IMG/VR virus record: IMGVR_UViG_2049941000_000086
DNA from: an uncultured virus (IMG/VR IMGVR_UViG_2049941000_000086)
Lineage: Duplodnaviria > Heunggongvirae > Uroviricota > Caudoviricetes
Length of the DNA stretch: 64,000 nt
Reading direction: 5' to 3' (one strand)
The notes below the pieces were generated by a model. That model saw only the letters and a list, made by a program, of their open reading frames with translations, was not told the DNA's origin and ran no database searches. Positions 1 through 64,000 of this stretch are shown piece by piece (within the stretch, counting starts at the first letter, position 1; every line of letters starts with the position of its first letter). The translations under genes and the position numbers were made by a program.

Positions 1-242
1 CAGGACACCCCCCTCACATAGTAGTTGTGGTAGTAATCCTGTATGGTAATGAACCCTCTGTGCTTGAAGAACCCGTCGTAGAAGTCCATCAGGTCCTCGG
101 GCTGAGTAGCGGCCAGGTCGAAGTCCCGGCAATCCTCGCTGTCGGCAAGGTCGCCAATCTCAGCGTAGGTACCGCACTTCCGGTATCCCTGCATCTTGGC
201 AACCCACAGGCTCTCGTCGAGAATCTTTTGCAGACTAAGCAT
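1..242 (-). CDS. hypothetical protein, partial (runs off the left end)
   Basis: Hand-translated MLSLQKILDESLWVAKMQGYRKCG..., open to position 1; start overlaps the upstream stop. Confidence 0.55.
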   Translation of the reverse strand, partial: MLSLQKILDESLWVAKMQGYRKCGTYAEIGDLADSEDCRDFDLAATQPEDLMDFYDGFFKHRGFITIQDYYHNYYVRGVS

Positions 243-314
243 CTTCTTCCTCCTCATTCGCCTCTCGCCATGCTTCATCGCACAGCCCTTCCAGTTCCTC
301 CATCNNNNNNNNNN

Positions 315-478
315 TATATATCGCTGAGTAACTGAGCTTCAGTCTCTCCTTCCCATACCAGGTCGTACATATCCCGGTCCATCTTCTCATGCCCGTGGTC
401 CGAGAACCAATCATAATTCTTGAAGCCCCACTCCCGAAAGTGTTCATTGTTAATCTGGTAAATGCGAATCTTATGCAT
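315..478 (-). CDS. YodL-like domain protein, N-terminal part (cut by N gap)
   Basis: MHKIRIYQINNE..F..Y....YDLVWEGE resembles the YodL-like N-terminus; GGGGG RBS. Confidence 0.45.
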
Positions 479-489
479 TGTTATCCCCC

Positions 490-900
490 TCACGCCGTGC
501 GAAGCAGCCCGCCGCCGCAAGACCTGAAGCCAATGGAACCGAACTCGGAACAATCCGGGTAAGTCAGGTTCTCCGTCCACGTCACCGCGTAACCTTCCCG
601 AATGTCATCCCTGTCCATGCCCCACTCTTCTTCGTGGTCGCTCACATACAGGTAAGACTCCATCTCCATGTCCTCACAGAAGGAACGAATCACCATGTAC
701 ACCAGAGCGCCGTTCTCGTCAAGGAGCCGCTTGGCAACTTCCTTCTGCCGCTCGTTCAGGTCGTACAGTCCACCGAAGGGAGGCTCGCTGACCATGACCT
801 TGTTGCTCCTGCGGAACGCTTCCCTCGCACGTCCGAAGACATCCATCATCTTCATCCGGCGCACAGCCTCAGCTTTCTTCATATCCAGAGAAATGTTCAT
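490..900 (-). CDS. hypothetical protein
   Basis: 136-aa ORF with GGAGG RBS. Confidence 0.75.
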   Translation of the reverse strand: MNISLDMKKAEAVRRMKMMDVFGRAREAFRRSNKVMVSEPPFGGLYDLNERQKEVAKRLLDENGALVYMVIRSFCEDMEMESYLYVSDHEEEWGMDRDDIREGYAVTWTENLTYPDCSEFGSIGFRSCGGGLLRTA

Positions 901-1102
901 CTCGTCGCCCTCCGTTCTTTCATCTTGACCCCATTGTAAACTTTTTCTTGTACATATTGTCANNNNNNNNNNCAGTCCTCAATCGTTTCAGAGCTGACAG
1001 GGAAGGTGAAGGTTTTACTGAACTCCGCATCACTGCCCTCCACAATGGAACCAATCGTTACGGTGGATTCGGTGTCGTAGTGGCATCCTCTNNNNNNNNN
1101 NC

Positions 1103-1654
1103 AAGGGATGCACCCGAAAGCTCTTCAACCGCAACCACGCCATCGTCACCGTGCTTCTCACTTCGGGCCTCAGAAATTCGGAACTCCGGGAGCTGCGCCT
1201 TTGCGACCTGATTCCCTCCGAGAACCGGCTGGTCGTCCGCTGCGGCAAGGGCGGGAAAACCCGCTCCGCACCCTATCCCCCAGCAGCACAGGAAGCGGTG
1301 GCCGCTTGGCTCTCTGACCCGCTCAGACCGTCTACGCTTCCCTCTGACGCGATTCTTTTCGGGAAAGGTACGGACACCGCCTCGTGGCAGATGTTCAGCA
1401 GGACGGAGCTGAGCACGATGGTGGAGCGTTTCACGAAGACAGTGCTGGGAAAAGAGTACGGCGTCCGCACCCACGCCCTCCGCCACGCCAACGCCTCCTA
1501 TCTGTGGGACAGCGGCATGAGGATGGAGGACATCCGCGATCTGCTCGGTCACAGCGATGTGAAAGTCAGCCAGATGTATATTTCCCGCCTGCGTCCTCAG
1601 ACCGCAACCGAATCCGCCACCAATGCGTTCGCGGCTCTGAGCGCCGCCGTATGA
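1103..1654 (+). CDS. tyrosine recombinase (XerC/D-like), catalytic domain; N-terminus lost in N gaps
   Basis: SGLRNSEL, GKGGKTR, HALRH, LLGHSD..SQMY catalytic motifs. Confidence 0.88.
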   Translation, partial: KGCTRKLFNRNHAIVTVLLTSGLRNSELRELRLCDLIPSENRLVVRCGKGGKTRSAPYPPAAQEAVAAWLSDPLRPSTLPSDAILFGKGTDTASWQMFSRTELSTMVERFTKTVLGKEYGVRTHALRHANASYLWDSGMRMEDIRDLLGHSDVKVSQMYISRLRPQTATESATNAFAALSAAV

Positions 1655-1667
1655 AAGGAGCGAAGCG

Positions 1668-2135
1668 ATGATCTACCTCATAAAATCCGGAAGCTATTCC
1701 GACGTTGTAATCCACGGATACTTCACCAACGAGGAAGACGCCTACGAATACTGCGAGCTTGTGAAGCAGAAATATCTTTCAGCCCCGGCTGGTGCTTGGC
1801 ATCTGGTCCTCTATGTGGAACCCGTGCAAGAAATGCAGGTGGAGTTCCCAAAAGAACGGCTCGCTATGCTCTATGAATACTCCGTTATCTTTTCCAAGCA
1901 GATAGACGAGGAATCCGACAAGCTGACGTGGCAGTGCGCTGGAGCTCTCGGACCAACGGCACATCCGGAGAACGGGAATATTCCTCTCGGAGAACGGTAC
2001 GAAATAAAGCGCAATGTTTTCGGGGACCAGGTACTCGTCCACGTTGCTTTGGATCACCCGGACCCGAACAAGGCTATGAAAATTGCCCAAGACTACTTTG
2101 CTCAGCTCCGTGCCGAGGGCAAGATTGAAGACTGA
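1668..2135 (+). CDS. hypothetical protein
   Basis: 155-aa ORF, AAGGAG RBS. Confidence 0.75.
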   Translation: MIYLIKSGSYSDVVIHGYFTNEEDAYEYCELVKQKYLSAPAGAWHLVLYVEPVQEMQVEFPKERLAMLYEYSVIFSKQIDEESDKLTWQCAGALGPTAHPENGNIPLGERYEIKRNVFGDQVLVHVALDHPDPNKAMKIAQDYFAQLRAEGKIED

Positions 2136-2265
2136 CCGCCATAAAACCGCAAAGGGACTGGACGCCTCACCGCGCCCGGTCCCTTTAATTTTTTGCGCTT
2201 TATATATAGCTTGCTATGCTGTTTACTCTCTGACAACGCCCGTTGCACGGGTCAGCTCTATGACC

Positions 2266-2496
2266 TTACTCAGGCTCATTGGTCTGCTCCTGTTCATGGT
2301 AGATGAAATCCCGATACCCCTCGGCATTGTCCAGATTCTCGTCCATGATTTTCACCATTGCCGTCACCACATCGGGAGCGTTCCAAAGGGTCTGGCACAG
2401 TCCGTGGAACTGCGTCTTTGCGGCGGCAACGTCCGTGATGCCCTCCGCATGGACGGAGTAGTTGCCGTTGATGACTTTGACGATCGCGTATTTCAT
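2266..2496 (-). CDS. small hypothetical protein (tail-fibre associated)
   Basis: 76-aa ORF, AAGGAG RBS, follows a fibre-like gene. Confidence 0.75.
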   Translation of the reverse strand: MKYAIVKVINGNYSVHAEGITDVAAAKTQFHGLCQTLWNAPDVVTAMVKIMDENLDNAEGYRDFIYHEQEQTNEPE

Positions 2497-2517
2497 GATG
2501 ATTTCTCCTTTTAATAA

Positions 2518-3384
2518 TTATGCTGTCCAACCGCTTCGAGTACAAATAATCGTGACGTTTGCCCAGGAGCCTACATTTATGGAAAAACTACGTGGATTCG
2601 CCCCATTCATCGTTGGTGAATAACTTCCGACAAGTCTTGTTGCCACTACGGAGTCCAACACAGTTAATCCATAAATCGCGCCCTCTGTGCCTGCGGCCTG
2701 AACAAACATAATCCCCACCCCATTACCGTTAAGGTCAAAGGTAAGGGTCACTCCGGAATTTGTGTTATTTGTTTGCGAAACACACCGCAAGTAACCGAAT
2801 CTATTATTTATTTCATCTGGAATATCCGTTGAGCGTATCTTATTCAGTCCGCCCTCTGTCACCTGTTCGCAGTTCGTGTTTTCGGTGAACGTGGCATTTT
2901 GGTCTATTTGTGTCTTGGCTCGGTACAGAACTCCGTTAAGGTAGAAGTAAGCCCCAGCAGGAATCACCGCTCCCGTGGTGTTCGTTGTTCCCGTAGCCTG
3001 AATGGAGGTCAGGTCTGCTTTTGCGGCCTTGCCCTCAAGCTGGGCAGGAGTGGCATAATCCGTTCCAGCCGTCAGCGGAGCCTGATAATCCGTCCCGGCT
3101 GTTGCGGCTGTCACACCCCCGGCCCCGTCACCCTTGAGGATGCCGTTCGTGCTGATGGTAGGCTGCGCTCCCACATCGGAGGCGGTCAACGTGATGTCCG
3201 CGCTTAATGCCTTATTGTTAACCGTCCTGCTGGTGGGCACAAAAAACGACGCGACGGATTGCCTGATCCACACCAGAATCGTGGAAAAGCTAAACCTGGA
3301 GTTTCCATCGTTGTGCAAGCCTACCAACACGTCGGAAGGGTTAATCTCGGACGATGCCGGAAATTGCGAATATTTTGTACCCAT
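2518..3384 (-). CDS. tail fibre-like protein
   Basis: RTVNNKALSADITLTASDVGA and GILKGDG..AGTDY fibre repeats; AT-richer C-terminus. Confidence 0.7.
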   Translation of the reverse strand: MGTKYSQFPASSEINPSDVLVGLHNDGNSRFSFSTILVWIRQSVASFFVPTSRTVNNKALSADITLTASDVGAQPTISTNGILKGDGAGGVTAATAGTDYQAPLTAGTDYATPAQLEGKAAKADLTSIQATGTTNTTGAVIPAGAYFYLNGVLYRAKTQIDQNATFTENTNCEQVTEGGLNKIRSTDIPDEINNRFGYLRCVSQTNNTNSGVTLTFDLNGNGVGIMFVQAAGTEGAIYGLTVLDSVVATRLVGSYSPTMNGANPRSFSINVGSWANVTIICTRSGWTA

Positions 3385-3395
3385 GATCCCACCTT

Positions 3396-3560
3396 CTACT
3401 CGGTCACGATGTTGTCTCCGCCCTCTGTGATGATGTCGTCGTCCTGCTCAGTGACGATGTAACTGTTTGACGGAGGAACCGGGGTCTTCTCAAAAGGTAC
3501 TCTTCCAAGCCTCAACCCCGTCTGCAAACCTGCAAAGAAACTTTCGATATCGTAGTCCAT
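3396..3560 (-). CDS. small virion-associated protein (54 aa, not in the ORF track)
   Basis: Hand-translated MDYDIESFFAGLQTGLRLG...IVTEQDDDIITEGGDNIVTE*; translationally coupled to the upstream gene. Confidence 0.65.
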   Translation of the reverse strand: MDYDIESFFAGLQTGLRLGRVPFEKTPVPPSNSYIVTEQDDDIITEGGDNIVTE

Positions 3561-4096
3561 CAATCCCGCCTCACATTCGCAGCCTGCAACATGGCGATGA
3601 TTGTTTCAGGCGGTGTCGGTCTTGTCCATGCTGGGTATCCAACCACATATCCGGTAGCGTCAAATACCGGAAGATCTGTGTCGATAGACGTTCCTCCACC
3701 GTACTGGCCGTTTTGGTTGAACGCAGAATAATACCATGTCAGGCCAAGATAGCTGCAGGTTCCCTTTACGCTCGTCCACCATCCGCTTTCCGTGTTCAGA
3801 TATAGCGTCATGAAATCAGGATGTGTGGAGATCAGGAATATGCCTACCCAGTCGTTTCCATAGTTTGGGGTCGTTCCATTGACGGCATATACACCAACGC
3901 ACTGCCCGTAATTCAGCTTGATATACGGGGTTCTGGTGCTGTGTTCGGCTGTTCCCAAGATTCCGGGGGCAAATACCAACCATTCAGAATCTGCCGTCCA
4001 CCCCAATGCTTGTCCTTCAGGCAGCGGAAACGGCGGCTTCCAAAGTGTCCGTCCGGCCGCAAGACCGGCGAGAAAGCTTCTCTGGTCATAGGGCAT
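3560..4096 (-). CDS. hypothetical virion/tail protein
   Basis: 178-aa ORF coupled to its neighbours. Confidence 0.7.
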   Translation of the reverse strand: MPYDQRSFLAGLAAGRTLWKPPFPLPEGQALGWTADSEWLVFAPGILGTAEHSTRTPYIKLNYGQCVGVYAVNGTTPNYGNDWVGIFLISTHPDFMTLYLNTESGWWTSVKGTCSYLGLTWYYSAFNQNGQYGGGTSIDTDLPVFDATGYVVGYPAWTRPTPPETIIAMLQAANVRRD

Positions 4097-4968
4097 TACC
4101 AGACCACCACCGTTTCATGCCCTTCGCCATCCGTGATCTTGATGGGTCTGCCTGAGTTATCGAAGTCCACAAGGAACGCATGAGAGATATTCCCGTCAAC
4201 CGTTTCTTCAAAGAATCCGTTTCCCCATCCGGAGAAATCCAGTTCCGTCGGCTTGCGAAGGCCGTACAGATCCATGTACCCGGCCGTACTCAGTTCTATC
4301 GAAGACGCTACGCTATCCGTGTAAGTGTAAGTATACACTGGCCAGCTCGTTACCACCGTCGATGAATACACCCGGTTTCCGCTGCCGTCCAGCGGCTCTC
4401 CGTTTACTGTATGGGAGACCGGCTGGCTTTTCCAGTACATGTTCTGCCCGTATCGGTTCGTCGCCTGTACCGGAGTCTGTGCGGTCACACTTCCGACGAT
4501 AAGCTGAATATGATTGTCCAGTACGCGGATGAACAAATCGTCCGAGGTGTCTTGCAGGAAGTATTTTTTGACCCGCGCTTCGGTGTTCACGCGGTCTACA
4601 GTAAGCTGCGCGATATCGCCCAACAAGTCAATCTCTGCGCCGCCTCCCCCTCCTCCGCCGAGTCCGCTAAGGTCAGTGGCGCAGAGGACAAATGCGTTGC
4701 TCATATCTCCCAGCGCAATGACTAAGACCTGATCTCCTGCCTGTGCAGTCTGCCCCAGCGCAGGCGGGCACCGCAGCGTCATGGAAACCGTATCAAAGGG
4801 GCGCTGCACGGTCAGCGTCCCGTCTCCGTTGTTGGTGATGACGGTAGCCTTGTATCCGTCAAGAGAGTGATTGAGCAGTTCGTCGCTGACCTTGTGCTTG
4901 AAAAACCGTTCCCAAAGCTGTTTTGCCAATTCGTACATAGCTCCGGATTCGCTTTGCTCCGCCGCCAT
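4096..4968 (-). CDS. putative tail tip/baseplate protein
   Basis: N-terminal OB-fold-like segment (ATVITNNGDGTLTV..GDQVLVI), Gly linker, beta-rich C-terminus. Confidence 0.55.
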   Translation of the reverse strand: MAAEQSESGAMYELAKQLWERFFKHKVSDELLNHSLDGYKATVITNNGDGTLTVQRPFDTVSMTLRCPPALGQTAQAGDQVLVIALGDMSNAFVLCATDLSGLGGGGGGGAEIDLLGDIAQLTVDRVNTEARVKKYFLQDTSDDLFIRVLDNHIQLIVGSVTAQTPVQATNRYGQNMYWKSQPVSHTVNGEPLDGSGNRVYSSTVVTSWPVYTYTYTDSVASSIELSTAGYMDLYGLRKPTELDFSGWGNGFFEETVDGNISHAFLVDFDNSGRPIKITDGEGHETVVVW

Positions 4969-5048
4969 ATGTCACTCTCCTTCCTTCCGTTCTTGGCTTC
5001 CCTTTGGGGAAGGTGCCCCGTAGGGGCGGATGGGCGGAACCCCCGTCA

Positions 5049-5921
5049 TTATCCGTTCTTCCGGTTGTATTCGTCGTTCCGCAGGATCATCGCCAGCACT
5101 TCTTCCCGCGTCGCCGTGTCCGTGGGTCGGTACTTCCCGTTCTTGGCTTCCGTGATGATGCCGCGCCGGATTCCCTCTTCCCAGTATGCCTCGCTCCACC
5201 GCCCCTTGTAGTCCGGGATGACCGGGGCAGGCTCTTCCGGCTTGTACTGGGGACGGCACGCCCCCACAACCTGACGAGGATAACGCACCTTCTCGCAGAC
5301 CATGCCCCCATTNNNNNNNNNNCCATTCGGTCTGAAAGAGCCATCTTCGTAGCCGGATATGATTCCTATTCTCCTGCCCCACGTAAAGAACTTTTCCGAC
5401 CATGTACCGATATAGTCAGGTTCATCCGATATTGGTTCCTCCGCCTTATATTGCGGACGGCACACGCCCACAACCTGACGAGGATAACGCACCTTCTCGC
5501 AGACCATGCCCCCATTGTCTTGACTGGTGTCTCCGCTGGTGGTGTTGCCCTCGATGGTCTTGATGTAGAGGATGCTTCCCCCAGACCGCTCCACATGGGT
5601 CACTAGTCCACAATGCTGAGGTTCAACTGTCCCAGAGAAGTTGAGGATGACGATATCCCCCACCTGCACCTCTCTCACAGGCACGGTCAGCTCCTGCTCC
5701 CTGTACCACCGCAGCAGGACGGAACAGGAAGCCGTTTTGCCGCCGCCGAAGAATGCCATGCGCTCCCCGGCCTGATTGAACAGCCAGCATAGGAAAATCA
5801 CACACCAGGGTACACCGTTCACGCCGTACCAAAAGCCGTATTTCGTGAGATTGCTCCCGGCTGGCTCCTCCGTATTCCCCAGCTCACCCCGGGCAAGCTC
5901 GATCACTTTACTCAGACTCAT
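5049..5921 (-). CDS. CHAP-domain endolysin with SLH-like C-terminus (two alternative tails across an N gap)
   Basis: PWCVIF, HCGLV, TIEGNT CHAP motifs; GIISGYEDGSFRPN and YRPTDTATREEV SLH-like motifs. Confidence 0.85.
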   Translation of the reverse strand: MSLSKVIELARGELGNTEEPAGSNLTKYGFWYGVNGVPWCVIFLCWLFNQAGERMAFFGGGKTASCSVLLRWYREQELTVPVREVQVGDIVILNFSGTVEPQHCGLVTHVERSGGSILYIKTIEGNTTSGDTSQDNGGMVCEKVRYPRQVVGVCRPQYKAEEPISDEPDYIGTWSEKFFTWGRRIGIISGYEDGSFRPNXXXXNGGMVCEKVRYPRQVVGACRPQYKPEEPAPVIPDYKGRWSEAYWEEGIRRGIITEAKNGKYRPTDTATREEVLAMILRNDEYNRKNG

Positions 5922-5930
5922 GGGGCCACC

Positions 5931-6748
5931 TCACGAAATCCCGTAATGAGCCATGATGCTCTGCATATTGGCAATTACCGTTGCTTCAGGTTCCGCACCA
6001 GAAACAACAGCCATATACTTGATGTCATAATTGCCACCGTATGTGTAACCGCCCATCCGCAAGGTTGTGGAGAACTCTGAATATCGGCCTGTTTTGCTTG
6101 GGACAAGAGCCCCTTTTTTGACCGCATCAACATAAAATGTACTGGCTTGTCCACCCCCGGCATCGGATACGGCAATACAATGGAATCCGTCAACAGCGCT
6201 TACACCAGTATTTGTATTTCCTCCATAGTAAGTGTAATTTATATTCGTTCCGTTTCTATATAAACCCGGAGCCTCGCCAATACTGTTGGAATATACGTTC
6301 GATATAAGTCTGCTGATACCAGAGGAACTCAGGCTTTTGAAAACCATATAGTTCGTGACAGGTGTATTTGCCGCACCAAGGTCATAACAGGCACTCATCC
6401 CGTCACCATTGAAATGCACAGACCCATCTGCCTCTATTTCCATCAAAGACGAACCGACAAGGGCTAAGTTGCCCCACGTTTCTATTCCGACCTCATAGTC
6501 TTCACACATGGCTTCGGCAAGGATGGAACTGGTCGCACTTGCCGTAAGTAAGGTGTAGATATTATAATCTGCCCCGTACACAAGTTCGCCACGCGTAAAA
6601 CCACTGTTTGCGTCTTGGATGGCAAGCAACCCATAAGCCTGCTTTTGTGCTGTGCTTAACGCATCCCATTGCGCTCTTGTCAGCAGCGGCACATCACCGC
6701 CTCCGCCGCCAGAACTACCCAACATCACAGGGTTTCCCCAAATGCTCA
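5931..6748 (-). CDS. putative receptor-binding/lectin-like virion protein
   Basis: MSIWGNPVMLG start, Gly linker, LTRAQWDALS motif, beta-rich LamG-like C-terminus. Confidence 0.55.
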
Positions 6749-7471
6749 TGTGTCTACCTCCGTAACAGTGCATTGCACCGACATTTCCGCCGTCGTTTCG
6801 GCTCCCACCGCATACGCCGTCAGCGTCCCGTTGTTGTTTTCGATCACCAAGCCCGTCACTCCGTCAGAGATAAGGCTTGCGATTTGTGCTGCCGTAGGCT
6901 GCAAATCGACCCGGCTGTTTGCCGTCACCGTTGCTCCTGTGACCGTCACCGTCTGCGAGTAGGGGCTTGCGCTCCCCGTCCATGTGTCGGAAAGCGTGAC
7001 GCTTCCGACTGCCGGTGGGTTTGCCTTTGCCGCGACTGCTTCCGCCAAATTTGCCACGTCAGCCGCCAGATAAGCCCTGTCCCAGTGCGCCGAAGTCCAC
7101 GCTTCCGCCGGGTCGATATCCTGGTTTGCTCTGTAAAGCAGCCCAAGCCGAATGCAGTAATCTCCTTCGTCGTAGGTGGCCGTCTCGTCGTAATCCAGAG
7201 CCAAGTTCCCGTTGGCGTCCTCGTCCGCTTCCCATACGTTCGCGTCCTCCGCTGCCGTCACCAGCTTGTAGATCGTGGGAGGGGTGGTGCTGGTGTCGGC
7301 GTACCGCTGCCCCGCTACGCCGGAGGTATACTGTGTCGGGGCTCCGTTTCCCGTCAGGATTTGGCTGTTCTGAAGAGTACCGGAGATTGCCATCAGTTCC
7401 GTGTCGTTGATGGCGGGTGCCATCCCGTCGATCCACACCGGAGCGACGTAGTTCCCGTTATACATCGGCAT
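6746..7471 (-). CDS. virion structural protein
   Basis: 241 aa; YDEGDYC..LYRAN..WT.AHW carbohydrate-binding-like motif; C-terminal domain paralogous to 24104-24448. Confidence 0.65.
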   Translation of the reverse strand: MPMYNGNYVAPVWIDGMAPAINDTELMAISGTLQNSQILTGNGAPTQYTSGVAGQRYADTSTTPPTIYKLVTAAEDANVWEADEDANGNLALDYDETATYDEGDYCIRLGLLYRANQDIDPAEAWTSAHWDRAYLAADVANLAEAVAAKANPPAVGSVTLSDTWTGSASPYSQTVTVTGATVTANSRVDLQPTAAQIASLISDGVTGLVIENNNGTLTAYAVGAETTAEMSVQCTVTEVDT

Positions 7472-7485
7472 TTATGACGACCCCC

Positions 7486-7935
7486 TCATAGGAACTTATG
7501 CTCCCTTGCGCACTTGTCGTAAATCTTGCGTATGATTTCCGCGCTCCGAAGCGTCAGCTCGTTTTTGAACTTCGGATGCTCCGCGCAGTATTGGTCGTAG
7601 GCTGTGATATCCTGTAAACACTGCTCGAAGTTCCCCTGGGTGTGCAGGTGGTCCGGTTCATTGATAAGTTCATCCGCAAACCGGAGTATCCTTGTCCGGC
7701 ACATGACGGCATACCGCTCGTCGTCGGCTTCGATGTGGGCTTTCAGTTCGCCCTTGATGTCGGTGATACTGTCCTGCATGGTCTTCCGCCAACCATTTTT
7801 CTCGTCTTTCTTTGACCAGTGCCGGTTCAGCAGCAGAGTAATAAGGCCAAAGATGCCTACCACCACTGCCGATATCCCCGCCGTCCCCAGCAGCGTTGAA
7901 AGGGTGATTGTGGCCTCACTCGCCGCGTTTTCCAT
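7486..7935 (-). CDS. membrane protein, putative holin-like
   Basis: N-terminal TM helix, then RILRF..Y..YC..HPKFKN motif; AGGAG RBS. Confidence 0.55.
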   Translation of the reverse strand: MENAASEATITLSTLLGTAGISAVVVGIFGLITLLLNRHWSKKDEKNGWRKTMQDSITDIKGELKAHIEADDERYAVMCRTRILRFADELINEPDHLHTQGNFEQCLQDITAYDQYCAEHPKFKNELTLRSAEIIRKIYDKCAREHKFL

Positions 7936-8208
7936 CGCACTTCTCCTCCGTACTCTCTTTTTTCTTGCGCGTGGACTTCTTCTTCGGCTTGACCTCCACC
8001 GGCTCCGGCACTTCCCGGATTTCGGCGATCTGCTTGCTGAGCTTCCGTACACGGTCTTCCCCGGTCAGCCAGTATTTCCCCAGCTCCCCGGTGATCTCTC
8101 TGGCGCTTCCGTCCCGAAAAACAAGAATCCTNNNNNNNNNNTTTCTAGCTCCCTTCTTTGGCTTTTTGGTGCCAACCTATCTTTTCCTTGCCCGATTCGC
8201 GCTTTCAT
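7916..8208 (-). CDS. hypothetical protein (interrupted by N gap)
   Basis: Hand translation ...ILVFRDGSAREITGELGKYWLTGEDRVRK...; start uncertain. Confidence 0.4.
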
Positions 8209-11200
8209 GTTGTGACTATAGTGTTGCTCGTATAGTACGTGGTGTTTACCGACGGGTCTCCGGTAAACGAACCTCCGGTGCCGGAGAACATATTGTAAGT
8301 TGCCAGAGTCGCCGCCGTTCCGTTTCCGCCGCTGGGAATCCTGTATTGCGTTGTGTAACTTCCGGTCTGAGCAGAAGACAGTTTGATCTGTGTGCAGTTT
8401 TGGAACATGGACATGTAGCAGTACGGTTCCAACTGTTCCGACGGGAGTACCGGAAGTTCTTCCAACGCCGTGCAGTCTGAATACATGGTAATACAACATC
8501 CTGGCGCAAGAGTTGTTGCGGGCATCGCGGCGGCCTTTTTCAGCGCTTCGCATCCGGAAAACATTGAGTTATAACAGTAAGTAGCAAGCGTGGTCGCCGG
8601 AAGTTCGGGAGGCTCCGTGATTCCGGACAATGCGAACTTCGCCATATAGCAGTCTTCGCTGAGCGTCATGGCCGTGAGTTCCGGTGCTTTCACCAGCGCC
8701 TCACAACTGCGGAACATATACCGGCAGCATTGCGCCGCCATCGCCGGGTGCCCTCCGTTTTGCACCGTTTCCCAGTCCAGCAGGGCTTCTATCGTCCCGT
8801 AGGCGGACACGCCGCTTCCGATGATGTGCCACCCGGCATTGTCTCTGTAGTCTGTCAGGACCGTGTTTCCGATCCCACGAAGGTAGAGATTGTTTCCGGC
8901 TCCGGAGGTAATGGAAATGCCGTTCCATTCCTGCCAGTTTTCTCCGTCGGTGGAGTACTCCATCGTCCCGTCCCATGTAGCAACCTGTCCGTCCGGGTAA
9001 ATACTGAATGGAGCGTTGGAAGAAAACCGCAGCCATACTCCTTCGGTGGGCTCCGGCTCCGGGGGCCATTCCGTCACCGTAGCCACGGGATAGTCATTTA
9101 CCGACACCGCAGATATTGTCATAGCCCCGTTGTACGCCAGCGGTCTTGTAAAGCCCTGGATCAGATGCCGCTCCACCGGGCTTCCCGGCTTGTCCGTCCG
9201 CACGATTTCCACAAGGGAGTTGAGGTCGATGTGCATCATTTGGATGCAGCTTATGCTCACCGCTTTCTGCAAGACGCTGCTTCGCTTCAGCCTCCATTCC
9301 GCCAGGTCGCGGCACTGCGTCGAGGTGGCGTAGCCGCTTGCGCTTTCGTACTTTGTCTTTCTCCCGATGAGATATACGTTGGTATCGCTGCGCGGGTCAT
9401 AGTTCGTCGCCCGTCCTCCGGGCTGCGAGTAATCGTCCAGCATTTCCCCCACAACGATATAGTCGTTGTAAACGTCTTCTTTCTTGACAGTGTAAGCCAT
9501 TCCAAGGAGTTGTGCTTCCTCCGGGGTAAAACGCCAGAGCACCGGCTTGTTGATATCCAGGATGTCATCCTGGCTTGGATCGACGCGCAGCCTGCCGGTG
9601 TTGTCGTAGCCCACCCATGCGTTCACCATTCCGGCCAGACCGATGATGATCTGTGCTTTCGTGCCTCCGTCTCCGTTCACCGTCAGCGTGTAGGGGCTGT
9701 CCGTCATGGAGGCTACCGTTCCGTCCGTCAGCTCCTGCGTTTTCCCGTTGTAATACTCCGTGTAAACGGGGGTCATATTGTCCAGGGGAAGTCCATTCCC
9801 CCGGTCCTCTGCCAAAAGCTCCGTGATGGGCTCAAAGATATTCGTGCCCACTGGAACTTCGTATGTGCCCTCCAGCTTCCCACCCAAAGTCCCGTCCAGC
9901 TCCGCCCATTTGTCCAGCAAGCGATAAGTCACGCTCTTTGTCTTCGGGTCTATTTTCTCCTGCGGGTTGTCGATAACGAATACCCCGGTTTGCCGGTAGT
10001 ATTCGCTCCCGTCCGAGAGGACAAGCCCTTCGTCCAGCGCAATCTCCTGTCCAAACCACACCTTGTTTACGGTGGTTTCAAAGGCCAAGTCCGCGTTGTC
10101 CAGCGTCACCGTGGCGCTGAGCCTCTGCCCGTTCTGAAGATTAGCAGTCACCGTACCGCTGGCGATAAAGGCGTGGCTTCGCTTGTTGCGCGGGTTGTTA
10201 TCAAGCGCGTAGGCAGTAGTTCCGTTGGGATTCAGGAAGCGCAGACGGCAGAGCTTTATAAAAGGAGTTCGGAGCTGCTTCAGATAGTCCTTTTGCCGCT
10301 CGATGGTGTTGAGATCACGCCCGACAAGGACATACAAAACGGCAGGATTGGAGTCGTAGTAGCCGCTTCCGGGGATTGCCGCCGTCAGAGAATAAATATA
10401 GGTCTGCNNNNNNNNNNNNNNNNNNNNNNNNNNNNNNNNNNNNNNNNNAGTGGTAAGTCCCGTATCGCTGTAGGTCTTTGCGTGTCCCTGATAGATGGTG
10501 ACCCCGTCCCGCTTCAGTGTGTATGTCACCGTCGTTCCGTAGTTTCTGAGTGTCCAATTAAGCACGACGTCGGTGGAAGTCTGGCTGGCTTCGATCAGGT
10601 CAGGCGTTTCGATCTGCGGGCGGACCGCCACGGTGATGCTGGTCCCAGTGCTGTCGTAATATCCGTTTGCTTTTGCGTACACCGTGTAAACGTAGTTGGT
10701 TCCGGGGTTCGTGCCGATATCCGTGTAGCTGGTCGCGCTGGTGCTTCCCACCTTGGTTCCGTCCCTGTAAACGTCATATCCGGTCGCTCCAGAAGCCGCA
10801 GCCCACGTCAGGCTGACGGTGCTTACCGTCTGCGTGTAATTCAGGTTCGTCACATTGGGAAGCTGGGGCTTGTTGGCTGTACTGATGCTTGCCGCGTCGC
10901 TGTCCCACCGTCCGCTTGCCTTTGCGGTGACGGTATAAAAGACGCTGACTCCGGCCCCGGCGCTGGAATCCACGTACTTTTCCGTGTTTACGCTGGCGAC
11001 GGTAGTCCCGTTTTTCTTGACAGTATAGCTGGAAGCTCCGGCCACCGCATTCCATTGTATCGTCGTGGATGTGCTTGTATAGCTCGCCCTCAGATTCGTC
11101 GGTGTGTCCAGTTTGCCTTGTGAGGTGTAGTTCACCACCGTCGGCTCGCTCTCCGCGTAGGATGCGGACCACGCCGCTATCTGCCTCGTATAAGCCTCGC

Positions 11201-12308
11201 CGTCGTCGATCCCAGTCTCCGTGTAGGGCGAGGAGGAGATCGTGCTCAGAAGATTCCCACTGCCGTCGTACACCTTGTATGCGCTGGCGTTGGTCACGGC
11301 GGTAAAGGCGATCTGCACTGTTCCCTCTGTCGGATAGGTGATTCCCGTGACCGTTGGGCTTGCAAGCTGGCCCTGGATGACGGTGATGCGAATATAGCCT
11401 TCACCCCGATGTCCTGCCGCCGCCGTTGTTCCGTCCGGCTCCGTGATGGTGCTGCCTTCCTGCCCGCTGATAGTAGAAGCGTCCGTCAGCCAATAGCTGC
11501 TCCCAAGCGCGTAGCCGCTTGGAACGCTTCCTGCCGTGGAGGATGTCAGTACAAAGCCGCTGCCGCCCCCTCCGGGATAGACGTACTCTACCACGTTCGG
11601 GGCTGTCCCCGTAGTCTGCGTCCCACCGGCCCCACCGCCGTACCAGCCTCCGCCTCCCATTCCCTGCTCGGTGAAGCTGCTGTTTTGCCAGTATCCACCG
11701 GCCCCGAAAATGCCGTTGCTGTACCAGTGATTTTGCAGGTTGTAGCCCGCGCCCGTCGCGCCTCCTCCGGTCTGCGTACCGCCCTGTCCGTAACGTCCGC
11801 TTCCACCGGCCAGTCCGGAAGCCCCTCCGCCGCCTCCGGCGTTCAGGTCTCCGCCGACGCCGCTCCACGTATTCGTGTAATATCCGGATTGCCCGCCTCC
11901 TCCTGCCGTCAGGACGCGGTGATACAGGCTGTTTTGCCCGATCCTTATATCGCTTCCCCCGCCGCTGCCGAAGTAGTAATCTCTGGTACTGTAGCTGTAA
12001 TGTCTGGCTTGCCCTCCGTTGTAGCCCACGCCTCCCGGAGTAAGGAAAACGGTTGCTTTGGCGCTCAGCGTCAGTGTACCCGCCGCATATCCTCCAGAGC
12101 CGTCCGCAGTTCCGGCGCTCCATCCGCCGAGACGTTCTTCAAAGTAACCGGCGGCGCTGCCCCATGCTTCCAGCCGATATATCCCCTTCGGCAGCGCCAT
12201 CTGTAAGCTTTGGCCCCTCCGTCCGTCGGAATTGCGGTAAGTGTAGTTCAGGATATCGCCGGTCAGCAGCTTGTCCGGAATACCGTCCCAAAGATTGTAT
12301 GTTGCCAT
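8205..12308 (-). CDS. large multidomain tail protein (Gly-rich domain, FN3 repeats, tail hub-like domain, LRR/BspA-like C-terminus)
   Basis: GGGG-rich N-terminus; W.AV.GA..Y.V FN3 repeats; ELPATTLA..CY.SMF..C repeats; GGAGG RBS. Confidence 0.85.
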   Translation of the reverse strand: MATYNLWDGIPDKLLTGDILNYTYRNSDGRRGQSLQMALPKGIYRLEAWGSAAGYFEERLGGWSAGTADGSGGYAAGTLTLSAKATVFLTPGGVGYNGGQARHYSYSTRDYYFGSGGGSDIRIGQNSLYHRVLTAGGGGQSGYYTNTWSGVGGDLNAGGGGGASGLAGGSGRYGQGGTQTGGGATGAGYNLQNHWYSNGIFGAGGYWQNSSFTEQGMGGGGWYGGGAGGTQTTGTAPNVVEYVYPGGGGSGFVLTSSTAGSVPSGYALGSSYWLTDASTISGQEGSTITEPDGTTAAAGHRGEGYIRITVIQGQLASPTVTGITYPTEGTVQIAFTAVTNASAYKVYDGSGNLLSTISSSPYTETGIDDGEAYTRQIAAWSASYAESEPTVVNYTSQGKLDTPTNLRASYTSTSTTIQWNAVAGASSYTVKKNGTTVASVNTEKYVDSSAGAGVSVFYTVTAKASGRWDSDAASISTANKPQLPNVTNLNYTQTVSTVSLTWAAASGATGYDVYRDGTKVGSTSATSYTDIGTNPGTNYVYTVYAKANGYYDSTGTSITVAVRPQIETPDLIEASQTSTDVVLNWTLRNYGTTVTYTLKRDGVTIYQGHAKTYSDTGLTTXXXXXXXXXXXXXXQTYIYSLTAAIPGSGYYDSNPAVLYVLVGRDLNTIERQKDYLKQLRTPFIKLCRLRFLNPNGTTAYALDNNPRNKRSHAFIASGTVTANLQNGQRLSATVTLDNADLAFETTVNKVWFGQEIALDEGLVLSDGSEYYRQTGVFVIDNPQEKIDPKTKSVTYRLLDKWAELDGTLGGKLEGTYEVPVGTNIFEPITELLAEDRGNGLPLDNMTPVYTEYYNGKTQELTDGTVASMTDSPYTLTVNGDGGTKAQIIIGLAGMVNAWVGYDNTGRLRVDPSQDDILDINKPVLWRFTPEEAQLLGMAYTVKKEDVYNDYIVVGEMLDDYSQPGGRATNYDPRSDTNVYLIGRKTKYESASGYATSTQCRDLAEWRLKRSSVLQKAVSISCIQMMHIDLNSLVEIVRTDKPGSPVERHLIQGFTRPLAYNGAMTISAVSVNDYPVATVTEWPPEPEPTEGVWLRFSSNAPFSIYPDGQVATWDGTMEYSTDGENWQEWNGISITSGAGNNLYLRGIGNTVLTDYRDNAGWHIIGSGVSAYGTIEALLDWETVQNGGHPAMAAQCCRYMFRSCEALVKAPELTAMTLSEDCYMAKFALSGITEPPELPATTLATYCYNSMFSGCEALKKAAAMPATTLAPGCCITMYSDCTALEELPVLPSEQLEPYCYMSMFQNCTQIKLSSAQTGSYTTQYRIPSGGNGTAATLATYNMFSGTGGSFTGDPSVNTTYYTSNTIVTT

Positions 12309-12328
12309 TCGTTCCACCTCCCCGTATT

Positions 12329-13800
12329 TTAAGAGGGGATACCCCAAATCCCGGTCTCTGCCGCGTCTTCGAGCGCGATCCACGGAACCGACACCGTCTG
12401 CGCAAGAGACTCAGTTTTTTCGTTGGTCGCAGTCGTCACAGCTCCGTTGAAGCGGACGCGCATCACGTCTCCCTTGCTGCTCTTGAGGAACAACGGCTCC
12501 TGCGTGACGCTGAGCGCCGTCAGCGCGTTTCTGATCGTCAGGCTGTCTGTATACCTTCCGTTCGTCACCGTCCCCACAAGGGCCTTCAGCACTCCGCTGC
12601 GGTAGTTCTGCGGTGCAGGCTGCACCGTTGGGTTCGCAGTGAAGTTTTGCAGTACGTTGGGGGCGTTGTTGTTGGAGATGCTTCCCGGTTCCATGTTGTA
12701 TTTGAAGTGGAATTGCGTACTGACCGTAAAACTCCCGTCCCCGTTTTGGCTTGTGGTCAGCAGCGTCCAGCGGTAAAAGACGGGGCTTATGGCGGTGCTC
12801 TGAACCGGGCTTCCGATGATGGAACCGGCGCTGTTTGTCGCAGCTACGAGATAGTCGTAGGGGCCTTGTCCGCTGGCGCAGCCGTAGTCCGTAATGCTTC
12901 TGACGCCTACGCCCACATCCGCGACTTTCACCAGAACGCCGCTTCCATCCTGTTCTCTGAATATAGCCCATCTGCTTTGACCGCTGGCCGTACTTAGTCC
13001 GGTCCAGTCGATGATGACGCCGTTCACGTCCTTCTGCACCCCGACCGTCACGGTCCCCGTGGTAGGCGTCACGCTGTAGCTGACGGTAAATGTCTGCCAG
13101 CCCGTGCTGAGAAGAACGCCGCTGCTGGTCTGTCCGGTGGCCCGGAAGCTGTAATTGAATCCGCTGCGGAAGCCACGGTAGGTGCAGGTATATACCGCCG
13201 CGCCGTAGATGTTGCCGCTGTCGTAGATNNNNNNNNNNNNNNNNNNNNNNNNNNNNNNNNNNNNNNNNNNNNNNNNNNNNTGCTTCCCTGCGCGATCTCG
13301 TACCGCACCCAGTCCAGGGTGTCCCCCTGCGCCTGTGAATAGGTAAGCGTGAAAGTATAGGCGCTGCTCGTCACCGTGGCGGGGACGGAAGCCAGATTGA
13401 AGCTGGGGTTGCTCCGCGTGATGAAAACACTTGCGCTGCTCTGCGTCACGCTGGCCTCCTCCCCGTTGTCGTCGTAATACTGGGTAATCACCATCTTGTA
13501 TTCGTTCCCGTTGGTGACCCCAGCGCCGCTCAGGGCGGAGGCGCTGATGGTATAGCTGTAGTATTGCAGTTCTCCCAGTGCGTCTGCTCCGTAGAACGGT
13601 GTTGAAAACGTGACCTTCCCCGTCGTGTACTTCTGCGTACTGGCCTCGTTATTCAGGTATATGGTTATCTTCATGCCCGTCATGACCGGGTAATCTCCGT
13701 TCACCTGCCACGAGACCTTCATGGGCAGCGTCGCGTCGATGACGCCAAGCCCGATACCACTTTTCAAATCGGGGATTACGTTGGTGGCTTGAAATAGCAT
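12329..13800 (-). CDS. tail protein (one gene; frame break only at the N gap 13229-13280)
   Basis: After the gap IYDSGNIYGAAVYTCTY..SVTPTTGTVTV runs in frame into the 12329 ORF; lies directly after the tape measure gene. Confidence 0.75.
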
Positions 13801-13823
13801 GGCTTATTTTCCCCCTTCGTTTA

Positions 13824-16800
13824 TCAGACCGCGCCTTTGTATTGCCCAAGGCCGCCCGCCAACCTCGCCAGGTCTGCCACGGTCATGCTTTTGGCATCGC
13901 TTTCGCCGATTCTGATTCCGTTGATGTTGTAAGTATCTCCGCTGGTGGTGTTCGTGTTGGTGGTCGTGACCGCCCCCGCGCTTACGGGGATGTCCGCCGT
14001 TTCAAATCCGCCGGAGTCCATCATTCCCAAGTCGCTGTTGGCAAGGTCCATCATCCCGTTGCCCCACGCGGATTCTACGGGGGTCAGCGTTTTCCCGTCT
14101 TCTCCTACTGCCCAGCGGTTTCCCCAAAGGTCCTGTATCGTGCTTCCGGCATTCACGCCGGTCTGGTACAGTTGTCCGTTCAGGATCAGCAGGTGTTCTC
14201 CGTTGGCGTTTCCGTCTACCGCCCGCACCCAGCCGGTCGTCGTATCTCCCCGGATGCTTCCGAAAGTGCCTCCCTCGCCGGAATGCAGGGAGTTTATCAG
14301 GGCTGTGATTTCCTCCTGCGGAGCACCGGAGGCCACCATGTCTTCCAGTTGCAGCAATTTTGCCGCGTATTCAGGGTCGGCTTCCATGAGATTGGAGTAT
14401 TGCGCCCAAGCTTCGGGGTCCGTCCATCGCAGCGGGTTTGTATAGGCGTTCATTGGAGCGCCGTATATTCCCTTTCTGACTTCGGCCATGCTCTTGGCAG
14501 CGTTGGCCTCTACCGCATCCTGAAGGGTGTCGTATTCGCTCCCGTCGTAAAGCCGGTATTTGGGTTTCCCGTTAGATCCCGTGACCGCCGTAATGACCCC
14601 GACGTTTCCGGAACCAGTTCCACCGCTTCCGCCGNNNNNNNNNNNNNNNNNNNNNNNNNNNNNNNNNNNNNNNNNNNNNNNNNNNNNNNNNNNNNNNNNN
14701 NNNNNNNNNNNNNNNNNNNNNNNNNNNNNNNNNNNNNNNNNNNNNNNNNNNNNNNNNNNNNNNNNNNNNNNNGGCGCTGTAGTCCACGCCTTTCTGGCTG
14801 CCGTAGAGCTGGCTTCCGTTGAGATACCAGTAGCCGCTGGGGTCGTAGGTCGCGCCGATCAGCTTTCCGAGATATTCGTTCTGCGCGTGGAGCATTGCCT
14901 TTTCTTCGTCGTTGGCGTCGAACCACCGGGCGGAGTTCACCTTCATGAGATTGATGATGACGGCTTTCCACAGCTCGTCGATGCTCATGTTGGTCTTGTC
15001 CATCCCGGCGATGGCTTCTTCCAGCGCCCCGGTCATGTCGATGCCGTACTTGTCGGCTATCTCTTTTGCCCGGTCGCGGAGGTACGAGTAGGCGTCCTCC
15101 ATCGTCCACTCGCCGTTCTTTATCTTCTCGGAAGCCTCGTCAAAGGCATCCTTGAAAGCGCCGACGGCGGTCTCGTACTGCTTCAGCTTCTCATTGAGTA
15201 CGCCCACGCTGGCCCCCAGGCTGTTCGCTACCTCCTGCGTCAGACCGTCGATGCCGTAGTTCAGGTCTTTGAAGCCGCCGATGCTGTCTTCGAGGACGTA
15301 ACCCAGGTCTACCCCGTAGGTGTCCTGAATCCGCGTCATGGCATCGTACATATAGTCGTAGGCTTCCTTGAAGGTCATAGCCCCGGCCTTTATCTGCTCG
15401 GTGACGTACTCCCACGCGCTCTTGAATTCCTTCCAAGCCTGCTCCCGCTGGTACTTGTTCAGATCATCCTGCGCCTTTTTCAGCGCGTCCTGTGCGCTCT
15501 TGACGTTCTTTGCGTTGGCCTGCCACTCCCACTGACCCGTCTCCGCGTTGTAGTACCGAACAGTGCGCTCTTTCTGTGCGTTGGCAAGGGCGGCTTCCGC
15601 CTGCTGTACCGCAAGGATTCTCTCTTCGAGGGTCAGCTCCTTTTCCTTGTCGGCAACGAGCTTGTCGTAGTATTCGTCAACCTGCTTCTTGAGGGTATCG
15701 AACATCTCCTGCTGGAGTTTCTTCTGTTCTTCCAGCAGTTTCTTTTCTTCTTCCAGCTTCTTGAGGCGCTCTTCCTCCGCTTTGGCGAGGTCGTCGTTGA
15801 TGTTCTTCTGGATGTTCCACCACTCGGTACTCAGACCGAGGATTTCTTCTTCCAGCGCCTTTATCTTGGCTTCATGCTCCGCCTTGTCCTCTTCCGCGAC
15901 TTCCTCCGCCTTGAGGATTTCGAGCTGGCCGCGCAGATATTCCGCTTCGTCGTGGAGCGCCGCCTGAATGACCTTGCGCTTGGCGTTGATCTCGTCCAGG
16001 CTTTTCCCGCTGGCCTGCAAGAAACTGAGTTCCGCCTTTTCCAGACTGACGATGGCTTTCAGCCGTTCCAGTTCAGGGTCTTTGGTGCTCTCCGGTGCAG
16101 TGGATACTGGGGTATAGCTGCCCCGTCCGCCGCTGCTCGTGTCCGGCTTATAGCTGCTCCGCGCCCGCAGCGTGGCGATATAGGAGTCCCACTCGGCTTT
16201 TTGTGCCTTGACCCCTGCAAGCTGAGATTGTGCGATATCATAATGAGATTGCGACGCCCCTGCGCCGGTAAATGCCAGAACGCCTGCCATCTGTGCCTGT
16301 GCCTGCTGGTTCGTCATAGCTGCTACCGCAGCACCGGCAATGTCCCAGTAGGCGGCGGCTACTGCTTCCAATTCGCTGATGGCGCTGGAGAATTCCAACT
16401 GTTTCTGCGTGTCGATGAAGTCCAGAAGGGCGTCCTTACTTCCCAATACGCTTTCTTTGGTAAGCAAAGTCGCCGTGTCGAAGTCATACAGCTTATCCGT
16501 GCTGCCGGGGATTTCCGCCTCCAGCTTGACCATGGCGTTGTAGACTTCGATACTTCCCGCACCGAAGTCCGTCATGGCGGTGATGACTTCTCCGATGGCG
16601 GTGTCGTACTTGGTCGCCGCGTCGCTGGCTTCCGCAAGCCTTTCCGTCAGGGATTTTGTGTATTTCGATGTGCCGTCCTGCGCATTCCCAAGGTCGCGTG
16701 TGTGACCCGCAACGCCGCTTCCGCTTTCTTCAACTCGCTGGTAAGTACCGTCCAGAATGGAAAGCGCAGTCTCGTAAGCGTCTACGGTGGTCGTCGCTTC

Positions 16801-19452
16801 TTCGTATTCTTTTTTCAGCCGTTTGTACTCGTCCGTCAGAACGCCGAGAGCACGAGCCTGCGCGTTGGTCATGCTCTCCGCTTTCATGGCGTCGTCGATG
16901 GCTTTTTCGTAAAACGCTATGGCTTCCTCATAGGAAAACTGCTGATTGATACCGCCGTAGTCCATGTTTACTTTCCTGTCCCCGGACAGGATGTTCTGAG
17001 ACATGCGGTAGGCTGCCTGGTTGTCTATGGTGTACTGACGGGCCTTGGCTTTTGTTTCATCATCGATGAGGCCGATTGCGATTTTACGCAGTTCGTTTAC
17101 ATCGTTGATGCTCTCCCATTCTTCGTTATACTTATCCGTAGTTTTTTTAAGGAGATCAATCAGTTCGTCCCGGCTCAGGTTTTCGCTTCCGAGTTTTTCG
17201 GTAAGGTCATCGTATTTGTCGGTCAGGTTCTGAATGCTTGCCGCTTCCGTGGCCGCTTTTTCTAGCGACTCCCGCCTCGCCTGTTCTACCTGACGGTAAA
17301 TCATGATAAAGGCGCTGACGGCCGTAATCATGAGGCCAATGGAAGTGGTCGCAGCCGTCATGTTGGAGGTTGTGCCTTTCAGCACGTCCCCAAGGTTCTT
17401 AAAGGTATCTCGCACGTCTTTGAGTGCGCCTATGACCTCTTTGCCCTTAAAGATGGTAAACAGACCCGCTGCTGCGGTAGCGGCAAGACCGGCATTGTCT
17501 GCAAAGTCTACGACTGCCGTGGAAATGTCCAGAATACCTTTGATAAAGTCGGAGTTAATGGTATTGGCGATAAACTCCGTCCAGGTGTTCTTGAGGATGT
17601 TGGTCTTGGCTTCCCAAGTGTCCAGCATGACGCCGATTTCTTTGTCTGCGCTTCCGGCGCTCTGCGTAGTCTTGTCCAGCATCTCCTGCATCATGTCGAA
17701 GTTCTGGACTAGAGCGGTCAGTTGGTTGGTACGGAGCTTGCCGCCCAAGCTGGAAAGGACTTCAAAAAGTTCCGCCTGATTGACGAGACCTTCCTCGCTG
17801 GCCTTGGCAAGCGCGGCGATAGCTTCCATCGGGTTGATGACGGTCCCGGCTGCTTTCGCTGCCGCCAGCGCGTCTTTCGCGTAGACCTGGAGGATGCCGT
17901 CCAAAGACTTCACGGATTCTTCCGTGATTTCGATTCCGTCCTCATACTCGCCGACGGCTCCAAGGATGTTCAGTATCAATGCGCGGAGGGCGGTGGCTGC
18001 CTTGGTGCCGGTCTCCTGCGTGACGCTTGTGATTGTTCCAAGGGCGGCTATGGTTTCTTCAAACGTCATGCCAGCCTGCGCTGCAATGCTGGAAACAATA
18101 GGCATACCTGCTGCCAGCTTTTCGATGCTGGTAGCGTAGTTATTCTCGATGATGTTTGCGGCGTCCAGCGTCTTGTTCAGAGTGGCGATGTCGCCGTTCA
18201 TTTTCCACGCCGCGTTGGAAGCAATCAGGAATTTGTTGGCTACGCTGCTGGTAACGTCACCGACGAGCTGCGTCTTTGTGGCAATTTCCGCAAGCTGTTC
18301 GGACTGATCTCCGAAACCGGCCTTGGCAAATTCCGCCACGCTCTCCAGATAGTCCTGCGCGGCAACGCCGTAAGCGGACGCCACCTTGTATGCGGCCTCC
18401 GCTGTTCTCTGCATTTGCTGGTCGGTACGGTCCGTGACCTTCTGGATATTGGCAAGCTCCGTGTCCACCTCTTTCATGGTGGCAAGGGCTTCCCGCAGGC
18501 TTCCGATGACCTTTGTGACGATGTTGCCGCCAATGTACCAGCGGGCGAACTTCTGAATGTTCATCCAGAAGGATTCCGTCACCTTGTCGAGTTTATTGGT
18601 TTCTTCTCTGACCTCTGCGAGCTGCGCTTTCTCCTTTTTAAGCCCGGAACTCAGGCGATCAACGTCACCTACAAAAGTCTTGCTGGTGCTGTCAAGATTC
18701 TGAAGTTCTCTCTGTGCCTCCCGTGCTTCTTTTTCGATTTCGTCGAAGGTTCCTTCCGGGTATTGCGCTTTGAGTACCTCAATCTGCCGAATGAAGTTTG
18801 CGTATTCCCGGCGAAGGGAAACTACCTGATCTTCAGCTTTCTTCTGTGCCGCCGCCTGACGCTGGGCCTGCTTTTCAGCTTCGGCAGCATCCTTCTCGTC
18901 CTGTTCCCGATTGAATCGGGACATTTGCAGCTTGAGCTTGTTCTTTTCTTCGGTGGCTTTCCGCTCGGCTTCCAGTTCTTTCTGCCGCTTTTCTTCAGCT
19001 TCTCTGGCGTCTTCCTCGTCCCACTTCCTATACTGCTCAAAGACATAGCGTTTCAGCTTGACAAAATCATCCGCCTGCTTCTGCGCGATCTTGTCAAGCT
19101 CTTTGTAGTTTTTGATTTCGGACTCGGTGACGTTCCCCTGCGCGTCTTCGACGGTTTTGAATGCGGTAAGTGCCGTTTTCTGATATTCTCTGGTTTTTTG
19201 GATAAGGTCTCCGGTCGCTTTGTCCACGGTTGTTGTAGACCGCATGAGCGTTCCGTATTCTTTGTCCAGCCGTCCCGCCTGTGTAGCAACGTCCCGAAGA
19301 TCTGTCGCCAGCTTCTTCGCCGCCTGAGCGCCGCTGCTGTCAATGGTGATTTTGACATTCCCGATGCTTTTTGAAATGTCATTCTTTATCGCTGCGATAG
19401 CTTTGCTTACTTCGCTGTAATCCGGCTTGAATACCAGTTTAATCTCTGCCAT
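13824..19452 (-). CDS. tape measure protein (one gene across the N gap 14635-14772)
   Basis: TP901-like core (VDTELANIQKVTD, SSIAAQAGMTFEETIAALG), long helical region; post-gap frame joins 13824-14489. Confidence 0.92.
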
Positions 19453-19475
19453 TTCGTTCTACCGCCTCGTTTCCG

Positions 19476-20066
19476 TCAGTAGTTCCCGTCCGCGTCATCT
19501 CTTATAACGCCGGTAATGTGGTCGCCGGGTTCTGCTATTCCCCGCCTTTTCAGTTCCGCTTCTACGGTTCTTTCCAGTCTGCCGCCCTCGATCAGTTCTT
19601 CTATAAAGTTCTGCCAGAAAGGACGTTCCGGAATTCCCTTTCCCTTTCTGGGTTCATATTGGTAAGGGGGTTCTTTCTTTTCAATTCTCCCGATAAGCAG
19701 GTCTCCGTCTACGCCGTACCAATCCAGGTTTTCGTGTTTGCCTGTTGGCTCGTAGGAAAGACCGGCAACCCATTCCATCGTAGCATAGTCGAAGGGGCCT
19801 ATCTGTTGCGTATATTCTTTTTTTGTCACGGCTTTTCTGAGGGACACGCCCATGCCTCGGTGTTCGCTTCTTCTCAAATACGTTTTTGGTTCGTATATGG
19901 CGTGAGAGTATACGTCGTCACGGATGTGCTCTTCCAAAGCGTCTTTCATATCCGCGTAGACGGCGTTCGATATTTCTTCGCCGACTTTCGCGTTGAGTAT
20001 CAGCTTTGCTTCTTTCTCTATCGTCTCGAACCCGGACGCTTCGATTTTTACCCCTATATCCGCCAT
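19476..20066 (-). CDS. putative tail/neck component
   Basis: YEPKTYLR...ERPFWQN motifs; position upstream of the tape measure gene. Confidence 0.55.
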   Translation of the reverse strand: MADIGVKIEASGFETIEKEAKLILNAKVGEEISNAVYADMKDALEEHIRDDVYSHAIYEPKTYLRRSEHRGMGVSLRKAVTKKEYTQQIGPFDYATMEWVAGLSYEPTGKHENLDWYGVDGDLLIGRIEKKEPPYQYEPRKGKGIPERPFWQNFIEELIEGGRLERTVEAELKRRGIAEPGDHITGVIRDDADGNY

Positions 20067-20138
20067 TCCGTTCACCCCCGTCCAAGGCACAAATCAAAAC
20101 CTGCGCCCCGCACAGTCTTTGATTTATCCCCTGTTTCT

Positions 20139-20172
20139 ACAAATCCCCCGGCCCGAAAGCCGGGGGATTTGT
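20139..20172. terminator. stem-loop terminator after the major tail gene
   Basis: ACAAATCCCCCGGC / GCCGGGGGATTTGT perfect 14-bp inverted repeat. Confidence 0.7.
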
Positions 20173-20183
20173 TTTGCTGTGTT

Positions 20184-21358
20184 TTACTCGGAGGTCACTT
20201 CCACATTGATGACGGTGGAATACGTCGCTTCACCGTCCGTGAACTCGATCTCCACCTCGCCGTCTCCCGCAGTCGAACCTGCGGAGATGACGCCGCCCGC
20301 GCTCACGGAGGTGCCGGTGGGCAGGCCGGAGCCGGTGTAGGTGANNNNNNNNNNNNNNNNNNNNNNNNNNNNNNNNNNNNNNNNNNNNNNNNNNNGCCGG
20401 TGGAGTAGCTGGTGGGCTTGACGAGGGTGTTGTCGGGCATCACCAGATACACGGGGATCTGCTTCGTGGTGCTGATGGGCAGGCTCACAAGACCGCCGAC
20501 GACGGCAAGACCCTGCACGATCTCAGCGTCGGAGCAGGGGCTGTAGACGTAGTAGGCAAGCGGGTTGCTCACGTCGCCGCACAGGTCGGTGGTGCTGGAA
20601 ACCACGGCGTCGTCCTCGCTCAGCGCCATGCCGGTGATGACGGTGGTATCTGCGTTGGTCTGGTCGCCGGAGATGTTGGCATTGGCCTGCAGCTTGAGCA
20701 CGGGAACCGTGACATACAGCCAACCCACGCGGGTGCCGGAGTTGGCGCTGCCGCCCACGTTGGAGTACACCGCGAAAGATGCGCTGAAATGCACGATCTT
20801 CGGGTCCATGAGGGAGCCGATGACCGCCTTGCGAGCGGTGGCTTTCTGGATGAAGTACCACACTTTGTACTCCTGATTCACCACAGCGGTGAAGCCGGAG
20901 ATCACGCCGCTGGAGCTGATGGGATAGGCGGTGCCGTCCCGGAGGATGGGGCTGGCCGCGCCGACGGGCTGGATGTAGCACACGGCCTCGTCGAAGCCGA
21001 GCTGCGCCGTAGGAGCACCGTCAGAAACGTCGATGGTCAGGCTGGTGCTGGTGGCCTTGATGACCTGAGCCACGGGCACGGGAGCGCCGTAAGTGAGAGT
21101 CGCGCCCACCTGAGCCGCTTTCTCCCAGAAGGAGAAGTCCACGGCGGTGAACTCGACGGTCAGGCTGGCGTCGGAGGGCAGGGTCGCCACAACGGGGTTG
21201 CCGAGACCGGCACGAATCTCGTTGAGGTTCACGCTGGTGCTGACGCTGCCGGTGTTGAAGCTTTTGGACTGATAGAGGATGTCCCCGGAGTCGGGGTCGG
21301 TCAGGATGACGTTGCCGACGCCCTTCAGGAACAGGCTCTTATCGGTAAAGGTAATCAT
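20184..21358 (-). CDS. major tail protein with C-terminal Ig-like domain
   Basis: AAGGAG RBS before MITFTDKS; EIRAGLGNPV motif; high-expression codon bias; ends ..VEVTSE* after the gap. Confidence 0.8.
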
Positions 21359-21775
21359 AGGATTGTCACTCCTTACTCTGTATTGAGGATAGATGGTGAT
21401 CTGCGCAGCCCCGGAGTTTGCGGAGGCCGTGTATCCGTTGCTTGCCGGGTAGAGCGTGTCGCTGGGATAAAGGTCGTCGGCGGGGTAAAGCCCGCCCACC
21501 CAGTTCGTTGCCACGGCGCGGTAGTAAACGATCTGCCGGATCATCCCGGTATTCAGTTCCGTGGTCGGCGTGTAGCTGTCCCCCACGGCTCCGAGGATAT
21601 CCAGCCAGTTCACTCCGTCGGAGCTTTCCTGCCACTGATAAAACAGTGTCCCGCCGTCCGATACGGTTGCTTCCACCGTCAGCGGTGCCGCCAGATCGCC
21701 TGCGTTATACGCCGCCGAGACCGGCTGCGTTGTGATGGTCGGTGTCTGCGCCGAAGTAACTGCCGTCGTCCTCAC
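21359..21775 (-). CDS. Ig-like domain, in frame with and upstream of the major tail protein (no stop between them)
   Basis: PTITTQP..LTVEA..YQWQES.DG.NW.DI.GA..SYTP Ig motif; LYPADDLYPSDTLYP repeat. Confidence 0.65.
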
Positions 21776-21787
21776 CCCCTTTTTCGA

Positions 21788-22621
21788 TTATTGCGCTTGT
21801 TCCTCGATTCCCTCGCGCACGGCGTTCAGGGCCGCGCCGCTTGCGAATTCGGAAAGTGCGACTTTCGCCGCGCTTTCTTCCTTTTTCCGGTCGAAAAAGG
21901 GGTTCGGAACCGGATTGCCCTTCTTCCATTTCGTACCCTGCGCTTCGGCCACGCCGCAGATGATGTAGTCCAGGGTGCGGTGCAGCGCCCGTTGTCTGCT
22001 TTGCAGCTTTGCAATGGGCCATCCGTATATTTCCTTTTCGTCGGCCCCGCTTAAGGTTGCCAAGTCGGAAACAAGGTCTTCCAGTTTCACGTCCAGTTCC
22101 GGCGCTTTCTTCGCCGCGATCTCTTTCTCCGTGTCCACCAGTTCCGGGTTGGCGTCGTCAGGCTGTATCTCCAATCCGTTCTGTGCCGCAAGGATAGGCC
22201 GCAGGCGCTGGAATTTTGCCGGGGTTATCTCGCAGATTTCTTCTCCGTCCGGTGAGAACAACAGGGCTTTCAGCCTCCCATTCGCGTCAACCCTCGGTCG
22301 GAACAGCGCGATACGCTTCTCCACAGGGCGGCCCTGCCCAAGTCTTAGGCTAAGAGCCAGGAAAAGCACCGCCCGTACCATAAGTCCGGTGGGTAGCTGC
22401 TCGTCCGCTACGCTCTGATTGTCCAGAGCGTAGTAGGCTTGCAGGAGGGGCATATTGAGGAATACGCGGGGTAATCGCTGGTGCATGAACTCGATTGCCG
22501 CTTTCGCCGTCAGGTATTCCTCGTATTCCTCCACGAGAATGGGATAGAAAGTAAGCCCTTCCGTTTCCACGGGTTCGTAGCGTCGTATCTGCCTGAGATA
22601 CTTTGTCGGGATATCGCTCAT
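21788..22621 (-). CDS. hypothetical tail-assembly protein
   Basis: 277-aa ORF, GGAGG RBS, in the tail operon. Confidence 0.7.
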   Translation of the reverse strand: MSDIPTKYLRQIRRYEPVETEGLTFYPILVEEYEEYLTAKAAIEFMHQRLPRVFLNMPLLQAYYALDNQSVADEQLPTGLMVRAVLFLALSLRLGQGRPVEKRIALFRPRVDANGRLKALLFSPDGEEICEITPAKFQRLRPILAAQNGLEIQPDDANPELVDTEKEIAAKKAPELDVKLEDLVSDLATLSGADEKEIYGWPIAKLQSRQRALHRTLDYIICGVAEAQGTKWKKGNPVPNPFFDRKKEESAAKVALSEFASGAALNAVREGIEEQAQ

Positions 22622-22649
22622 GTTTCTGCTTTCCTCCCGAATCTATGAA

Positions 22650-23300
22650 TCAACGGTCCTTCGAGCGGTGTGAAACTCTCCGTTCCGCTGTTTCCTTTTG
22701 GTTGCTTATGCGAATCGGTTGACGCCCCAGTTCTCCACGGTGCCGCCGCCGCCTGCCATGTAGGTCAGGCTCATGACGAGNNNNNNNNNNCATTGCGTAG
22801 GCTTTGCTGAGACCGCCCACGCCCATCGTCGTCTCCAGATTGGCGTTCACGTAAATATCGAAGATAACGCCGATCTCCACGCGGAAATCGTCCAGCGGCG
22901 TCTCACGCCCCATGTAGACTTTCAGGCTCGTCTGCGCCTCGATCTGGCTTGGCATCCACCATTGAAGGGGGTACAGTCTGTATCCCTGCGGGTGCTGCGC
23001 CTGCTCCTCGTCCGTATTCAGCGTGGGATGGTGGCCGTCAAAAAGCATTGACAGCTTCTGCTCCGGCGTGGGGTTAAGATAGGCAAGCGGGTCATCCGCG
23101 TCGTACCACAGACGCTTCATCAGGCGGCAGCGGGGATAGCGGTTGTTGTCCGGCGGCGTATATCCCGGCATAGGCAGGTCCATGAGATAGCGGCAAATGA
23201 GCAAGGGAATCTTTGTGGCCGGTTCCATTACCGGGAAGTCCGCCACCCGTTCATACGGATAGGTAGGACTAAGTACGCTTATCTCTTTTTCGTCGTCCAT
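22650..23300 (-). CDS. hypothetical structural protein (C-terminus uncertain, N gap)
   Basis: GGAGGTG RBS; operon context. Confidence 0.6.
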   Translation of the reverse strand: MDDEKEISVLSPTYPYERVADFPVMEPATKIPLLICRYLMDLPMPGYTPPDNNRYPRCRLMKRLWYDADDPLAYLNPTPEQKLSMLFDGHHPTLNTDEEQAQHPQGYRLYPLQWWMPSQIEAQTSLKVYMGRETPLDDFRVEIGVIFDIYVNANLETTMGVGGLSKAYAMXXXXRHEPDLHGRRRRHRGELGRQPIRISNQKETAERRVSHRSKDR

Positions 23301-23449
23301 CTCACTTCACCTCCCTCGTCCTTATTCGGCGGAATACGGCACGGCTTCCGTCGGTCGCCGCTTGAAGATTCCGCCGAAACGTCCTCTCCAAATCGAATCC
23401 GCTTCGCTGGGTTTCGATTTGGTTTTGTGCCGGAACTCCCCGTGGGGCG

Positions 23450-24025
23450 TTATCCCCTTGCCGCCTTGTATTCTTCCAGCTCCCGCTTTGCTTCCTCCGT
23501 GGCTTTCAGCAGCGCCTCCATCGCCTCCGGCGTGGTCTGCGCCGACATCATCATCTGGAACCTGCTCAGAGTGTCGTTCATGGCGGGAAGCATACCGTAG
23601 CACTCTGCGTTCAGGAGTTTTTCCAGCAGCTTGTAGTCCGCCACCAGGTCGTAGATTTTGCCCTGAAGTTCCTTGTCCGCCGTGCGCTTTTTGATGCGCT
23701 CAAGCTGGCTGATGAGGAAGCTGCGAGACGCGGCCTCGTAACTCTCGTCCGTGATGCTCCAAGGGTCTGCCTCCGTCTCTGCGTCATAGCCGAGGCGGAG
23801 ATACAGCTTCAGCAGCGCCGCCGTCATGTAACGGTGCTTCCGCACGGCGCTTTCCTTGTAGAAGGGCGGCAGCGGGTCTCCGTTCTCCGTCCCTATCTCC
23901 ATCTTGTCGAAGCATCCGGGGCTGACGTCCTTGATGAATTCTTCCTTGTCCCTCATGGAGACGTAACTGACGGCGACATCCCGCAGATGTTCTTCCGTCA
24001 GGCAGACGTTCTTCACGATTTCCAT
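23450..24025 (-). CDS. hypothetical protein
   Basis: 191-aa ORF, AAGGA RBS. Confidence 0.75.
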   Translation of the reverse strand: MEIVKNVCLTEEHLRDVAVSYVSMRDKEEFIKDVSPGCFDKMEIGTENGDPLPPFYKESAVRKHRYMTAALLKLYLRLGYDAETEADPWSITDESYEAASRSFLISQLERIKKRTADKELQGKIYDLVADYKLLEKLLNAECYGMLPAMNDTLSRFQMMMSAQTTPEAMEALLKATEEAKRELEEYKAARG

Positions 24026-24103
24026 GCAGTTTTTCCTTTCTTTTTCACGGATTCCGCGATTCTATCCTTATCTTTTTCCGTTCCTTCGGATTTTTGGTGC
24101 CAT

Positions 24104-24448
24104 TTATTTACTTTCCATGACGATGCACTGTAAGGTCATTTCAGCGGAGGGGGTTCCGCCAAGCGCATAAAGCGTCAGCGTCCCGGAGTTATTCTCCACC
24201 AGCATGGCTTCAACTCCGTCCGTCATCATGGACGAAAGCTGCGCTGCCGTGGGCTGAAGATCTACGATGCTCTTGGAATCCGTGCTTACTCCGGTCACGG
24301 TAACGGTTTGGGAATAAGGGTCGCTTCCGCTCCATGTGGTGCTGACGGTGATAGAGCCGACGGATACCTTTGCGCTTCCACCCCCGCCGCCGCCTCCGCC
24401 TCCCTGTGCGGACGCAGCCATTCCACGGGCGATATTGTCAACTGCCAT
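24104..24448 (-). CDS. small virion protein, paralogous to the C-terminus of 6746-7471
   Basis: PYSQTVTVTG..VDLQPTAAQ..ENN.GTLT shared. Confidence 0.7.
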   Translation of the reverse strand: MAVDNIARGMAASAQGGGGGGGGGSAKVSVGSITVSTTWSGSDPYSQTVTVTGVSTDSKSIVDLQPTAAQLSSMMTDGVEAMLVENNSGTLTLYALGGTPSAEMTLQCIVMESK

Positions 24449-24451
24449 GTC

Positions 24452-24784
24452 TCAGCCCTCCCCCACAGCCGCGCCGAACACGGTCACGCTTCCGGCGCTG
24501 CCGCCGTTTACCACCTGCATCTCGCGGATTCCGGCGGTCGCTACGCTGTAGATACCCTCTGCGGTAATGGTTTCCGCCACGCTGTAATCCGTCTGGTTGA
24601 TGGAAGCCAGCGCGATGAAATTACCGTTCTCCGTGTCCGCTTTTCCCTTGATGGTCACGTTCAGAGTTCCTGTTCCGGTCGCCTGCACCGTCACGCTGTC
24701 CGCCCCATAGGGGACGTAGAAGGTGCTGCTCGTCGTACCCGTGCTGCTCGTGTCCAGAAACACGAAATTTGCCAAAACCGCCAT
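24452..24784 (-). CDS. small beta-rich virion protein
   Basis: 110-aa ORF, GGAG RBS. Confidence 0.7.
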   Translation of the reverse strand: MAVLANFVFLDTSSTGTTSSTFYVPYGADSVTVQATGTGTLNVTIKGKADTENGNFIALASINQTDYSVAETITAEGIYSVATAGIREMQVVNGGSAGSVTVFGAAVGEG

Positions 24785-24815
24785 GTCTAAAACACTCCCT
24801 TATCTAAAACTGTGA

Positions 24816-26141
24816 TTAAATGCCCTTGAGGTATATTTCCGCGCTGGCGCTGTAATCTCCGTAGCTTGCCGTCACCGTCAGCGGCGTCGTGCTTCCGCCC
24901 CAGCAGGTGACAATCAGGCTGTTTCCGCTTTCTTCCACGGTGTACGCCGACGGATTTGCCCCGGAAACGGTATATTCCACCGCAACGCCGGTCATTTCTC
25001 CGTCTTCCATGTATTCCGCTTCCAGCGTCACGCTCTGATACATGCGGAGCTGGGCGGGAACGTCCTGCAAAAATACCACCTGTCCGCCGCTCTGAGCGCC
25101 CGCCACCGTCACCGTATAGGTTGACATAATGTTCTCATTCTGCATCAGCTTACAGGTGATCGTCGCCGTTCCTTCGGCGTTCGCGGTCACATTTCCCGCC
25201 TCGTCCACGCTGACAACGCTCTCGTCGCTGCTTTCCCACAGGTAGGTGATGGGATATTCCTCAGAATTCTCGACGATCTGGCCCATCCTGCGGCTTGTGG
25301 GGGCGATTGCCCCTGTGCCACCGACGGTCATGGTCGGTGCGCCGGAGAGTTCGATTTCCCATGTGAAAGTGAGACCTTCGGCTACGCGGTTCACCATGTC
25401 GTCGATCTCGTCGTTGGGTTCTTCGTACCTCGCCGTGAAGCGAATGACCCGTGTGGAGTCGAAATCCCCGGTCATTTCCTCGAAAAAGTCCGTGAATCCG
25501 GTGATTCTGTAAGCCCCGGAGCCGAAAATCATGCGGGAATTGGTGCCGAGCTGCTTCGTCCAGCGGTTCGCCGCGCAGGTGATGTTGAAATATCCTTTGG
25601 TGATGTTGTCCCATTGCTGGCTGTCGTCGGAGTTGGCGCTTGCCCGGTCGGTCTCCACCACAAAGGGTTCCTGAAGCACGTTGCCGTAGTAGTCCAGGTG
25701 ATTCCATGTCACCCGGCAGCGCCTTACGATGCCCCCGCCGTCCCCGTTGGAGATGTCCAGCGGGTTAATCATGAGCCAAACGGCCCCCATTGCCCGGAAT
25801 TTCGTGCCTTGGGGGATATAGGGGAGCGCCGGTTCCTCCAGCATCAGGTGTTTGTAATCGTCAAATTCGCGCTGGATGGCGGAGCTGGGGCGTACCACTT
25901 CCGCAAGGCGGAACTTGCAGGGAACCCACTCGTCTTCGTCAGGACCGTAGAACCCAAGGGCTTCCCCCTTGAAGAAATCCGAGGCGTATTTCAGGTATCT
26001 CTTCTTAAAACGGTCGGTTTCCGCCATGTAATACTGGTTTTCCCGGCTGGAATACTGCGCAGGCACGTTCCAAGCCGGGTCACTCACCGTCCCGCCGAAG
26101 CTCAGAAGGGCGTTTTTTACGGTTTTATCGAGGGTAGCCAT
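24816..26141 (-). CDS. head-closure/neck protein with Big_2 Ig-like domain
   Basis: WESSDESVVSVDEAGNVTA..EGTATIT Big_2 motif. Confidence 0.65.
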   Translation of the reverse strand: MATLDKTVKNALLSFGGTVSDPAWNVPAQYSSRENQYYMAETDRFKKRYLKYASDFFKGEALGFYGPDEDEWVPCKFRLAEVVRPSSAIQREFDDYKHLMLEEPALPYIPQGTKFRAMGAVWLMINPLDISNGDGGGIVRRCRVTWNHLDYYGNVLQEPFVVETDRASANSDDSQQWDNITKGYFNITCAANRWTKQLGTNSRMIFGSGAYRITGFTDFFEEMTGDFDSTRVIRFTARYEEPNDEIDDMVNRVAEGLTFTWEIELSGAPTMTVGGTGAIAPTSRRMGQIVENSEEYPITYLWESSDESVVSVDEAGNVTANAEGTATITCKLMQNENIMSTYTVTVAGAQSGGQVVFLQDVPAQLRMYQSVTLEAEYMEDGEMTGVAVEYTVSGANPSAYTVEESGNSLIVTCWGGSTTPLTVTASYGDYSASAEIYLKGI

Positions 26142-26154
26142 ATCCCTCCCCCTC

Positions 26155-26850
26155 TCAGGCAAGCACGATGTTCAGCCCGTTCGAGCGCATCGTCTTGTAG
26201 GCGCAAAGCTGCTCGTACTTGTGCAGTTCGTCGTTGAAACTCTGGCGGTTTTCACGCAGCCGGAGCGAAAGTTTGTCCATATAGTTGGCTTCGTTGACCG
26301 TGGAGAAGCTGGAATCGTGGATTTTGGGCTGGAGATTCAGCCAGTTGCGGCTAAAATCCTCGTCCCAAGCCACGCATACAGCCAAGCCAAACAGCCGCTT
26401 CTGGCTGATGGTCAGGTCGTTGAACGTGCCGTCCGTGTAGAAGTCCAGCTCGTAATGGACGCCCGCTGCCGTTTGCTGGGGGAAAGTAACGATGCCCGTC
26501 TCCGCGTCGTAGACCGCACCGGGATAGGGCGTGACGCTGGTTCCGTCCTCTCCGTAGACGATGCAGGACATGAGTTCATAGCCCAAAAGCCCGGTATCGA
26601 CCTCTGTTTCCCCGGCAAGGCTCTCCTCCGTGCTTTCCCACGAGTAGTCGCCGTACTCCGGCTGCACCATGTCCTTTTCCAGATAGTCCAGCAGTTCTGG
26701 CGGACTGTTAAGAAGGGGGAGCGCAAACAGTACGCTGTCGCTCTTGGCCCTATAGAATTGCGCGGGACTGACGGTGATCTGTTCCCGCCACCGTTCGTCG
26801 TCCAGCGCCTGCATAGCCGCATTTATTACTTCGCTCCAGCCCGTAGCCAT
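26155..26850 (-). CDS. putative head-tail adaptor
   Basis: MATGWSEVI start; position after the capsid genes. Confidence 0.55.
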   Translation of the reverse strand: MATGWSEVINAAMQALDDERWREQITVSPAQFYRAKSDSVLFALPLLNSPPELLDYLEKDMVQPEYGDYSWESTEESLAGETEVDTGLLGYELMSCIVYGEDGTSVTPYPGAVYDAETGIVTFPQQTAAGVHYELDFYTDGTFNDLTISQKRLFGLAVCVAWDEDFSRNWLNLQPKIHDSSFSTVNEANYMDKLSLRLRENRQSFNDELHKYEQLCAYKTMRSNGLNIVLA

Positions 26851-27042
26851 CTGCGCAACCCCCTTCGTCGTCGCTCGGCGGAATGGGCAGTATCCGCGCA
26901 AGCGCGAATACCGCCAGGATTCCACCGGCTCCTCCTCTCCAAATCGCACCCGCTTTGCTGGGCTGCGATTTGGTTTTTCGCTTATCTCGTTTCCTGCGGA
27001 ACGTCCTTTCCAAACCGAAAGGCAAGCTTTCGGTTTGGGTTT

Positions 27043-27774
27043 TTATACCTGCTCGGCGTTCATTCCCTCGATAATGGCGCTGAAAGCGTTGTCCTTCATC
27101 CCGGCGGCTTTCGCCATCCGGTTCAGTTCCGCCACGATATCCCGGTGGACGTAGGGATTCTTGTCCATCCACCCCTCGTAGTAGCGCCGCGCCACCATCT
27201 CCTTGTGGCCCTCGCAGAGCTTGGGGAAGATTTCAAGCATCTTGTCCCCCAGTTCGATCATCTTGGCAAAGGCTTTCCGGTCGAGCAGTTCTCCTTCGCT
27301 GTAGTTCACGCCAAGGGCTTCGCGCTCGTCCTCACTGAGACCGTCCACCACGATGAGCCAGCGCCGGTCGAGGCACATTCTGGTGATGTTGTCCAGAATC
27401 CGGCTCAGGTCGTTCTTCGGCACGAAGAACTCGCCCGTCTTTCCGATGATGCGCCCATACATTCCGCCGGGGCCGAAGTCCTGCACGTTGTCGTTTGCCA
27501 CGTCCGCCATCCACAGGAAGTGAACCTGCTCCGTGCTGGCCGTCACCTGAACGACCTGGGGCTTCTGCGCCGCCGACATCGCTTCCTTCATCGCCGCCAT
27601 CTGCGCGGCCATTTCTTCCCGCATTGCGGCGAGCTGCGCTTCGTACTGGGCTTTCAGTTCCGCAACAGCGTCCTTCTCTTCGACGGGAGCGGCGGTCTGT
27701 TCCGTTTCCTTCTCTTCCGTCTTCACAGCCGTGGTCTTCCGCGTCCGCGTCTTCTTCACTGCTTCGTCTGCCAT
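27043..27774 (-). CDS. hypothetical head-module protein
   Basis: 243-aa ORF, AAGGA RBS. Confidence 0.75.
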   Translation of the reverse strand: MADEAVKKTRTRKTTAVKTEEKETEQTAAPVEEKDAVAELKAQYEAQLAAMREEMAAQMAAMKEAMSAAQKPQVVQVTASTEQVHFLWMADVANDNVQDFGPGGMYGRIIGKTGEFFVPKNDLSRILDNITRMCLDRRWLIVVDGLSEDEREALGVNYSEGELLDRKAFAKMIELGDKMLEIFPKLCEGHKEMVARRYYEGWMDKNPYVHRDIVAELNRMAKAAGMKDNAFSAIIEGMNAEQV

Positions 27775-27938
27775 CGTCTCAATTTCCTTTCTTTTTGATG
27801 GTTGCCGTCCGCCGGTGCCGCCCCGGCGCTAGTCACTGGATACGGCNNNNNNNNNNNNNNNNNNNNNNNNNNNNNNNNNNNNNNNNNNNNNNNNNNNNNN
27901 NNNNNNNNNNNNNNNNNTTTCCCGCCCCGCAGAAAGGC

Positions 27939-29153
27939 TTAGATGTTGATGAGGCCGACCTTGCTGGCGAACACGGAAACGCTGTCCAGCGCGGTGGTCA
28001 GGTTCAGCTTCACCATGAAGTCGGGGTTCTTCTCGGCCTCGATCTCGATGGTGATGGGGGTGTAGCTGTTGTAGGCGATGGTCATGGGCTTGTAGCCGTT
28101 GGAGGCCAGCATCCAGATCTTATTGGTGGGGAGCATGGTGCTCACGTTGCCGAACTGGGTGCCGGGGATGACCACATCCACCAGAGGCATCAGGCGCACG
28201 GCCATGTACTCGCCAAGATAACCGGCGCTGATATAGTCGCGGCCAAGCAGCATGGCGAGGGCGGCGTCCATATCGGCATTGCTGGAACCGGTGGCCTGCG
28301 TAGGCAGCACCTTAGACAGAGCCACAGCGCCGCCGTAGGCGATCAGGTTGCGGATTCCGGTGTTGTTCACGGCGGCGATCTTGTTCGCCAGCGTGACCCA
28401 GTTCACGGAGCTGAAGTTGTAGATCAGCCCGGTGGGGATCAGCGCGGTGTTGCTGGCAGCAGCGGTCATGGCCGCGTTCCACAGGCCCATCGTCTTGGCA
28501 TACATACCGGCGACGAGGTTCGCCATGTACTTGCCCCAGTCGGTGTTGTTGCCGACCATCTGGTGCCATTTGATGGAGATCTCAGCGGTGCGGGGGGAGG
28601 GCTGGAGGGTCACGGTCCGGTCATAAAAACGATTCTCAGGAACGCTGCGGCTCGCGCCCCAGGCGCTGTCCTGGAACACCGGGATATCACCGGAAGAGAT
28701 GGTGATGGCGGCGGTCTCCGCAAAGCCAACTTCCACCACGTCGGCGAAGACGCTGACGGCCTCGCTGTAGACGCGGGGCAGGATGGGAGTCAGGATATCT
28801 TCGTAGATGCCCTGGAGGACGGCATAGAACGCGCTGTTGCCGTAGAACTCCTGACCCCTCTTGGAGAATTCCTCGAAGGTGGCGGGAGCCTTTTTGCCGG
28901 TGTTGGCGCAGGCCATCTTGGCGGCATACAGCAGATGCTGCTTGCCGAACCGCTCGTTGACTTCCTTATACTGCTTGTCGTCCAGATGGGCGGTAGCAGC
29001 AGGCTCGGCGCTGTTCAGCGCCTTATGCACGGCGTCCTGGCCCTTGCGAGCGTACTCGTAGGTCAGCAGCGCACCGGCGGCGACGATGTTGGAACGCTCG
29101 TCATTGCCGGAGAACACGCTGTTGGGGGTGCTGTTGAGAGTGATTCTGCTCAT
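27939..29153 (-). CDS. major capsid protein
   Basis: 404 aa, strong codon bias, GGAGG RBS, follows the protease and decoration genes. Confidence 0.8.
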   Translation of the reverse strand: MSRITLNSTPNSVFSGNDERSNIVAAGALLTYEYARKGQDAVHKALNSAEPAATAHLDDKQYKEVNERFGKQHLLYAAKMACANTGKKAPATFEEFSKRGQEFYGNSAFYAVLQGIYEDILTPILPRVYSEAVSVFADVVEVGFAETAAITISSGDIPVFQDSAWGASRSVPENRFYDRTVTLQPSPRTAEISIKWHQMVGNNTDWGKYMANLVAGMYAKTMGLWNAAMTAAASNTALIPTGLIYNFSSVNWVTLANKIAAVNNTGIRNLIAYGGAVALSKVLPTQATGSSNADMDAALAMLLGRDYISAGYLGEYMAVRLMPLVDVVIPGTQFGNVSTMLPTNKIWMLASNGYKPMTIAYNSYTPITIEIEAEKNPDFMVKLNLTTALDSVSVFASKVGLINI

Positions 29154-29175
29154 GGTTGCTTATCCTCCTTCCGTC

Positions 29176-29769
29176 TTAGGGCGCGTAGATGGAGACCTTC
29201 TTCGCCACCACGTCGTAGTAGCCGAAGGACTCGCTGGTGCCCTCGATGAACTTGCCGGTGCCCCGGAGTTCAAAGTAGATGCTGCCGTCGTCATCAGGAG
29301 CGGCGGCGGCGCTGGTGAGCTTGCCGGAGGCGATGGTGAAGAACGTGTCGGTGCTGGTGTTCAGGGTGACGTTGCCCTCGCCGAAGCGGTACACGCTCTC
29401 GCCGTCGAAGTTGATGCGGGTAAAGGTGCTGTACCGACCGGCAGGAACACCGAGGCCCAGCGTCCGCACACCGATGAAGTAGTTGTTGCCGTCGGGAGCG
29501 GAGATAAGCTGGTTGTCGTAGGTGTTGCAGGCGTAAATCACGTCGTCGGCGGTGTTGGTGTTGGCCGCAGCCACCATCTTCCAGGTGTTCTCGTTGTAGA
29601 CGCCGCTGAACCCTTCGCAGGGGAGCAGGCTGTCCCGGACGCAGAGCTGGCCCGCGTCGCAGTCCGTCGCCGTGGTGGAGACGTAATACTTGCCCGCGAT
29701 ATTCGCCAGCCGGTCGTTCTCGTTGTTGGTGATCCGCGCCTCAAACGCGGTCTTGGCGGTGAAGCTCAT
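29176..29769 (-). CDS. putative capsid decoration protein
   Basis: 197 aa between the protease and capsid genes; strong codon bias. Confidence 0.6.
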   Translation of the reverse strand: MSFTAKTAFEARITNNENDRLANIAGKYYVSTTATDCDAGQLCVRDSLLPCEGFSGVYNENTWKMVAAANTNTADDVIYACNTYDNQLISAPDGNNYFIGVRTLGLGVPAGRYSTFTRINFDGESVYRFGEGNVTLNTSTDTFFTIASGKLTSAAAAPDDDGSIYFELRGTGKFIEGTSESFGYYDVVAKKVSIYAP

Positions 29770-29783
29770 TACTTCATTCCTCC

Positions 29784-31169
29784 TTACTCAATGTTCAGGC
29801 TGCGGAGCAGGGCGCCCACGCTGCCGTCGTCGCCCTTGGGGGCGTTGATGCCGTCCCAGGCGAACTGGTTGTCCTTCTTCTTGCGGTTGGCGGCGCGGTA
29901 CTCCACGTCCTTCTGGGCGCAGATGCTCATGACGCGCTGGCAAACCTTTTCGTCGCCGCAGAAGTTGCCGTCCTTGTCGGCGCACTCGGTATAGTCGCCG
30001 CCGTCGATCTCGGCCATGACGCAGGCGATATCGTCCTCGCAGACCTTCTCTTCGGCGCAGCGGTCCTCGTTGAACTTGGCGAGGGCGGCCTTGGCGGCTT
30101 CCTTCATGGCCTTGATCCGGCGGGTGTTCTCCTTCTCGGTCATGGCCTTGATGGTGGCGTTGGCGTCGTCGCGCTCCTTCTCGGCCTTGGCGAGTTCCGC
30201 GCTCAGCCTCTCCACGCGGGAAGTCAGACCGGCGAAGTAATCCTCAGCGTTCATCTGGAAGTCTTCGCCGAAGTTCACGGTCGCGGCCAGCGGCATGATC
30301 CGCTCCGGCGCGATGGTTTCGTCGGCGCTTGCCAGCCGGTAGCTGAAGGAGTCGTAGTTATCGTTCCGCATGGCGACGAGGATGCTCTTGTCTTCCTCGT
30401 TCTCCTTCGCGGCCATCACGACGTAGCCCACGAACCGCTCATTGAGCTTGGCAAGCTGCTTCTTCGTGAAAATCACGGTTTTCTTCACTCCTTTGTCAGA
30501 GTTATTTTTTGGGGGCTCCGGGTTCTCCTCGGCGGGCGTCCCCTGGCCCCCCTCGGTTTTGGGATGGTACGAGGCGACTTTGAGCTTCAGACTGTTCCAC
30601 TTTTCGCTGCTCATCGCCTTGAGTGCCTGGATATTCGCTCCGGGGATTGCGGGAGCCACCGTATCGTGCAGGATCGTCACACCAAGACCCCGCCACGCGG
30701 TAAACACGCTGTATCCGTCTTCTTCGTGCTCTTCGGTGACTTCCGTTTCGGCGCTGACGCTCATGCGGCCCTGTTCCGCAAGAACGTCGCACAACTGCCG
30801 GTTATAAAAACGCCAAAGCTTTCCCCTGGCGATAATCCACGTTCCGTCTTCGCCGGTCTCCGTAATGATGTCGCCGTCCCCTTCGCCGATAGCCCCCACG
30901 ATGCGCTCCGCGTTGGGGCCGGTGAAGTCCGCGATCAGTTCCCCGCGCCACATGGCTTCGTCCATGTTGTGCCCGTCTCCATAACGTCCCGGACCGGGAT
31001 AGGCGCAGAGGATGGGGGTTCCCTTGAAGGTGTCCGCAAACTGTTCGATATTGCGATAGTCCCAGTTGTTTCGGTTGAGGCCGCTCCGCATCACGCGGAG
31101 CCGCACGTTGTAGTTGAGGTCGCTGTCCCTGTCCAGAACTTCCAGCAGACCGTAGACAGTCTCGCCCAT
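29784..31169 (-). CDS. prohead protease/scaffold fusion
   Basis: GLNRNNW, GHNM, MSVSAE protease-like motifs followed by a coiled coil. Confidence 0.7.
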   Translation of the reverse strand: MGETVYGLLEVLDRDSDLNYNVRLRVMRSGLNRNNWDYRNIEQFADTFKGTPILCAYPGPGRYGDGHNMDEAMWRGELIADFTGPNAERIVGAIGEGDGDIITETGEDGTWIIARGKLWRFYNRQLCDVLAEQGRMSVSAETEVTEEHEEDGYSVFTAWRGLGVTILHDTVAPAIPGANIQALKAMSSEKWNSLKLKVASYHPKTEGGQGTPAEENPEPPKNNSDKGVKKTVIFTKKQLAKLNERFVGYVVMAAKENEEDKSILVAMRNDNYDSFSYRLASADETIAPERIMPLAATVNFGEDFQMNAEDYFAGLTSRVERLSAELAKAEKERDDANATIKAMTEKENTRRIKAMKEAAKAALAKFNEDRCAEEKVCEDDIACVMAEIDGGDYTECADKDGNFCGDEKVCQRVMSICAQKDVEYRAANRKKKDNQFAWDGINAPKGDDGSVGALLRSLNIE

Positions 31170-31240
31170 ACCGCTTCCCTCCTTGTTGGTTTACCGTTAT
31201 GCGATATTACGTAAACACTATAAAACAGGCTGTTCCGTCA

Positions 31241-31444
31241 TCATACGAAATCGTCCGGCTCGATCCGTTCTACTCCGGTGATTTCGTAGGGTTTCTCTTC
31301 GTTGAAGCGGAGCTTCATTGCCCGTTCCGCCTTGGTTTTCGCCGCCGTGTCGCTCTCCGCCTGCACCCGGAACTGATACTTCCCATCTCCGATTTTGGCG
31401 TGAACGACGTAGAGGTATTCCACTACGTTCCGCTTGACGTTCAC
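31241..31444 (-). CDS. hypothetical protein
   Basis: 67-aa ORF coupled to the upstream gene. Confidence 0.6.
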   Translation of the reverse strand: MNVKRNVVEYLYVVHAKIGDGKYQFRVQAESDTAAKTKAERAMKLRFNEEKPYEITGVERIEPDDFV

Positions 31445-31680
31445 TCCGCCTTACCTTCTTTCAGCCGCTCCAGCATGATATTCCATGCAGCACAGATGGC
31501 GGCGGCAAGGGCAGCGGACACCACCGGGGAAAGCACGGCCCACAGGGCGCTCCAGCTCTCCGGCCAGCCGCCTTTCAGAATGACGACGATCTCTGGCACA
31601 AGAACGCCGCCAAATGCCTGCGCCGCCGTTTTCAAAGCCCTTATTACCCAGTCAGGCTGTTTCTTCAGCCATTCTTTCAT
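31441..31680 (-). CDS. holin-like membrane protein
   Basis: RALKTAAQAF motif and two TM segments. Confidence 0.6.
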   Translation of the reverse strand: MKEWLKKQPDWVIRALKTAAQAFGGVLVPEIVVILKGGWPESWSALWAVLSPVVSAALAAAICAAWNIMLERLKEGKAE

Positions 31681-31698
31681 AGTCGTTTCCTCCGTTTC

Positions 31699-33426
31699 TT
31701 ATCCGATGGAATCCACGTCGTTTTCCTGCCCGTCGCTGGTCACGCCCTCCGCCTCCGGCCTCCCACCGGGATTCATGTCATGCGCCGCAGCAGGCGGCAA
31801 ATTACCCTCCCCTGCCTTGCTCGAATATGTGGATATCAACGGCAATCTCTTCATAAGTACGCCGCTCTTCGCTACCATGTCGCTCCAGCAAATGTCATCC
31901 AGCAGGCTGCGGTCATGGAGTGCGTTGTACTGGATGGCGGCGGGGAGGATGCCCAGCGTCATGTCGCTGCGAAGCTGCTTCTCAAGCTGGTTGTCCATGT
32001 AAAGGTCGCCGAACATGTGGAACTCAAACTCATGCCGCAAACGAAGGTCTGCGATGGCGCAGGCCATCAGGCGTTCCACCCCGGTATAGATAGGGGCGAG
32101 ATACTTGCCCTCAATCTGGAAGGAAATCTGCGCAGCGCCAGCCCTTGCTTCGTCGGAAGCCGGGATCAGTCCGCTGAGACCCGCCTGCGTGATGATGTCG
32201 CTGTTGCCCTGACTCACGATTTCCGAAGTGGACGACACTTCGTTGAATGTCTCCAGCTTCATGTTCTCTGCCGGAGCAAAGTAGATGGGGACGCCGCCGG
32301 TGTTGTAGGCTGCCATGAGCTGATTCCACAGTTCCGTGAAGAGCAGTCGCCCTGCATTGCTGAGTTTGTACTGGTCTGCGGTATTGGTGTCCTTGCTCTC
32401 GAAGTACGGAATCTCTCCGTGAACGAATCCCACGAGCGGGTTCTGGTAGAGCTGGAGCTGAAGCTGAGTCAGATCGGCGAATTGCAGGAGTTCGATAAAC
32501 AGACCGGCCATCGGAGGCGTCACTTCCGGTAGCGCCTCGTCCACTTCGATGGTGAACGCCTTGTCTACCGGGAGCGTCACCCAGTAGTACCACCGTCCGT
32601 TTTCCCGTATCACTTCCGCGTCCGGGTCGATTGCCCGCACCCGGCTCATGTCTATCCCGGTACGGGCGGCGTACACGACTTTGCTTCCCTCCCGTCTCGG
32701 AGCGGGGGTCACGAGGCTGTTGAAGTCGTTCCAGTAATTGTCGAAAAGCCCCTCCGGGAACTGCCTCACGTCAGTTCCTGGTTGAGTAAAGTACATCATG
32801 TCGAACGCCAAGGTGTACTTGCTGATGTTGTTTCTCCCGACTATCTTTATCCACTCGGACGGAAGCTGCTGGTAAAAGGCGTGGTTGATGCGGTTGCGGC
32901 TCTTGTCGGCGCTGACCCGGTAAGTCCAGAATGTCTTACCCTCCAGCATGGATTTGGCCCCGGCTTCCCGCGCCAGTTCTGCGGGCTTCATGGCCTTGCG
33001 CAGTTTTTCTGCCAGCCTGTACTCCCGCCAAAAAGAATCGCCCATTTCCGCCGTATCCGTCAGGCTGGGGGCAACGTAATTGTGATAGGTCAGCAGGCTG
33101 GAGTAAGTGCGCCGCATATGGCGGTAGGTGTAGTTGGTGTAGTCCAGGCTGCGGGAGGCTTCGCGGAGTTCCGCTTCGTTGAGCTGCGGATGCCGGAGCA
33201 TTTCCGCTACTTGGTCTTTGGTGTAGTTGATGGGGCTTGTGCCGATGCTCTCGAAGCGCCGGTTCATGATCTGCGGGCTGGCATACATGGCCCCGCTGTA
33301 ACCAAACAGATTAACGAGGCTCTGCACCGGAACGCTGTATTCGTCCGCCATGCTACGGACTTTGTTGAATATCTCCGGGAAGGAGCCGTATTTCACTTTT
33401 TGCAGTTCTCTCAGGTCAGCACCCAC
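31699..33426 (-). CDS. portal protein
   Basis: 575 aa just downstream of terminase; C-terminal GGRP tail. Confidence 0.75.
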   Translation of the reverse strand: MGADLRELQKVKYGSFPEIFNKVRSMADEYSVPVQSLVNLFGYSGAMYASPQIMNRRFESIGTSPINYTKDQVAEMLRHPQLNEAELREASRSLDYTNYTYRHMRRTYSSLLTYHNYVAPSLTDTAEMGDSFWREYRLAEKLRKAMKPAELAREAGAKSMLEGKTFWTYRVSADKSRNRINHAFYQQLPSEWIKIVGRNNISKYTLAFDMMYFTQPGTDVRQFPEGLFDNYWNDFNSLVTPAPRREGSKVVYAARTGIDMSRVRAIDPDAEVIRENGRWYYWVTLPVDKAFTIEVDEALPEVTPPMAGLFIELLQFADLTQLQLQLYQNPLVGFVHGEIPYFESKDTNTADQYKLSNAGRLLFTELWNQLMAAYNTGGVPIYFAPAENMKLETFNEVSSTSEIVSQGNSDIITQAGLSGLIPASDEARAGAAQISFQIEGKYLAPIYTGVERLMACAIADLRLRHEFEFHMFGDLYMDNQLEKQLRSDMTLGILPAAIQYNALHDRSLLDDICWSDMVAKSGVLMKRLPLISTYSSKAGEGNLPPAAAHDMNPGGRPEAEGVTSDGQENDVDSIG

Positions 33427-33446
33427 GGTCCGTCCCTCCTTATCCC

Positions 33447-33791
33447 TTATTTGTTTTCGGCTTCAGCCGCTTCCTGTGCGGATTCCTCCGCCAGCTCTTG
33501 AAGTATCGTTTCCAGCTTTTCTATCGACTCGGAAATCTTGCGGAGCATTTCCGGTTTTTGCCGCTCGATCTCTTCCTTGATAAGCACGATGTTGCAGTTC
33601 CGCACCCAGCTCTCGTCGGCTTTCGTCAGCCGTACCGCGTCGTCTTCGGAAAGTTCCACGCTCTGCTTCGGCGGCTCTCCGTCGGTGTAGACGAGGGTGT
33701 ATTCCGGCGTCACCCGGCTGAACCGCTGTGGCCCCATGCCGTCAATAGTCTCCGGCTTCGTGGGCATCGCGTAAAGGTGATAGCTGTTCAA
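33447..33791 (-). CDS. hypothetical protein
   Basis: TTG start with AGGA RBS, overlapping the terminase stop. Confidence 0.6.
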   Translation of the reverse strand: MNSYHLYAMPTKPETIDGMGPQRFSRVTPEYTLVYTDGEPPKQSVELSEDDAVRLTKADESWVRNCNIVLIKEEIERQKPEMLRKISESIEKLETILQELAEESAQEAAEAENK

Positions 33792-35673
33792 TAGATTCTT
33801 CCTCTCTGCCGCGCCGCTACCAGTCTTCCCTTTCCTCCGACGGAAGCCGCCTCCATTGGGCTTCGGTTGGCATACTGCCGAAGAAGGTCGTCGTAGTCGC
33901 TCTTGGTCTGCCGTTTGACGAGGTTCTGCCATTCCAGCCTCTGCGCCACCCGCAGGGCGTATTTCAGGGCTGACCAGCTGTCTCGCTGGATGTGCTGGCT
34001 GATTCGTTTCTCAGCGCCGTTAATCACCTTGAGGTTCTGAATCTGCCCCACCAGTTCCCCGGTCTTCCGGTAAGCGTTGTATATAACGGCGTCGCTTCGG
34101 TCATCCTTGATGCGGTGGTATTTCTTATAGGCTTCCAGTCCGCTCTGCCAGTTGGAGGTAAGGAGCTGGACGTTGCGGTATTCAAACTGCGTCTGCGCGT
34201 ACCGCACCATGTCGGCGTCCGGGTCCGTCACCCCAAGCCCGCCAGCTTTGATTGGGTACAGTACCGGGAGCGCACCGGGCAGTTCGATGGAACTCTGGAA
34301 TTCGTGGTTCCACGAACACAGGGGCGGGAGCCCGTCGCCGATGTCNNNNNNNNNNNNNNNNNNNNNNNNNNNNNNNNNNNNNNNNNNNNNNNNNNNNNNN
34401 NNNNNNNNNNNNCGGAGCCGAATTGCCATGCGTCGATGGCGAGATAGGTGTCCGCGCCGTCAAAGCAGAAACGGTTCCAAATTGCCTTGACTTTCCGTGC
34501 CTGGTCCATATCCGGCGTGGGTCGCCAGTCATCCACATACACGACTTGCTTGAGGTACTTGTCCCGCTTGATGTGACTTCTCTGTCTCGTAAGCTTCAGC
34601 ACAACCAGAGCGCACTTGGCGTTGATCGGCCCGTCCGCGTAGCTCACGTCGTATCCGACGATATAGATAACGTCCTTCGGAAGATACTCGTTGGCGTTGT
34701 CTTTCAGGCAGGTGTGGTTCTCCATCATCAGGAGGCTCCGGCAGTCCGTGAGGGTACTGTCCGATACCATAGGGTTGCTGTCCGTCCCCGTGTAGAGGCT
34801 GCACAGTTCCCTTGCGAACTGATCCGGGGTAAGTTCCTGCTTCCGGCTTTCCGCCCAGGAGACCGGGCGCATCTGATTCAGCAAAAGAACGTCGTATGGA
34901 ACGTCCATCACGAACGCGCTCTGCCCCTGCTGCATCATCGTCAGGTGTCGGCATCGGTTCTCGTAGGCGTAGCTTTGCCGCCTCCCGGCGGACGTGATGC
35001 TGTGCTGCTTGTAGGGTATATAGGCTCGGCTCTTTCTTCCCTGCACCACATAAGGGAGCCGAACGGCGGGGAGGACTACCTGAACGTAATCGTCTTCGTC
35101 GAACTTCACCCCGTCCTCCTGCGCAATCTCTTCCGCCACGCTCTTGTGGAGGTTGATACCGCGCCGCCCGGTGATGGAGAGAGAACTGCCGTAGTCTGCG
35201 GTGGATATTGCGAAATTGTCCTTGCTGGAACTGTCCGTCTGGAAGTGCGCCGTCAGTATCGGATAGTCATGCTCCAACGCCCGGTGCGTTTCTCTTCCTA
35301 TGGAAGCGGTCTGCTTCAGGCTTGGGCCGATATATAGGGCTTTCGTTCCCGGCCACGTCAGGTCCTCGGTTTCCTCCTCCAGCAGGGAGGAATGGCTCTT
35401 GCCAGCCCCGCGCCCTTCCGTCAGATCGACGTACTGGTAGTTGGCCTTAGCCCGCATGTTGACGCGGTGCAGGATGGGCAGTTCGTAGTTGGCTTCATCG
35501 CTCCGGCAAAGGTCGGCAAGAAAGTCTGGGAACCACCGGCAAGCTGCCATGAAAAGAACCCATCCGTCTCCCAAGCTGTCGTAACTGTAGGCGCTCGTGT
35601 ATGACTTCTTCACCCATCCGGTCCCCGGCGACCATGTATAAGCTCGTCTGTATCCTCCGGGCATATCAGTCAA
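33788..35673 (-). CDS. terminase large subunit (one gene across the N gap)
   Basis: Walker A GRGAGKS, acidic VAEE, nuclease YIVGYDVS and QRDSWSALKY. Confidence 0.88.
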
Positions 35674-36639
35674 ACCCTTCCCGTCCGAAGTCGGAATAGA
35701 CCTTGTCCCTCCGCACTTTCGGGGCCGGTTCTTCCGCCGCTTTTTCAGGCGTCCAGCCGTCGTTGCGGGTCAGGTTCAGGTATTCGTAGACTTCCTGTTC
35801 CTGCTCGTTGGGTTCTGACGCAAACTCATGGGCGTAGTCTCCCATCTTTGCCTGCTCTGGGAGAACCGGGATATCCGGAAGGTCGTTGTTCTCCCGCATG
35901 GTGTTGATGATACTGAGCATGGCGTGTTCGGCAGCGTCCACGGTCTCCGGGTAGTGCTTGCTGCGGCACCACTTGAAGAAAAGTTCCATGAACTGCTCTT
36001 TTGTCAGTTCCGCGCCGACGCCGTATTTCTTCTGCATGGCGTCGATGATCCCGTCCACTCTCGCGGTTTCAATGGGCTTGGCGTCCTTCTTCCGAAGGTT
36101 CTCCGCCGCAAGGTTGTCCTGAATCATCTTGTTCATGGTGCTGGCGATGGCGGCGCTGTCCTTGTCGCCTTTGGCGATGCACTTGTCTCTTAATAGCGCC
36201 ATGCGGCTGCAGCTTCGCAGGGTGTCCTCCTGCTGTGCGTCCATGCCGCCTGCGGAATCGAGCCGGGTAGAGTACATACGGAATATCCCGTCAAGACTCT
36301 TGTAGTCCTGAACCGTGTAGGGGTTGTCGGGGTCTCCATATCCCCAGTCCCGCTCCCAGCGTTCCTGCTCACTGGCCCCGTCGGCGATGACGGTCTCAAC
36401 GTCGGTCTCGCCGTCGATGAAAGTCTCCTGTCTGGGAAGACCCTCCAGATATTCCAGATAGGCTTCCCACGTCGGAACGGCCTGTGCCGTATCGACCGGC
36501 AGATTCAGGGTCGCGCATATGCAGTACAGCGCGACGTCCCCGCCTATGNNNNNNNNNNNNNNNNNNNNNNTATGTCCCCGGCCAGTTCAAGAAAACGCTT
36601 GCTTATTTCTTCTGCTTTCGCGTTTTCCGGTATTTGCAT
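35666..36639 (-). CDS. terminase-adjacent protein (possible small subunit; N gap near the 5' end)
   Basis: GGAGG RBS at MQIPENAK; post-gap frame open into 35666-36277. Confidence 0.5.
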
Positions 36640-36809
36640 TTTGACCTCCGTTTACCAACCTCCCCACCCGGAGCGGAGCCCGACCCGCCCCGGATGGTAC
36701 GAAAGGAGGTATACGCGCTTAGTCCCAAGCGCCCACAAGGAAGAAGAATGAAACAAAAAAAGAATGATAGCATTGGCGGACATTCCGCTTCACGCTATCA
36801 TTCTTTCCC

Positions 36810-37781
36810 TTATTTTCGGCGTTTTGGTGCCAGTTTTTGCGCTATCCTTCGGTTTTCATAGGAGAAGTCTTCAAACCGTGGAACGCTTCTAAACAAGATT
36901 TTGTTGTTGCACCACTGCTGGAGCATTCGTATTTCATATGGAGCGTGTGGCTTGTCGTACACCATGACGAATGGGTCGAACCGAAGCTCCCGCAATGTCT
37001 CAACGCGGTATAAGTTTTCTTCCATGGTGCTATTGTAATTCGTGAGGACATATACCGTTCCATACTGTCCATGTGGCTTGTGCTTCGCCCTTTTCGCGTA
37101 TTCCGCAAATTTCTCTTTCAGGTCGTCTTTTGGGTTATCCCAAGCGAAATGGATTTCCTTTATCCTCATTTGGTTTATATCGTCTATGTCATCACCGTTG
37201 AGCAAACGAATATCCAAACCTTGGGTGAAATCCAGCCTTGCCCCGGTCTCACGATACTGCGCCATCAGTTCCCGCTTATCCCGGCAGGCTGTGATGTTTG
37301 GATCAAGGATTTTGATTTCCTTTTGCCCGTTCCAGAAGTCCGAGACGTCGGCCACTTTGGTGCTGACGCATCCCTCTTTCGCGGCCACATGGCAGAATGG
37401 GCATTGCCTGCTACAGCCCCTGGAGGTCATTGAAACGGCATACTTGAACTCAGGGTAAAGGCTGTAATCCGGGAAGCACCTCTCTATTTCAGGCGGAAGG
37501 TTTTCGTTCTTGCTCTTATCGAAGTGTTCCTTCCCGTCTTCGCCAAGGCTGATGCAGTAGCCGGTTCCACCCTTGATTACCAGGTCCGCGTTCATCGGCT
37601 CCGGCACATCCGGTGAGTAGGTGTCGGAAAAGACCTTGCTCATGTAAACGATATCATAATGCTCAAGGTCGCTCCACCACCACTCTACCGTATCTCCTTT
37701 GGCTTTGTGGTACGCGCTGATCCGCATGAGCGCCAGGTTCGGAAAATTGTGACCATCGACGTCAATCAGACCGATTCTCAT
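36810..37781 (-). CDS. radical SAM protein
   Basis: SRGCSRQCPFC CxxxCxxC motif; PNLALM N-terminal motif. Confidence 0.85.
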   Translation of the reverse strand: MRIGLIDVDGHNFPNLALMRISAYHKAKGDTVEWWWSDLEHYDIVYMSKVFSDTYSPDVPEPMNADLVIKGGTGYCISLGEDGKEHFDKSKNENLPPEIERCFPDYSLYPEFKYAVSMTSRGCSRQCPFCHVAAKEGCVSTKVADVSDFWNGQKEIKILDPNITACRDKRELMAQYRETGARLDFTQGLDIRLLNGDDIDDINQMRIKEIHFAWDNPKDDLKEKFAEYAKRAKHKPHGQYGTVYVLTNYNSTMEENLYRVETLRELRFDPFVMVYDKPHAPYEIRMLQQWCNNKILFRSVPRFEDFSYENRRIAQKLAPKRRK

Positions 37782-38383
37782 GACTCCTCCTTATATATGA
37801 ATTTATATCCTCCGACCTGTGCCAGTTTTCCGTTGGCGCATTCCGTTGCTTTGACATAATTTACACCCACGGCAGCAGCAGCTTCTTTTGCTGAGTAATA
37901 TGTACCCACAACAATGCCGTTTTTAAGCACCACGGTCTTCTTTCTCCCGCACATCTTTGGATTCTGGTAGTCATGTTTGGAAGCAATTTTCGCATAATTC
38001 ATCTTCTTGCTTCTCTCTTTGAAGTCCGTGTGAGCTACCGCCCTAGCTATCCGAGTTCCGTAGGTGTTTTGCTCCAAATTAGTAGCCCATTCCAAATTCT
38101 CTGCACGGTTATCTGTTTTGACCTCGTTTTTATGGTTTACAGTTGGTTTGCCGAGCGGATTGTCCAAAAAAGACAATGCCACAATCCGATGTATTGAGAC
38201 TAGTTTGGGCTTTTCTTCCCCGTTGCAAAGCGCAACTCTATGATATCCAGCAACGGAATCCTTGGGCTTCAACACTTTTTGGGTATAGTTGCTATATATT
38301 CTTCCCTTTGAACTCACCCAGTACTGATTTGAGTATGCCGGAAGATTTACCCTAGTCCAGATTTCTTCGATGGTACTATTCAT
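37778..38383 (-). CDS. NUMOD4-HNH homing endonuclease
   Basis: YWVSSKGRI, IHRIVA..F, VNHKNEVKTDNRAENLEW; AT-rich. Confidence 0.88.
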   Translation of the reverse strand: MNSTIEEIWTRVNLPAYSNQYWVSSKGRIYSNYTQKVLKPKDSVAGYHRVALCNGEEKPKLVSIHRIVALSFLDNPLGKPTVNHKNEVKTDNRAENLEWATNLEQNTYGTRIARAVAHTDFKERSKKMNYAKIASKHDYQNPKMCGRKKTVVLKNGIVVGTYYSAKEAAAAVGVNYVKATECANGKLAQVGGYKFIYKEES

Positions 38384-38388
38384 TGTAC

Positions 38389-39283
38389 TCACAACTTTCC
38401 TATTGCTTGATAGAAGTCGCCTTCTATTCCTTTTTCCTCGTTTCCAAAGTNNNNNNNNNNTAATAACGGCAATGCAAAAGGATTCCACTTCCGAGCTCCA
38501 CCTTACGCTTTCTGGCCCATTGATGGCGGCAAAGGCAAGACCGAATCCCTCTATGCCGCTGAACAAACTCCCCATTGTCGGTCTCTTTTCGTACTGTGCC
38601 GATATCCTCCGCATCAGCCAGCACCAGAACCCGCTTCGCTCGTTGGCGAATCCCACGGCGATACTGTTCCCCAACGCTTTATACTTCGGGGTATCCGCAT
38701 CCTTGTGGGTCTTCCCGTCTTCATCGACCCACTCCCCCAGATCAACCCACGAATCTGGGAAGCCCTGAAGCCTACAGCACTCTTTCGGGGTGAGTCTGCG
38801 CACGATACTATCCGACATATTGTTTTCCTCCCGTTCCATGACCGCTTGATGGTCGTGCATACAATCCAACGCATTTGCTATCGGAGACATGGACACTTGG
38901 TTGAGCTGACCGTTTCCTATGGAAACTGCTCTCTCCTGTTTATCATCCATGCTCTGTATCACCACCTTTGGAGTATGACCTTGGTTCGCTATGGGATGGC
39001 AGGGGTCTCCCCACTTCGGATGCGAGTAGTTTCCGGGGCTTGTGACCTGGGTAGTGTCAAACGGCAAAGCGTCAACAATCATCGGCACATATCCCCCTCC
39101 CATTCCCATGCTTGCAGGAAGCGTCGTACAATCTTCCGTCTCCTTTTCCGTCGCGTGGTTTTGATTGCTTTCCAGTATGATAGGCATATTCCCACCGCCG
39201 GTTCCGTATCTGGCGATTATCGGCATTGCGTACTCATCTTCTCTCCACCAATAACGCCTGACTTGGTTATAGAGTTTCTTCAT
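38389..39283 (-). CDS. C5 DNA methyltransferase part 3 (TRD-like repeats, motifs IX, X, I, II; permuted)
   Basis: RRLTPKECCRLQGFP, YKALGNS, GSLFSGIEG, WSSEV; end inferred across the gap. Confidence 0.8.
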
Positions 39284-39458
39284 CTCCAGAATCCGCGCCC
39301 CCTGCGTCCCACAGTTCCAGCACGATAGCGGTATAATCTGTGATCCTGCTCTGATGGTCTCCGGTCAGGGTCGGGGATATTTCCCCCGACCCGTTTCCCC
39401 TTGCGTCGTAGATGCGTCTTTCCGGAGATTTCCGTTCGCGCTGCCCGTCTTCAACCAT
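39267..39458 (-). CDS. C5 methyltransferase part 2 (single TRD-like module)
   Basis: DARGNG.GEISPTLTGDHQSRITDYTAIV; coupled to both neighbours. Confidence 0.6.
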   Translation of the reverse strand: MVEDGQRERKSPERRIYDARGNGSGEISPTLTGDHQSRITDYTAIVLELWDAGGADSGDEETL

Positions 39459-40878
39459 TGTCGCTTCCCTTTTGTTCCGTCTGAGCCACATAGGTTTGCT
39501 GATGCGTACCCGGCTCGGATGAAAGGCTCCCGGCAACGTCTTCCAAGTCTCGGACTTCTTCTCGCTGATTCTGGGTAAATGCCGATACCCTGACGACGTT
39601 GTTCAGGTTGAGGCTGACTCCTTGATTCTTTGCCTGAAGCGTTCCGTTTATCTCCGGGTTTTCCGTTCCGTTCCGGCAATCTACGGCGGCGACCGCATGT
39701 TGCTCTATCGTGTTGAGCGTATACATGACGTCGGACTCGGCGTATCCGTTTCCGAAGTGGGACTTTCTCGTTCCGTTCCCCTCGATTGCAAAGGTCTTTA
39801 CTTGTTCTTTGTTCAGGATCATCATCCCGCCCTGATTGCAGGCAGGACTCCCGCCGTTCAAGTCAAGCGTTCTTGAGGTGTCAGCCTTGTATATCCCGCT
39901 GTGCGGGTTCTTTGATTTCATGGCGTTGGAGTCGTAGGCGGATATGCCGTAGGCTACCGCATGTGGCGTACCGTGGCTGTCTGACAGGATAGTCGGAGAC
40001 TTGTCCGTCTGATAGTTTGCTCCGCCTTTTCCTCCCTGCTGATCGATTCCGTAGGCGAATACGCTCTGATTGGTGAAGGTACTCAGCGCACCGGTGTGTT
40101 CGTCCTGGATCAGGATTCCTTTTCCTCCTCCGGGTTTTCCTGCCCGCTCCTGGAAACTGAGCGCCCGGACTGTCTCTCCAGCGCTTCTTTTAGTTCCGTC
40201 GGCAGTTCCTTCCCCCTTCTCTCGGCACGATTCAGGATTCCGAGGCAGGCTTTCTCCGACAGCCGATACTTTTCGTCCGGGTTCGTCTCCAGCACCTGCG
40301 ATAGTTTCGTCGGGTTCTCCGCCCTCGGTTTCTCCCCGCAGTTGAGGGTCAAATAGAATCTCCGGCGCGGTGAGTCCGTTGAAATCACATACGAGGGCAA
40401 TGCGCTTTCTGCGCTGCGGAGTTCCGAAGAACTGGGCGTCCACGGTACGATAGGCGAGACTCCAGCTTCCCATCTCCGAGTAGTAGCATCCGTACTTTGG
40501 TCATCCCCCGTCAGGCACAGGAACTGTAGGGGCCGTTGGGTCTGCGACGCGGATGATTTCCGTGAGGACCGTTTGGAAGTCCCTGCCGGAATTGCTGGAA
40601 TAGGCTCCGCAAACGTTTTCCCAGACGAAATAGCGGCATCGAACATCGACACCTGTTCTCCCCATTGCTCTGTCACGTTCCCGCATCTCCTTTGCTATTC
40701 TGATCTGTTCCATAAACAACCCGCTCCGGGTCGTTTCTTCATCGTCCAGTTCTTCGTGTTTCATCCCTTTGCGAAGTCCCGCAACGCTAAGATCTTGGCA
40801 GGGGGACCCCCCGGTCAGCACGTCAACCGGCTCTATGTCCCACCCGTGGATATTTTTTACGTCGCCCAGATGTTTCAT
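39451..40878 (-). CDS. C5 DNA methyltransferase part 1 (motifs III-VIII plus TRD-like repeats) with in-frame TGA at 40501-40503
   Basis: HLGDV, GGSPCQDLS, WENV, PQRRKR in one frame across the TGA. Confidence 0.8.
40110..40676 (-). CDS. overprinted ORF resembling the M.EcoHK31I beta subunit
   Basis: LSQVLE..KYRLSEKACLGILNRAERRGKELPTELKEALE in an alternative frame inside the methyltransferase gene. Confidence 0.65.
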   Translation of the reverse strand: MTEQWGEQVSMFDAAISSGKTFAEPIPAIPAGTSKRSSRKSSASQTQRPLQFLCLTGDDQSTDATTRRWEAGVSPIVPWTPSSSELRSAESALPSYVISTDSPRRRFYLTLNCGEKPRAENPTKLSQVLETNPDEKYRLSEKACLGILNRAERRGKELPTELKEALERQSGRSVSRSGQENPEEEKES

Positions 40879-41294
40879 TTCCCGGTGCTCCCCATCCGTC
40901 CGTCTCCGCGCTCCGTTTCGTCCAGTTCCGCCACGACTTCCAGCTCCACCTTCGGGATCGGCAGGATAACGATTTGGCTGATTTTGTCCCCGGCCTTGAA
41001 CATGTAGTCCCGTCCGGTGTCCTCGCTGTATATTTTCACGATGATGGAGCCGGTATATCCTGCGTCCAACAGGCCCGTACTTGTCAGGCTGTGCTTCACG
41101 TTGAGGCCGCTCTTGCTCACCAGCAGGCCGCAGTACCCTTCCGGCACTGCCATGTGTACGCCGGTGTCGTGGACGGCATGTCCCCCGGCGGGAACGACAA
41201 AATCTTCCTTTGCACACAGATCCCACCCCGCGTCGTCGTCGTGGCCGTGCTTCGGCAAAAACGCGCCTGGGTCAAGTTTCACTTTGACGATCAT
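40875..41294 (-). CDS. dut: dUTPase
   Basis: AGWDL, SKSGL, GLLDAGYTG, GDKISQ, RGDGRMGSTG. Confidence 0.95.
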   Translation of the reverse strand: MIVKVKLDPGAFLPKHGHDDDAGWDLCAKEDFVVPAGGHAVHDTGVHMAVPEGYCGLLVSKSGLNVKHSLTSTGLLDAGYTGSIIVKIYSEDTGRDYMFKAGDKISQIVILPIPKVELEVVAELDETERGDGRMGSTGK

Positions 41295-41327
41295 AATTCC
41301 TTATCCCCCTTTTTCTTTCCCTTGTCT

Positions 41328-41690
41328 TCACGGAGCGACGCATCCCNNNNNNNNNNNNNNNNNNNNNNNNNNNNNNNNNNNNNNNNNNNNNNNNNNNNNN
41401 NNNNNNNNNNNNNNNNNNNNNNNNNNNNNNNNNNNNNNNNNNNNNNNNNNNNNNNNNNNNNNNNNNNNNNNNNNNNNNNNNNNNNNNNNNNNNNNNNNNN
41501 NNNNNNNNNNNNNNNNNNNNNNNNNNNNNNNNNNNNNNNNNNNNNNNNNNNNNNNNNNNNNNNNNNNNNNNNNNNNNNNNNNNNNNNNNNNNNNNNNNNN
41601 NNNNNNACTTCCGTATTTGCGGACGATGTACTTCATGTAGCCCCACCACCCCCGGTTGCGGGCATGTCTGTTGTAGCCCAAGTCAATCAC
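41328..41690 (-). CDS. hypothetical protein, mostly in the N gap
   Basis: WWGYMKYIVRKY N-terminal fragment; GGAGG RBS. Confidence 0.4.
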   Translation of the reverse strand: MIDLGYNRHARNRGWWGYMKYIVRKYGSXXXXXXXXXXXXXXXXXXXXXXXXXXXXXXXXXXXXXXXXXXXXXXXXXXXXXXXXXXXXXXXXXXXXXXXXXXXXXXXXXXXXXXXGCVAP

Positions 41691-41712
41691 CCCCTCCGCG
41701 CAGTTCCGGTCA

Positions 41713-42564
41713 TCAGTCTTCTTCCGTCTTACCGAATACGATTTCCCGGAGGACGTTTGCTTTCTCTTTCCGCTTCTCCACTCTCCGGCTGTCTCCCGAA
41801 AATACCATCGGTACGCACATCTCCAGCACTCTGTCGTAGATGCGCTTATATCGGATGCTCTCCTGCGACCGCATGTCTTTCAGCGATAGGTTGGTGGTTA
41901 CTATAAGGGGCTTGCCCGTCCTGTACCTTGCGTCTATGAACTGGTATACCGTTTCCGCCGAGAATTCCGTATCTCTCTCAACGCCAAGGTCGTCAACGAT
42001 AATGAGGTCGTATTCCATTGCCTGCCGGACTATGTCGTTCATCTCGAACTTTGAAATTCCGAGTATTACCGGGAACGACGTCATCATCACGGGTACGCCC
42101 CGGTCTATAAGGGCGTTGGCGATACATGCTGCCGCGTAAGTTTTTCCGGTCCCTACCGGGCCGCTCATAAGCAGCCCGGTATTCTGAACTTTGATTTCGT
42201 CCCAATGCTCTACGAACGCTCGGCACTTCTGGATGTTCTCGTTCCCGTCGGAATCCTCGAAGCGAACATCACGAAGACTCTCGTCCGATATCCCGCTGAC
42301 GCGCATATTTGAGATTCGGATTCGGCGCTGCTCCTCCTTGAAGTCCTGCTCCTTTTTGGCGTATGCGTCTTCCCCGCACTTGCACAGGCACGGCACCGTA
42401 AATATCCTGCCCATGATCTCCGTTCTGCACTCTTTCTGCTGTCCGCACACCCCGCAGCACAGGAGACCGTCTTCATTCCGGAAGTCTCCGTCCTCCGCCT
42501 CGGCAGGAGCGGTATTCCTCACGATTTCCTCCAGCAGGAAGTCTCCCAAAGATTCCAGCGCCAC
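41713..42564 (-). CDS. DnaC/IstB-like helicase loader ATPase
   Basis: Zn-binding Cys pairs, GPVGTGKT, LIIVDDLG, TTNLS, RIYDRVLEMC. Confidence 0.92.
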   Translation of the reverse strand: MALESLGDFLLEEIVRNTAPAEAEDGDFRNEDGLLCCGVCGQQKECRTEIMGRIFTVPCLCKCGEDAYAKKEQDFKEEQRRIRISNMRVSGISDESLRDVRFEDSDGNENIQKCRAFVEHWDEIKVQNTGLLMSGPVGTGKTYAAACIANALIDRGVPVMMTSFPVILGISKFEMNDIVRQAMEYDLIIVDDLGVERDTEFSAETVYQFIDARYRTGKPLIVTTNLSLKDMRSQESIRYKRIYDRVLEMCVPMVFSGDSRRVEKRKEKANVLREIVFGKTEED

Positions 42565-42565
42565 G

Positions 42566-43447
42566 TCACAATGCTCCTTCCGTGTCCGAGTAGTCATAGT
42601 TGGCAGTCCGGCTTCCGCTCCCGCCATTTGGCTTCTTTCCCTTGATGCTTGCAAACGCCACGCCCATGTATCCGTTGGCAATGCTGTCGGAAATGACAGT
42701 CATCACAGCCTCATCCCCGTACTGTTCCGCGTAGCCCTTTACCTGCGTGATGAACTTCTTTATGCTCACAGGCTTGTAGGCTTCCCGGCGCTGTTTCTTG
42801 TACTTCAGCCATTCCACCACGGAGTCTGCCATCGGTTTTGAGAGTACGGACAAATCCTTCTCGAACTCTTCTTTCCCGTAATCCGTCTTCTTGGAGGGTT
42901 TTTTCTCGTCTTTTTCATTCCCCCCCAGACCCCCCTTTAGGGGGGTATCTTCTTCTATATCTTCTTCTTTATCTATATCTATTCTTATTCTAGGTGCGTT
43001 ACATTGCGTTACATCGTAACGCTCTGTAACGTTACATAACGTTACGCCGTTATTTTCCTGTAATGCCTTTTGCCGCTGCCTGTAATTTGCTACGCGGTTT
43101 CTGTTCTGCTCCCGAATCTTATCCAGTCCCTCTGCGTTCTGATGCGCGGCCCAATCCTCGATCACGAGGAATCCGTCCCGTCGAATCATGCCGAGGCTTT
43201 CCAGCGCATCGAGCGCAAGTATCACCGTGTTCTCCTCAAAGTCCAGTTCATCCGCCAGCATCTTCGGCGTATAGGGGATGTTCTCCGTGAGAAATATCAT
43301 CCCGCCAGCATTGCACTTCCCTGCCAGAGAGAGGAGCATCACCCAGATAAGAACGATGTTGTTTCCGTCCGGCAGCTTGCGGAGATGCCGAATCTTCCGA
43401 TTCTCGAACATGTCCGTAGTTATCTTTATCCACTTGACTTCTGACAT
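42566..43447 (-). CDS. phage replisome organizer/initiator
   Basis: VKWIKITTDMFENRKIR..LPDG N-terminal domain; internal iterons. Confidence 0.9.
   Translation of the reverse strand: MSEVKWIKITTDMFENRKIRHLRKLPDGNNIVLIWVMLLSLAGKCNAGGMIFLTENIPYTPKMLADELDFEENTVILALDALESLGMIRRDGFLVIEDWAAHQNAEGLDKIREQNRNRVANYRQRQKALQENNGVTLCNVTERYDVTQCNAPRIRIDIDKEEDIEEDTPLKGGLGGNEKDEKKPSKKTDYGKEEFEKDLSVLSKPMADSVVEWLKYKKQRREAYKPVSIKKFITQVKGYAEQYGDEAVMTVISDSIANGYMGVAFASIKGKKPNGGSGSRTANYDYSDTEGAL
42955..43047. repeat. putative replication origin (GTTAC/GTAAC iterons plus AT-rich tract) inside the initiator gene
   Basis: GCGTTACATTGCGTTACATCGTAACGCTCTGTAACGTTACATAACGTTAC next to a TCTATATCT-rich tract. Confidence 0.65.
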
Positions 43448-43459
43448 GTCCGCCTCCAA

Positions 43460-43909
43460 TCAGAAGGGAAGACCATCTTCGTCGTCATCGTCCGATTCGT
43501 AGAACTTCGGTCCGTCACCGGACGAACTGTCGTCGTAGCTTGCGGCGGTCTGTTTCTGCTCCGCAGGAGCGCCCATGTCCGGAACGACGCTGGGGCTGTT
43601 CACCCACGCGACTTTCAGATCCCAGTAAGTCTTCCCGTCGTATTCCCGGCTCTCCATATCTCCGATAAGGCAGATAGGGTCTCCCCTCGTCAGGTCGCGG
43701 CAGTAGTTGACGGTCGCCTTGTCGAACGCCTTGCATTCGATGTACTGCTTTTCGTCCGTGCCGTCCTTCAGCCCGCACATGACGGAGAACTTCACGAAGT
43801 ACCCGCCTTTTTTTGTTTCGAGAAGCTGTGCGTCTCGGCTCACCTCTCCGTAAACCAGCCGCCCGGTTTTGGAGAGCTTAACCACGCCGCCCATAGGTAC
43901 GAATGCCAT
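43460..43909 (-). CDS. ssb: single-stranded DNA-binding protein
   Basis: OB-fold pattern; acidic tail ending DGLPF. Confidence 0.8.
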   Translation of the reverse strand: MAFVPMGGVVKLSKTGRLVYGEVSRDAQLLETKKGGYFVKFSVMCGLKDGTDEKQYIECKAFDKATVNYCRDLTRGDPICLIGDMESREYDGKTYWDLKVAWVNSPSVVPDMGAPAEQKQTAASYDDSSSGDGPKFYESDDDDEDGLPF

Positions 43910-43930
43910 CTTTCTTTTCCTCCGTTTCGA

Positions 43931-44590
43931 TTACCAATGCTCAGGATATCTTGTGAAATAGTGTCCGCCGACGTGCAGGAAGATTTCACCGTACAGCGGC
44001 GTGGTGGCGAAGAATACAACGTCAGGCTCCAGAATCGGCGTCTCCGTGATCGCCAGCATTACTGCTTCGTACTGATCCTCACCGGGCGTAATGTCGCCGA
44101 GCTCCAAAGCTCCGTCGCTGGGGGCAAACTGGCCCGGCTGATACAGCACCTCAAAGACAGTATTTGGGAATTTGTCGCTCAGAACCCGGTTGAGTACCAC
44201 CTCTATCACCAGCCGCATCCCCAGCAACCCTTCCCCACGCGCTTCTCGCCACGCCAGCCGCGCCAGAACTTCGATTTCTTCCGAGGTAATGATGATACCC
44301 TTCCAGCGCTCCGCGCTTTCCTGCGCGATTATGGGGCGGTCTACGACGATTTGCTTTTCCACGACGACCGGGATTTCCACTTCCACGAGTCGGGGAACGT
44401 TGACGTATTCGGTGACGGTTTCCGTTACGGTCTTCTCGACGAACACGATCTCCGGTTCCGGGGTATCCGTCGGCTCTGACGCTCTCGCCGTCATTGGGGC
44501 ATTGAGCAGTTCCCACAGGGCGAAGCACACGACGGTCATAACCGTCAGACCCAGCAGGAAGCACAGCTTTCTGACTATAGGCTTCACCAC
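43931..44590 (-). CDS. SleB-like cell wall hydrolase (Hydrolase_2) with N-terminal TM helix
   Basis: LARLAWREARGE, VVLNRV..FPNTVFEVLYQPGQF, GGHYF. Confidence 0.88.
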   Translation of the reverse strand: MVKPIVRKLCFLLGLTVMTVVCFALWELLNAPMTARASEPTDTPEPEIVFVEKTVTETVTEYVNVPRLVEVEIPVVVEKQIVVDRPIIAQESAERWKGIIITSEEIEVLARLAWREARGEGLLGMRLVIEVVLNRVLSDKFPNTVFEVLYQPGQFAPSDGALELGDITPGEDQYEAVMLAITETPILEPDVVFFATTPLYGEIFLHVGGHYFTRYPEHW

Positions 44591-45054
44591 TCCAGTTCCC
44601 CCGTTTCCTCGTCGATATAGAGACCCTCGGTCTCGTCCTCCGGTTCTCCCTCGCTCATCGTCTCCATGAGTTTTCCGATAAGCCGCTGCGGGATGATGAC
44701 GCTTACTTTCGCGTCCTGCCCCTGAATCTGCTCCCCTGCCCGTTTGCCTTTTGTCGGGGTGTAGGTGTATTCCCTCAGTCTGCCAGCCAGCAGGACGGTA
44801 TCTCCCTTGCGCAGTTCCTGAGCCGCAAGATAAGCGCCGGGGCTGTCCTTCTCTATGACCACGCAGTTCACAAACGTGTGCTTCTTCCATCTGATGGAAA
44901 AACTGCACCGTCTGGTTTTATCCCGTTCCCGGATGCTGACCTTGGGGGGGTCGCTTATCTCCCCCCAAGTCAGCATGTCGTAGTAACGGGCTGTTCTGTT
45001 ATCACCGGGCTGTCCTTCGGATATATCCCGGTCAAGCACCTTGAACTGGCCCAT
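44584..45054 (-). CDS. second SSB-like OB-fold protein
   Basis: FVNCV, LRKGDTVLLAGRL; acidic tail. Confidence 0.55.
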   Translation of the reverse strand: MGQFKVLDRDISEGQPGDNRTARYYDMLTWGEISDPPKVSIRERDKTRRCSFSIRWKKHTFVNCVVIEKDSPGAYLAAQELRKGDTVLLAGRLREYTYTPTKGKRAGEQIQGQDAKVSVIIPQRLIGKLMETMSEGEPEDETEGLYIDEETGELEW

Positions 45055-45069
45055 TCGTTTACCTCCGTA

Positions 45070-46134
45070 TCAGGAAAAGAAGCTGCCTAGGACGTCGTCT
45101 TCGTCGTCGGGCTTAATGGTTACCGCTTCCTTCACCGGCTCAAAGGCCACGTCCTGCGCGGTCGGCTCTGCGGATTCCTTCTTGGGTCGTCCGCGTCCCT
45201 TCTTCACCTGCTGGTCAGCCTCGACCGAGGCTTCGCCGTCCACCGTTCCTTCCGTGTCCGAAGGGTTAATCTGGACGCTCTGCTCCCTAATCTCCCCGGT
45301 TCCGGGGTCCACGTTCATCACGTCGAAGGAAGCGAGGGCTTCCGCGTCCTTGGCCTCCTCGTCCTCGCGCTCAAGGACCGTGTCGATGTTGGTGATGGCG
45401 CGGAGCTGGACGTAGCCGCTGTTCAGCAGACGGCGAATGACCGTCTTTTTCATCATGGTCTCGGTGGCCGAATACCACGGGCTTTTCTTCTTAAGCCGCT
45501 CCGCCTCCTCCGGGCTGAGGTCGCCGCTGATAAGCTGGCGGTATTTGGAACGGTCGAAAGTCTTGGAGTACTGCTCGGCGTGATCGAGAATTGCGCCGAG
45601 GCTCATGTACTCAGAGCGGAAGAAGCCGTCCTTTTTCTCAACGTAGGCGTAGTAGCCGATGATGGGATGCTGCTCCGCTTCCTCGTCCGTGGCGTAGATG
45701 GAGAAGTCAAACTCCGGGCGCTTCGTCCGGCGGTTGCGTCCGACGTACTCTCCCTCACGAATTTCCACGCAGTCCATGTCGGCCACGTCGCCGCCCGCCA
45801 TCGCCATTGCGATGAGACCCTTGTATGAAATCTGGAAGCTGGCAGTCCCGGCGTAAGGAACGACATAATAGCCCATGCCGAGCATGAGACCCATGCCCTC
45901 GCCCCGGAGAGCCGCCGCCACGATGGAGGCGGGATTGCAGTTCTGGAGTTCCGTGCTGGAAACCACAAGGGAAATCAGGCTCCCGGTCAGACGGGCGGCG
46001 CTTTTGGCGTCCGGCGTGGCTTTCTTAATCATGCCCTGGAGGGCGTTGCCCTGAATGGCAACGGAGAACTTTTCCTGCTTGTTTACGATAGCGCCATTTC
46101 CGCTCGTGGTAAGCGCGTTGTTAGGTCTAGCCAA
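45070..46134 (-). CDS. recT: RecT-family recombinase
   Basis: CNPASI, YVVPY..FQISYKGL, MMKKTVIRRLL. Confidence 0.9.
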   Translation of the reverse strand: MARPNNALTTSGNGAIVNKQEKFSVAIQGNALQGMIKKATPDAKSAARLTGSLISLVVSSTELQNCNPASIVAAALRGEGMGLMLGMGYYVVPYAGTASFQISYKGLIAMAMAGGDVADMDCVEIREGEYVGRNRRTKRPEFDFSIYATDEEAEQHPIIGYYAYVEKKDGFFRSEYMSLGAILDHAEQYSKTFDRSKYRQLISGDLSPEEAERLKKKSPWYSATETMMKKTVIRRLLNSGYVQLRAITNIDTVLEREDEEAKDAEALASFDVMNVDPGTGEIREQSVQINPSDTEGTVDGEASVEADQQVKKGRGRPKKESAEPTAQDVAFEPVKEAVTIKPDDEDDVLGSFFS

Positions 46135-46140
46135 TGTAAG

Positions 46141-46716
46141 TCATCCTTTCACATTGAAATCTTTTCTCAGCTTTCGCTGTATGCTTTTTATCCGGTCGTT
46201 TGCCCAAGCGTCGGAATGGCCGAACGCCTTTCCTATTCCCGTCTTTGGCTTCCCGTTCATCCGCATGAGGACAATCTTCTTTTCCTGTTCCGTGAGCCTT
46301 GCGTCGAGGTACATTTCCAAGAGCAGTTCTTCTGCCGATCTCTCGGCGTTCCAATCGACCAGCGCGTCTGCATATCGGACTTCCGTGTCTCCGCCCTCGT
46401 CATGGAGGAGAGATTGTTCCAAAGAAATGTCCCCGTCTGGCGTCCGCGTCCTTTCTCTCCATGCCGCGATGATGCTGTTCCGAATTACCGGGGCGGCAAA
46501 AGTGGCGAACTTCAGGTCGCGTGAATCGTCAAATGCAAGGGACGCTTTCCAGAGTCCGATATAACCGTCCTGAATCGTGTCGTCCGTCACCTTGATGGCC
46601 ATGTTGTTGGCGATATACGGGACCAGCTTCATGTTCTCCAGAAACAACCCCTCGGCTTCTTCAAGGCTACGCCGACACCCGCTTTGCTTTTTCGGAGGCT
46701 CGCTTTGCCCGGTCAT
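46141..46716 (-). CDS. sigma-70-family sigma factor
   Basis: NMKLV, QDGYIGLWKA..FD..KFATFA..IRN; region-4 HTH. Confidence 0.85.
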   Translation of the reverse strand: MTGQSEPPKKQSGCRRSLEEAEGLFLENMKLVPYIANNMAIKVTDDTIQDGYIGLWKASLAFDDSRDLKFATFAAPVIRNSIIAAWRERTRTPDGDISLEQSLLHDEGGDTEVRYADALVDWNAERSAEELLLEMYLDARLTEQEKKIVLMRMNGKPKTGIGKAFGHSDAWANDRIKSIQRKLRKDFNVKG

Positions 46717-47047
46717 ATTCTCTTTGCCTTTCGTTGATAGCTTCCCGGTGCTTGGCTCGGTAGGCAGCGTCCGCAATACGTTTCTGCTCTCGGTGGGTCT
46801 CGCGATACTGCCTACGGTACTCGCTGTCCCGGCGTTTTCTCTCTTCTTCTTTTTTGAGCTCATCTGCGCTTTTCGGGAGACCTGTTTCCTTTGCCCGGTG
46901 CTTTCTCTTTCCCGGTTCAGGAATGTAGTCTCGCCTATTTATCTCCCGTCTTTCCTCCGCCGTAAGCGGAAGTGCTTCGCAAATGATATCCCAAAGGAAG
47001 ATGCTCTCCAGTTCCTCCGGGGAATAGTGGTTGTTGACGCATGACAT
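46667..47047 (-). CDS. basic hypothetical protein
   Basis: YRETHRE/YRAKHRE repeats; AGGAG RBS. Confidence 0.55.
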   Translation of the reverse strand: MSCVNNHYSPEELESIFLWDIICEALPLTAEERREINRRDYIPEPGKRKHRAKETGLPKSADELKKEEERKRRDSEYRRQYRETHREQKRIADAAYRAKHREAINERQREYDRAKRASEKAKRVSA

Positions 47048-47058
47048 GTTACCAACTC

Positions 47059-47496
47059 CTAGAATTTCCGCTTGGCATACAACGCGAGGAGACAGGCTTC
47101 TGCGCAGTTGTCGTCGTCCTTCTTGCTGAGTTCCGTCCGTTTCAGGTTCACGCCCGGGAACAGCCGCTTGCAGACCTCCACGCTCTGCGCCTTGTCCGAA
47201 GTAAGCCCGAATTCTTTTTTCCAACGCTGTGGCATGATGGGCTGGTACGATATGCCGATAGCGTCAAGCATTCCCAAAAGCCAGCCGTAGGTAGTCCCGA
47301 AGTTAAACGAAGAAGTGACTCCGTTGCCATGAAGCGCGTGAACCTGTTCGATGCAGCAGACGTGCGGGAAGTTCTGCTTGATGTCTGTCAGATAGCGGAT
47401 ATACCTTTCTTTGTTAAAAGGGATTACCGCAACATCGTTATCTTGGATTGCCGCCATCGCGCCTTTCGCGCCGGGGTCAATGCCTATCCAAATCAT
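47059..47496 (-). CDS. RuvC-like Holliday junction resolvase
   Basis: IGIDPG, CIEQV, FNFG..YG, PQRWKK, AEACLLA. Confidence 0.85.
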   Translation of the reverse strand: MIWIGIDPGAKGAMAAIQDNDVAVIPFNKERYIRYLTDIKQNFPHVCCIEQVHALHGNGVTSSFNFGTTYGWLLGMLDAIGISYQPIMPQRWKKEFGLTSDKAQSVEVCKRLFPGVNLKRTELSKKDDDNCAEACLLALYAKRKF

Positions 47497-47687
47497 TTCT
47501 TTTCCTCCCGGAATACCTTCCCACCCAGATACAGCTTGTATCCCGCTTTCCGCAGTTCGTCGCGCCGCGCCCGGTCGGGGTAGCAGGACGGGTAATCGGT
47601 CTGCGCCATCACCGCCCCCTGCGCGTTCCGTACTTCAAACCGTGCCCCCTTCTCCGGAAGGGGGATTTCCTTCTTCCGCACCGCCAT
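47493..47687 (-). CDS. hypothetical protein
   Basis: 64-aa coupled ORF. Confidence 0.6.
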   Translation of the reverse strand: MAVRKKEIPLPEKGARFEVRNAQGAVMAQTDYPSCYPDRARRDELRKAGYKLYLGGKVFREEKK

Positions 47688-47691
47688 CGTC

Positions 47692-48630
47692 TCAGCCCTC
47701 GATCTTCTCGAACCAGATGCCGATACGGTCGAACGCCGCCCGAAGCTCTACGAGCTGACTGCGGGTAGCCCGGACACGGAACGCCAAAGTGTAGACGTTC
47801 TCCTTCGGCACTTCGCCGTGCTGGTAGACCGTCTGCTCCTGCGCCGGAGCGGGTTCATCGTCCAGCTTGTACTTCGCCGCCTGCGCCTGTGCCGCAGCCC
47901 TGGCCGCTTCCTGCCGCGCCTTTTCCTGTTCCTCGGCTTCTTTCCTTGCCGCTTCCGCTTCCCGCCTGCGGGCTTCCTCAGCTTCCCTGCGAGCGTCCTC
48001 GCGGCGCTTGGTTTCCGCAAGCTCGCCGTTCATCTTCATCACGGCGGCGAGGTCGTGGTTCTTGGCGTAGGCTGTCAGAAGCGTCGCTTCAAATTCGCTA
48101 CCGAGACCACGGATGGCATCCACTCCGTCGGCGCACATGTCCATCGCCTGAGCAATTTCCTGTTGGGCCTGCTCCACGGTATAGGTGACGTTCCCCCACT
48201 TGGGGTTCTGCACCTGCTCGAAGGACAGATAAGGGGCAAGCGTTCCGATGTTGTCATCGAAGAAAGTCCGAAGGCCGGCCAGCTTCTCCGCCTTGCGCTG
48301 TTCGACGTATTTGTTGATCTGCTCGCTGAGGTTGGTCTCGCTCTCGTAGCAGACGGCGGTGAGCGCCTTGCACTTTTCTTCAAATGCCGCCAAGGGCGCG
48401 GTGAAGTCCCGCTTGATGCTCTTGCGGTAATCGTCGATGGTCTTTTCCACCTTGCGGATACGGGCCAGCACATTCTTCCCTTCGACTACGTCTTCCTCGC
48501 GGAGAACCATCTTTTCATAAGGGGCCATCAGCTCCCGGAGCTGGGATTCCACTTCCGCAAAATTTGCGGTGAGGATCGTCTCCTTGATCGGCGTCAGGTC
48601 CGTCGTCAGCTTAAATTCCAGATCAGGCAT
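47692..48630 (-). CDS. DUF1351-like coiled-coil protein
   Basis: NFAEV..Y..RKSIKRDFTAPLAAFE pattern; next to YqaJ. Confidence 0.7.
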   Translation of the reverse strand: MPDLEFKLTTDLTPIKETILTANFAEVESQLRELMAPYEKMVLREEDVVEGKNVLARIRKVEKTIDDYRKSIKRDFTAPLAAFEEKCKALTAVCYESETNLSEQINKYVEQRKAEKLAGLRTFFDDNIGTLAPYLSFEQVQNPKWGNVTYTVEQAQQEIAQAMDMCADGVDAIRGLGSEFEATLLTAYAKNHDLAAVMKMNGELAETKRREDARREAEEARRREAEAARKEAEEQEKARQEAARAAAQAQAAKYKLDDEPAPAQEQTVYQHGEVPKENVYTLAFRVRATRSQLVELRAAFDRIGIWFEKIEG

Positions 48631-48868
48631 CCGCTTTCGCCTCCTCCGGCATGACCTCGACGATCTCCTTGCACTTGAAGCCGGGTTCCGGGCAGTTCAC
48701 CGACACCACGACGGCCTCACTCCGATCGCTCTTGTAGGTAGGGGCATAGACCTTCTGGCCCAGCCGCAGGTTCAGCTTCGTCTTGTAGGTATAGGTCTTT
48801 CCCGTGGTAACGCCGTCGCTGGCCGTGTACTTGACCTCGACGTACTCGAATCCGTCATACTGATTCAT
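48623..48868 (-). CDS. hypothetical protein
   Basis: YTYKT..L..GQKVYAP motif; AAGGA RBS. Confidence 0.6.
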   Translation of the reverse strand: MNQYDGFEYVEVKYTASDGVTTGKTYTYKTKLNLRLGQKVYAPTYKSDRSEAVVVSVNCPEPGFKCKEIVEVMPEEAKADA

Positions 48869-48885
48869 TCTTTTCCTTCCTTTCT

Positions 48886-49533
48886 TCAAAACCGTATCGG
48901 TGCTCCGGGGCGCTTCCCCGTCTGTACCGATTCCCAAAATTCTTCTTCCTGCTGAAGTAGCCACGCGAGATCAGCTTCATGCTCGCTGCGTTCGATAACG
49001 AATGCGTCCTTCAGGGTGATATCCCCGTTCATGTGCCACAGGGCCGGTTGCAGTACCACAAAGTCCCATCCGGTCGCAAGCAGTTGGTGGATGCACTGGC
49101 AGTAATACGCTTGAGGTATTTGACCGTCCCACTCTCTCCATGCCTCCCGGCTGTTTGGGGCAGAGGTCTTAATCTCCAAAATTCCGTTCCGACCGTCAGA
49201 AGATGTAATCTGCCCGTCAAGCGTCGCAAACAGCCAGGGCCGTTCCTCCTGATACAGAATGTCGTAGGGGTGGTACTCAATCCCGTATTCCGGGTGGAGG
49301 GCGGCGTAGAAGCCTCTCACAGCGGCCTCCATCAAATGCCCTCGTCCAACGTAATCCTTGCCGCTGATATCCTTCCGTTCCCTGCGCCCGGTGTGGATTT
49401 CCCAAAGTTCGTTTTTGGTCATCCACTTGGACATCCCGCAGACCGCCGCCGCCTCTGAAGCGCCCAACCCCCGCTCTGCTCGTCCCGCCAGCCAGGATGC
49501 CCGGTCAGGGTAACTAATTCGTTGGAGTGCCAT
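48886..49533 (-). CDS. YqaJ-like exonuclease
   Basis: GLGASEAAAVCG, ATLDG, LEIKT, YYCQCIHQL. Confidence 0.92.
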   Translation of the reverse strand: MALQRISYPDRASWLAGRAERGLGASEAAAVCGMSKWMTKNELWEIHTGRRERKDISGKDYVGRGHLMEAAVRGFYAALHPEYGIEYHPYDILYQEERPWLFATLDGQITSSDGRNGILEIKTSAPNSREAWREWDGQIPQAYYCQCIHQLLATGWDFVVLQPALWHMNGDITLKDAFVIERSEHEADLAWLLQQEEEFWESVQTGKRPGAPIRF

Positions 49534-50177
49534 TACGCCTGCATCACGTCAACGAGGTGGTAGCGCCCGTAGCCGCTGGTCCGCCCGCTGCCGATACCGA
49601 GACCGAATCCGGCGAGGTTGATGAAGCTGCAAAGTTGGTCGAGGCTGTAAACGTGGTCGGTGTAGTCCATCTTGAAGACGGCTTTCCAGCCGGAGAAGTG
49701 GCTGAGGCGCGTAGTGATGGGGGCACCGCGCTTCGGGGACATGAGGGTTTCCTCCAGCGTCCACTTGGCGAATGTGATGGGCACCAGGTTCCGCATCGCC
49801 ACGATGTTCACGGCGTTATCGACCTTCGTGGCGTACTTGTCGATCTCATTGCGGACGACGGCCTGACCGAAGGACTTCTTCAAACCGAAAGCGGAAATGC
49901 AGGGGGCGTTGTCTTTCAGCAGGGACTTGAGCATGGCTTCGTCACAGTCCTTGTAGGTGTCGGTGGTGGGCAGATCGTCCCGCCAGTGAATCGCGGTGAT
50001 GATGTCCTCCCAGGGGTTCGGGACTTCCCGGACCTTCTTGCGGTCGTCAGCCATCAGAGCGCGGCGATTCCGGGCGTTCATCTTGTTCAGGACGAGATCG
50101 CCGTCACCTTCGATGGTGATGATTGCGTGCTTGATCTTGATGGGTTCGATTTCGAGAATGTTGGCGTCCTTTTTCAT
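49533..50177 (-). CDS. solo RAMP/Cas7-like protein (Vipr-like effector candidate)
   Basis: ITIEGDGDLVL first strand, PCISAFGLKKS (cf. PxIPxSSLKG), C-terminal Gly loop AGFGLGIGSGRTSGYGRY. Confidence 0.75.
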   Translation of the reverse strand: MKKDANILEIEPIKIKHAIITIEGDGDLVLNKMNARNRRALMADDRKKVREVPNPWEDIITAIHWRDDLPTTDTYKDCDEAMLKSLLKDNAPCISAFGLKKSFGQAVVRNEIDKYATKVDNAVNIVAMRNLVPITFAKWTLEETLMSPKRGAPITTRLSHFSGWKAVFKMDYTDHVYSLDQLCSFINLAGFGLGIGSGRTSGYGRYHLVDVMQA

Positions 50178-50210
50178 GGTTTGCCGTTCTCCCTTTCTGA
50201 TTTAGAATTG

Positions 50211-50953
50211 CGCTCATGGGCGCGAGAATGACCTGTAATGTTGTGTCCTGTGCTATAAGGAACTGTTGTTGCTAGTAGTATTCCTTTGTATCCAGCAGTG
50301 TGTATATGGCGTTACAGGCCATTCTCCCGCCCGTGGGCGGTGTCCCCGGTCATCGTCGAAAGCTCGATGTTTTGTCATGCTGCGTTCTGTCCTCTGCCGA
50401 AGTGACATAGGCAAAAGTCAACTGTCTGCTGCGATTCCGTATCGTGCTTGGAGAGCATCAAGCCCTCGACGATGACCGGGGCGGTGATGTTTGTTCCGGG
50501 TTATGCTGTATTGTTCTGGTCTATCGCGTAATGACTTGTGCTGTGCTTTACTTTATTTTTCTGTACGGTCTGTGGTCGCTCCAGAGAGCGCCGGGAAAGG
50601 TTCTACCTTCTGTTATAGTGTGCTATCGTATAGTCTTGTCTTATAACCTGTTGTGAATTGACAAGTCCGCTGTTGCCATGATTGATACTGTTGAAAGTGA
50701 ATTTGTGATTTGAAGGGAGAGCCCTTCCCGGTGTCCTCTGTTTTGTGCTGTAATGCAGGATAGTAAAGCGTTCTCGGCTGTTACGTTCTGATTTGTACCG
50801 AAGTGCGATGCGCTTGCACGGCGAGTGCGCGGAACGCTCGTTTTGATTTATAGTGTGTTGTTATGTCTCACGCTGTTATTTCGTGAGTAAAGGTGTTCAA
50901 TCCGTTTTTGCAGGATTATTTGTTGGGAGCCGAACGCTCCGCGCACTCGCCGT
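50211..50953 (-). ncRNA. guide-RNA-like array: four ~27-30-bp stems and six tracts of NN+ACA-like pentamers
   Basis: Inverted repeats 50211-40/50310-39, 50344-72/50453-81, 50584-610/50712-38, 50818-44/50927-53; YGT-NN periodicity on the + strand; strand inferred from the flanking genes. Confidence 0.8.
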
Positions 50954-50959
50954 CAGAGT

Positions 50960-51466
50960 TCACGCCGTCTTGGATAGTTCCTCCACCGCCTCAATCAGCC
51001 GGGTCAGTTCCGCCCGGTCTTTGAGGATGCTGTATTTTCGCTGAAAAGCCAGCAGTTCACTCAGGGCTGATTGGAGAAGCCGCTGATATTCGTCGTCGTT
51101 GCGGACGGTGAATTCGATGGACCTGTACCCACGTTCCTCCTCGTTGCTTTCGGAATCAACGCCGCCGGACAGGTGGAATATCCTGACGGGTTCTGATACT
51201 TCGTCGTCGCTTTCTGCCGTTCGGATAATCAGGTGGTGGACGATGGTTCTTGCTTCCTGCTTGCGCCACTTTTCGGCGGCGGCATCGTTGTCCCATGTGA
51301 AGCACTTGTGAAGCTCCGTCGCTTCGTCCCGCGCTTTCTCTACGATTTGCTCCGGCGTTGCAGTGTCACCGATGCTTTTGATTTCCCGATAGACGCCCTG
51401 TGCGTTCGCTCCGTGGAACAGGCACTCAAAGCGCGGGTCCCAGCTCGCTATCAGTTCTCCCCTCAC
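50960..51466 (-). CDS. hypothetical protein upstream of the array (accessory candidate)
   Basis: TPEQIVEKARD..LHKCFTWDNDAAAEKWRKQEAR motif; GGAGG RBS. Confidence 0.75.
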   Translation of the reverse strand: MRGELIASWDPRFECLFHGANAQGVYREIKSIGDTATPEQIVEKARDEATELHKCFTWDNDAAAEKWRKQEARTIVHHLIIRTAESDDEVSEPVRIFHLSGGVDSESNEEERGYRSIEFTVRNDDEYQRLLQSALSELLAFQRKYSILKDRAELTRLIEAVEELSKTA

Positions 51467-51686
51467 TTTCTTCCTCCTTCTGAATCAGCCGATACCTGGC
51501 GTACCGGCAAGTATCGCCGTCGCTGTTCTTTCCTTCTTCCATCGTGGTGACGATGTTGTGGCCGAGCCTTTTCAAGTCGTAAATTCTTCCGGAAAGTCTG
51601 GTGCAACGAAAATGCTGGATGGCTTCCCAGCTCGTGATGCTTCCGTGCTCCTGAAGGTAGGCCAGGATCTTTTCGCTGTCGCTCAT
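51426..51686 (-). CDS. winged-HTH protein (HTH_39-like)
   Basis: ILAYL..GSITSWEA..CTRLSGRIYDLK..G..I..YARYRL. Confidence 0.75.
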   Translation of the reverse strand: MSDSEKILAYLQEHGSITSWEAIQHFRCTRLSGRIYDLKRLGHNIVTTMEEGKNSDGDTCRYARYRLIQKEEESEGRTDSELGPAL

Positions 51687-52306
51687 GCTGTCACCTCCAA
51701 TTTCTTCGCCGCCGATCTTTCCCGGTCCTTCGCCCGGATTTCCTCCCGGTGCTTCTCCCGCCATCGCCGCTTGTATTCCCTTATCTGCTCCTTGTGAGTG
51801 AGGCGGTACATTGCCCGGTAGGCAGCTATCTCGTCCTTGTGTTCCTCCGCATATCGGCGGAACCGTTCGGCGTACTGCTCCTTGTTTGCCTCGTAGTGCG
51901 CCTTGTGGTACTCCGCCAGTTCTTCCCGGTGGGTCTCGCGGTAAGTACGACCTCGCTCTTTCTCTTTCTCAGGTTCAGCTTCGCGCACTGCCTTTGCCCG
52001 CTCAAGCACGGTCTCACGATTGGCGGCGTACCATTCACGATGCTTGGCATTGATTTCCTCGCGGTGGGCTGCACGGTAGGCTTTCTTCTTCTCGTGGATC
52101 TCTTCCCGGTGATCGTTGTGATACTTCCGTGAGCGGAGCGCCGCTTTCGCCGCCTTGGGTTCTCTCCGCTCCTGGCGGATCTCCCAGTCCATTTGCCTCG
52201 CGGCTTCGTACTCTTCCCGGTCAAAGGCGAGCTGCCCTTCGATTTCCGCATCGTATGCCGCCAGTTCTTCCAGTTCTTCCGGGGTAAATGGGATTAAGGC
52301 ACTCAA
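51683..52306 (-). CDS. hypothetical protein with YxxxHREE helical repeats
   Basis: Repeated Y/W-x-x-x-H/N-R/K-E units. Confidence 0.65.
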   Translation of the reverse strand: MSALIPFTPEELEELAAYDAEIEGQLAFDREEYEAARQMDWEIRQERREPKAAKAALRSRKYHNDHREEIHEKKKAYRAAHREEINAKHREWYAANRETVLERAKAVREAEPEKEKERGRTYRETHREELAEYHKAHYEANKEQYAERFRRYAEEHKDEIAAYRAMYRLTHKEQIREYKRRWREKHREEIRAKDRERSAAKKLEVTA

Positions 52307-52464
52307 CCAAGAATCACCACCCCTCGGACGATCATCACCGCCGCAAACAGGAGCAGCCCCCACACGCCGCCGCAGATGNNNNNNNNNNNNNNNNNNNNNN
52401 NNNNNNNNNNNNNNNNNNNNNNNNNNNNNNNNNCATCAATGATGCGCTCTTCTTTGTCATTCAT
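52303..52464 (-). CDS. small membrane protein (N gap)
   Basis: Hydrophobic C-terminus; coupled to its neighbours. Confidence 0.45.
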   Translation of the reverse strand: MNDKEERIIDXXXXXXXXXXXXXXXXXXXICGGVWGLLLFAAVMIVRGVVILG

Positions 52465-53024
52465 TGCGCCACCGCCCTTGCTACCGCCGTCTTGGTGACG
52501 CGCCCTGCGGGGAAATCGTACCGGCGCTTCACGGTTCGTGGGTTCACACCGAGCCATTCCGCGNNNNNNNNNNTTTCGGAGTGAAGAATCAATTCACGCC
52601 CCGGAAATGCTCTATCAAGGCTGGCGAGCGCATCGTGAAATCCGGCGAACTTGCTGACGTCCACGTTTCTTTCTTTGCAAGGTTCTCTTGGTGATTGCGG
52701 CTTTCTGGCGCTTGGGTCTGGTATGAGACCCATTTTCATGGCGTGACGGACGTTTTCACTCGGCGTTACCCATTCCAGATTTGACACATTGTTATGGTCC
52801 TTAACGCCATCAATGTGGTTGACTTGCGGCTTGTTCTCCGGGTTTGGAATAAAGGCTTCGGCGACAAGACGATGAATGCCCTCCATCTTTATCCCGTCCC
52901 ATACAGTCCGGTATCCGCGCCGCCATCCAATAGTGGTCTCCGCTTCTACACCGTAAACGAGCTTTCTCACGGTCCCGTCTTCGTAAACCCGAAGTCTGTC
53001 TCCGCGCATGTCCTTGTATCTCAC
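52461..53024 (-). CDS. HNH endonuclease fused to an HTH-like C-terminus
   Basis: [40 protein letters not shown]. Confidence 0.75.
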
Positions 53025-53242
53025 TCTTTTGCGTCCTCCCCTCTCATGAATCGGACGAACGCCCGCTTTGGAATCTTGACTCGGTTTCCTGCGATGATAG
53101 TACGGAACCCAAGGAGTTCTGGCCTCTCCCGCGCTTGCTGCCGGATGGTATCCGCATTGGCCCCAAGGATGTGAGCCACGTCAGCGCAAGTCAGAACTTC
53201 CGTAGGCATTGACTCGATCTGTTCAAGAGTTCGGGCTACCAT
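53021..53242 (-). CDS. excisionase-like HTH protein
   Basis: [25 protein letters not shown]. Confidence 0.7.
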
Positions 53243-53447
53243 CTGCGTCTTCCCCCATTCTCGAAACAAGCCTGTCCAAAGCGTCCCTCAACTTGGATTC
53301 TGCTTTCTGAGATACGGCCTTTCCGTGAAGAAGCTGGCTTACATATTTCGGGTTGAGTTTTGCTTCTTCTGCGACGTCCCGAATCTTCAACCCGGCGTTG
53401 TGTATGTCTCCGATGAGTTCGCCGGTCCACTGAGCAGGCATATTCAA
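53223..53447 (-). CDS. Cro-like HTH regulator
   Basis: DVAEEAKLNPKYVSQLLHG; GGAGG RBS; divergent from the repressor. Confidence 0.8.
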   Translation of the reverse strand: MNMPAQWTGELIGDIHNAGLKIRDVAEEAKLNPKYVSQLLHGKAVSQKAESKLRDALDRLVSRMGEDADGSPNS

Positions 53448-53472
53448 TCTAACCTCCTTCCACTTTTAATAC

Positions 53473-53501
53473 TTGACTTTGGTTAGGTGCTGGGTTAGAA
53501 T
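53473..53501 (+). promoter_or_regulatory. sigmaA-type promoter toward the repressor
   Basis: TTGACT-17 nt-TAGAAT. Confidence 0.6.
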
Positions 53502-53581
53502 AGCTATGCCAGTAACTAAATCTAAGCCCAGCGGCCTAACCATGTCCGGCTGTCTTCTTACCGATTTCAGCTTTCCCCTCC

Positions 53582-53609
53582 ATTATACTAACTTGGGTAA
53601 GAATTGCAA
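53582..53609 (-). promoter_or_regulatory. sigmaA-type promoter toward cro/lytic genes
   Basis: TTGCAA-16 nt-TATAAT on the minus strand. Confidence 0.6.
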
Positions 53610-53665
53610 GCCAAAAATCTTATTTTGGTTAGGTTCTACTTTCTGCACAAAAATGGGGGTGCGTT

Positions 53666-54190
53666 TTGGTGTTTTTTCACATATTCGGTGCATTGTGCGA
53701 GAGAAGTGGGGAGTCTAAGAGTGCTGCTGCAAAGGCGTGTGGTCTGAGCAATTCCACTGTTACTAAATGGAAGAAGACCCAGGCAGTACCTGAGTCTTCA
53801 ACGCTAATGAAGATTGCGGAGCACTTCGGCGTCACGATGGATTACCTTCTCGGTGCTACGCCGGAATCCTATCTACTCGGCACAGAGTATCAATTAAAGG
53901 AAGCTGAAAAGGCATACGGCAAAGAGACCGACCCAAATGAACGTGAAAGACTTGGCGGCCTAATTGACTTCTTGCGCGATTCCGTATCCGATCAACGAGC
54001 ATTGCTCTCTGCAACAAAAATACCCGCCACCGAAAGTGGTGACGGGAGTGATGATACTAGCGATAAGTCAGAACTCATGAATCTTTATGATTCTTTTGAT
54101 TCTTCCGATCGCGCTCGGCTTTTAGCATTCGCGCAAGGGCTAAGACTTTCTCGTATTCCTCATGAGAAAGTTCCTCCAAAAGACGCTTGA
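53666..54190 (+). CDS. CI-like XRE repressor
   Basis: AAKACGLSNSTVTKWKK..P..TLMKIAEHFGVTMDYLLG. Confidence 0.88.
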   Translation: MVFFHIFGALCERSGESKSAAAKACGLSNSTVTKWKKTQAVPESSTLMKIAEHFGVTMDYLLGATPESYLLGTEYQLKEAEKAYGKETDPNERERLGGLIDFLRDSVSDQRALLSATKIPATESGDGSDDTSDKSELMNLYDSFDSSDRARLLAFAQGLRLSRIPHEKVPPKDA

Positions 54191-54218
54191 ACTCGGTTCT
54201 CATTTCTTCATCGTTCAT
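54075..54218 (-). CDS. 47-aa antisense ORF overlapping the repressor 3' end (antirepressor candidate)
   Basis: AAAGGAGG RBS 7 nt before ATG; helical MNDEEMRTEFKRLLEELSHEEYEKVLALARMLKAE. Confidence 0.6.
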   Translation of the reverse strand: MNDEEMRTEFKRLLEELSHEEYEKVLALARMLKAERDRKNQKNHKDS

Positions 54219-54357
54219 AGCATTTCCTCCTTTGGTATTACTGTAACACGTTCCTTTGTCGAATAAGCTCAGAAGGTGTCTTAGCTTCGTTTGATTTTCT
54301 TGTAAACTGAGTATAGCACATACTGGTGTACGATTAAACGGACACCAAAAGACGCAT

Positions 54358-55554
54358 TTGCGTCGCTTGAAAGGTGGATTGTCGTTGGTCTGTATCAAAT
54401 GCGGGGCCGAAGTCGCTGATGCTCCATTCTGCGGTAAGTGCGGTGCAAGGCAAGAAAGAGTCGTGCCTAAATCCCGTGGCTTGAAAAAGCGTGGCAACGG
54501 CCAGGGTTGCGTTTACAAACTTCCGAACGGGAAGTATCAAGCTATCGTCACGCGGGGGTACGTTTTGGACGAGAACGGTAAGCGTCATTTGAGACGCCGG
54601 ACCAAGGTGTTTGACAAAAAGAAAGACGCTATCCTTGCTTTGCCAGACCTGATGCGTGAACGCCAATCCGAAACAGTACGTCTCTGGACGTTCAAGGAAG
54701 TATTCGATAAATGGATACCAACGCACAAGGCAGGAAAGTCTACCATAGGCAATTACAGCGCCGCCGTCAAATACTTTGACACTTTGTTCTTTGTCCCGTT
54801 TGCTGATATAGACATTGACGACTTGCAGGAGTGCATAGACGATTGCCCACGAGGGCGAAGGACAAAGGAAAACATGAGAGCTTGCGCAGGACTGATGTAT
54901 AAGTTTGCCATCCCGCGCCATGCCACGCGAGATAACCTAAACCTATCGGAATACCTGTCCGTTGACGGGGACGCTGCGGCACACCGGAGTTCGTTTGATG
55001 ACGCTCAGATACGTCAGATAATCAAAGCGGCGCAGAGCGGAACTGTACCCTACGCCGAAGAAGTTATGTGCTTGGTCTTCCTTGGATTTCGACCGTCAGA
55101 GTTTCTGGAACTCACCGATGAGAGCTACAACAAAGAAAAGAGGTGCCTTACGGGTGGAGCGAAGACAGAAGCCGGTAAGGGTCGAACTGTGACGGTCTCT
55201 CCTTTAATTCTGTCGTTCGTCGAATCAAGGGCTGAGAGCAAAGGTCCGCTATTCAGAAACCCGGATGGGAAAACTTGGGGGCTGAAGCACTTTACGGAGA
55301 AAGCCTTTTACCCGGCTCTTGAAGCCATTGGGATCGAGAACCCTATCGTCACCATCGGAGGAGGACTCAAACGCCATAAATATACCCCCCACTCCTGCCG
55401 ACACACCTTTGCCACATTGATGAAGAAGGTAGAAGGTGCGGAGAAAGACAAGTTGGAACTGATGGGGCACACGTCCGGCGAAATGCTCCGATACTACCAG
55501 GATGTTGGCGTGGAAGACCTCCGGAAAATCACCGACAACCTTTGGAAAGCCTGA
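54358..55554 (+). CDS. tyrosine integrase with N-terminal zinc ribbon (likely start TTG ~54385)
   Basis: CxxC..CxxC, RGNGQG arm-binding motif, GFRPSE, KTEAG, HSCRHT, MGH..YY. Confidence 0.93.
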   Translation: MRRLKGGLSLVCIKCGAEVADAPFCGKCGARQERVVPKSRGLKKRGNGQGCVYKLPNGKYQAIVTRGYVLDENGKRHLRRRTKVFDKKKDAILALPDLMRERQSETVRLWTFKEVFDKWIPTHKAGKSTIGNYSAAVKYFDTLFFVPFADIDIDDLQECIDDCPRGRRTKENMRACAGLMYKFAIPRHATRDNLNLSEYLSVDGDAAAHRSSFDDAQIRQIIKAAQSGTVPYAEEVMCLVFLGFRPSEFLELTDESYNKEKRCLTGGAKTEAGKGRTVTVSPLILSFVESRAESKGPLFRNPDGKTWGLKHFTEKAFYPALEAIGIENPIVTIGGGLKRHKYTPHSCRHTFATLMKKVEGAEKDKLELMGHTSGEMLRYYQDVGVEDLRKITDNLWKA

Positions 55555-55560
55555 TTTCTA

Positions 55561-55813
55561 TTATCGCAGCGTTATCGCATATTTCGGAGTAAGTACCCCG
55601 CAGGGCCTTATAATATAAAGCTCTGCGAGAAATAGCTTGTTGAATGGCATTCAAGAGGTCAGCGGTTCGATCCCGCTTATCTCCACCAGAGGGAAAAGCC
55701 CGGAAGTCTTTTATTTACAAGGCTTCCGGGCTTTTTCTATGTCCTAATTACTTACTGCCAAAATCCTGCCAAATCCATTAAAACCTTTTGCTACTATCGC
55801 AACGGTTATCGCA
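55561..55813 (+). mobile_element. attP region: core = 3' part of tRNA-Ala(GGC) at 55640-55688, flanked by TTATCGCA arm-type repeats
   Basis: TTGAATGGCATTCAAGAGGTCAGCGGTTCGATCCCGCTTATCTCCACCA with no tRNA 5' half; repeats at 55561, 55572, 55794, 55806. Confidence 0.85.
55693..55737. terminator. bidirectional terminator-like hairpin after the att core
   Basis: AAAAGCCCGGAAGTCTT / AAGGCTTCCGGGCTTTT. Confidence 0.7.
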
Positions 55814-55899
55814 CATTTTGTCCATATTCCCCTTGACTCCCAAAATTCTGTACCGGAACGAACCGGGGCAAGCGCCGAAAACGAAGGAAGGGGCTGGAA

Positions 55900-56202
55900 T
55901 CAACCAGTCCCTTCCTTTTTTGCTTTTTTCTTCCCAACCCTCAGAGAGCATATTTCCAATTTTGGGTTTATTCCCCATTCTTGGAGGAGGATTGTCTTGC
56001 GGGTGCTACTCAAGGGCTTAATACCTTTATCGCGCAGGATTCCCAAGCGCCGCTCGTGCTCGGCTTTGTCAAATCCGCATCCAACGCAGCCGCCGAGTCG
56101 GCTGCACTCACGCTCGTTTCGGACGCGGCCATTCTCTCCGCATAGGCAGTTTGGCTTGGGGGATGTCTCCACTTCGGTGTATTGCGGGATATAGATGCTC
56201 AT
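55900..56202 (-). CDS. Cys-rich hypothetical protein
   Basis: C..C..CVGCGF. Confidence 0.65.
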   Translation of the reverse strand: MSIYIPQYTEVETSPKPNCLCGENGRVRNERECSRLGGCVGCGFDKAEHERRLGILRDKGIKPLSSTRKTILLQEWGINPKLEICSLRVGKKKAKKEGTG

Positions 56203-56459
56203 TCGTCGTCACCGTCCTTTGTGGGATATTCAAAAGGGGGGAAGAAGTTCCGCCAGTCATGGCCGTTCAGGAAGTCGATGATCTCGTCTCGCTCCTTTTC
56301 CAGCCGCATAACTTCATCACGGATTTTCTCGGCTCTGACGGCCAGCGCCGCAACGACGGAATCAGGCAGAGCTTCGCAAAATAGTTTGCGCTTCCTTTCC
56401 TCGTCCGACAAATCTCTGTAGTCGGTAGAGACCAAATCATAATAATCTTTGCTGGGCAT
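56199..56459 (-). CDS. hypothetical protein
   Basis: GGAGG RBS at MPSKDYY. Confidence 0.6.
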   Translation of the reverse strand: MPSKDYYDLVSTDYRDLSDEERKRKLFCEALPDSVVAALAVRAEKIRDEVMRLEKERDEIIDFLNGHDWRNFFPPFEYPTKDGDDE

Positions 56460-56649
56460 GGCGCTGTTCCTCCCCTCTGGCGTTCCAGTCGCGGACCGCC
56501 TGCATCTTTCCACCGTTGACCCAAGGGTGATAGTTCTTGCAGTTCTTGCAGCCAACCCACCCGTGCGGGAACGGTTTATATACGTTCTTCTCCTGCCCCT
56601 TGGCTCCGCAGGCGGGGCAATCGTTCAAGGCGTATGATTGTCTTGACAT
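56437..56649 (-). CDS. Lar-like zinc-ribbon protein
   Basis: LNDCPACG..VGCKNC..AVRDWN. Confidence 0.6.
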   Translation of the reverse strand: MSRQSYALNDCPACGAKGQEKNVYKPFPHGWVGCKNCKNYHPWVNGGKMQAVRDWNARGEEQRHAQQRLL

Positions 56650-56786
56650 CTTCCGATGACTTCCTTTTCGATGACTTCAGCCGCCGCGCTGAGAACATCC
56701 GGTAGCGTGATGGGAACTTCCCAAAGGTTCGCCTCAGCCCACTCCGCGTATTCACGGAGCCGATCTACAAGTTCTTGCATAGACAT
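56625..56786 (-). CDS. hypothetical protein
   Basis: LREYAEWAEANLWEVPITL. Confidence 0.55.
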   Translation of the reverse strand: MSMQELVDRLREYAEWAEANLWEVPITLPDVLSAAAEVIEKEVIGRCQDNHTP

Positions 56787-56790
56787 ATCA

Positions 56791-57282
56791 TCACAACCCT
56801 TCCGGACGCTGAATCCCGATCTTCGCAAGCAGTTCCCAGTTGGCTGGCTTATACTCGTTGCACCATTTTTGTACTGTCGATTTGTGGACTCCTATGAGAT
56901 TTGCAATTTCCTCGTATGTGGCGTTGTTTTTTTCCTTGTATTCGACGATTGCCGCTCTCTGTCTTCCCTGTGCTTTCGCCTTGTATTCTTCAGAAGCAAT
57001 CCGCCTGCGGACACGCTCGCGGTCATAAGGCTTTACGTCCGGTGGTAGTTCTCTTCTCGGTCTTCCCTTTTTCTTCGGCTCCGGTGGATCAGGTTTCGCC
57101 TTTGCCGACGCCGCAAACAAGCTTGGGACATACCGTTTCTTGCTGCCAATCAGACGCTTGGTACACCCGTCGCCTGCGGGGCATCTGCGGGCTTTTCCGG
57201 CAACGTAGTTATAGTCGCAGCATTTGCCCTTCGAGGTTGTTCCAAGGTAAATACATCCCTTGCAGTATGCGTCAACCGGCAT
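56791..57282 (-). CDS. Cys-rich plus HTH protein
   Basis: CKGCIY..CCDY..CPAGDGCT; TYEEIANLIGVHKSTVQKW. Confidence 0.7.
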   Translation of the reverse strand: MPVDAYCKGCIYLGTTSKGKCCDYNYVAGKARRCPAGDGCTKRLIGSKKRYVPSLFAASAKAKPDPPEPKKKGRPRRELPPDVKPYDRERVRRRIASEEYKAKAQGRQRAAIVEYKEKNNATYEEIANLIGVHKSTVQKWCNEYKPANWELLAKIGIQRPEGL

Positions 57283-58135
57283 CGGTATCTACCTCCAGTT
57301 CTGCCATTTGGGAGATCGTCTCCTTGATTCTCGTCACTGCTATTTGGTAGTACCGTTCGTCAAGCTCAATACCGCAAAAGCTGCGTCCAGTATTCAGTGC
57401 CGCGACGCCCGTGCTGCCTGAACCCATGCAGAAGTCCAGCACCACGTCTCCTGGGTCTGTGTAGGTCTTAATAAGCCATTCTTCCAACCTTACGGGCTTC
57501 TGCGTACTGTGATAGGCTCCGCGCTGTTTGTCCGTCGAATATGTGAGAACGCTCGTAGGATACCGCTCCGTCGAGTCGTAGGAAATCAAGCCGTATTCGC
57601 CGTAATCCGTACTCATTTTAGAATTGCGCTTGTGGTCTGCGGTGCTGACCTTCCGTTCGTGGCCGTATGTCTTTTGCGGGTGGTATGTGACCGGAGTTTT
57701 CCGGTAGAAAATGCAAATATCTTCGTGCGCCCTGAGCGGCATCCGGTTTGCATTGAGAAATCCCGTCGGCGTCGTTTTGTGCCAAACAAGGTTGTAGCGC
57801 CAGTCTTTCGGATTACTGTTCATCAGCTTCGCTGTGAACATGCCGCCGGAGTGGAGGGCAATGACTGCGTTTTTCTTGCAAACACGATGCAGTTCTTTCC
57901 AGAGCTTATCCATCGGAAGGGGAACGTCCCATTTGTTTCGTGTTGCCTGATAAGGCGGGTCGGCAAGCACCATATCAACGCCGTGATCGTGGAAGTTACT
58001 CAGTTCCTCGATGCAGTCGGCACGGACCAGGTTAATGAACTGTGCGCGATTCTCACCGTAGAACCGTATGAAGTTCGCTTGGTGATCTCCGATCAGATAT
58101 TCCCAGCTACCTATTTTCTGCCACACGGTCATCAC
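57272..58135 (-). CDS. beta-class N6A/N4C DNA methyltransferase
   Basis: DPPY, HSTQKP, VLDFCMGSGST, GIELD. Confidence 0.92.
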   Translation of the reverse strand: MMTVWQKIGSWEYLIGDHQANFIRFYGENRAQFINLVRADCIEELSNFHDHGVDMVLADPPYQATRNKWDVPLPMDKLWKELHRVCKKNAVIALHSGGMFTAKLMNSNPKDWRYNLVWHKTTPTGFLNANRMPLRAHEDICIFYRKTPVTYHPQKTYGHERKVSTADHKRNSKMSTDYGEYGLISYDSTERYPTSVLTYSTDKQRGAYHSTQKPVRLEEWLIKTYTDPGDVVLDFCMGSGSTGVAALNTGRSFCGIELDERYYQIAVTRIKETISQMAELEVDTDAG

Positions 58136-58380
58136 CTCCCGACCACAACTTCAAACCCGCCGCCCTGTTTGCAGCGAAGGAATGCCAGAGGGTTGTCCCG
58201 CAGCAGTTCACGGTTCTCGATCATGCAGTCGATAGCCTGCTCTATCGTTTTCGCATTGAGCCGCATCTTGTGGCGCTTCAGATCTTCCGCAAAGGCGGCG
58301 TCAAGCTGGTCCCTCACTTTAAGAAGGGCGGTGGTAAACCCGTGGTTGAATCCGAATTCCATGCGTTCCAATTCCGTCAC
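58132..58380 (-). CDS. hypothetical protein
   Basis: 82-aa coupled ORF. Confidence 0.6.
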   Translation of the reverse strand: MTELERMEFGFNHGFTTALLKVRDQLDAAFAEDLKRHKMRLNAKTIEQAIDCMIENRELLRDNPLAFLRCKQGGGFEVVVGR

Positions 58381-58381
58381 C

Positions 58382-59297
58382 TCAGTCCTGGTCCCAAAAG
58401 CTGATGTTCTGTGTCATGCGCTCGAAGCGATCTTCTTCCTGCTGGAAGTAGCGCTCGTCAATCTCTGTCCCGACAAAGTTCAGTCCCGCTTCATAAGCCG
58501 CTATGCGGCTGCTACCGCTGCCGAGGTGAGTGTCGAGGATCGTCATACCCGGCTTTGCGTAGTTGGCAAATATCCAGCGGTACAGGTCAATCGGCTTTGC
58601 AGTAGGATGAAAGCGTGGATCACTGGCTTTCCCCTGCGGAGCGCATTCAAACACCTTGGCATTGCTGTTGAAGCTGGTCCATGCGTATTCAGCCATCGCC
58701 ATGCTGAAACTCTCGCTGATGCTGAGTTTGCGCCAGATCAGGAAGCACCGCGTTGGCGGAAGACTGAAGTAGTTGCCGCCCCAAATTATCTGCGCCTGGG
58801 ATACGCGGAAAAGCTCATCGAAGTATTCTTTTCCAGGGGCCACGTCCCAGGCTATGATTTTTTTCCGTACTTCTCCGCCCAAGTCCCGCCTGTCCTGGCT
58901 ACCTTCGTCTCCGACGGTGAGGTACTTTCTCCAGGGGTCTTTCTTTCCGCCGCCGTGGAATCTGAGACGACGCTTGTTTTGTATCTCTCGAATCGGCTTC
59001 CCGGACTGCCAAAGCGGTTGTACGTCGGGGTGCTTCTCTCTCTCTCTCTCTCTCTACATTAACAGTCTGTGAACTTTCGTTATAACGGTCGAAACGTCCG
59101 CGCTGATTGCGGTGCTCTATGTCTTCGGATTGAAGCGCGTCTCCGTAAGGGGGGTCGCATACGGCCAAATCCACGCAGTTGTCGGGCATGGCACGGAGAA
59201 GGTCCATACAGTCCGCATTGAATGCGACGTTGAACTTGCCATCCGTGTCCAGCGTCTGCTCAGCACCGTGGATATCAAGGAATGTGATTGTCTCCAT
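58382..59297 (-). pseudogene. second beta-class DNA methyltransferase, currently out of frame at a (GA)10 repeat (phase-variable candidate)
   Basis: DPPY in the 5' frame; IIWGGNYF, HPTAKP, LDTHLGSGS in the 3' frame; repeat at 59035-59055. Confidence 0.8.
59035..59055. repeat. (TC)10T dinucleotide simple repeat inside the methyltransferase gene
   Basis: Direct reading. Confidence 0.95.
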
Positions 59298-59442
59298 CGT
59301 TTTCCCACCATCCTATGCTCAGTTCTCCGGTCAGCACGTTGCGCAATATCTGCACCGTTCAGTTGGTATGCAGTTCCAGTTCCTCGTAGAGATTCACTTC
59401 GACGGTTTCTTCCTCTTCCGGGGTCACGGTCTCGTCATTCAT
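59275..59442 (-). pseudogene. small conserved-looking ORF with in-frame TGA
   Basis: ..LYEELELHTN*TVQILRNVLTGELSIGWWEN..; coupled at both ends. Confidence 0.5.
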
Positions 59443-59863
59443 CGGAGTTGCGAAGATCGGTGGAGGCATTCAACGGCTCTAAAATATCAGCCAAGTTACG
59501 TGCCGCTTCGCCGCTGTCACAACAAACCTTGACTTTGACTTCTGCCTCTCTACTGGTTTCGTGTTCCGCAACGACTGCCGCTTTCAGAAGCAGAAGGTAA
59601 TTGATGTGGTCGGTAATCTTCTCGTTCCACAACTCCAAAGGATAGGAGTGGCCGCTCCTGCACATGTCGTAGATAGAAATTGTATGTTTAGCCATCATAC
59701 CAGCGAGAGCTTCGGTGGGCGCACAGCCCATCATTCCCGCTGCGGCTTTGAAGTTGTGCAGGCGATCACCTCCGGTGGCATACTCACCCGCTTTCTTCAG
59801 CAGGATGCCCTTACAGGTTTCAATCTGATCTTCGATAATCTTCTCGAACTGTTCGCTGTTCAT
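59435..59863 (-). CDS. hypothetical all-helical protein (possibly nucleotide-modification associated)
   Basis: KAGEYA..DRLHNF..MAKH..EKITDHINYL; AAGGAG RBS. Confidence 0.65.
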   Translation of the reverse strand: MNSEQFEKIIEDQIETCKGILLKKAGEYATGGDRLHNFKAAAGMMGCAPTEALAGMMAKHTISIYDMCRSGHSYPLELWNEKITDHINYLLLLKAAVVAEHETSREAEVKVKVCCDSGEAARNLADILEPLNASTDLRNSDE

Positions 59864-59884
59864 TGGTGTCTCTCCTTCGTTTAT

Positions 59885-59959
59885 TGGCAGGGATGGAAGG
59901 ATTCGGACCTGCGCGTAACTGGTTCAAGGCCAGATGCCTTTCCGCTTGGCTACATCCCC
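59885..59959 (-). tRNA. tRNA-Gln(UUG), atypical (C33, T-loop UCCGAAU)
   Basis: Cloverleaf GGGGATG..CATCCCT-G-CCA; anticodon loop CCTTGAA. Confidence 0.75.
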
Positions 59960-60260
59960 GTGTTTCACGATATCGGCGGAGGATCGGTCGCCGTAACCAT
60001 ACACCACGCCAGGGCGCTCCTGAGTTGGCCCGCGTCGCCACGCCACTTCCTCACCTTCGGTTGAGACTTCCGAAGCCTCCGCCGCTACCACGGAACTTTT
60101 CAGCCCTGCGCCCGCACAGGTCGCATCCGTTTTTTTTACAGGGCCGGAGCCAGCCACTATTATTTATCATCCGCCGAGATTGTGCGCTCCCGAACGGTGA
60201 AGCCCGTCTTCACCCCGTCCCTTGTTATGGACGATTTGTATAGGTGAAGCTAACCGGGCG

Positions 60261-60334
60261 TGGAGCGAGTGACCGGATTTGAACCGGCGCTCCCAGCTTG
60301 GAGGGCTGGTGTTCTACCTCTGAACTACACCCGC
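60261..60334 (-). tRNA. tRNA-Gly(UCC) with C33
   Basis: GCGGGTG..CACTCGC-T-CCA; CCAGC CCTCCAA GCTGG; GGTTCAAATCC. Confidence 0.9.
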
Positions 60335-60696
60335 ATAAAAAAGGGGAGGAGGTGCTTGCACCATGCGCTCTCGGAGTCGAACCTTCGTAGCTCGCGGACT
60401 CGAACCACTCTGCGCACCTCCGACTACTACCGTTCGTCGTGGTTCCCCTATTTTGCCGCCTCACGGGAATAGGAATGACGGTTGTACCCATGCCAGCGGA
60501 CTTTCAAAAGCCGTCTTTATCGCTCTCCTCGCGCCTGACTCGCACAGGCGGCACGTCTGCCGGTGCTATGCCGGGAATAGGTTGCTCACCCAGCTATGCG
60601 GACTTTCGCCCCGTTAATCCGCTTTGTACGGTCTTTCCTATGTACGCAGCCCGACCGTCAGTTCCCGCGTACCGCTATTCACGGGTTGCGGCCCCG

Positions 60697-60768
60697 TGCC
60701 GATCTGCCGGAATCGAACCGGCTTTCCCGGATTTTACCCGGAGGACACCCTATGTCCCATCGTCGGCA
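60697..60768 (-). ncRNA. tRNA-like element, no CCA, non-canonical anticodon loop
   Basis: TGCCGA/TCGGCA stem, GGACA/TGTCC arm, CCGG GTAAAAT CCGG, GCCGG TTCGATT CCGGC. Confidence 0.55.
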
Positions 60769-61100
60769 TATACGATTCGTTTCGAGTGATTACCACGAGG
60801 TCGAAACGCTTCCCCCTTCCGGGGTATACCTTTAAGCTCCTCGTTGCCGTCTGTTCCGTGCTGCCACCCGAATTGCCGTTTTACACTACTCCTGTCGGTT
60901 TCGTTTCGTAACCAACCTGCGTTTCTCCGATACTCACCCGGCTCGTCCGTCCGGGACTGCACATCTTGCATCGGCGCTTGGCTGGGATTTCGGCATTGGC
61001 ACCCCGCCGCGCTTGGCCTTATCACCGACCCTCGTGTGTCGAGGCTAAACAAGCCGCACACGAATCCAGCTTCTCGCGCTTCCTCCACCGCTTGCGGGAT

Positions 61101-61189
61101 TGGTGCCGGGGACGGGATTTGAACCCGCATCACCATCTTCTCGCGCCACCGATAGGATGGCATCCTAACCCTTAGACGACGTTCCCGGC
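61101..61189 (-). ncRNA. tRNA-like RNA with 18-nt anticodon loop and CCA end
   Basis: GCCGGG/CCCGGC-A-CCA, D arm, CCATC..GATGG, GCGGG TTCAAAT CCCGT. Confidence 0.65.
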
Positions 61190-61457
61190 ATAATGCCGGT
61201 CTTTCCCGGCTGTCCATCGGTCTATTCCGATTGTCGTGTGGTCAGGAGACACACCCTCCGGCGCTCACTTTTCTTGCATGGTTTCTGAGCGTTCCCCATA
61301 GCCCCATGCGCACCCGGCTCTTTCCTTTGTCCCCGGCGTGTCCGAGTCATCCGGGAGGCTCCCTTGTCAGAGGAGGGAGAAAAAACGGGTTTAATCACGG
61401 TTTGCCCACCGTCCGGGGAGAGGTCTTATCCCCGGCTCTTATACCTTGCGGAACCTC

Positions 61458-61610
61458 TGGTGCCGAGGGGAGGATTTGAACCCCCACGGTTGAACGACAC
61501 TTCATCCGGTAGCAGATATGGATTGTACTTCTCCACAGCTTGTCAGTGCCAGCACTTCAACTTAGTCTCCGTGTCGTCTGCTCGCTTTTTCCGCATTAAG
61601 CTACCTCGGC
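61458..61610 (-). ncRNA. tRNA-like RNA whose anticodon arm is replaced by a long insertion; CCA end
   Basis: GCCGAGG/CCTCGGC-A-CCA, D and T arms, GACGACAC/GTGTCGTT stem enclosing ~60 nt. Confidence 0.7.
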
Positions 61611-61645
61611 ATAATGCCGGTCTATTCCCGGCAGGCAGCGATGTC

Positions 61646-62362
61646 TTACAGCATCACGGTTACGTTCGGCATGTCCTGAAGCTGCTCCTGAAGCCATGCC
61701 TTTGCGGTGTTCCTGGCGGTCAACTTCCACATGCCGCCGTCCGCTTCCCGGAACGTGATGCCGCGCTCGGATATACGGATCAGGAAGATGCCCTCCGGCT
61801 GCTCGATCTCCTGGAAGGTGCGGTAGGGGCGGAGCTTGACCAGCGGCTTGATCGTCGTGTTCTGCGCCAGGGCCGCGCCCTTCTGCGTCACGATGGTGCT
61901 TGCCACGCCGTTGTCCGTGTACGTCACCTTCGCACCGGTAGTGATCTGGCTCAGGAGCGTGAGCGTGTACTCGCGGTCTCCGCCGTCCTGGAACCGGGTC
62001 ATCAGCGCCACGGCTGCCTGGTCGAATCCCATCTGCACCTCCGGTTCCCATCCGGGGATGTCAATGGCTCTGGCGTTATACAGGACGTTCCGCTTCCATC
62101 TGGTGTCTTCACTGGGAGAGTCATATACGTCAACCTCGTCGTGGCCGGTGACGGAGACGAAAATCTGACGGTCCTGCTGTTCTTTCTTCACGAGCTGTAC
62201 CAAAGCGTCCAAGCTGTTGAGCCGCACCGTCTCCGGAGAGTCGATGGCAGGACGCAGTTCCTCGGTGTGGTCTGCGTAAAGAACGTAGGAATGATCGCCC
62301 TCCGTATAGACCAGAGGGCTGCTCATTTCCTCGATTTTTTCGATCGCTTCTTTCAGCATCAT
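61646..62362 (-). CDS. conserved phage hypothetical protein
   Basis: LRPYRTFQEIEQP..F..READGGMWK; AAGGAGG RBS. Confidence 0.8.
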   Translation of the reverse strand: MMLKEAIEKIEEMSSPLVYTEGDHSYVLYADHTEELRPAIDSPETVRLNSLDALVQLVKKEQQDRQIFVSVTGHDEVDVYDSPSEDTRWKRNVLYNARAIDIPGWEPEVQMGFDQAAVALMTRFQDGGDREYTLTLLSQITTGAKVTYTDNGVASTIVTQKGAALAQNTTIKPLVKLRPYRTFQEIEQPEGIFLIRISERGITFREADGGMWKLTARNTAKAWLQEQLQDMPNVTVML

Positions 62363-62373
62363 CTGTTACCTCC

Positions 62374-62724
62374 TTACTTGGCGATCCGGAGAATCGGTGC
62401 CGGTTCCTGCTCTTCTCCGTCGAAGCTGGCCTGCCCCGGAATCTGCGGGGTCATTTCCACCACGGAGAAATCTCCGTAGCTCCCCTGGCTCGCGTACAGT
62501 GCCGTCTTCACAGGGACGGTAGGCTGAAGAACGCTCTTTGCCGTAACGCTGACGCTGATGGTCTGGCGCTCGTCGTCAGGCAGGAACTCCACCGTCAGCG
62601 TGATTTTTCTCTTTGCCGAAGCTTTCGTGTTCGGGTCGAGAATGTTTTGCAGGACGCGGCCCATTTCATAGTCAACACGTTCCGTGATTGCGCCGCGAGC
62701 CATTTCAAGGATGCTCTTTTCCAT
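62374..62724 (-). CDS. conserved phage protein (often labelled replication terminator-like)
   Basis: GAITERVDYEM..NILDPNTKA..KRKITL. Confidence 0.75.
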   Translation of the reverse strand: MEKSILEMARGAITERVDYEMGRVLQNILDPNTKASAKRKITLTVEFLPDDERQTISVSVTAKSVLQPTVPVKTALYASQGSYGDFSVVEMTPQIPGQASFDGEEQEPAPILRIAK

Positions 62725-62826
62725 TTGGTTTCACTCCTTTCCGTGTGTTTCGGTATTCCGCTGCTCTTCAGGCGGGAACCGTTTACGCTTAAAGTCTAGC
62801 ACACGCCTTTGTACTCCGTAAGATTT

Positions 62827-62906
62827 CGGGGCGGGGTGGCCTCGAACCACCGGGGGATCACTGTCCCCAGCGACGCATCGCCGTACTTCCCTGTACCACC
62901 GCCCCG
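62827..62906 (-). ncRNA. tRNA-like element with 8-bp acceptor stem, long variable arm and collapsed anticodon loop
   Basis: CGGGGCGG/CCGCCCCG, GTAC/GTAC, GCGA TGCG TCGC, GGGGA/TCCCC, GGTGG TTCGAGG CCACC. Confidence 0.6.
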
Positions 62907-62998
62907 TATCTACTCAAGGGGGAATTTAATCTCCGTCGTTCCCGGAGTCACGGGGCATCACCCCCTTCATATCATTTTCGTGGCGTCACGAAAATGGT

Positions 62999-63376
62999 CT
63001 ACTTCTGATAGGTTCCGAGGACGTTCCGCTCCGCCCGATCCTCCGCCCTTTTGTTCATCCACATGAGGGCTTCCTCGATGTGCGTCAGGGCGCAGGCGTT
63101 TTCCCGGCAGGCAAACTCTCCGGCCTGAAACGCTTTCAGCCGGTCACGGACGATTTCCAAAAGGTCTCCGTCCAGTACACCAGTCCGCGCATCAGGGTCA
63201 GTCCTCGCGCCCTTCTGAAACCTGATTTGTTCGCTGGTCACACTACCGCCGCCAGTTTCGGTGCTGCGCCACATCAACACCGTATAGTCGTGGTACGCTC
63301 CGCCGGGGCCGATCTCCCCTTCACGGAAGACTTCGTTCAGATTGTTTCTCTTCTGAATCGTCGAAAGTTTTTCCAT
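62999..63376 (-). CDS. tad1: Thoeris anti-defence 1 signal-sponge protein
   Basis: [58 protein letters not shown], as recalled for Clostridium Tad1. Confidence 0.88.
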
Positions 63377-63378
63377 CG

Positions 63379-63819
63379 TTATTCTCCCTCCTTTTTTACG
63401 GTAATCTTCGGCTCCGTCCCCCAAATGTGAACGGGGTCTGCGTCAACCGTCCAGCTCTCCCGTTTGTCCTCCGGAAGCTGGTGCCAGAAGAAGTTGCGGA
63501 TGACCGAGTACATATCAAACGCCACCTGAACATCCTCTGTCTTACGGAAATGCTCAAGGTTGCCACCGGATGCGGCTCGCATCGCCAGTTCAAGCATCTC
63601 CTTGCAGGCATCGCGTCTGAGTATGCGTCTGTCGAACTCCGGGTCGTCCGGCTTGTATTCATAGTTCAGCCAAGCCAGGTCTTCCGCCATGTCCCACGTC
63701 TGGCCTATGCACATCCTAGCCCACTTCTCACATACATTCTGTAACAGCCGGAGCTGCCGCTCGTTGAGCGTGATGGTGTACTTCTGCTCCGGAGGCGTCT
63801 CCGTTTTCTTTCTCGCCAT
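63379..63819 (-). CDS. hypothetical protein
   Basis: 146-aa ORF, GGGAG RBS. Confidence 0.75.
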
Positions 63820-63837
63820 TATCTTTCGCTCCCTTCG

Positions 63838-64000
63838 TTATTCGGTGCCATCTTTGTCTTCGGATTGAATACCGTCTTTCTTCGAGACGTATACGCCCCA
63901 CTCCTTGATGTCCGTCTCGTGCGTTTCTTCGCTGACCGGGATTCCCAGGAATCGCAGACGGTTCTTCGCTATAATGGCGTCGTTCTCCGTCTCCATGTGT
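63838..64000 (-). CDS. hypothetical protein, partial
   Basis: Open frame ..ETENDAIIAKNRLRFLGIPV..DGTE*. Confidence 0.45.
   Translation of the reverse strand, partial: HMETENDAIIAKNRLRFLGIPVSEETHETDIKEWGVYVSKKDGIQSEDKDGTE

Follow-up and report, generated by a model that had tools for sequence, protein, structure and literature searches.

The DNA analysed here, a stretch of 64,000 nucleotides that is referred to in its full length as the window, contains a minus-strand locus in which a gene for a 214-aa protein (vipr) and a gene for a 168-aa protein (vap-like) enclose an array of candidate guide RNAs (vrRNAs), while a winged-helix gene is located upstream (Table 1). An identical stretch occurs in an IMG/VR contig; our locus record L008 and the nearest virus record, G001, are one contig. 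A preliminary description of this DNA had noted a RAMP-like gene and a 168-aa gene bracketing a non-coding array. Coordinates and anatomy were confirmed, with 782 bp separating the two open reading frames.

Table 1. Features of the locus. The lower coordinates of vr6 to vr1 (50229, 50363, 50482, 50604, 50734, 50839) are the tract starts on the plus strand; WC, Watson-Crick pairs
Feature	Position	Strand	Remarks
vipr, 214 aa	49533-50177	minus	ORF; Vipr-family RAMP protein; G-loop GFGLGIGSGR (G190...R199)
vrRNA array	50178-50959	minus	six NN-ACA (NN-DCA) pentamer tracts with long stems between and around them
vr6, 18 units	50229-50318	minus	adjoins vipr; target search negative
vr5, 19 units	50363-50457	minus	enclosed by stem C; matches family-A DNA polymerase motif A
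Stem C, 5' arm	50452-50481	minus	contains GAGGGCTTG; pairs with 50344-50373; 25 WC, 3 G·U, 2 A·C
vr4, 20 units	50482-50581	minus	between stems B and C; target search negative
vr3, 23 units as laid out	50604-50718	minus	enclosed by stem B; target search negative
Stem B, 5' arm	50718-50740	minus	pairs with 50582-50604; 18 WC, 2 G·U, 3 A·C; in competition with a local hairpin
vr2, 14 units	50734-50803	minus	between stems A and B; best match 23/28, AAA_24 ATPase gene
vr1, 18 units	50839-50928	minus	enclosed by stem A; HTH_39 gene matched 26/26 by the 13 units at the 3' end
Stem A, 5' arm	50931-50953	minus	pairs with 50818-50840; 21 WC, 2 G·U (gene strand)
vap-like, putative accessory gene, 168 aa	50960-51466	minus	no known domain
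HTH_39 winged-helix gene	51426-51764	minus	upstream of the module; prophage-encoded homologue of the gene that vr1 matches

Proteins of the locus and their surroundings

The 214-aa protein is a Vipr, i.e., a minimal RAMP related by profile to the Vipr protein of phage SUSP1. It matches no Pfam family, and a single-sequence search of PDB sequences returned nothing, SUSP1 Vipr being reached by the family profile only. This profile, comprising 67 family members, matches PDB chain 36pp_D ("SUSP1 Vipr protein") with E = 3.7e-14, profile positions 61-213 of 218 being aligned with chain residues 50-188. The RAMP/Cas7 fold that had been suspected from the sequence was borne out by an AlphaFold model (AF2, with alignment; pLDDT 94.8), for which Foldseek returned Cmr, Csm3 and type VII Cas7, i.e., Cas7-family subunits of types III and VII, as best PDB matches and 75 Cas7-family matches at E <= 0.001 with TM values of about 0.4-0.55. 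A single-sequence AlphaFold model (pLDDT 28.6) was dropped. In the glycine-rich loop region, G190, G194, G196, R199 and G204 are invariant or nearly so.

The vap-like protein matches phrog_15946, a family of unknown function (E = 5e-17). A PDB sequence search with it yielded nothing meaningful, and in the protein atlas it fell only into unnamed viral clusters and one automatically named DUF4494 that lacks Pfam support. Homologues of 150-170 aa are encoded beside vipr on the same strand in 12 of 13 loci, and the protein is 33% identical (E = 7e-18) to the protein encoded just after the GGY array of locus L190.

Carriage by a phage or prophage is corroborated by the surrounding genes, which encode an integrase, a repressor-like HTH protein, RecT, YqaJ, SSB and a replisome organiser. 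The array itself sits within the phage replication and recombination module (RecT, SSB, replisome organiser, YqaJ). A Pfam scan of 51 window proteins detected no Cas family and no Cas10, Csm or Cmr partner. CRISPR repeat families are likewise absent from the window, where tRNAs are the only Rfam matches, and neither a hammerhead nor any other Rfam family was found in the array. These scans thus revealed neither of the features defining class 1 CRISPR-Cas, a repeat-spacer array and further cas genes. Of the earlier statement that CRISPR repeats, cas1 and a nuclease are lacking, the part on CRISPR-Cas stands, while a gene for a YqaJ/RecE-type exonuclease adjoins the 3' end of vipr, so that the absence of a nuclease holds for the conserved module only. 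When 401 genomes of the order of genome G002 were searched with the Vipr profile, G002 itself was the only match; host genomes therefore yielded no further loci.

The pentamer array and its predicted targets

All six tracts follow a fixed 5-nt register, T-G-T-N-N on the plus strand and N-N-A-C-A on the gene strand. As laid out they comprise 14-23 units, and the stretches that match targets have 13 and 17 units, close to the 13-18 units proposed originally. The ACA scaffold is weak in this window. Of the 112 units in this layout, ACA is exact in 30 and a terminal CA is present in 45; the scaffold columns contain A, C and A at 61%, 56% and 65%, respectively, vs. an overall regional content of 34% for A and 28% for C. 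The phase-coherent ACA score of the array is 207, compared with 162.6 ± 5.6 in 2000 dinucleotide-preserving shuffles (z = 7.9), none of which reached the array score (maximum 183), confirming the six in-register tracts. Furthermore, the three top-scoring of 512 blocks covering both strands of the 64-kb window are those over the array. Weaker measures gave a less distinct picture: a strict tract caller run over both strands of the window picked up just two tracts, each of them within the array, plain period-5 Fourier power failed to set the region apart, and the best CA count in any single 18-unit stretch was 9 (null 6.3 ± 0.9, maximum 10). In one tract compared between loci L005 and L006, NN positions are identical in 8 of 24 and scaffold positions in 27 of 38 cases, while a second tract shows no difference (16/26 vs. 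24/39). The stem arms of these two loci are 89% identical and the intervening DNA 57%.

Targets were sought by reading the guides as NNx, i.e., by matching the NN pairs and skipping every third target base. With regard to vr5, the seed occurs in at least 120 viral contigs, whereas five other seeds serving as controls occur in 0, 2, 1, 3 and 0. The matches fall on motif A of phage family-A DNA polymerases; among those listed, all reach 27-33 of 38 positions, and the best, located in a DNA_pol_A gene, reaches 33/38 and 32/34 over units 2-18. A perfect vr5 target was not found, the strict 17-unit pattern giving no match in metagenome contigs and the top matches reaching 32-33 of 38. The HTH_39 gene matched by vr1 is that of a 98-kb virus; overall 29 of 36 positions agree (11 of the 18 non-seed positions; p = 0.0012), and the corresponding site in the prophage's own HTH_39 gene (51480-51533) agrees in 22/36 only. 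The vr2 match, obtained unseeded, lies in frame in a related phage (L185), while the seed scan of viral contigs with vr2 gave chance matches only (3/10 positions outside the seed). For vr4, two viral contigs matched the seed with 6/22 positions outside it, i.e., at chance level, and the pattern with up to three mismatches found nothing in three host-like genomes; the seeds of vr3 and vr6 had no match in viral contigs. Against the 64-kb window itself the guides gave nothing above shuffled guides, and against the first loci they gave nothing. Putative targets are hence strongly supported for two guides (vr5 and vr1) and weakly for one (vr2); where protein motifs had at first been read in four of six tracts, the other three guides yielded none. 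The target viruses G005 and G006 encode no Vipr of this prophage's family.

Three matches, all in frame, were found unseeded (23/28, 26/32 and 17/18), with expected counts over all 73 guides of 0.003-0.06. A guide of locus L172 spells DTELIKWRF, which is the rival's allele, L172's own allele being DCNLIKWRF. Altogether five guide-target pairs are available (vr5, vr1, vr2 and two guides of relatives), and in each the match is in frame with the skipped base on the wobble position. The gapped NNx reading originally proposed therefore leads to real genes of other phages. In all five pairs the gene-strand guide has the sense of the mRNA, which a DNA-binding model does not predict. Skipping one base outperformed skipping none or two in genomes that had been picked with skip-1 seeds, and that comparison is for this reason not independent; the unseeded comparison mildly favours skip 1, with top identities of 0.82 and 0.81 vs. 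0.75-0.77 at skips 0, 2 and 4.

Flanking stems, clade comparison and guide strand

Stems enclose four of the tracts in loops; three of these stems measure 23-30 bp and the fourth, beside vr6, about 10 bp. The remaining two tracts, vr2 and vr4, are located between stems. Across loci, every stem position shows at least four pair types. In 23 of 25 cases a tract ends no more than 9 nt from the 3' arm of a stem that is conserved in structure, and this long-range stem is unlike the pseudoknot tail of type II systems. Among 36 distinct long stems around tracts, G·U pairs exceed A·C pairs by 103 to 33 on the gene strand (p = 1.4e-9), from which we infer that the guide RNA would be of minus-strand origin. 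Sequencing runs labelled as RNA contribute little: of four such runs at the locus, three are probably DNA and cover protein genes only, one run on record as RNA provides a single 233-nt contig (depth 2.4) over vr6 (50148-50380) that may be DNA carry-over, and contigs of this kind reveal neither strand nor RNA ends.

Comparison across the family links the scaffold to the protein. Of 51 locus records in which Vipr is at least 50% identical, 49 carry gene-strand ACA tracts, none of the 51 having ACA on the opposite strand and none having GGY; in all 17 distant relatives (Vipr about 25% identical), GGY tracts occur on the gene strand, and ACA is found in none. An unbiased column scan gave the same split. 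Loci homologous to the present one likewise have an array of this type located between vipr and the vap-like gene. The ACA-like motif, initially noted as different from the published one, is accordingly supported as a scaffold that the clade has in common and that is located on the gene strand. In the pocket alignment, the GGY clade and SUSP1 carry G-x-G-(D/E)-W-R and the ACA clade G-I-G-S-G-R, while the thumb motif RYRxEF of the former is changed to R(L/Q)xxF. In SUSP1 Vipr, W178 and R138 are G2 contacts and R179 contacts Y3. In the ACA clade, the positions of the residues holding G1 and G2 in SUSP1 (D177, W178 and R138) are occupied by S, G and L/Q, respectively, and R179 is conserved; judging from this alignment, the scaffold may depart from GGY because the G1/G2 pocket residues have been replaced. 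As a gene-strand triplet, ACA/DCA is outside the VIPR list of GGY, NNNGG, YNNNG and NNNNG. The opposite-strand unit TGT/NN fits YNNNG, and TGT shares two of three positions with GGY.

Transcription of the vrRNAs from the plus strand, divergently from vipr and with TGT/NN as an xGY/NN relative of GGY/NN, would be the foremost alternative. Such a unit would retain G2 and Y3 of GGY and could make use of the conserved Y3 contact R179, but the G2 contacts W178 and R138 are replaced although G2 would be kept. It would also fit YNNNG in the available part of the first VIPR preprint and WGT/NN and TGH/NN in that of a later one (10.64898/2026.10.21.760802), yet 17 of 17 GGY relatives, which have the same wHTH, vipr and vap neighbourhood, carry the RNA-sense motif on the vipr strand. 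The antisense array folds more stably overall, and whole-array folding energy accordingly disfavours the gene strand (sum -1703 vs. -1783 kcal/mol); this quantity fails as a strand test, however, because the antisense sequence is G/U-rich and pairs with itself, forming 54 G·U pairs within tracts. In the flanking stems, the G·U positions (103 vs. 33 A·C) would be mismatches on the plus strand, and the arm that the tracts adjoin is the 3' one on the gene strand. Promoter and terminator scans of the locus remained at background level; a single promoter-like site at the array's near end (50181-50208) is on the plus strand and would suit this alternative, albeit with 1 found vs. 1.4 expected. All five guide-target pairs would become antisense to mRNA, a further point in its favour. 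Guides of this polarity would be complementary to the coding strand of the targets and to the mRNA. On balance we consider a plus-strand origin unlikely.

Very unlikely, in our view, is that the guides lead a RAMP filament to RNA instead of DNA in the manner of type III CRISPR. While RNA-targeting complexes provide the most similar solved folds (Csm3 and Cmr4-type subunits) and the guide polarity relative to target mRNAs is uniform (5/5), guides transcribed from the gene strand share the sense of the target mRNAs and therefore could not pair with them; moreover, SUSP1 Vipr, the nearest sequence relative of known mechanism, binds double-stranded DNA, and no Cas10, Csm or Cmr partner was found among the 51 scanned window proteins. 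That the periodic DNA is a protein-binding or replication element (iterons, bent DNA) with phage matches arising by chance is scarcely credible. In its favour are the location of the region within the replication and recombination module, the degenerate scaffold and the lack of a match for three of the six guides. Against it, the array is invariably accompanied by a Vipr homologue, its motif switches together with the protein pocket, the stems co-vary with a G·U bias, one seed has at least 120 matches vs. 0-3 for five others, and the matches are far above expectation and, in 5/5 cases, in frame, the skipped base being the wobble one.

Relation to VIPR and proposed mode of action

Type II VIPR systems of Escherichia phage SUSP1 and a Pseudomonas fulva prophage are described in 2026 preprints (10.64898/2026.04.26.720920; 10.64898/2026.04.26.720927); the architecture that the preliminary description had named as similar does exist in print. 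As far as the available parts of these preprints go, the present locus has in common with type II a single, profile-related RAMP protein with a small putative accessory gene beside it, carriage by a phage, the lack of cas genes and of a CRISPR array, 5-nt units in which three bases are fixed and two vary, guides that match over 13-17 units, a reading that skips one base at the wobble position and targets in other mobile elements. Within the same limits, it differs in its fixed triplet, ACA (DCA) instead of GGY, in the position of the array between the vap-like gene and vipr, in tracts inside or between 23-30-bp stems instead of a pseudoknotted 3' tail, and in being known from sequence alone. 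A genomic-language-model preprint, in its available part, lists 21 clusters with 6,318 sequences in which 5-nt arrays accompany Vipr-like folds, the non-canonical motifs including GAC/NN, CAC/NN, WGT/NN and TGH/NN (10.64898/2026.10.21.760802). Read on the other strand, the NN/DCA unit found here corresponds to TGH/NN; that part presents the non-canonical arrays without strand evidence, pocket comparison, stems or targets.

The GGY relatives (L189-L205) share with this locus the Vipr family, a homologous vap-like gene, the upstream HTH_39 gene and arrays on the gene strand, and differ by GGY units in head-to-tail tracts with shifting registers downstream of vipr, which resemble the "staggered arrays" in the available part of the first VIPR preprint, as well as by a G-loop of the form G-x-G-E-W-R. 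The class 1 Cas7 backbone proteins (Csm3, Cmr4, type VII Cas7) have the RAMP fold and are the best structural matches, whereas CRISPR repeats, Cas10, Cas5, Cas6 and Cas1 are lacking here, the periodicity is 5 nt as opposed to 6 nt, and the guide consists of repeats rather than of a contiguous spacer.

We consider it likely that this rumen prophage carries a VIPR system with guides on a non-GGY (ACA) scaffold. The HTH_39 gene, the vap-like gene, the array and vipr would form one operon transcribed from the minus strand, and the array RNA would provide six (NN-ACA)n guide tracts, from which individual vrRNAs may be released by stem cleavage, for which a host double-strand RNase is a candidate. 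As homology to SUSP1 Vipr suggests, each 5-nt unit would be bound by one Vipr protomer with ACA buried and NN presented, and the NN pairs would be matched to double-stranded DNA in the pattern NNx NNx, one target base being passed over for every unit. Judging from sequence matches, the guides appear to be aimed at the family-A DNA polymerase, the HTH_39 regulator and the AAA_24 ATPase of other phages, genes that the prophage either lacks or has as mismatched alleles. In the matched coding regions the skipped base is the wobble position, and a synonymous change thus leaves the target matched. By analogy with the published type II system, binding may silence transcription of the rival.

A more far-reaching reading, tentative and in our estimation possible rather than probable, takes the ACA clade as an orthogonal re-coding of VIPR. 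According to the available part of a further preprint, satellites and rival phages redirect canonical VIPRs with solo or decoy vrRNAs (10.64898/2026.10.15.759431). With scaffold triplet and pocket both changed, GGY vrRNAs would be unable to load the ACA-clade Vipr, which would thereby be immune to solo or decoy vrRNAs. This reading includes a new route of maturation, in which guides would be freed from loops closed by G·U-rich stems through cutting by a host double-strand RNase, and guides that would be tuned to the rival's allele of genes common to sibling phages.

For the VIPR family, these results suggest that the scaffold is not tied to GGY, since a natural clade appears to use a triplet devoid of G together with matching changes in three G-gripping residues. 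The guide-enclosing stems point to a maturation route that is absent from the descriptions in the available parts of the VIPR preprints. Evidence for the wobble-skipping code is extended to phages of gut and rumen Clostridia, in which guides seem to discriminate the phage's own allele from a sibling's allele of one and the same gene. For programmable DNA binding, the ACA clade may supply a second protein-guide pair free of cross-talk.

The locus and its Vipr protein

VIPR systems have been described in two 2026 preprints, and according to the available parts of these texts they comprise a minimal RAMP protein (Vipr), an accessory vap gene and vrRNAs composed of 9-16 GGY/NN units; through their NN pairs these read double-stranded DNA of rival phages and satellites, skipping one base, mostly the wobble base, per unit (10.64898/2026.04.26.720920; 10.64898/2026.04.26.720927). 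In a full-text literature search the term 'vrRNA' was confined to these two and the two further VIPR preprints cited below. The locus studied here, from a rumen prophage, holds a system of the VIPR family whose scaffold is not built on GGY, the triplet being ACA on the gene strand in contrast to GGY in published vrRNAs. Its genes are all encoded on the minus strand, and it is set in a prophage early region that also encodes an integrase, a repressor-like HTH protein, RecT, SSB, a replisome organiser, a DnaC/IstB-like loader and a C5 methylase. The locus DNA was found again in bovine gut metagenome runs, and identical DNA is present in one IMG/VR contig.

Coordinates of the locus, its array elements and selected genes of the prophage
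Feature	Coordinates	Strand	Remark
Integrase gene	54358-55551		prophage surroundings
HTH_39 winged-helix gene	51426-51764	-	first in transcription order
168-aa gene (vap-like)	50960-51466	-	second in transcription order
Array region	50178-50959		782 bp without credible ORF, between 168-aa and 214-aa genes
214-aa gene (vipr)	49533-50177	-	last of these four in transcription order
YqaJ/RecE-type exonuclease gene	48886-49533	-	start overlaps vipr stop codon
RecT gene	45073-46134		
Guide tract vr1	50839-50928		nearest vap-like gene
Guide tract vr2	50734-50803		
Guide tract vr3	50604-50718		
Guide tract vr4	50482-50581		
Guide tract vr5	50363-50457		
Guide tract vr6	50229-50318		nearest vipr
Stem A	50931-50953 with 50818-50840		encloses vr1
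Stem B	50718-50740 with 50582-50604		encloses vr3
Stem C	50452-50481 with 50344-50373		encloses vr5

The YqaJ/RecE-type gene has homologues 3' of vipr in two related loci (L003 and L006), none being seen in the remaining loci with sufficient downstream sequence; it probably encodes the phage's recombination nuclease, as partner of RecT, and is unlikely to belong to the module. No Cas family occurs among the 51 window proteins scanned with Pfam, and Rfam returned only tRNAs over the 64-kb window. One of these calls, at 61461-61610 (minus strand), is stretched over 150 nt (model positions 1-71), which points to an insertion or intron within the tRNA; ARAGORN gives a tRNA-Pro at 62826-62906 instead, while Gln and Gly tRNAs are called by both programs. 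Close to this tRNA cluster, beyond the integrase-bounded prophage end, a 141-aa ORF (63002-63424, minus strand) matches the Pfam Acb2/Tad1 hairpin domain (E = 4.5e-7, 30.4 bits, cut-off 27) and could encode an anti-CBASS or anti-Thoeris sponge-like protein. At the far window end, a second short integrase-family ORF (1151-1651, plus strand) encodes 167 aa (Phage_integrase, E = 3e-17). Masked stretches at about 52380-52560, seen as runs of N and as X in ORF translations, break genes just upstream of the locus, and in the translation of one gene so interrupted an HNH-like motif was spotted by eye.

The 214-aa protein belongs to no Pfam family, and PHROGs gave only a weak match to a family of unknown function. 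Its own family comprises 2305 proteins at E <= 0.001 among 2422 candidates and forms 196 clusters at 50% identity. Queried against PDB sequences, the single protein matched nothing, whereas a 67-member profile matched 36pp_D, 'SUSP1 Vipr protein', at E = 3.7e-14 over profile positions 61-213 of 218. The AlphaFold model reached a pLDDT of 94.8 with an alignment and 28.6 without, and the best of the 75 Foldseek matches in the PDB at E <= 0.001 were Cmr, Csm3 and type VII Cas7 subunits (TM about 0.4-0.55). The RAMP/Cas7-like nature proposed for this gene in the preliminary description is borne out by the modelled fold as well as by the profile.

The pentamer array, its stems and its probable RNA strand

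The same description had claimed six in-register pentamer tracts that are ACA-like on the gene strand. The six tracts indeed fit fixed 5-nt registers (TGT-NN on the plus strand, NN-ACA on the gene strand), and the claim held in a shuffle test, in which a phase-coherent score of 207 compared with 162.6 +/- 5.6 for 2000 dinucleotide shuffles, none of them as high. By this score, the three top-ranking of 512 window blocks are those of the array; Fourier power did not set the array region apart from the window, and a simpler measure was weak (best single 18-unit window, z about 3). The scaffold is degenerate, with exact ACA in 30 of 112 units, CA endings in 45 of 112 and columns of 61% A, 56% C and 65% A.

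Tracts vr2 and vr4 lie between the stems, and vr6 is flanked by a 10-bp stem, spotted by eye, beside two local hairpins. Enclosed and between-stem tracts also alternate in two related loci, L001 and L155. The inner end of many stems reads RGGGCTTG on the 5' arm and CAAGYYC on the 3' arm, and it is here that G·U pairs are located. In the sister arrays of L005 and L006 the stem arms are 89% identical (136/152 aligned bases) and the DNA between them 57% (192/336), with indels; in one tract 8/24 NN positions are identical vs. 27/38 scaffold positions, while another shows no such difference (16/26 vs. 24/39).

Judged by several features of the sequence, the vrRNA is likely to lie on the gene strand. 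On this strand, 36 distinct tract-framing stems, each with at least 16 Watson-Crick pairs and some related to one another, hold 103 G·U vs. 33 A·C combinations (binomial p = 1.4e-9). Stem sequence varies between loci while pairing is kept, and each of the 14 tabulated stem positions (numbered from the loop) shows at least four pair types. In 23 of 25 cases the distance from tract end to 3' arm is at most 9 nt, as it is from 5' arm to tract start in 10 of 25; a tract running into the 3' arm resembles the published VIPR order, in which a 3' structure comes after the tract. In 17 GGY-bearing relatives, moreover, the RNA-sense motif is on the vipr strand. An RNA of the opposite strand would carry TGT, which has two positions in common with GGY and fits motifs printed in the available parts of the VIPR preprints; it is also favored by whole-array folding energies summed over 12 arrays (-1783 kcal/mol for the antisense vs. 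-1703 kcal/mol for the gene strand), the antisense strand being G/U-rich and self-pairing, and by one plus-strand promoter-like site at 50181-50208 that is within chance expectation. Among four RNA-labelled runs at the locus, three cover protein genes only and are probably DNA. The fourth, recorded as RNA, yielded a single 233-nt contig (50148-50380, depth 2.4) over vr6 and its flanks, from which strand and ends are not readable and which is possibly DNA carry-over.

The ACA clade and its GGY-bearing relatives

Sixty-eight locus records around Vipr relatives, including six contigs fetched twice and the window's twin, were searched on both strands with one tract caller for both motifs. Where Vipr is at least 50% identical (51 loci), gene-strand ACA tracts occur in 49, all but L013 and L185, with neither other-strand ACA tracts nor GGY tracts in any. 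In the 17 distant relatives (16 at about 25% identity and L205 with 42% over 49 residues), GGY tracts follow directly downstream of vipr on the gene strand in every case and ACA tracts are absent from either strand. The two groups separated identically in an unbiased column scan. The GGY tracts are arranged head to tail in shifting registers (e.g., L190, 2150-2365) and the order is vipr, array, vap-like gene, L203 and L204 having tracts upstream of vipr as well. Extra ACA tracts downstream of vipr on the gene strand were seen in L009 (5542-5641), L158 (3057-3156), L184 (3068-3132), L171 (2160-2239) and L172 (2187-2231).

In the first set, 12 of 13 loci have a vap-like homologue beside vipr. 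The window's 168-aa gene shares 33% identity (E = 7e-18) with the gene that comes next after the L190 GGY array, and in L204 the end of an HTH_39-like gene ('...RYARYFLIKN') precedes the GGY tracts and vipr. Sequence comparison thus indicates that the neighborhood is homologous across the ACA/GGY split.

In the SUSP1 Vipr pocket, as given in the available part of its description, H17 and D177 hold G1, R138 and W178 hold G2, and R179 is partly responsible for holding Y3. Six ACA-clade proteins whose available sequence covers the element were aligned with SUSP1 and five GGY relatives. The G-loop reads G-x-G-(D/E)-W-R in SUSP1 and these relatives and G-I-G-S-G-R followed by a three-residue deletion in the ACA clade, where the arginine equivalent to R179 is retained, and the thumb reads RYRxEF vs. 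R(L/Q)xxF. In the first strand, a histidine of the GGY relatives corresponds to asparagine in the ACA clade; we infer that it is the equivalent of SUSP1 H17, the SUSP1 profile alignment starting only at residue 50. On this alignment, the scaffold pocket appears changed to match the non-GGY scaffold.

Guide targets and relation to published systems

For each guide, nine consecutive units (18 specified bases) were searched for exact matches in IMG/VR as a pattern skipping one base per unit. The seeds of vr3 and vr6 had no match there; those of vr4 (two matches) and vr2 (three) were rejected, extension being at chance level (6/22 and 3/10 outside the seed). The gapped search proposed earlier did lead to targets for vr5, in DNA_pol_A genes, and for vr1, in an HTH_39 gene. 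The vr5 seed had at least 120 matches, and the 120 loci listed all agree at 27-33 of 38 positions, with 9-15/20 outside the seed vs. 5 by chance; they count as one target family because they are homologous to one another. Forty listed sites and the six best read, in frame, ...S(N/A)IE(G/A)RVLAWLAGEQWK..., which we take to be motif A of family-A polymerases. Best among the matches listed is L108, a DNA_pol_A gene (E = 9e-14) with 33/38 and 32/34 over units 2-18. A strict 17-unit pattern had no match in metagenome contigs, and a looser one found one further polymerase (32/38). For its own replication the prophage relies on a replisome organiser and a loader; it has no DNA_pol_A among its scanned proteins and matches vr5 at best at 22/38. 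The single vr1 match, in a 98-kb virus rated complete (L136), agrees at 29/36 positions, with 11/18 outside the seed (p = 0.0012) and 26/26 over the 3' 13 units; in translation these units read ...GDPTRYARYTLNK and form the C-terminal end of an HTH_39 protein (E = 2e-17). The prophage has an HTH_39 gene of its own, two genes upstream of the array, which reaches only 22/36 at the homologous 51480-51533.

In an unseeded scan of 73 distinct clade guides against 485 kb of DNA at skips 0, 1, 2 and 4, guides of at least 12 units gave top identities of 0.82 and 0.81 at skip 1 vs. 0.75-0.77 at other skips, a small margin; each of the top three skip-1 matches is in frame and skips the wobble base. Window vr2 matched an AAA_24 ATPase gene of L185 (23/28), and the downstream tracts of L171 (2160-2239) and L172 (2187-2231) matched the metallo-beta-lactamase-fold gene of sibling phage L186 (26/32 and 17/18), the L172 guide spelling DTELIKWRF where its own allele reads DCNLIKWRF. 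The expected count of such matches is 0.003-0.06 for all guides and all 485 kb under a uniform base model. In two target genomes the skip-1 reading scores above skips 0 and 2 as well as above each of 200 shuffled guides, a result that is not independent since the genomes were found with skip-1 seeds. The guide is in mRNA sense in all five guide-target pairs (window vr1, vr2 and vr5, L171:2160, L172:2187), too few to judge; an RNA on the gene strand would pair with the template DNA strand and could not pair with mRNA. The DNA-binding model published for VIPR, as far as its text is available, predicts no such bias.

Alternative VIPR repeats NNNGG, YNNNG and NNNNG are mentioned in the available text of the first preprint (10.64898/2026.04.26.720920), and 21 clusters adjoining Vipr-like folds with non-canonical motifs, e.g., GAC/NN, CAC/NN, WGT/NN and TGH/NN, in that of a later one of October 2026 (10.64898/2026.10.21.760802); TGH/NN is the reverse complement of NN/DCA. 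ACA, DCA and RCA are absent from the text of the latter, and ACA from the first preprint and a satellite preprint (10.64898/2026.10.15.759431). Strand evidence, co-variation of pocket and scaffold, stem-enclosed architecture and these targets do not appear in the available text of the VIPR preprints, whose data S3-S4 and figs S16-S17 (10.64898/2026.04.26.720920) and fig. S10 (10.64898/2026.10.21.760802) may bear on novelty. The 'non-canonical' clusters of the partly available 10.64898/2026.10.21.760802 may already include the ACA family, and the system of the window is a variant of VIPR.

What the first reader, a model, noticed from the sequence alone, without database searches (positions are those of the whole stretch)
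50211..50953. Array delimited by four unrelated long imperfect stems instead of direct repeats
Four 27-30-bp inverted repeats with internal mismatches, each of different sequence, enclose four periodic tracts. Two more tracts (50492-50566, 50739-50818) lie between stems. Inference: staggered cuts in each stem (RNase III-like) would release six separate guides from the operon mRNA. Non-identical stems would avoid recombinational loss and defeat CRISPR-detection tools. G-U wobbles do not clearly favour either strand.
Basis: partly seen in the sequence, partly recalled or inferred. Interest (0 to 1): 0.8.

Follow-up and report, generated by a model that had tools for sequence, protein, structure and literature searches.

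The report
Phage VIPR guide-RNA array with stems
This gene-free stretch of a rumen prophage most likely encodes six guide RNAs for a small CRISPR-like phage protein (a VIPR system, first described in 2026), and here the guides are separated by long RNA stems of unrelated sequence instead of repeats.

Summary
Four long imperfect inverted repeats (arms 23-29 nt, loops 73-101 nt) sit at the stated coordinates and enclose or flank six A/C-rich tracts (minus strand).

They are not an isolated oddity. The gap lies between a conserved 168-aa gene and a 214-aa gene whose product is a Csm3/Cas7-like RAMP, homologous to the Vipr protein of phage phiSUSP1. In 81 of 81 related viral loci the same gene is preceded by 1-10 such stem-loops.

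The tracts are 5-nt repeats with a fixed triad (A-C-A on the gene strand) and two free bases. That is the design of VIPR guide RNAs described in 2026 preprints. Read with the published one-base-skip rule, the free bases of one window tract match 13 consecutive codons of a regulator gene in another phage. The prophage's own copy of that gene matches poorly.

New relative to the VIPR texts I could search:
- Long stems of unrelated sequence, kept by compensatory changes, bracket each guide.
- Tracts lie both inside and between the stems.
- The triad on the gene strand contains no G.

RNase III cutting and the transcribed strand remain untested. This scan has met VIPR on other DNA before.

The parts
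50960..51466 (-). 168-aa gene directly upstream of the array; candidate Vipr-accessory (vap-like) gene of unknown fold
   Evidence: A homologue lies upstream of the array on the same strand in 78 of 80 related loci, while the other neighbours vary. It matches phrog_15946, function unknown, and no Pfam family. AF2 gives pLDDT 80.4, with no convincing fold match.
50818..50953 (-). Stem-loop 4, first in the direction of transcription: arms 50931-50953 and 50818-50840; loop tract T6 at 50841-50930 (16 pentamer units)
   Evidence: Arms, register. The free dinucleotides of T6 match 29 of 32 positions in the HTH_39 gene of viral contig L127, including 13 consecutive units. They match 25-26 of 32 in 29 further contigs.
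50741..50817 (-). Inter-stem tract T5 (15 units)
   Evidence: Lag-5 identity 0.40; register. Inter-stem gaps across the family show the same periodicity.
50582..50740 (-). Stem-loop 3: arms 50712-50740 and 50582-50610; loop tract T4 at 50611-50711 (20 units)
   Evidence: Two 9-unit pattern scans gave 0 and 1 hits, and the single hit did not extend.
50482..50581 (-). Inter-stem tract T3 (18 units, the cleanest A-C-A/NN register in the window)
   Evidence: Lag-5 identity 0.43; units listed. The scan gave 5 hits that did not extend beyond the seed (22-24 of 36).
50344..50481 (-). Stem-loop 2: arms 50456-50481 and 50344-50369; loop tract T2 at 50370-50455, poorly periodic and possibly degenerate
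   Evidence: The state-path parse left it out. A forced register gives 11 units.
50211..50339 (-). Stem-loop 1: arms 50312-50339 and 50211-50238; loop tract T1 at 50239-50311 (12-15 units); ends 34 nt before the vipr start codon
   Evidence: The pattern scan gave 0 hits.
49533..50177 (-). vipr: 214-aa single-domain RAMP (Csm3/Cas7-like) with the G-rich loop GIGSGRTSGYG
   Evidence: AF2 pLDDT 79.2, pTM 0.74. Foldseek against PDB gives 46 matches at E<=0.001; the listed rows are type III Csm/Cmr complexes and subunits plus one type VII entry, best E 1.1e-5. The family profile finds the phiSUSP1 Vipr ORF at E 8.6e-5. hhalign gives E 3e-5, probability 73%, over 62 columns.
51426..51764 (-). The prophage's own HTH_39 winged-helix gene (the ORF as listed; the real start is probably the internal ATG near 51686). 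It is the self copy of the gene family that tract T6 targets; it is not part of the system itself
   Evidence: Pfam HTH_39 at E 1.4e-18. The site homologous to the T6 target reads NSDGDTCRYARYRLIQ and matches T6 at only 21 of 32 positions.

Best explanation
Window 49533-51466 (minus strand) is a VIPR system (Viral Interference Programmable Repeat) of a temperate phage of gut or rumen Clostridia. It has three parts: a candidate accessory gene, an array of six guide RNAs (vrRNAs), and the vipr gene.

Proposed mechanism:
1. The early operon transcript carries the array in front of vipr.
2. Each guide is a run of 11-20 pentamers, each made of a fixed triad (A-C-A on the gene strand) and two free bases.
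3. By analogy with the solved phiSUSP1 complex, one Vipr protomer binds each pentamer, buries the triad and presents the two free bases.
4. The string of free dinucleotides reads double-stranded DNA while skipping every third base. It therefore reads codon positions 1-2 and ignores the wobble position.
5. The filament silences genes of competing phages. Tract T6 is aimed at the winged-helix (HTH_39) early gene of other phages.
6. The four long stems are RNA structures on the gene strand. They bracket the guides and most likely mark where the transcript is cut, with host RNase III the obvious candidate. Cutting would free both the loop tracts and the inter-stem tracts.

Shown here: homology of the protein, the pentamer design, conservation and covariation of the stems, hypervariable tracts between invariant stems, and natural targets under the skip rule.

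Inferred: binding, silencing, cutting, and which strand is the guide.
For: Protein:
- RAMP fold.
- Homology to the experimentally studied phiSUSP1 Vipr.
- In phiSUSP1 the ORF that the profile finds is flanked by GGY/NN arrays on its own strand, as bioRxiv 10.64898/2026.04.26.720920 describes (Results read).

Linkage:
- 81 of 81 viral loci have 1-10 stem-loops just upstream of the gene, and some have more just downstream.
- 8 of 9 loci in bacterial MAGs have them upstream as well.

Code:
- 5-nt periodicity.
- Gene-strand profile A 0.69 / C 0.47 / A 0.79 / N / N.
- The same signal in 68 distinct inter-stem gaps.

Guide-like evolution: in 22 loci of one clade the last stem is nearly invariant, while the loop differs in 21 of them in sequence and length, 62-136 nt.

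Stems: 10-15 of 22 positions show double compensatory changes in four stem clusters.

Strand: G.U outnumbers A.C by 424 to 106 on the gene strand with strand-symmetric detection.

Targets in a 0.48-Mb local library, 251 guides, counted as guides with per-guide E<0.01:
- 8 with 1-nt skip.
- 0, 1 and 2 with skips of 0, 2 and 3 nt. The two at skip 3 score E<0.001 (best 3e-21); I took them to be copies of arrays left unmasked and did not inspect them.
- 0-2 in the shuffled and reversed controls.
Of the 8, two are related guides on one site, and one target contains a stop codon. The other 6 sites lie in frame in open frames of 161-262 aa.

One guide matches the G-loop codons of rival vipr genes at 22 of 24 positions, against 19 of 24 for its own vipr.

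Window tract T6:
- 30 viral contigs hit, against 5, 0, 0, 0 and 1 for five other window patterns of equal design.
- 13 consecutive units match in L127, in an HTH_39 gene.
- The prophage's own copy matches at 21 of 32.
Against: - No expression, end-mapping or binding data exist for this element. RNA-library contigs cover only 50148-50380 and cannot show strand or ends.
- The fixed triad is not the canonical GGY. The SUSP1 residues that read G1 and G2 (D177, W178; section 5 of 10.64898/2026.04.26.720927) align to S and G here.
- The opposite strand would read U-G-U/NN, which is closer to the published motifs, so the guide strand is not settled.
- Only 1 of 6 window tracts has a convincing target in IMG/VR. 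T2 is poorly periodic.
- Homology to SUSP1 Vipr rests on the C-terminal 62 columns at moderate probability (73%).
- The 168-aa partner has no detectable DNA-binding fold.
- The promoter and terminator scan shows nothing above shuffles.
Confidence: 0.85

Rival explanations
1. It is a VIPR system, but the guides are transcribed from the window's plus strand, antisense to vipr, and read U-G-U/NN. On this reading the stems act on the sense mRNA or are incidental to the guides.
For: - U-G-U keeps the G2 and Y3 of canonical GGY. Degenerate units in the phiSUSP1 arrays are often TGT or AGT.
- The Evo-PIN preprint lists WGT/NN and TGH/NN as non-canonical VIPR motifs (10.64898/2026.10.21.760802, passages).
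- The plus-strand composition (U/G-rich) resembles SUSP1 guides.
- All 7 independent significant guide-target pairs have the gene-strand NN string identical to the coding strand of the target. A plus-strand RNA would therefore be complementary to the coding strand or the mRNA.
- One promoter-like site on the plus strand lies at 50181-50208.
Against: - The stems that bracket every tract are selected on the gene strand: G.U 424 against A.C 106.
- In the two near-invariant stem clusters, most single-sided changes are G.U on that strand. The first cluster has only such changes. The second also has one C.A and one A.G.
- Orientation relative to vipr is fixed in 81 of 81 loci. The last stem ends 22-140 nt before the start codon, so the array is transcribed with vipr in any case.
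- In phiSUSP1 the guides are on the vipr strand.
- The promoter-like site is within the shuffle expectation (1 found; shuffles mean 1.2). I saw no such site in the spacers printed for another clade (by eye only).
Confidence: 0.2
2. It is a VIPR system on the gene strand, but the stems are not cut. They would act as clamps that protect the guide ends, or as double-stranded stops that limit how far the Vipr filament spreads. The array would then work as one multi-guide RNA, or be cut elsewhere by another nuclease.
For: - Structure, not sequence, is conserved.
- The loop tracts run up to the 3' arm.
- The published phiSUSP1 guides end in a structured 3' tail rather than a cut stem.
- No cleavage data exist.
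Against: - Tracts between stems look like those inside stems. This is easiest to explain if cuts in the stems free both kinds.
- The arms (median 27 nt) exceed the roughly two helical turns that RNase III needs (recalled knowledge, not tested).
- Published VIPR arrays use dedicated separators such as hammerhead ribozymes.
Confidence: 0.3
3. The region is a DNA-level element, such as a replication origin, a cruciform or a recombination site of the prophage's RecT/YqaJ module, and not an RNA array.
For: It lies in the early region just upstream of the recombination genes. Inverted repeats and AT-richer DNA are common at phage origins (general knowledge).
Against: - A 4:1 excess of G.U over A.C on one strand is not expected for DNA hairpins.
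- The element travels with the RAMP gene, not with the recombination genes: YqaJ is present in 7 of 80 loci and RecT in 4 of 80.
- The 5-nt triad/NN code and the in-frame matches to other phages' genes have no place in an origin.
Confidence: 0.02

Closest known systems
Type II VIPR systems of Escherichia phage phiSUSP1 and a Pseudomonas fulva prophage (bioRxiv 10.64898/2026.04.26.720920; structures in 10.64898/2026.04.26.720927)
   Same: - A small phage-encoded single-domain RAMP with a partner gene.
- Guide RNAs of about 100 nt in the flanking intergenic DNA, on the gene strand.
- Pentamer repeats with three fixed and two free bases.
- Targets read with a one-base skip that falls on the wobble position.
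- Targets in rival phages, including other vipr genes.
   Different: - The fixed triad is A-C-A on the gene strand instead of GGY.
- The SUSP1 G-contacting residues are not conserved.
- Guides are bracketed by 23-29-bp stems of unrelated sequence instead of carrying a conserved 3' tail with a pseudoknot.
- The protein family has an invariant GDxDL after strand 1 that SUSP1 Vipr lacks.
- Hosts are gut Clostridia.
Non-canonical VIPR arrays in the Evo-PIN/COMPASS preprint (bioRxiv 10.64898/2026.10.21.760802): GAC/NN, CAC/NN, WGT/NN, TGH/NN
   Same: Period-5 arrays beside a Vipr-like fold with a fixed triad other than GGY. Read on the opposite strand, this family (T 0.79, G 0.47, T 0.69) would fit TGH/NN or WGT/NN.
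   Different: That text orients sequences by embeddings and does not settle the strand. In the passages I saw it does not mention closing stems. I could not see its figure S10, so I cannot say whether this family is among its 21 clusters.
Other published ways of separating vrRNAs: staggered arrays and hammerhead-ribozyme-interspersed arrays (10.64898/2026.04.26.720920, Results and legends of figs S18-S19)
   Same: Several guides are made from one transcript, with a built-in device at each boundary.
   Different: Here the device is a long imperfect duplex that would need a host double-strand RNase, not a self-cleaving ribozyme. Guides lie both inside and between the duplexes.
RNase III processing stalks: leader-trailer helices around 16S/23S rRNA, phage T7 early-mRNA sites, and the tracrRNA:pre-crRNA duplex of type II CRISPR (recalled knowledge, no call)
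   Same: Long-range or local duplexes of two or more helical turns, with unrelated sequence but conserved pairing, that enclose or flank the RNA to be released.
   Different: Cleavage is not shown here. The enclosed RNA is a protein-coated guide, not rRNA or mRNA.
Type III CRISPR backbone subunits Csm3/Cmr4 (Cas7)
   Same: Best structural matches of the 214-aa protein, with a G-rich loop. The solved relatives bind along a guide RNA at a fixed step.
   Different: - No CRISPR repeats.
- No other cas families among the 19 ORFs scanned between 43.9 and 58.9 kb.
- Step of 5 nt, not 6.
- Below the Pfam RAMP threshold.

Membership tests
VIPR system | Small stand-alone RAMP (Vipr) with an RRM core, thumb and glycine-rich loop, homologous to described Vipr proteins | tested here: met
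   The AF2 model matches Csm3/Cmr4/Cas7 chains (46 at E<=0.001). The G-loop is GIGSGRTSGYG. The profile hits the phiSUSP1 Vipr ORF at E 8.6e-5. hhalign gives E 3e-5, probability 73%, over 62 columns. The homology is moderate and limited to the C-terminal third.
VIPR system | Non-CRISPR context: no CRISPR array, minimal locus with one accessory gene | tested here: met
   No direct-repeat array. Neighbours are ordinary prophage early genes. One conserved partner gene is present in 78 of 80 loci. Only 19 ORFs between 43.9 and 58.9 kb were scanned for families.
VIPR system | vrRNAs made of about 9-16 tandem pentamers with three fixed and two hypervariable bases | tested here: met
   Lag-5/10/15 identity 0.434-0.444 in 193 loops. 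Information content 0.64/0.26/0.93/0.03/0.06 bits per position. Window tracts hold 11-20 units. Loops are hypervariable between invariant stems.
VIPR system | Canonical GGY triad, or the printed variants NNNGG, YNNNG and NNNNG | tested here: not met
   The gene-strand triad is A-C-A with G at 0.06-0.10. Only the opposite strand (U-G-U) approaches YNNNG, WGT or TGH, and the stems argue for the gene strand. This is a variant of the code, not a failure of the design.
VIPR system | Free dinucleotides read DNA with a 1-nt skip; targets lie in rival mobile elements; the skip falls on the wobble position; no self-targets | tested here: met
   Excess of significant matches only at skip 1 (8 against 0-2 in the other skips and controls). 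In-frame targets in early genes of related phages. Window T6 matches the HTH_39 genes of 30 viral contigs. No window guide reaches 80% anywhere in the masked window. T6 on the prophage's own gene scores 21 of 32. Computational only.
VIPR system | vrRNAs expressed and bound by Vipr; silencing of the target | not testable with these tools
   Only one contig from an RNA library covers 50148-50380, and it shows no strand or ends.
VIPR system | Assignment to one of the seven published types (Vipr phylogeny, vap1-6, array architecture) | not testable with these tools
   The type tables, trees and logos are figures or data files that I could not read. The supplement PDF text held only methods and legends.
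RNase III processing stalk | Double-stranded RNA of about two helical turns or more, with pairing conserved by covariation | tested here: met
   Arms median 27 nt, range 19-47. 10-15 of 22 positions carry compensatory double changes in four clusters. G.U 424 against A.C 106.
RNase III processing stalk | Staggered cleavage in the stem that depends on RNase III | not testable with these tools
   No raw-read RNA data for this element.
CRISPR-Cas | Array of near-identical direct repeats with spacers, plus adaptation genes | tested here: not met
   The direct-repeat families in 49800-51400 are short and 66-85% alike. The stems differ from one another. No Cas1 or Cas2 family among the 19 ORFs scanned.

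The most novel reading that the evidence does not exclude
This Clostridia-prophage clade may be a distinct VIPR type with three features of its own:
- Its guide RNAs use a G-free A-C-A/NN code on the gene strand, read by a Vipr whose guanine-contacting residues have been replaced.
- Its array has structure-only 'repeats': long duplexes of unrelated sequence that the host's RNase III cuts. Both the enclosed and the intervening segments would then become guides, giving a CRISPR-like array that no repeat finder can see.
- Its guides are aimed, with a fixed polarity, at the template strand of early genes of rival phages, including rival vipr genes.
Probability: 0.35. Interest if true: 0.7.

Novelty: new variant of a known kind. 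Interest (0 to 1): 0.5.

Why it matters
VIPR is a months-old class of RNA-guided DNA silencers, put forward as a precursor of CRISPR.

This family is abundant: 2305 proteins at E<=0.001. It lives in gut and rumen Clostridia prophages, far from the studied E. coli and Pseudomonas examples.

It offers three handles:
- A different fixed triad, paired with altered RNA-contact residues, which bears on how Vipr reads its repeat.
- A different way of delimiting guides, by long stems instead of tails or ribozymes, which bears on guide maturation and on how to find such arrays.
- Clear natural targets, including guides aimed at the conserved G-loop codons of rival vipr genes.

If the stems are RNase III sites, host RNase III becomes a required factor for a phage weapon.

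Tried and rejected
- Rfam: nothing. The one match was a plant miRNA model at E 0.71, 21 bits against a threshold of 197.
- DNA similarity to deposited phages: no match.
- The protein against deposited phages by tblastn: no match.
- The protein against PDB sequences: no match.
- NCBIfam: no family for 18 members.
- Retron, integron attC, MITE, ToxIN-type repeats, and put-like or nut-like antiterminators were considered from the anatomy and dropped. There is no reverse transcriptase or integron integrase among the neighbours, the stems are unrelated in sequence, and the RAMP link then explained the element.
- The window's own assembly is not held. A near-identical viral record was used instead.
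- Sequencing runs: the element occurs in bovine gut and rumen metagenomes. Four putative RNA runs gave only contigs. One covers 50148-50380 and none covers the rest of the array. This shows neither expression nor its absence.
- Target scans for T3, T4 (two halves), T5 and T1 in IMG/VR gave 5, 0, 1, 0 and 0 hits. None extended beyond the 9-unit seed (22-24 of 36; 22 of 40). These scans need exact matches, so imperfect targets are missed.
- The 168-aa partner: Foldseek best E 0.84 (weak MarR-like rows). VIA-align matched only the C-terminal helical hairpin at Z 7, which is within noise for helical models. No family could be assigned.
- Promoter and terminator scan: no more sites than in shuffles.
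- The viral contigs that T6 targets (G002-G004) gave no hit to the vipr profile. Two of them are rated complete, one is 72% complete.
Full report
THE OBSERVATION

Window 50178-50959 is a 780-nt gene-free gap in a long minus-strand operon. The four pairs share no sequence with each other.

The gap folds far better than shuffled copies on either strand (z -9.07 and -8.42). Rfam has nothing for it. Counting wobble pairs in the window alone gives 8 that favour the minus strand and 5 the plus strand.

CONTEXT

The window is a prophage from bovine gut or rumen metagenomes.
- Plus strand: integrase (54358-55554) and a CI-like repressor (53666-54190).
- Minus-strand early operon: an excisionase-like HTH, an HNH endonuclease, an HTH_39 winged-helix gene (51426-51764), a 168-aa gene (50960-51466), the gap, a 214-aa gene (49533-50177), then a YqaJ exonuclease, DUF1351, a sigma factor, RecT and an SSB-like gene.

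THE PROTEIN PARTNER

The 214-aa protein belongs to a large unnamed family: 2305 proteins at E<=0.001, none with a Pfam domain, and 1003 representatives at the 50% identity level. It ends in GIGSGRTSGYG, the GhGxxxxxGhG loop of RAMP proteins (the motif name is recalled).

An AlphaFold model (pLDDT 79.2, pTM 0.74) matches 46 PDB chains at E<=0.001. The rows listed are type III Csm and Cmr complexes or their subunits, plus one type VII entry. The best is at E 1.1e-5, with TM 0.45-0.53. Relatives touch the Pfam RAMP and Cas6 models only below threshold.

THE LINK BETWEEN PROTEIN AND STEMS

I fetched 80 viral loci with the family alignment and two with the upstream gene.
- In 81 of 81 loci (73 unique upstream regions), 1-10 long stem-loops lie directly upstream of the RAMP gene. 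In several loci more lie directly downstream.
- Over 193 distinct modules the arms have a median of 27 nt (range 19-47) and the loops 75 nt (range 43-136).
- With strand-symmetric scoring, the upstream regions hold 171 stems. Block-shuffled copies hold 0, and coding DNA 700-1800 nt downstream holds 7.
- Nine loci in bacterial MAGs, mostly Clostridia, repeat the picture: 8 upstream, 1 downstream only.
- The 168-aa gene sits upstream of the array in 78 of 80 loci, while the other neighbours change.

THE CODE IN THE TRACTS

- Loops are A/C-rich on the gene strand: A 0.48, C 0.21, U 0.17, G 0.14.
- They have a sharp 5-nt period.
- The unit is A (0.69), C (0.47), A (0.79), then two positions with almost no information.
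- Inter-stem gaps are bimodal among 146 gaps: 41 are <=15 nt and 93 are 40-200 nt. The long ones carry the same period and composition.
- In the window the register gives 11-20 units per tract. T2 is poorly periodic.

WHAT IS IN PRINT

A text search led to bioRxiv 10.64898/2026.04.26.720920. I read its abstract, Results, Discussion, two Methods sections, passages found by term search, and the searchable supplement text. It describes VIPR systems as follows:
- A phage-encoded ancestral RAMP (Vipr, about 20 kDa), an accessory gene, and vrRNAs of about 100 nt in the flanking intergenic DNA.
- vrRNAs built of 9-16 YNNGG pentamers (GGY fixed, NN free) followed by a structured 3' tail.
- The NN bases read double-stranded DNA with a one-base skip that tends to fall on the wobble position.
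- Targets are rival phages, satellites and other VIPRs.
- There are seven types. Arrays may be plain, staggered or interspersed with hammerhead ribozymes. Variant repeats are NNNGG, YNNNG and NNNNG.

The companion structure paper (abstract and section 5 read) shows one protomer per repeat and names the residues that hold G1, G2 and Y3.

A later preprint, 10.64898/2026.10.21.760802 (passages and section 33 read), reports 21 period-5 clusters with other triads: GAC, CAC, WGT and TGH.

For a third VIPR preprint, 10.64898/2026.10.15.759431, I saw only the listing and one term search.

In three of these four texts, searches for 'stem', 'hairpin' and 'RNase III' or 'RNase' found only the SUSP1 tail hairpin and an RNase A step. 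I did not run that search on the structure paper, of which I read only the abstract and section 5. Figures and data files were not readable, so I cannot exclude that this architecture is drawn there.

MEMBERSHIP

- The family profile finds one ORF in phiSUSP1 (E 8.6e-5). That ORF is flanked on its own strand by one upstream and three downstream GGY/NN arrays, which matches the paper's description of the SUSP1 locus. It is therefore the SUSP1 Vipr.
- hhalign aligns the last 62 columns, including the G-loop (E 3e-5, probability 73%).
- In that alignment SUSP1 D177 and W178, the contacts to the two guanines, face S197 and G198. R179 faces the invariant R199.

NATURAL TARGETS

I parsed 260 in-phase runs of 8 or more units from all loci. 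I searched 251 of them against 0.48 Mb of window plus loci, on both strands, with the arrays masked.

Guides with a per-guide E<0.01:
- 1-nt skip: 8.
- 0-, 2- and 3-nt skips: 0, 1 and 2. The two at skip 3 score E<0.001 (best 3e-21). I took them to be copies of arrays left unmasked and did not inspect them.
- Controls with shuffled unit order or reversed guides: 0-2.

The 8 break down as follows. Two are related guides on one site. One has a stop codon in its target and is probably chance. The other 6 sites lie in frame in open frames of 161-262 aa, with the skipped base at the wobble position.

The target genes include:
- A P-loop protein (sub-threshold AAA_24).
- A metallo-beta-lactamase-fold protein, targeted reciprocally by two sister phages.
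- A protein with a GIDPG motif and no Pfam match.
- The G-loop codons of rival vipr genes: 22 of 24 positions on two rivals, 19 of 24 on the guide's own gene.

For the window itself I scanned IMG/VR with six 9-unit patterns.
- T6 gave 30 contigs. The other five gave 5, 0, 0, 0 and 1, and none of those extended.
- All T6 hits fall on one site of a small HTH_39 gene (Pfam E 6.3e-18).
- In L127, a 98-kb phage, 13 consecutive units match (29 of 32 positions). In the other 29 contigs 25-26 of 32 match, with the wobble bases varying freely.
- The prophage's own HTH_39 gene reads differently at that site and matches at 21 of 32.

THE STEMS

- In one clade, 22 loci share a nearly invariant last stem, while the loop between its arms differs in 21 of them in both sequence and length, 62-136 nt. 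This is the pattern of a conserved handle around a fast-changing guide.
- In more divergent clusters, 10-15 of 22 stem positions show double compensatory changes.
- Single changes are mostly G.U on the gene strand. The family totals are 491 against 111, and 424 against 106 with symmetric detection.

The stems are therefore RNA structures on the vipr strand. Their length fits an RNase III substrate (recalled knowledge). Cutting in them would free loop and inter-stem tracts alike. That step is inference.

WHAT REMAINS OPEN

- The guide strand. The stems say the gene strand. But U-G-U/NN on the other strand is closer to the printed motifs.
- Target polarity. All 7 independent target pairs have the gene-strand NN string equal to the coding strand of the target (two-sided p about 0.016). 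This would let a plus-strand RNA pair with the mRNA. I put the gene strand at about 0.75-0.8.
- The role of the invariant GDxDL after strand 1. It is absent from SUSP1 Vipr and lies at a place that recalls the catalytic Asp of Csm3 (recalled, untested).
- The role of the 168-aa partner, which has no recognisable fold.

VERDICT

The element is a member of the VIPR class published in 2026, which this scan has met many times on other DNA (298 notes in at least 233 genomes).

It differs from the described forms in three ways: its stem-bracketed array, guides both inside and between the stems, and a G-free triad on the gene strand. I rate it a new variant of a known kind.

Noticed in passing
window 49533-50177 (residues 24-28 of the product): G24-D25-x-D27-L28 after the first strand is invariant in the 9-sequence family alignment and absent from phiSUSP1 Vipr. 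Its position recalls the catalytic aspartate of Csm3/Cmr4 (recalled). This clade might cleave its target rather than only bind it.
   Followed up: no
L009/L015 vipr genes and L016 last loop; L069 and L070: One guide is aimed at the conserved G-loop codons (INYAGFGLGIGS) of rival vipr genes. The guide's own gene uses other codons at that site (IDYSGF...). Two sister phages carry guides against each other's metallo-beta-lactamase-fold gene.
   Followed up: partly
all seven significant guide-target pairs (loci L009, L052, L069, L070, L071, L127; window 23465-23503): In every pair the gene-strand NN string equals the coding strand of the target gene. The published VIPR text reports targets on both strands.
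   Followed up: partly
L023, L026, L036 (last module, start of the loop): The loop begins with a copy of part of the 3' arm (GCCACAGCAAG). The 5' arm could therefore also form a short local hairpin. This may be a scar of loop exchange or an alternative fold.
   Followed up: no
L006 2631-3363: Four of the five stems are paralogues that keep a G.G mismatch and a U.G wobble within ACCGYUGA/UGAGCGGU. This suggests a recognised irregularity in the helix. A hairpin flanked by A-runs at about 3393-3450 would be a terminator only for antisense transcription.
   Followed up: no
window 51426-51764: The listed HTH_39 ORF starts with a glycine-rich 26-residue extension and overlaps the next gene. The real start is probably the internal ATG (MSDSEKIL...), which matches the 69-aa homologue in L127.
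   Followed up: no
window 50181-50208 (+): A single sigma-70-like site (TTGCCG-16-TAGAAT) points into the array on the plus strand. It is within the shuffle expectation, and I saw no counterpart in the spacers of another clade (by eye).
   Followed up: partly
window 23465-23503 (-): A guide from another phage (L037) matches 21 of 26 positions in frame in a 191-aa gene of this prophage (per-guide E 0.0036). This prophage may itself be a target.
   Followed up: no
L132 and L139: Two of the nine genomic loci lie in MAGs labelled Muribaculaceae and Prevotella, while the rest are Clostridia. This may reflect mis-binning of a phage contig or a wider host range.
   Followed up: no

What the first reader, a model, noticed from the sequence alone, without database searches (positions are those of the whole stretch)
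50234..50308. Guide 1 decodes to an ImmA/IrrE-like HExxH motif
Minus-strand dinucleotides CA AC CT GG CA GA CT AG CA GT TT GC GG CA TT read as NNx codons give [HQ]-T-L-G-[HQ]-[ED]-L-[SR]-[HQ]-V-[FL]-A-G-[HQ]-[FL]. This is compatible with TLGHELxHVLAGHL, resembling the TLAHELGHxxxGH zinc site of ImmA/IrrE metallopeptidases that control prophage and ICE induction. I saw no such gene in this window, so the target is foreign or elsewhere in the genome.
Basis: partly seen in the sequence, partly recalled or inferred. Interest (0 to 1): 0.8.

Follow-up and report, generated by a model that had tools for sequence, protein, structure and literature searches.

The report
Phage VIPR-like guide RNA array
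The flagged stretch is one guide in a rumen prophage's array of guide RNAs of the recently described VIPR kind, built on an unusual ACA spacer, and its decoded target most resembles the zinc site of ImmA/IrrE-type switch peptidases, though no near-perfect target was found.

Summary

The stretch is the last guide of a 780-nt non-coding array (50178-50959). The array lies between a 168-aa accessory gene and a 214-aa protein whose predicted fold is Cas7/Csm3-like.

The design matches VIPR systems (2026 preprints), but with an ACA/NN scaffold instead of GGY/NN, and with guides lying inside and between long stems.

In 80 related viral loci:
- 79 carry such stems.
- Period 5 is very strong (z=45).
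- Stems are conserved while loops are hypervariable.
- The NN dinucleotides match codon positions 1-2 of the sense strand (r=0.92).
- One guide hits rival vipr genes at 22/24 under the 1-nt-skip rule only.

So reading NN as NNx codons is justified. The ImmA/IrrE target is plausible but unproven:
- Guide 1 scores 14.8 bits on a Peptidase_M78 site profile, and 0 of 379,577 null windows reach that.
- Two real repressor-linked M78 genes match 22/26 and 21/26, but the pattern that found them was tuned towards the M78 consensus.
- Exact and seed searches found no close target.

My odds for an M78 target are about 0.55.

The parts
50960..51466 (-). 168-aa accessory gene (vap-like; phrog_15946), upstream of the array
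   Evidence: PHROG hit 5.3e-17, no Pfam. A homologue lies upstream of the array in 78 of 80 related loci. AF2 pLDDT 76.4 and no Foldseek PDB match at E<=1e-3. No similarity to SUSP1 vap1.
50178..50959 (-). Non-coding vrRNA-like array: four long stems and six period-5 guide tracts
   Evidence: Four inverted repeats. RNA fold -255.9 kcal/mol against -176.6+/-8.3 in shuffles, z=-9.6. No Rfam match at E<=1. Mismatches in stems of relatives are G.U on this strand, 810 against 229 A.C.
50841..50930 (-). Guide tract in the loop of stem 4 (arms 50818-50840 / 50931-50953)
50741..50817 (-). Inter-stem guide tract, about 15 units
   Evidence: Register score 1.63. Inter-stem tracts of the family are period-5 and codon12-like, r=0.874.
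50611..50711 (-). Guide tract in the loop of stem 3 (arms 50582-50610 / 50712-50740)
50482..50581 (-). Inter-stem guide tract, about 19 units; strongest period-5 signal of the window
50370..50455 (-). Guide tract in the loop of stem 2 (arms 50344-50369 / 50456-50481)
50239..50311 (-).
   Evidence: An RNA-library contig of 233 nt covers 50148-50380 with 3 differences, a weak hint of expression.
49533..50177 (-). 214-aa stand-alone RAMP (Vipr-like, Cas7/Csm3 fold) with invariant G-loop AGFGxGIGSGRxSGxGRY
   Evidence: 2305 homologues, none named and none with Pfam. AF2 pLDDT 84.2. Foldseek top hits are all type III Cas7, 6s6b_I at E 2e-5. VIA Z 9.2/8.9/8.1. hhalign to SUSP1 Vipr covers the G-loop region only, prob 32%.
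49587..49622 (-). Site in the window's own RAMP gene (I-N-L-A-G-F-G-L-G-I-G-S) matched 20/24 by a rival phage's guide
   Evidence: guide from L024/L025.

Best explanation
Coordinates 50234-50308 (minus strand) hold the RAMP-proximal guide of a VIPR-like system carried by a rumen prophage. The module is: a 168-aa accessory gene, a 780-nt array of guide RNAs, then a 214-aa Cas7-fold protein.

Each guide is a run of about 10-19 pentanucleotides, A[C/T]A-NN. By analogy with published VIPR (inferred here), one protomer binds each repeat and hides the fixed triplet. The NN dinucleotides then pair with double-stranded DNA, skipping every third target base, which is the codon wobble position. The bound gene of a rival mobile element is silenced.

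The fixed triplet here is ACA, not GGY. Guides sit inside and between 23-29-bp stems rather than before a pseudoknot tail. All guides read like the sense strand.

Guide 1 decodes to x-T-L-G-[HQ]-[DE]-L-[SR]-[HQ]-V-[FL]-A-G-[HQ]-[FL]. Its most likely target (my odds about 0.55) is the HExxH site of an ImmA/IrrE-type Peptidase_M78 gene paired with an XRE repressor in a competing prophage or ICE. Silencing it would interfere with that element's induction switch.

Shown here: the anatomy, the periodicity, the RNA strand, the protein fold, codon-like NN composition, and one in-register anti-vipr target. Inferred: RNP formation, DNA binding, silencing, and the identity of Guide 1's target.
For: - Anatomy.
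- Conserved three-part module: stems in 79 of 80 loci against 2 units in shuffles; accessory gene in 78 of 80.
- RNA strand: 810 G.U against 229 A.C mismatches.
- Period 5: z=45; unit profile.
- Hypervariable loops between conserved arms: 168 of 571 pairs, with indels in multiples of 5.
- Cas7/Csm3 fold.
- NN equals sense codon positions 1-2: r 0.923, KL 0.0225 bits, bootstrap 1000/1000.
- Only skip 1 gives a hit of 0.85 or more among skips 0-7 and controls.
- That hit is the G-loop of rival vipr genes at 22/24, against 19/24 on the guide's own vipr. There are 50 in-frame sense hits at 80% or more and 0 out of frame.
- Published VIPR mechanism: 10.64898/2026.04.26.720920 sections 4, 10, 26, 27; 10.64898/2026.04.26.720927 abstract and section 5; 10.64898/2026.10.15.759431 abstract and section 8.
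- Guide 1 and M78: profile score 14.8 bits, reached by 0 of 379,577 null windows; other guides score at most 5.9.
- M78 genes L260 (22/26) and L259 (21/26) match in sense and in codon register, each just downstream of an HTH_3 gene.
Against: - My profile of the RAMP finds nothing in phage SUSP1, and hhalign gives only 32% probability over 51 C-terminal columns. Homology with published Vipr therefore rests on fold and G-loop.
- Only 1 of 144 guides (11 or more units; 172 distinct guides in all) found a target in the 1.65-Mb local set. Overall the skip rules did not differ from shuffles.
Seed hits had random flanks. 0 of 406 genomes matched within 3 mismatches.
- Over all 15 units the M78 genes match only 22/30.
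- Guide 1's score lies in the low tail of true M78 sites (leave-one-out minimum 12.6, median 21.7). It disagrees with the consensus at G4, S/R8 and A12.
- The pattern was loosened towards the M78 consensus. By my arithmetic, chance alone gives about 4 matches of 21/26 or better anywhere in 0.6 Gb.
- SNPs of a close variant are not enriched at NN positions (9 of 19, p=0.33).
Confidence: 0.8

Rival explanations
1. The system is VIPR-like, but Guide 1 targets another gene family. Its [HQ]-[DE]-L-[SR]-[HQ] core can also be read H-D-L-R-H (the tyrosine-recombinase box), Q-D-L-R-Q and so on. The likeness to M78 would then be coincidence.
For: Each of three key positions has two readings. The metagenome seed hits read HDLRQVLAGQ and QDLRQVFAGQ. 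No M78 allele reached 90% match. Published VIPR targets include excision recombinases (10.64898/2026.10.15.759431, abstract).
Against: The eight HxLRH[TS] recombinase sites held here score at best 15/30, with P(mean)=0.08. The metagenome hits have random flanks and poor coding context. The M78 profile score is unmatched by 379,577 null windows.
Confidence: 0.3
2. Guide 1 has no current target. It could be a decayed or drifting tract, or a decoy that only loads the protein.
For: 7 of its 16 scaffold triplets depart from ACA/ATA. No target was found in any collection searched. A related phage carries a different tract, net 5 nt shorter, in the same stem.
Against: The published work notes frequent internal degeneracy of working vrRNAs (10.64898/2026.04.26.720920, methods). 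The tract is unchanged in a variant that differs at 35 places elsewhere in 50023-51494. Its decoded sequence is strongly protein-like and M78-like.
Confidence: 0.1
3. The array is not a guide system. The A/C-rich period-5 tracts would be binding tracks for an oligomeric RNA-binding protein, as in TRAP with its GAG repeats, or a sponge. The NN positions would then be merely unconstrained.
For: This was my first reading. Period-5 triplet repeats with free spacers resemble TRAP sites (recalled). The rules did not separate from shuffles in the first local scan.
Against: Unconstrained NN would not reproduce sense codon-position-1-2 dinucleotide frequencies beyond their marginals (residual r 0.824). 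It would not give a 22/24 in-register hit at skip 1 only. Loops are replaced between identical arms. The partner protein has the Cas7 fold.
Confidence: 0.05

Closest known systems
VIPR systems, type II (Escherichia phage SUSP1, Pseudomonas fulva prophage); bioRxiv 10.64898/2026.04.26.720920 and 10.64898/2026.04.26.720927
   Same: Phage-borne. A small stand-alone RAMP of about 20 kDa with a G-loop, plus one accessory gene. Guide RNAs made of about 9-16 pentanucleotides with three fixed and two hypervariable bases. NN read against DNA with one base skipped, at the wobble position. Guides aimed at rival elements, including rival vipr genes. I confirmed the GGYNN arrays of SUSP1 at 27618-27966 and 29164-29236.
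   Different: The fixed triplet is A[C/T]A, not GGY. The G-loop has S-G-R where SUSP1 has D177-W178-R179, the contacts of G1, G2 and Y3 (720927 section 5). Guides lie in and between 23-29-bp stems instead of before a pseudoknot tail. Gene order is accessory-array-RAMP. The accessory protein is unrelated to vap1. NN are sense-only here, whereas both strands are reported there. Sequence homology is barely detectable.
Non-canonical VIPR-like clusters (bioRxiv 10.64898/2026.10.21.760802; passages seen by term search)
   Same: That preprint reports 21 clusters (6,318 sequences) of period-5 arrays with other fixed triplets (GAC, CAC, WGT, TGH), about 10 repeats each, next to a Vipr-like fold. ACA/NN read on the opposite strand is TGT/NN, with the third base T .70, A .12, C .11. 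That fits TGH/NN.
   Different: I could not see its Fig. S10 or its supplements, so identity with this family is not verified. The passages I saw give no strand assignment, targets, skip-rule test or stem architecture for these clusters.
Type III CRISPR Cas7 backbone proteins (Csm3/Cmr4)
   Same: Best structural matches of the 214-aa protein: Foldseek E 2e-5 to 1e-3, VIA Z 8-9. It also has a GhGxxxxxGhG-like G-loop.
   Different: No CRISPR array or other cas genes among the 60 window ORFs scanned. No hit to Cas7 sequence models. Guide period is 5 with a fixed triplet, not 6 with one flipped base.
ImmA/IrrE Peptidase_M78 with ImmR-type XRE repressor (proposed target, not part of the locus)
   Same: The decoded Guide 1 shares T2, L3, H5, E6, L7, H9, L/F11, G13, H14 and L/F15 with the consensus F-T-L-A-H-E-L-G-H-x-L-L-[HG]-x-L of 34 sites. 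Real M78 genes next to HTH_3 genes match 21-22 of 26.
   Different: Guide 1 has G4, S/R8 and A12 where M78 sites mostly have A, G/A and L. No allele with these residues was found.

Membership tests
VIPR system | Small stand-alone RAMP (RRM core, G-loop, thumb) outside a CRISPR locus | tested here: met
   AF2 pLDDT 84.2. Top Foldseek and VIA hits are Cas7/Csm3/Cmr4. Invariant G-loop. No cas genes among the 60 ORFs scanned. The thumb was not examined residue by residue.
VIPR system | Sequence homology of the RAMP with published Vipr proteins | tested here: inconclusive
   The HMM of A1 finds nothing in SUSP1 at E<=10. hhalign to SUSP1 ALH47069.1 gives prob 32%, E 4.7e-4, over 51 C-terminal columns including the G-loop. 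UniProt X1U2U4 was not available.
VIPR system | Adjacent RNAs of tandem pentanucleotides with a fixed trinucleotide and a hypervariable dinucleotide | tested here: met
VIPR system | Fixed trinucleotide GGY (or the listed variants NNNGG, YNNNG, NNNNG) | tested here: not met
   The unit is A .70 / C .54 / A .79 / N / N on the RNA strand, and G is the rarest base of the loops at 0.147. So this is a variant, not a canonical member.
VIPR system | NN pair with the target under the 1-nt-skip rule, with the skip at the codon wobble position | tested here: met
   NN composition equals sense codon positions 1-2. One guide hits rival vipr at 22/24, at skip 1 only among skips 0-7 and controls. This is computational only and rests on one target family.
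VIPR system | Conserved 3' tail (pseudoknot) after the repeat tract | tested here: not met
   Tracts are bounded by arms of long-range 23-29-bp stems. No pseudoknot was sought.
VIPR system | Protein-RNA filament, dsDNA binding, transcriptional silencing | not testable with these tools
   Needs biochemistry. The only hint is an RNA-library contig over 50148-50380.
ImmA/IrrE Peptidase_M78 as target of Guide 1 | A natural M78 gene whose HExxH region matches the guide at 80% or more of NN, in register | tested here: inconclusive
   L260 matches 22/26 and L259 21/26 on the 13-unit guide defined beforehand, both PF06114. Over 15 units the match is 22/30. The search pattern was loosened towards the consensus. 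Unbiased searches found none.
ImmA/IrrE Peptidase_M78 as target of Guide 1 | Decoded guide scores as an M78 zinc site above chance | tested here: met
   14.8 bits. 0 of 379,577 in-frame null windows reach it (maximum 14.4). Leave-one-out true sites range 12.6-29.7. Shuffled-guide test: P(mean)=0.039, P(max)=0.16.

The most novel reading that the evidence does not exclude
This is a separate, not yet characterised VIPR type of gut and rumen Clostridia phages, a family of over 2,000 proteins. Its RAMP reads ACA instead of GGY, with S-G replacing the D-W pair of the G-loop. Its guides are packed inside and between long stems that probably serve as processing sites. Its guides all carry the sense of the coding strand. 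That points to strand-specific action on the template strand, or to a directional way of writing new guides from rival genes.
Probability: 0.35. Interest if true: 0.75.

Novelty: new variant of a known kind. Interest (0 to 1): 0.6.

Why it matters
VIPR was described only in 2026, and in its canonical form it reads GGY/NN repeats. This locus shows the same non-contiguous, wobble-skipping code on a different scaffold (ACA/NN) and a very divergent Cas7-fold protein. The family is large and entirely unannotated, in phages of Oscillospiraceae, Lachnospiraceae and their relatives.

- It offers a natural test of how the protein chooses its fixed triplet: S-G-R against D-W-R in the G-loop.
- It shows a different way of arraying and probably processing guides.
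- It shows a sense-only bias not reported for the canonical systems.

For the finding itself: if Guide 1 silences a rival's ImmA-type anti-repressor protease, the phage would be blocking the induction switch of a competing prophage or ICE.

Tried and rejected
- Rfam scan of 46000-55000 at E<=1: no match.
- Period-3 reading of the DNA itself: no match.
- First idea, TRAP-like protein track or sponge, MazF-ACA decoy, retron or DRT template, ssDNA promoter: dropped after the fold result and the codon test. No RT was seen among the ORFs scanned.
- PDB sequence search, NCBIfam and PADLOC for the RAMP: nothing, apart from Cas11a at E 0.039, which I ignored.
- Local 1.65-Mb target scan with skips 0-3 and all guides: no difference from shuffles.
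- Sliding 12-unit windows including inter-stem tracts: only the anti-vipr hit stands out. A 21/24 hit of an L048 guide on window 23462-23497 is at shuffle level.
- Conserved guide of the L061 cluster, 22 specified bases, exact in viral contigs: 0 hits.
- Guide 1 seeds in viral contigs. Units 4-11 gave 2 hits, units 1-8 gave 19 hits (about 11 of them one related locus, out of coding frame), and units 8-15 gave 9 hits. All had random flanks.
- Guide 1 seed of 10 units in metagenome contigs: 2 hits, with flanks 3/10 and 2/10, not peptidases.
- Tyrosine-recombinase reading: weak.
- tblastn of the RAMP against 50,697 cultured-phage records: only E>=0.2 hits, for example Gordonia phage ODay gp19 at 21.6% over 95%.
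- SNP phase in a close variant: not enriched at NN.
- No whole genome is held for this window, so the host chromosome could not be searched.
- Parts of 49400-51500 without RNA-library cover say nothing.
- Earlier-findings look-ups gave nothing relevant.
Full report
**Setting.** The window is mostly a prophage.
- An integrase lies at 54358-55554 and an XRE repressor at 53666-54190.
- Early genes run on the minus strand: HNH, wHTH, then the module studied here, then YqaJ exonuclease, DUF1351, a RuvC-like resolvase, a sigma factor and RecT.
- Replication, tail and lysis genes follow further down.
- A second phage-like element starts at about 55.9 kb.
- The DNA occurs in bovine gut metagenomes.
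- No whole genome is held for the window.

**The observation.** The other three letters are mostly ACA or ATA. They are not adjacent codons in the DNA, since a period-3 regex finds nothing. The decoding [HQ]-T-L-G-[HQ]-[DE]-L-[SR]-[HQ]-V-[FL]-A-G-[HQ]-[FL] is correct by the standard code.

**Anatomy.** The stretch is the loop of the last of four long inverted repeats in a 780-nt non-coding region, 50178-50959.
- Arms are 23-29 nt and 79-91% complementary. Loops are 73, 86, 101 and 90 nt.
- As RNA of the minus strand the region folds at -255.9 kcal/mol, against -176.6+/-8.3 for shuffles (z=-9.6, 0 of 20 shuffles as good). All four stems form.
- Rfam has no match.
- Not only the four loops but also the two stretches between stems (50482-50581 and 50741-50817) are in-phase runs of A[C/T]A-NN units. 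The window therefore holds six tracts.

**The protein partner.** The gene just downstream (49533-50177) encodes 214 aa with no Pfam, NCBIfam or PDB sequence match.
- It has 2305 homologues at E<=1e-3. None has a Pfam domain, and the only names given are 'hypothetical protein'.
- A 20-sequence alignment shows an invariant C-terminal AGFG-GIGSGR-SG-GRY.
- The AlphaFold model has pLDDT 84.2 and pTM 0.78.
- By Foldseek it matches only CRISPR Cas7-family backbone proteins. There are 45 matches at E<=1e-3, led by Cmr-beta 6s6b_I at 2e-5, then Csm3 of several species.
- By VIA-align the best are Z 9.2 (6s6b_I, rmsd 3.8, 151 aligned), 8.9 (9g9a_D) and 8.1 (6ae2_B Csm3).
- The gene upstream of the array (50960-51466, 168 aa, phrog_15946) has no recognisable fold.

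**Conservation.** 219 of 271 candidate stretches in the viral collection encode a relative of the 214-aa protein. I studied the best 80 loci.
- A strand-neutral stem finder found 255 stem-plus-loop units in 79 of 80 loci, against 2 units in the shuffled sequences.
- Mismatches in the stems are G.U on the gene strand 810 times and A.C 229 times. The element therefore works as RNA of the gene strand.
- The 168-aa protein is encoded upstream in 78 of 80 loci.
- In 185 distinct loops, lag-5 identity is 0.458 against 0.316 in shuffles (z=45), undiminished at lags 10, 15 and 20.
- The unit is A .70, C .54 (T .22, A .19), A .79, N, N, with 0.03-0.06 bits at the last two positions. The periodic run fills about the last 9-11 units before the 3' arm.
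- Arms are conserved while loops are not. Of 571 unit pairs with both arms at least 95% identical, 168 have loops under 60% identical, where random pairs give 0.55.
- Relatives differ by insertions of 10 or 15 nt, that is whole units.
- The 64 distinct inter-stem stretches behave the same way, with lag-5 identity 0.444.
- Hosts named on 20 genome loci are Oscillospiraceae, Lachnospiraceae, Ruminococcus, Blautia and other gut Clostridia, with a few MAGs of other groups.

**What is known.** A full-text search led to bioRxiv 10.64898/2026.04.26.720920. I read its abstract, Results, Discussion, the first part of the methods, the two target-prediction methods, and the legends found by term search.
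- It describes VIPR systems: a phage-encoded RAMP of about 20 kDa (Vipr), an accessory gene (vap), and vrRNAs of 9-16 YNNGG repeats.
- The NN dinucleotides pair with dsDNA while one base is skipped, mostly the codon wobble base.
- Targets are rival phages, satellites, lysis-lysogeny regulators and other VIPR systems.
- The listed variants of the repeat are NNNGG, YNNNG and NNNNG.
- The companion structure preprint (10.64898/2026.04.26.720927, abstract and section 5) shows one protomer per repeat. G1 is read by H17 and D177, G2 by R138 and W178, and Y3 by R179 among others.
- A third preprint (10.64898/2026.10.15.759431, abstract and section 8) reports guides against rival vipr genes with lower self-match.
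- A fourth (10.64898/2026.10.21.760802, passages only) reports 21 clusters of period-5 arrays with other fixed triplets, such as GAC, CAC, WGT and TGH, beside a Vipr-like fold. ACA/NN on the other strand reads TGT/NN, with a third base of T, A or C. That fits TGH/NN, so this family has probably been seen there. I could not see the figure or the supplements.
- Searches found no paper that describes an ACA/NN type by that name.

**Relation to canonical VIPR.** I located the SUSP1 locus (KT454805).
- GGYNN runs lie at 27618-27966 and 29164-29236, flanking a 195-aa and a 146-aa gene.
- My profile of the 214-aa family finds nothing in SUSP1 at E<=10.
- hhalign aligns only the last 51 columns (prob 32%, E 4.7e-4): the strand, the helix and the G-loop.
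- In that alignment SUSP1 G-D177-W178-R179 faces G-S197-G198-R199, which are invariant here. The SUSP1 numbering agrees with the structure paper.
- The two residues that read the guanines are thus replaced, which fits a different fixed triplet. This step is inference from a weak alignment.
- The accessory proteins are unrelated.

**Does the skip rule hold here?** Three tests.
1. *A test without any database.* The 2219 NN dinucleotides of 172 distinct guides have the frequencies of codon positions 1-2 of phage genes read in sense.
   - Pearson r is 0.923 and KL is 0.0225 bits, better than the product of their own marginals (0.0359).
   - Residuals beyond the marginals correlate at r 0.824.
   - The other five frame and orientation models give r from -0.24 to 0.56.
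   - Bootstrap picks sense positions 1-2 in 1000 of 1000 draws.
   - There is no mixture of sense and antisense guides: the variance equals the permuted value, z=0.05.
2. *A scan of 1.65 Mb of related phage and prophage DNA, with arrays masked.*
   - With all guides and skips 0-3, nothing differed from shuffles.
   - With the 133 guides of 12 or more units and skips 0-7, reversed and shuffled controls, only skip 1 gave a hit of 0.85 or better, at 0.917.
3. *The nature of that hit.* A guide of L024/L025 matches 22 of 24, in sense and in codon register, the G-loop codons I-N-Y-A-G-F-G-L-G-I-G-S of the vipr-like genes of L120 and L113.
   - On its own vipr (I-D-Y-S-...) it scores 19/24.
   - At 80% or more it has 50 hits, all in frame and in sense, including the window's own gene at 49587-49622 (20/24).
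   - Five shuffles gave 0-2 in-frame and 0-11 out-of-frame hits.
   - All these hits come from one guide, so the rule rests on one target family plus the composition test.

**Guide 1 and the ImmA/IrrE reading.**

Against:
- 8-unit seeds gave 2, 19 and 9 hits there. A 10-unit seed gave 2 hits in metagenome contigs. All had chance-level matches outside the seed, and none lay in a peptidase.
- The 13-unit pattern with up to 3 mismatches hit 0 of 5 and 0 of 401 genomes.
- The best hits in the local set are 21/30.

For:
- 4 of 172 guides are compatible with H-E-x-x-H.
- Against 34 HExxH sites from 30 Peptidase_M78 loci (30 of 61 genomes had the family), Guide 1 averages 14.79 of 30, against 12.69 for guides shuffled outside H, E, H (P=0.039). 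Its best is 19/30 (P=0.16).
- A codon-position-1-2 profile of 28 M78 sites gives Guide 1 14.8 bits. True sites left out in turn score 12.6-29.7 (median 21.7). None of 379,577 in-frame windows of the local set reaches 14.8 (maximum 14.4). No other guide exceeds 5.9.
- A pattern loosened at two bases towards the consensus, with up to 3 mismatches, hit 2 of 301 genomes of the order and 0 controls.
- Both hits are PF06114 genes (E 9.6e-16 and 2e-9), each directly downstream of an HTH_3 repressor gene.

Caveats:
- The loosening biases these hits towards M78.
- By my arithmetic, about 4 chance matches of 21/26 or better are expected anywhere in 0.6 Gb.
- Guide 1 disagrees with the consensus at three well-kept positions (G4, S/R8, A12).

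A log-odds of about 15 bits, set against a prior of roughly 1e-5 to 1e-4 for such a site among prophage codons, gives odds near even. I put 0.55 on an M78 target. A tyrosine-recombinase reading (H-D-L-R-H) fits worse: best 15/30 over 8 sites.

**Population data.** Contigs were laid on 49400-51500.
- A close variant (X5) differs at 35 places over 50023-51494. Of the differences listed, 22 lie in the array and none in Guide 1's loop.
- A more distant relative (X6) keeps the flanks but has a different Guide 1 loop, net 5 nt shorter.
- One 233-nt contig of an RNA library (X19) covers 50148-50380 with 3 differences. This is only a hint of expression, since DNA can be present in such libraries.
- The listed variant positions are not enriched at NN (9 of 19, p=0.33).

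**Verdict.**
- The named target is the best candidate but is not demonstrated.
- The element is a variant of the VIPR kind: ACA/NN scaffold, guides bounded by stems, sense-only guides, very divergent RAMP. It belongs to a large unannotated family in phages of gut and rumen Clostridia.

Noticed in passing
window 50482-50581 and 50741-50817: The stretches between the stems are also in-phase A[C/T]A-NN tracts, and 50482-50581 has the strongest period-5 signal of the whole window. Across the family, 64 inter-stem stretches are period-5 and codon-like (r 0.874). The array is therefore denser than one guide per stem-loop, perhaps like the 'staggered arrays' named in the VIPR preprint.
   Followed up: partly
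window 49587-49622; L024/L025 guide 68 nt upstream of their RAMP gene: A rival phage's guide matches the G-loop codons of nearly every RAMP gene of the family at 80% or more, including the window's own at 20/24. It scores 19/24 on its own gene.
   Followed up: yes
5' arms and loop starts, e.g. window 50300-50339; L002, L005, L007 units: The loop-proximal part of the 5' arm (GGGCTT-like) can pair either with the 3' arm or with the first bases of the loop (AAGCCC-like). This suggests an alternative small hairpin or a protein handle.
   Followed up: no
L064, L066, L067, L081 guides: Several different guides decode to related peptides around G-G-[DE]-Y, as if tracking variants of one unknown target protein. 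Two variants of the most conserved guide differ only at NN positions (T/A and S/P in the decoding).
   Followed up: no
window 55900-64000: A second phage-like element lies next to the prophage's integrase. It has two N6/N4 DNA methylase ORFs (57272-58135, 58382-58882), an HTH protein, and a protein with an Acb2/Tad1 hairpin domain (62999-63424, E 4.5e-7), a possible anti-CBASS/Thoeris sponge.
   Followed up: no
window 8205-12383: A 1392-aa minus-strand protein in the tail region carries an ALK/LTK glycine-rich domain (PF12810, E 3e-28).
   Followed up: no
window 37778-39283: One ORF combines a C-5 cytosine methylase fragment with NUMOD4 and HNH_3 homing-endonuclease motifs. This may be a methylase gene interrupted by or fused to a homing endonuclease. 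An N run lies inside it (38451-38460).
   Followed up: no
Gordonia phages ODay and Ecliptus, gene 19: Weak but full-length tblastn similarity of the RAMP: 20-22% identity over 94-95% of the query, E 0.2-2. These may be distant RAMP relatives in actinophages.
   Followed up: no
window, 17 runs of N (e.g. 41347-41606, 14635-14772, 52379-52433): Masked stretches interrupt several ORFs, so some gene calls in the window are incomplete.
   Followed up: no
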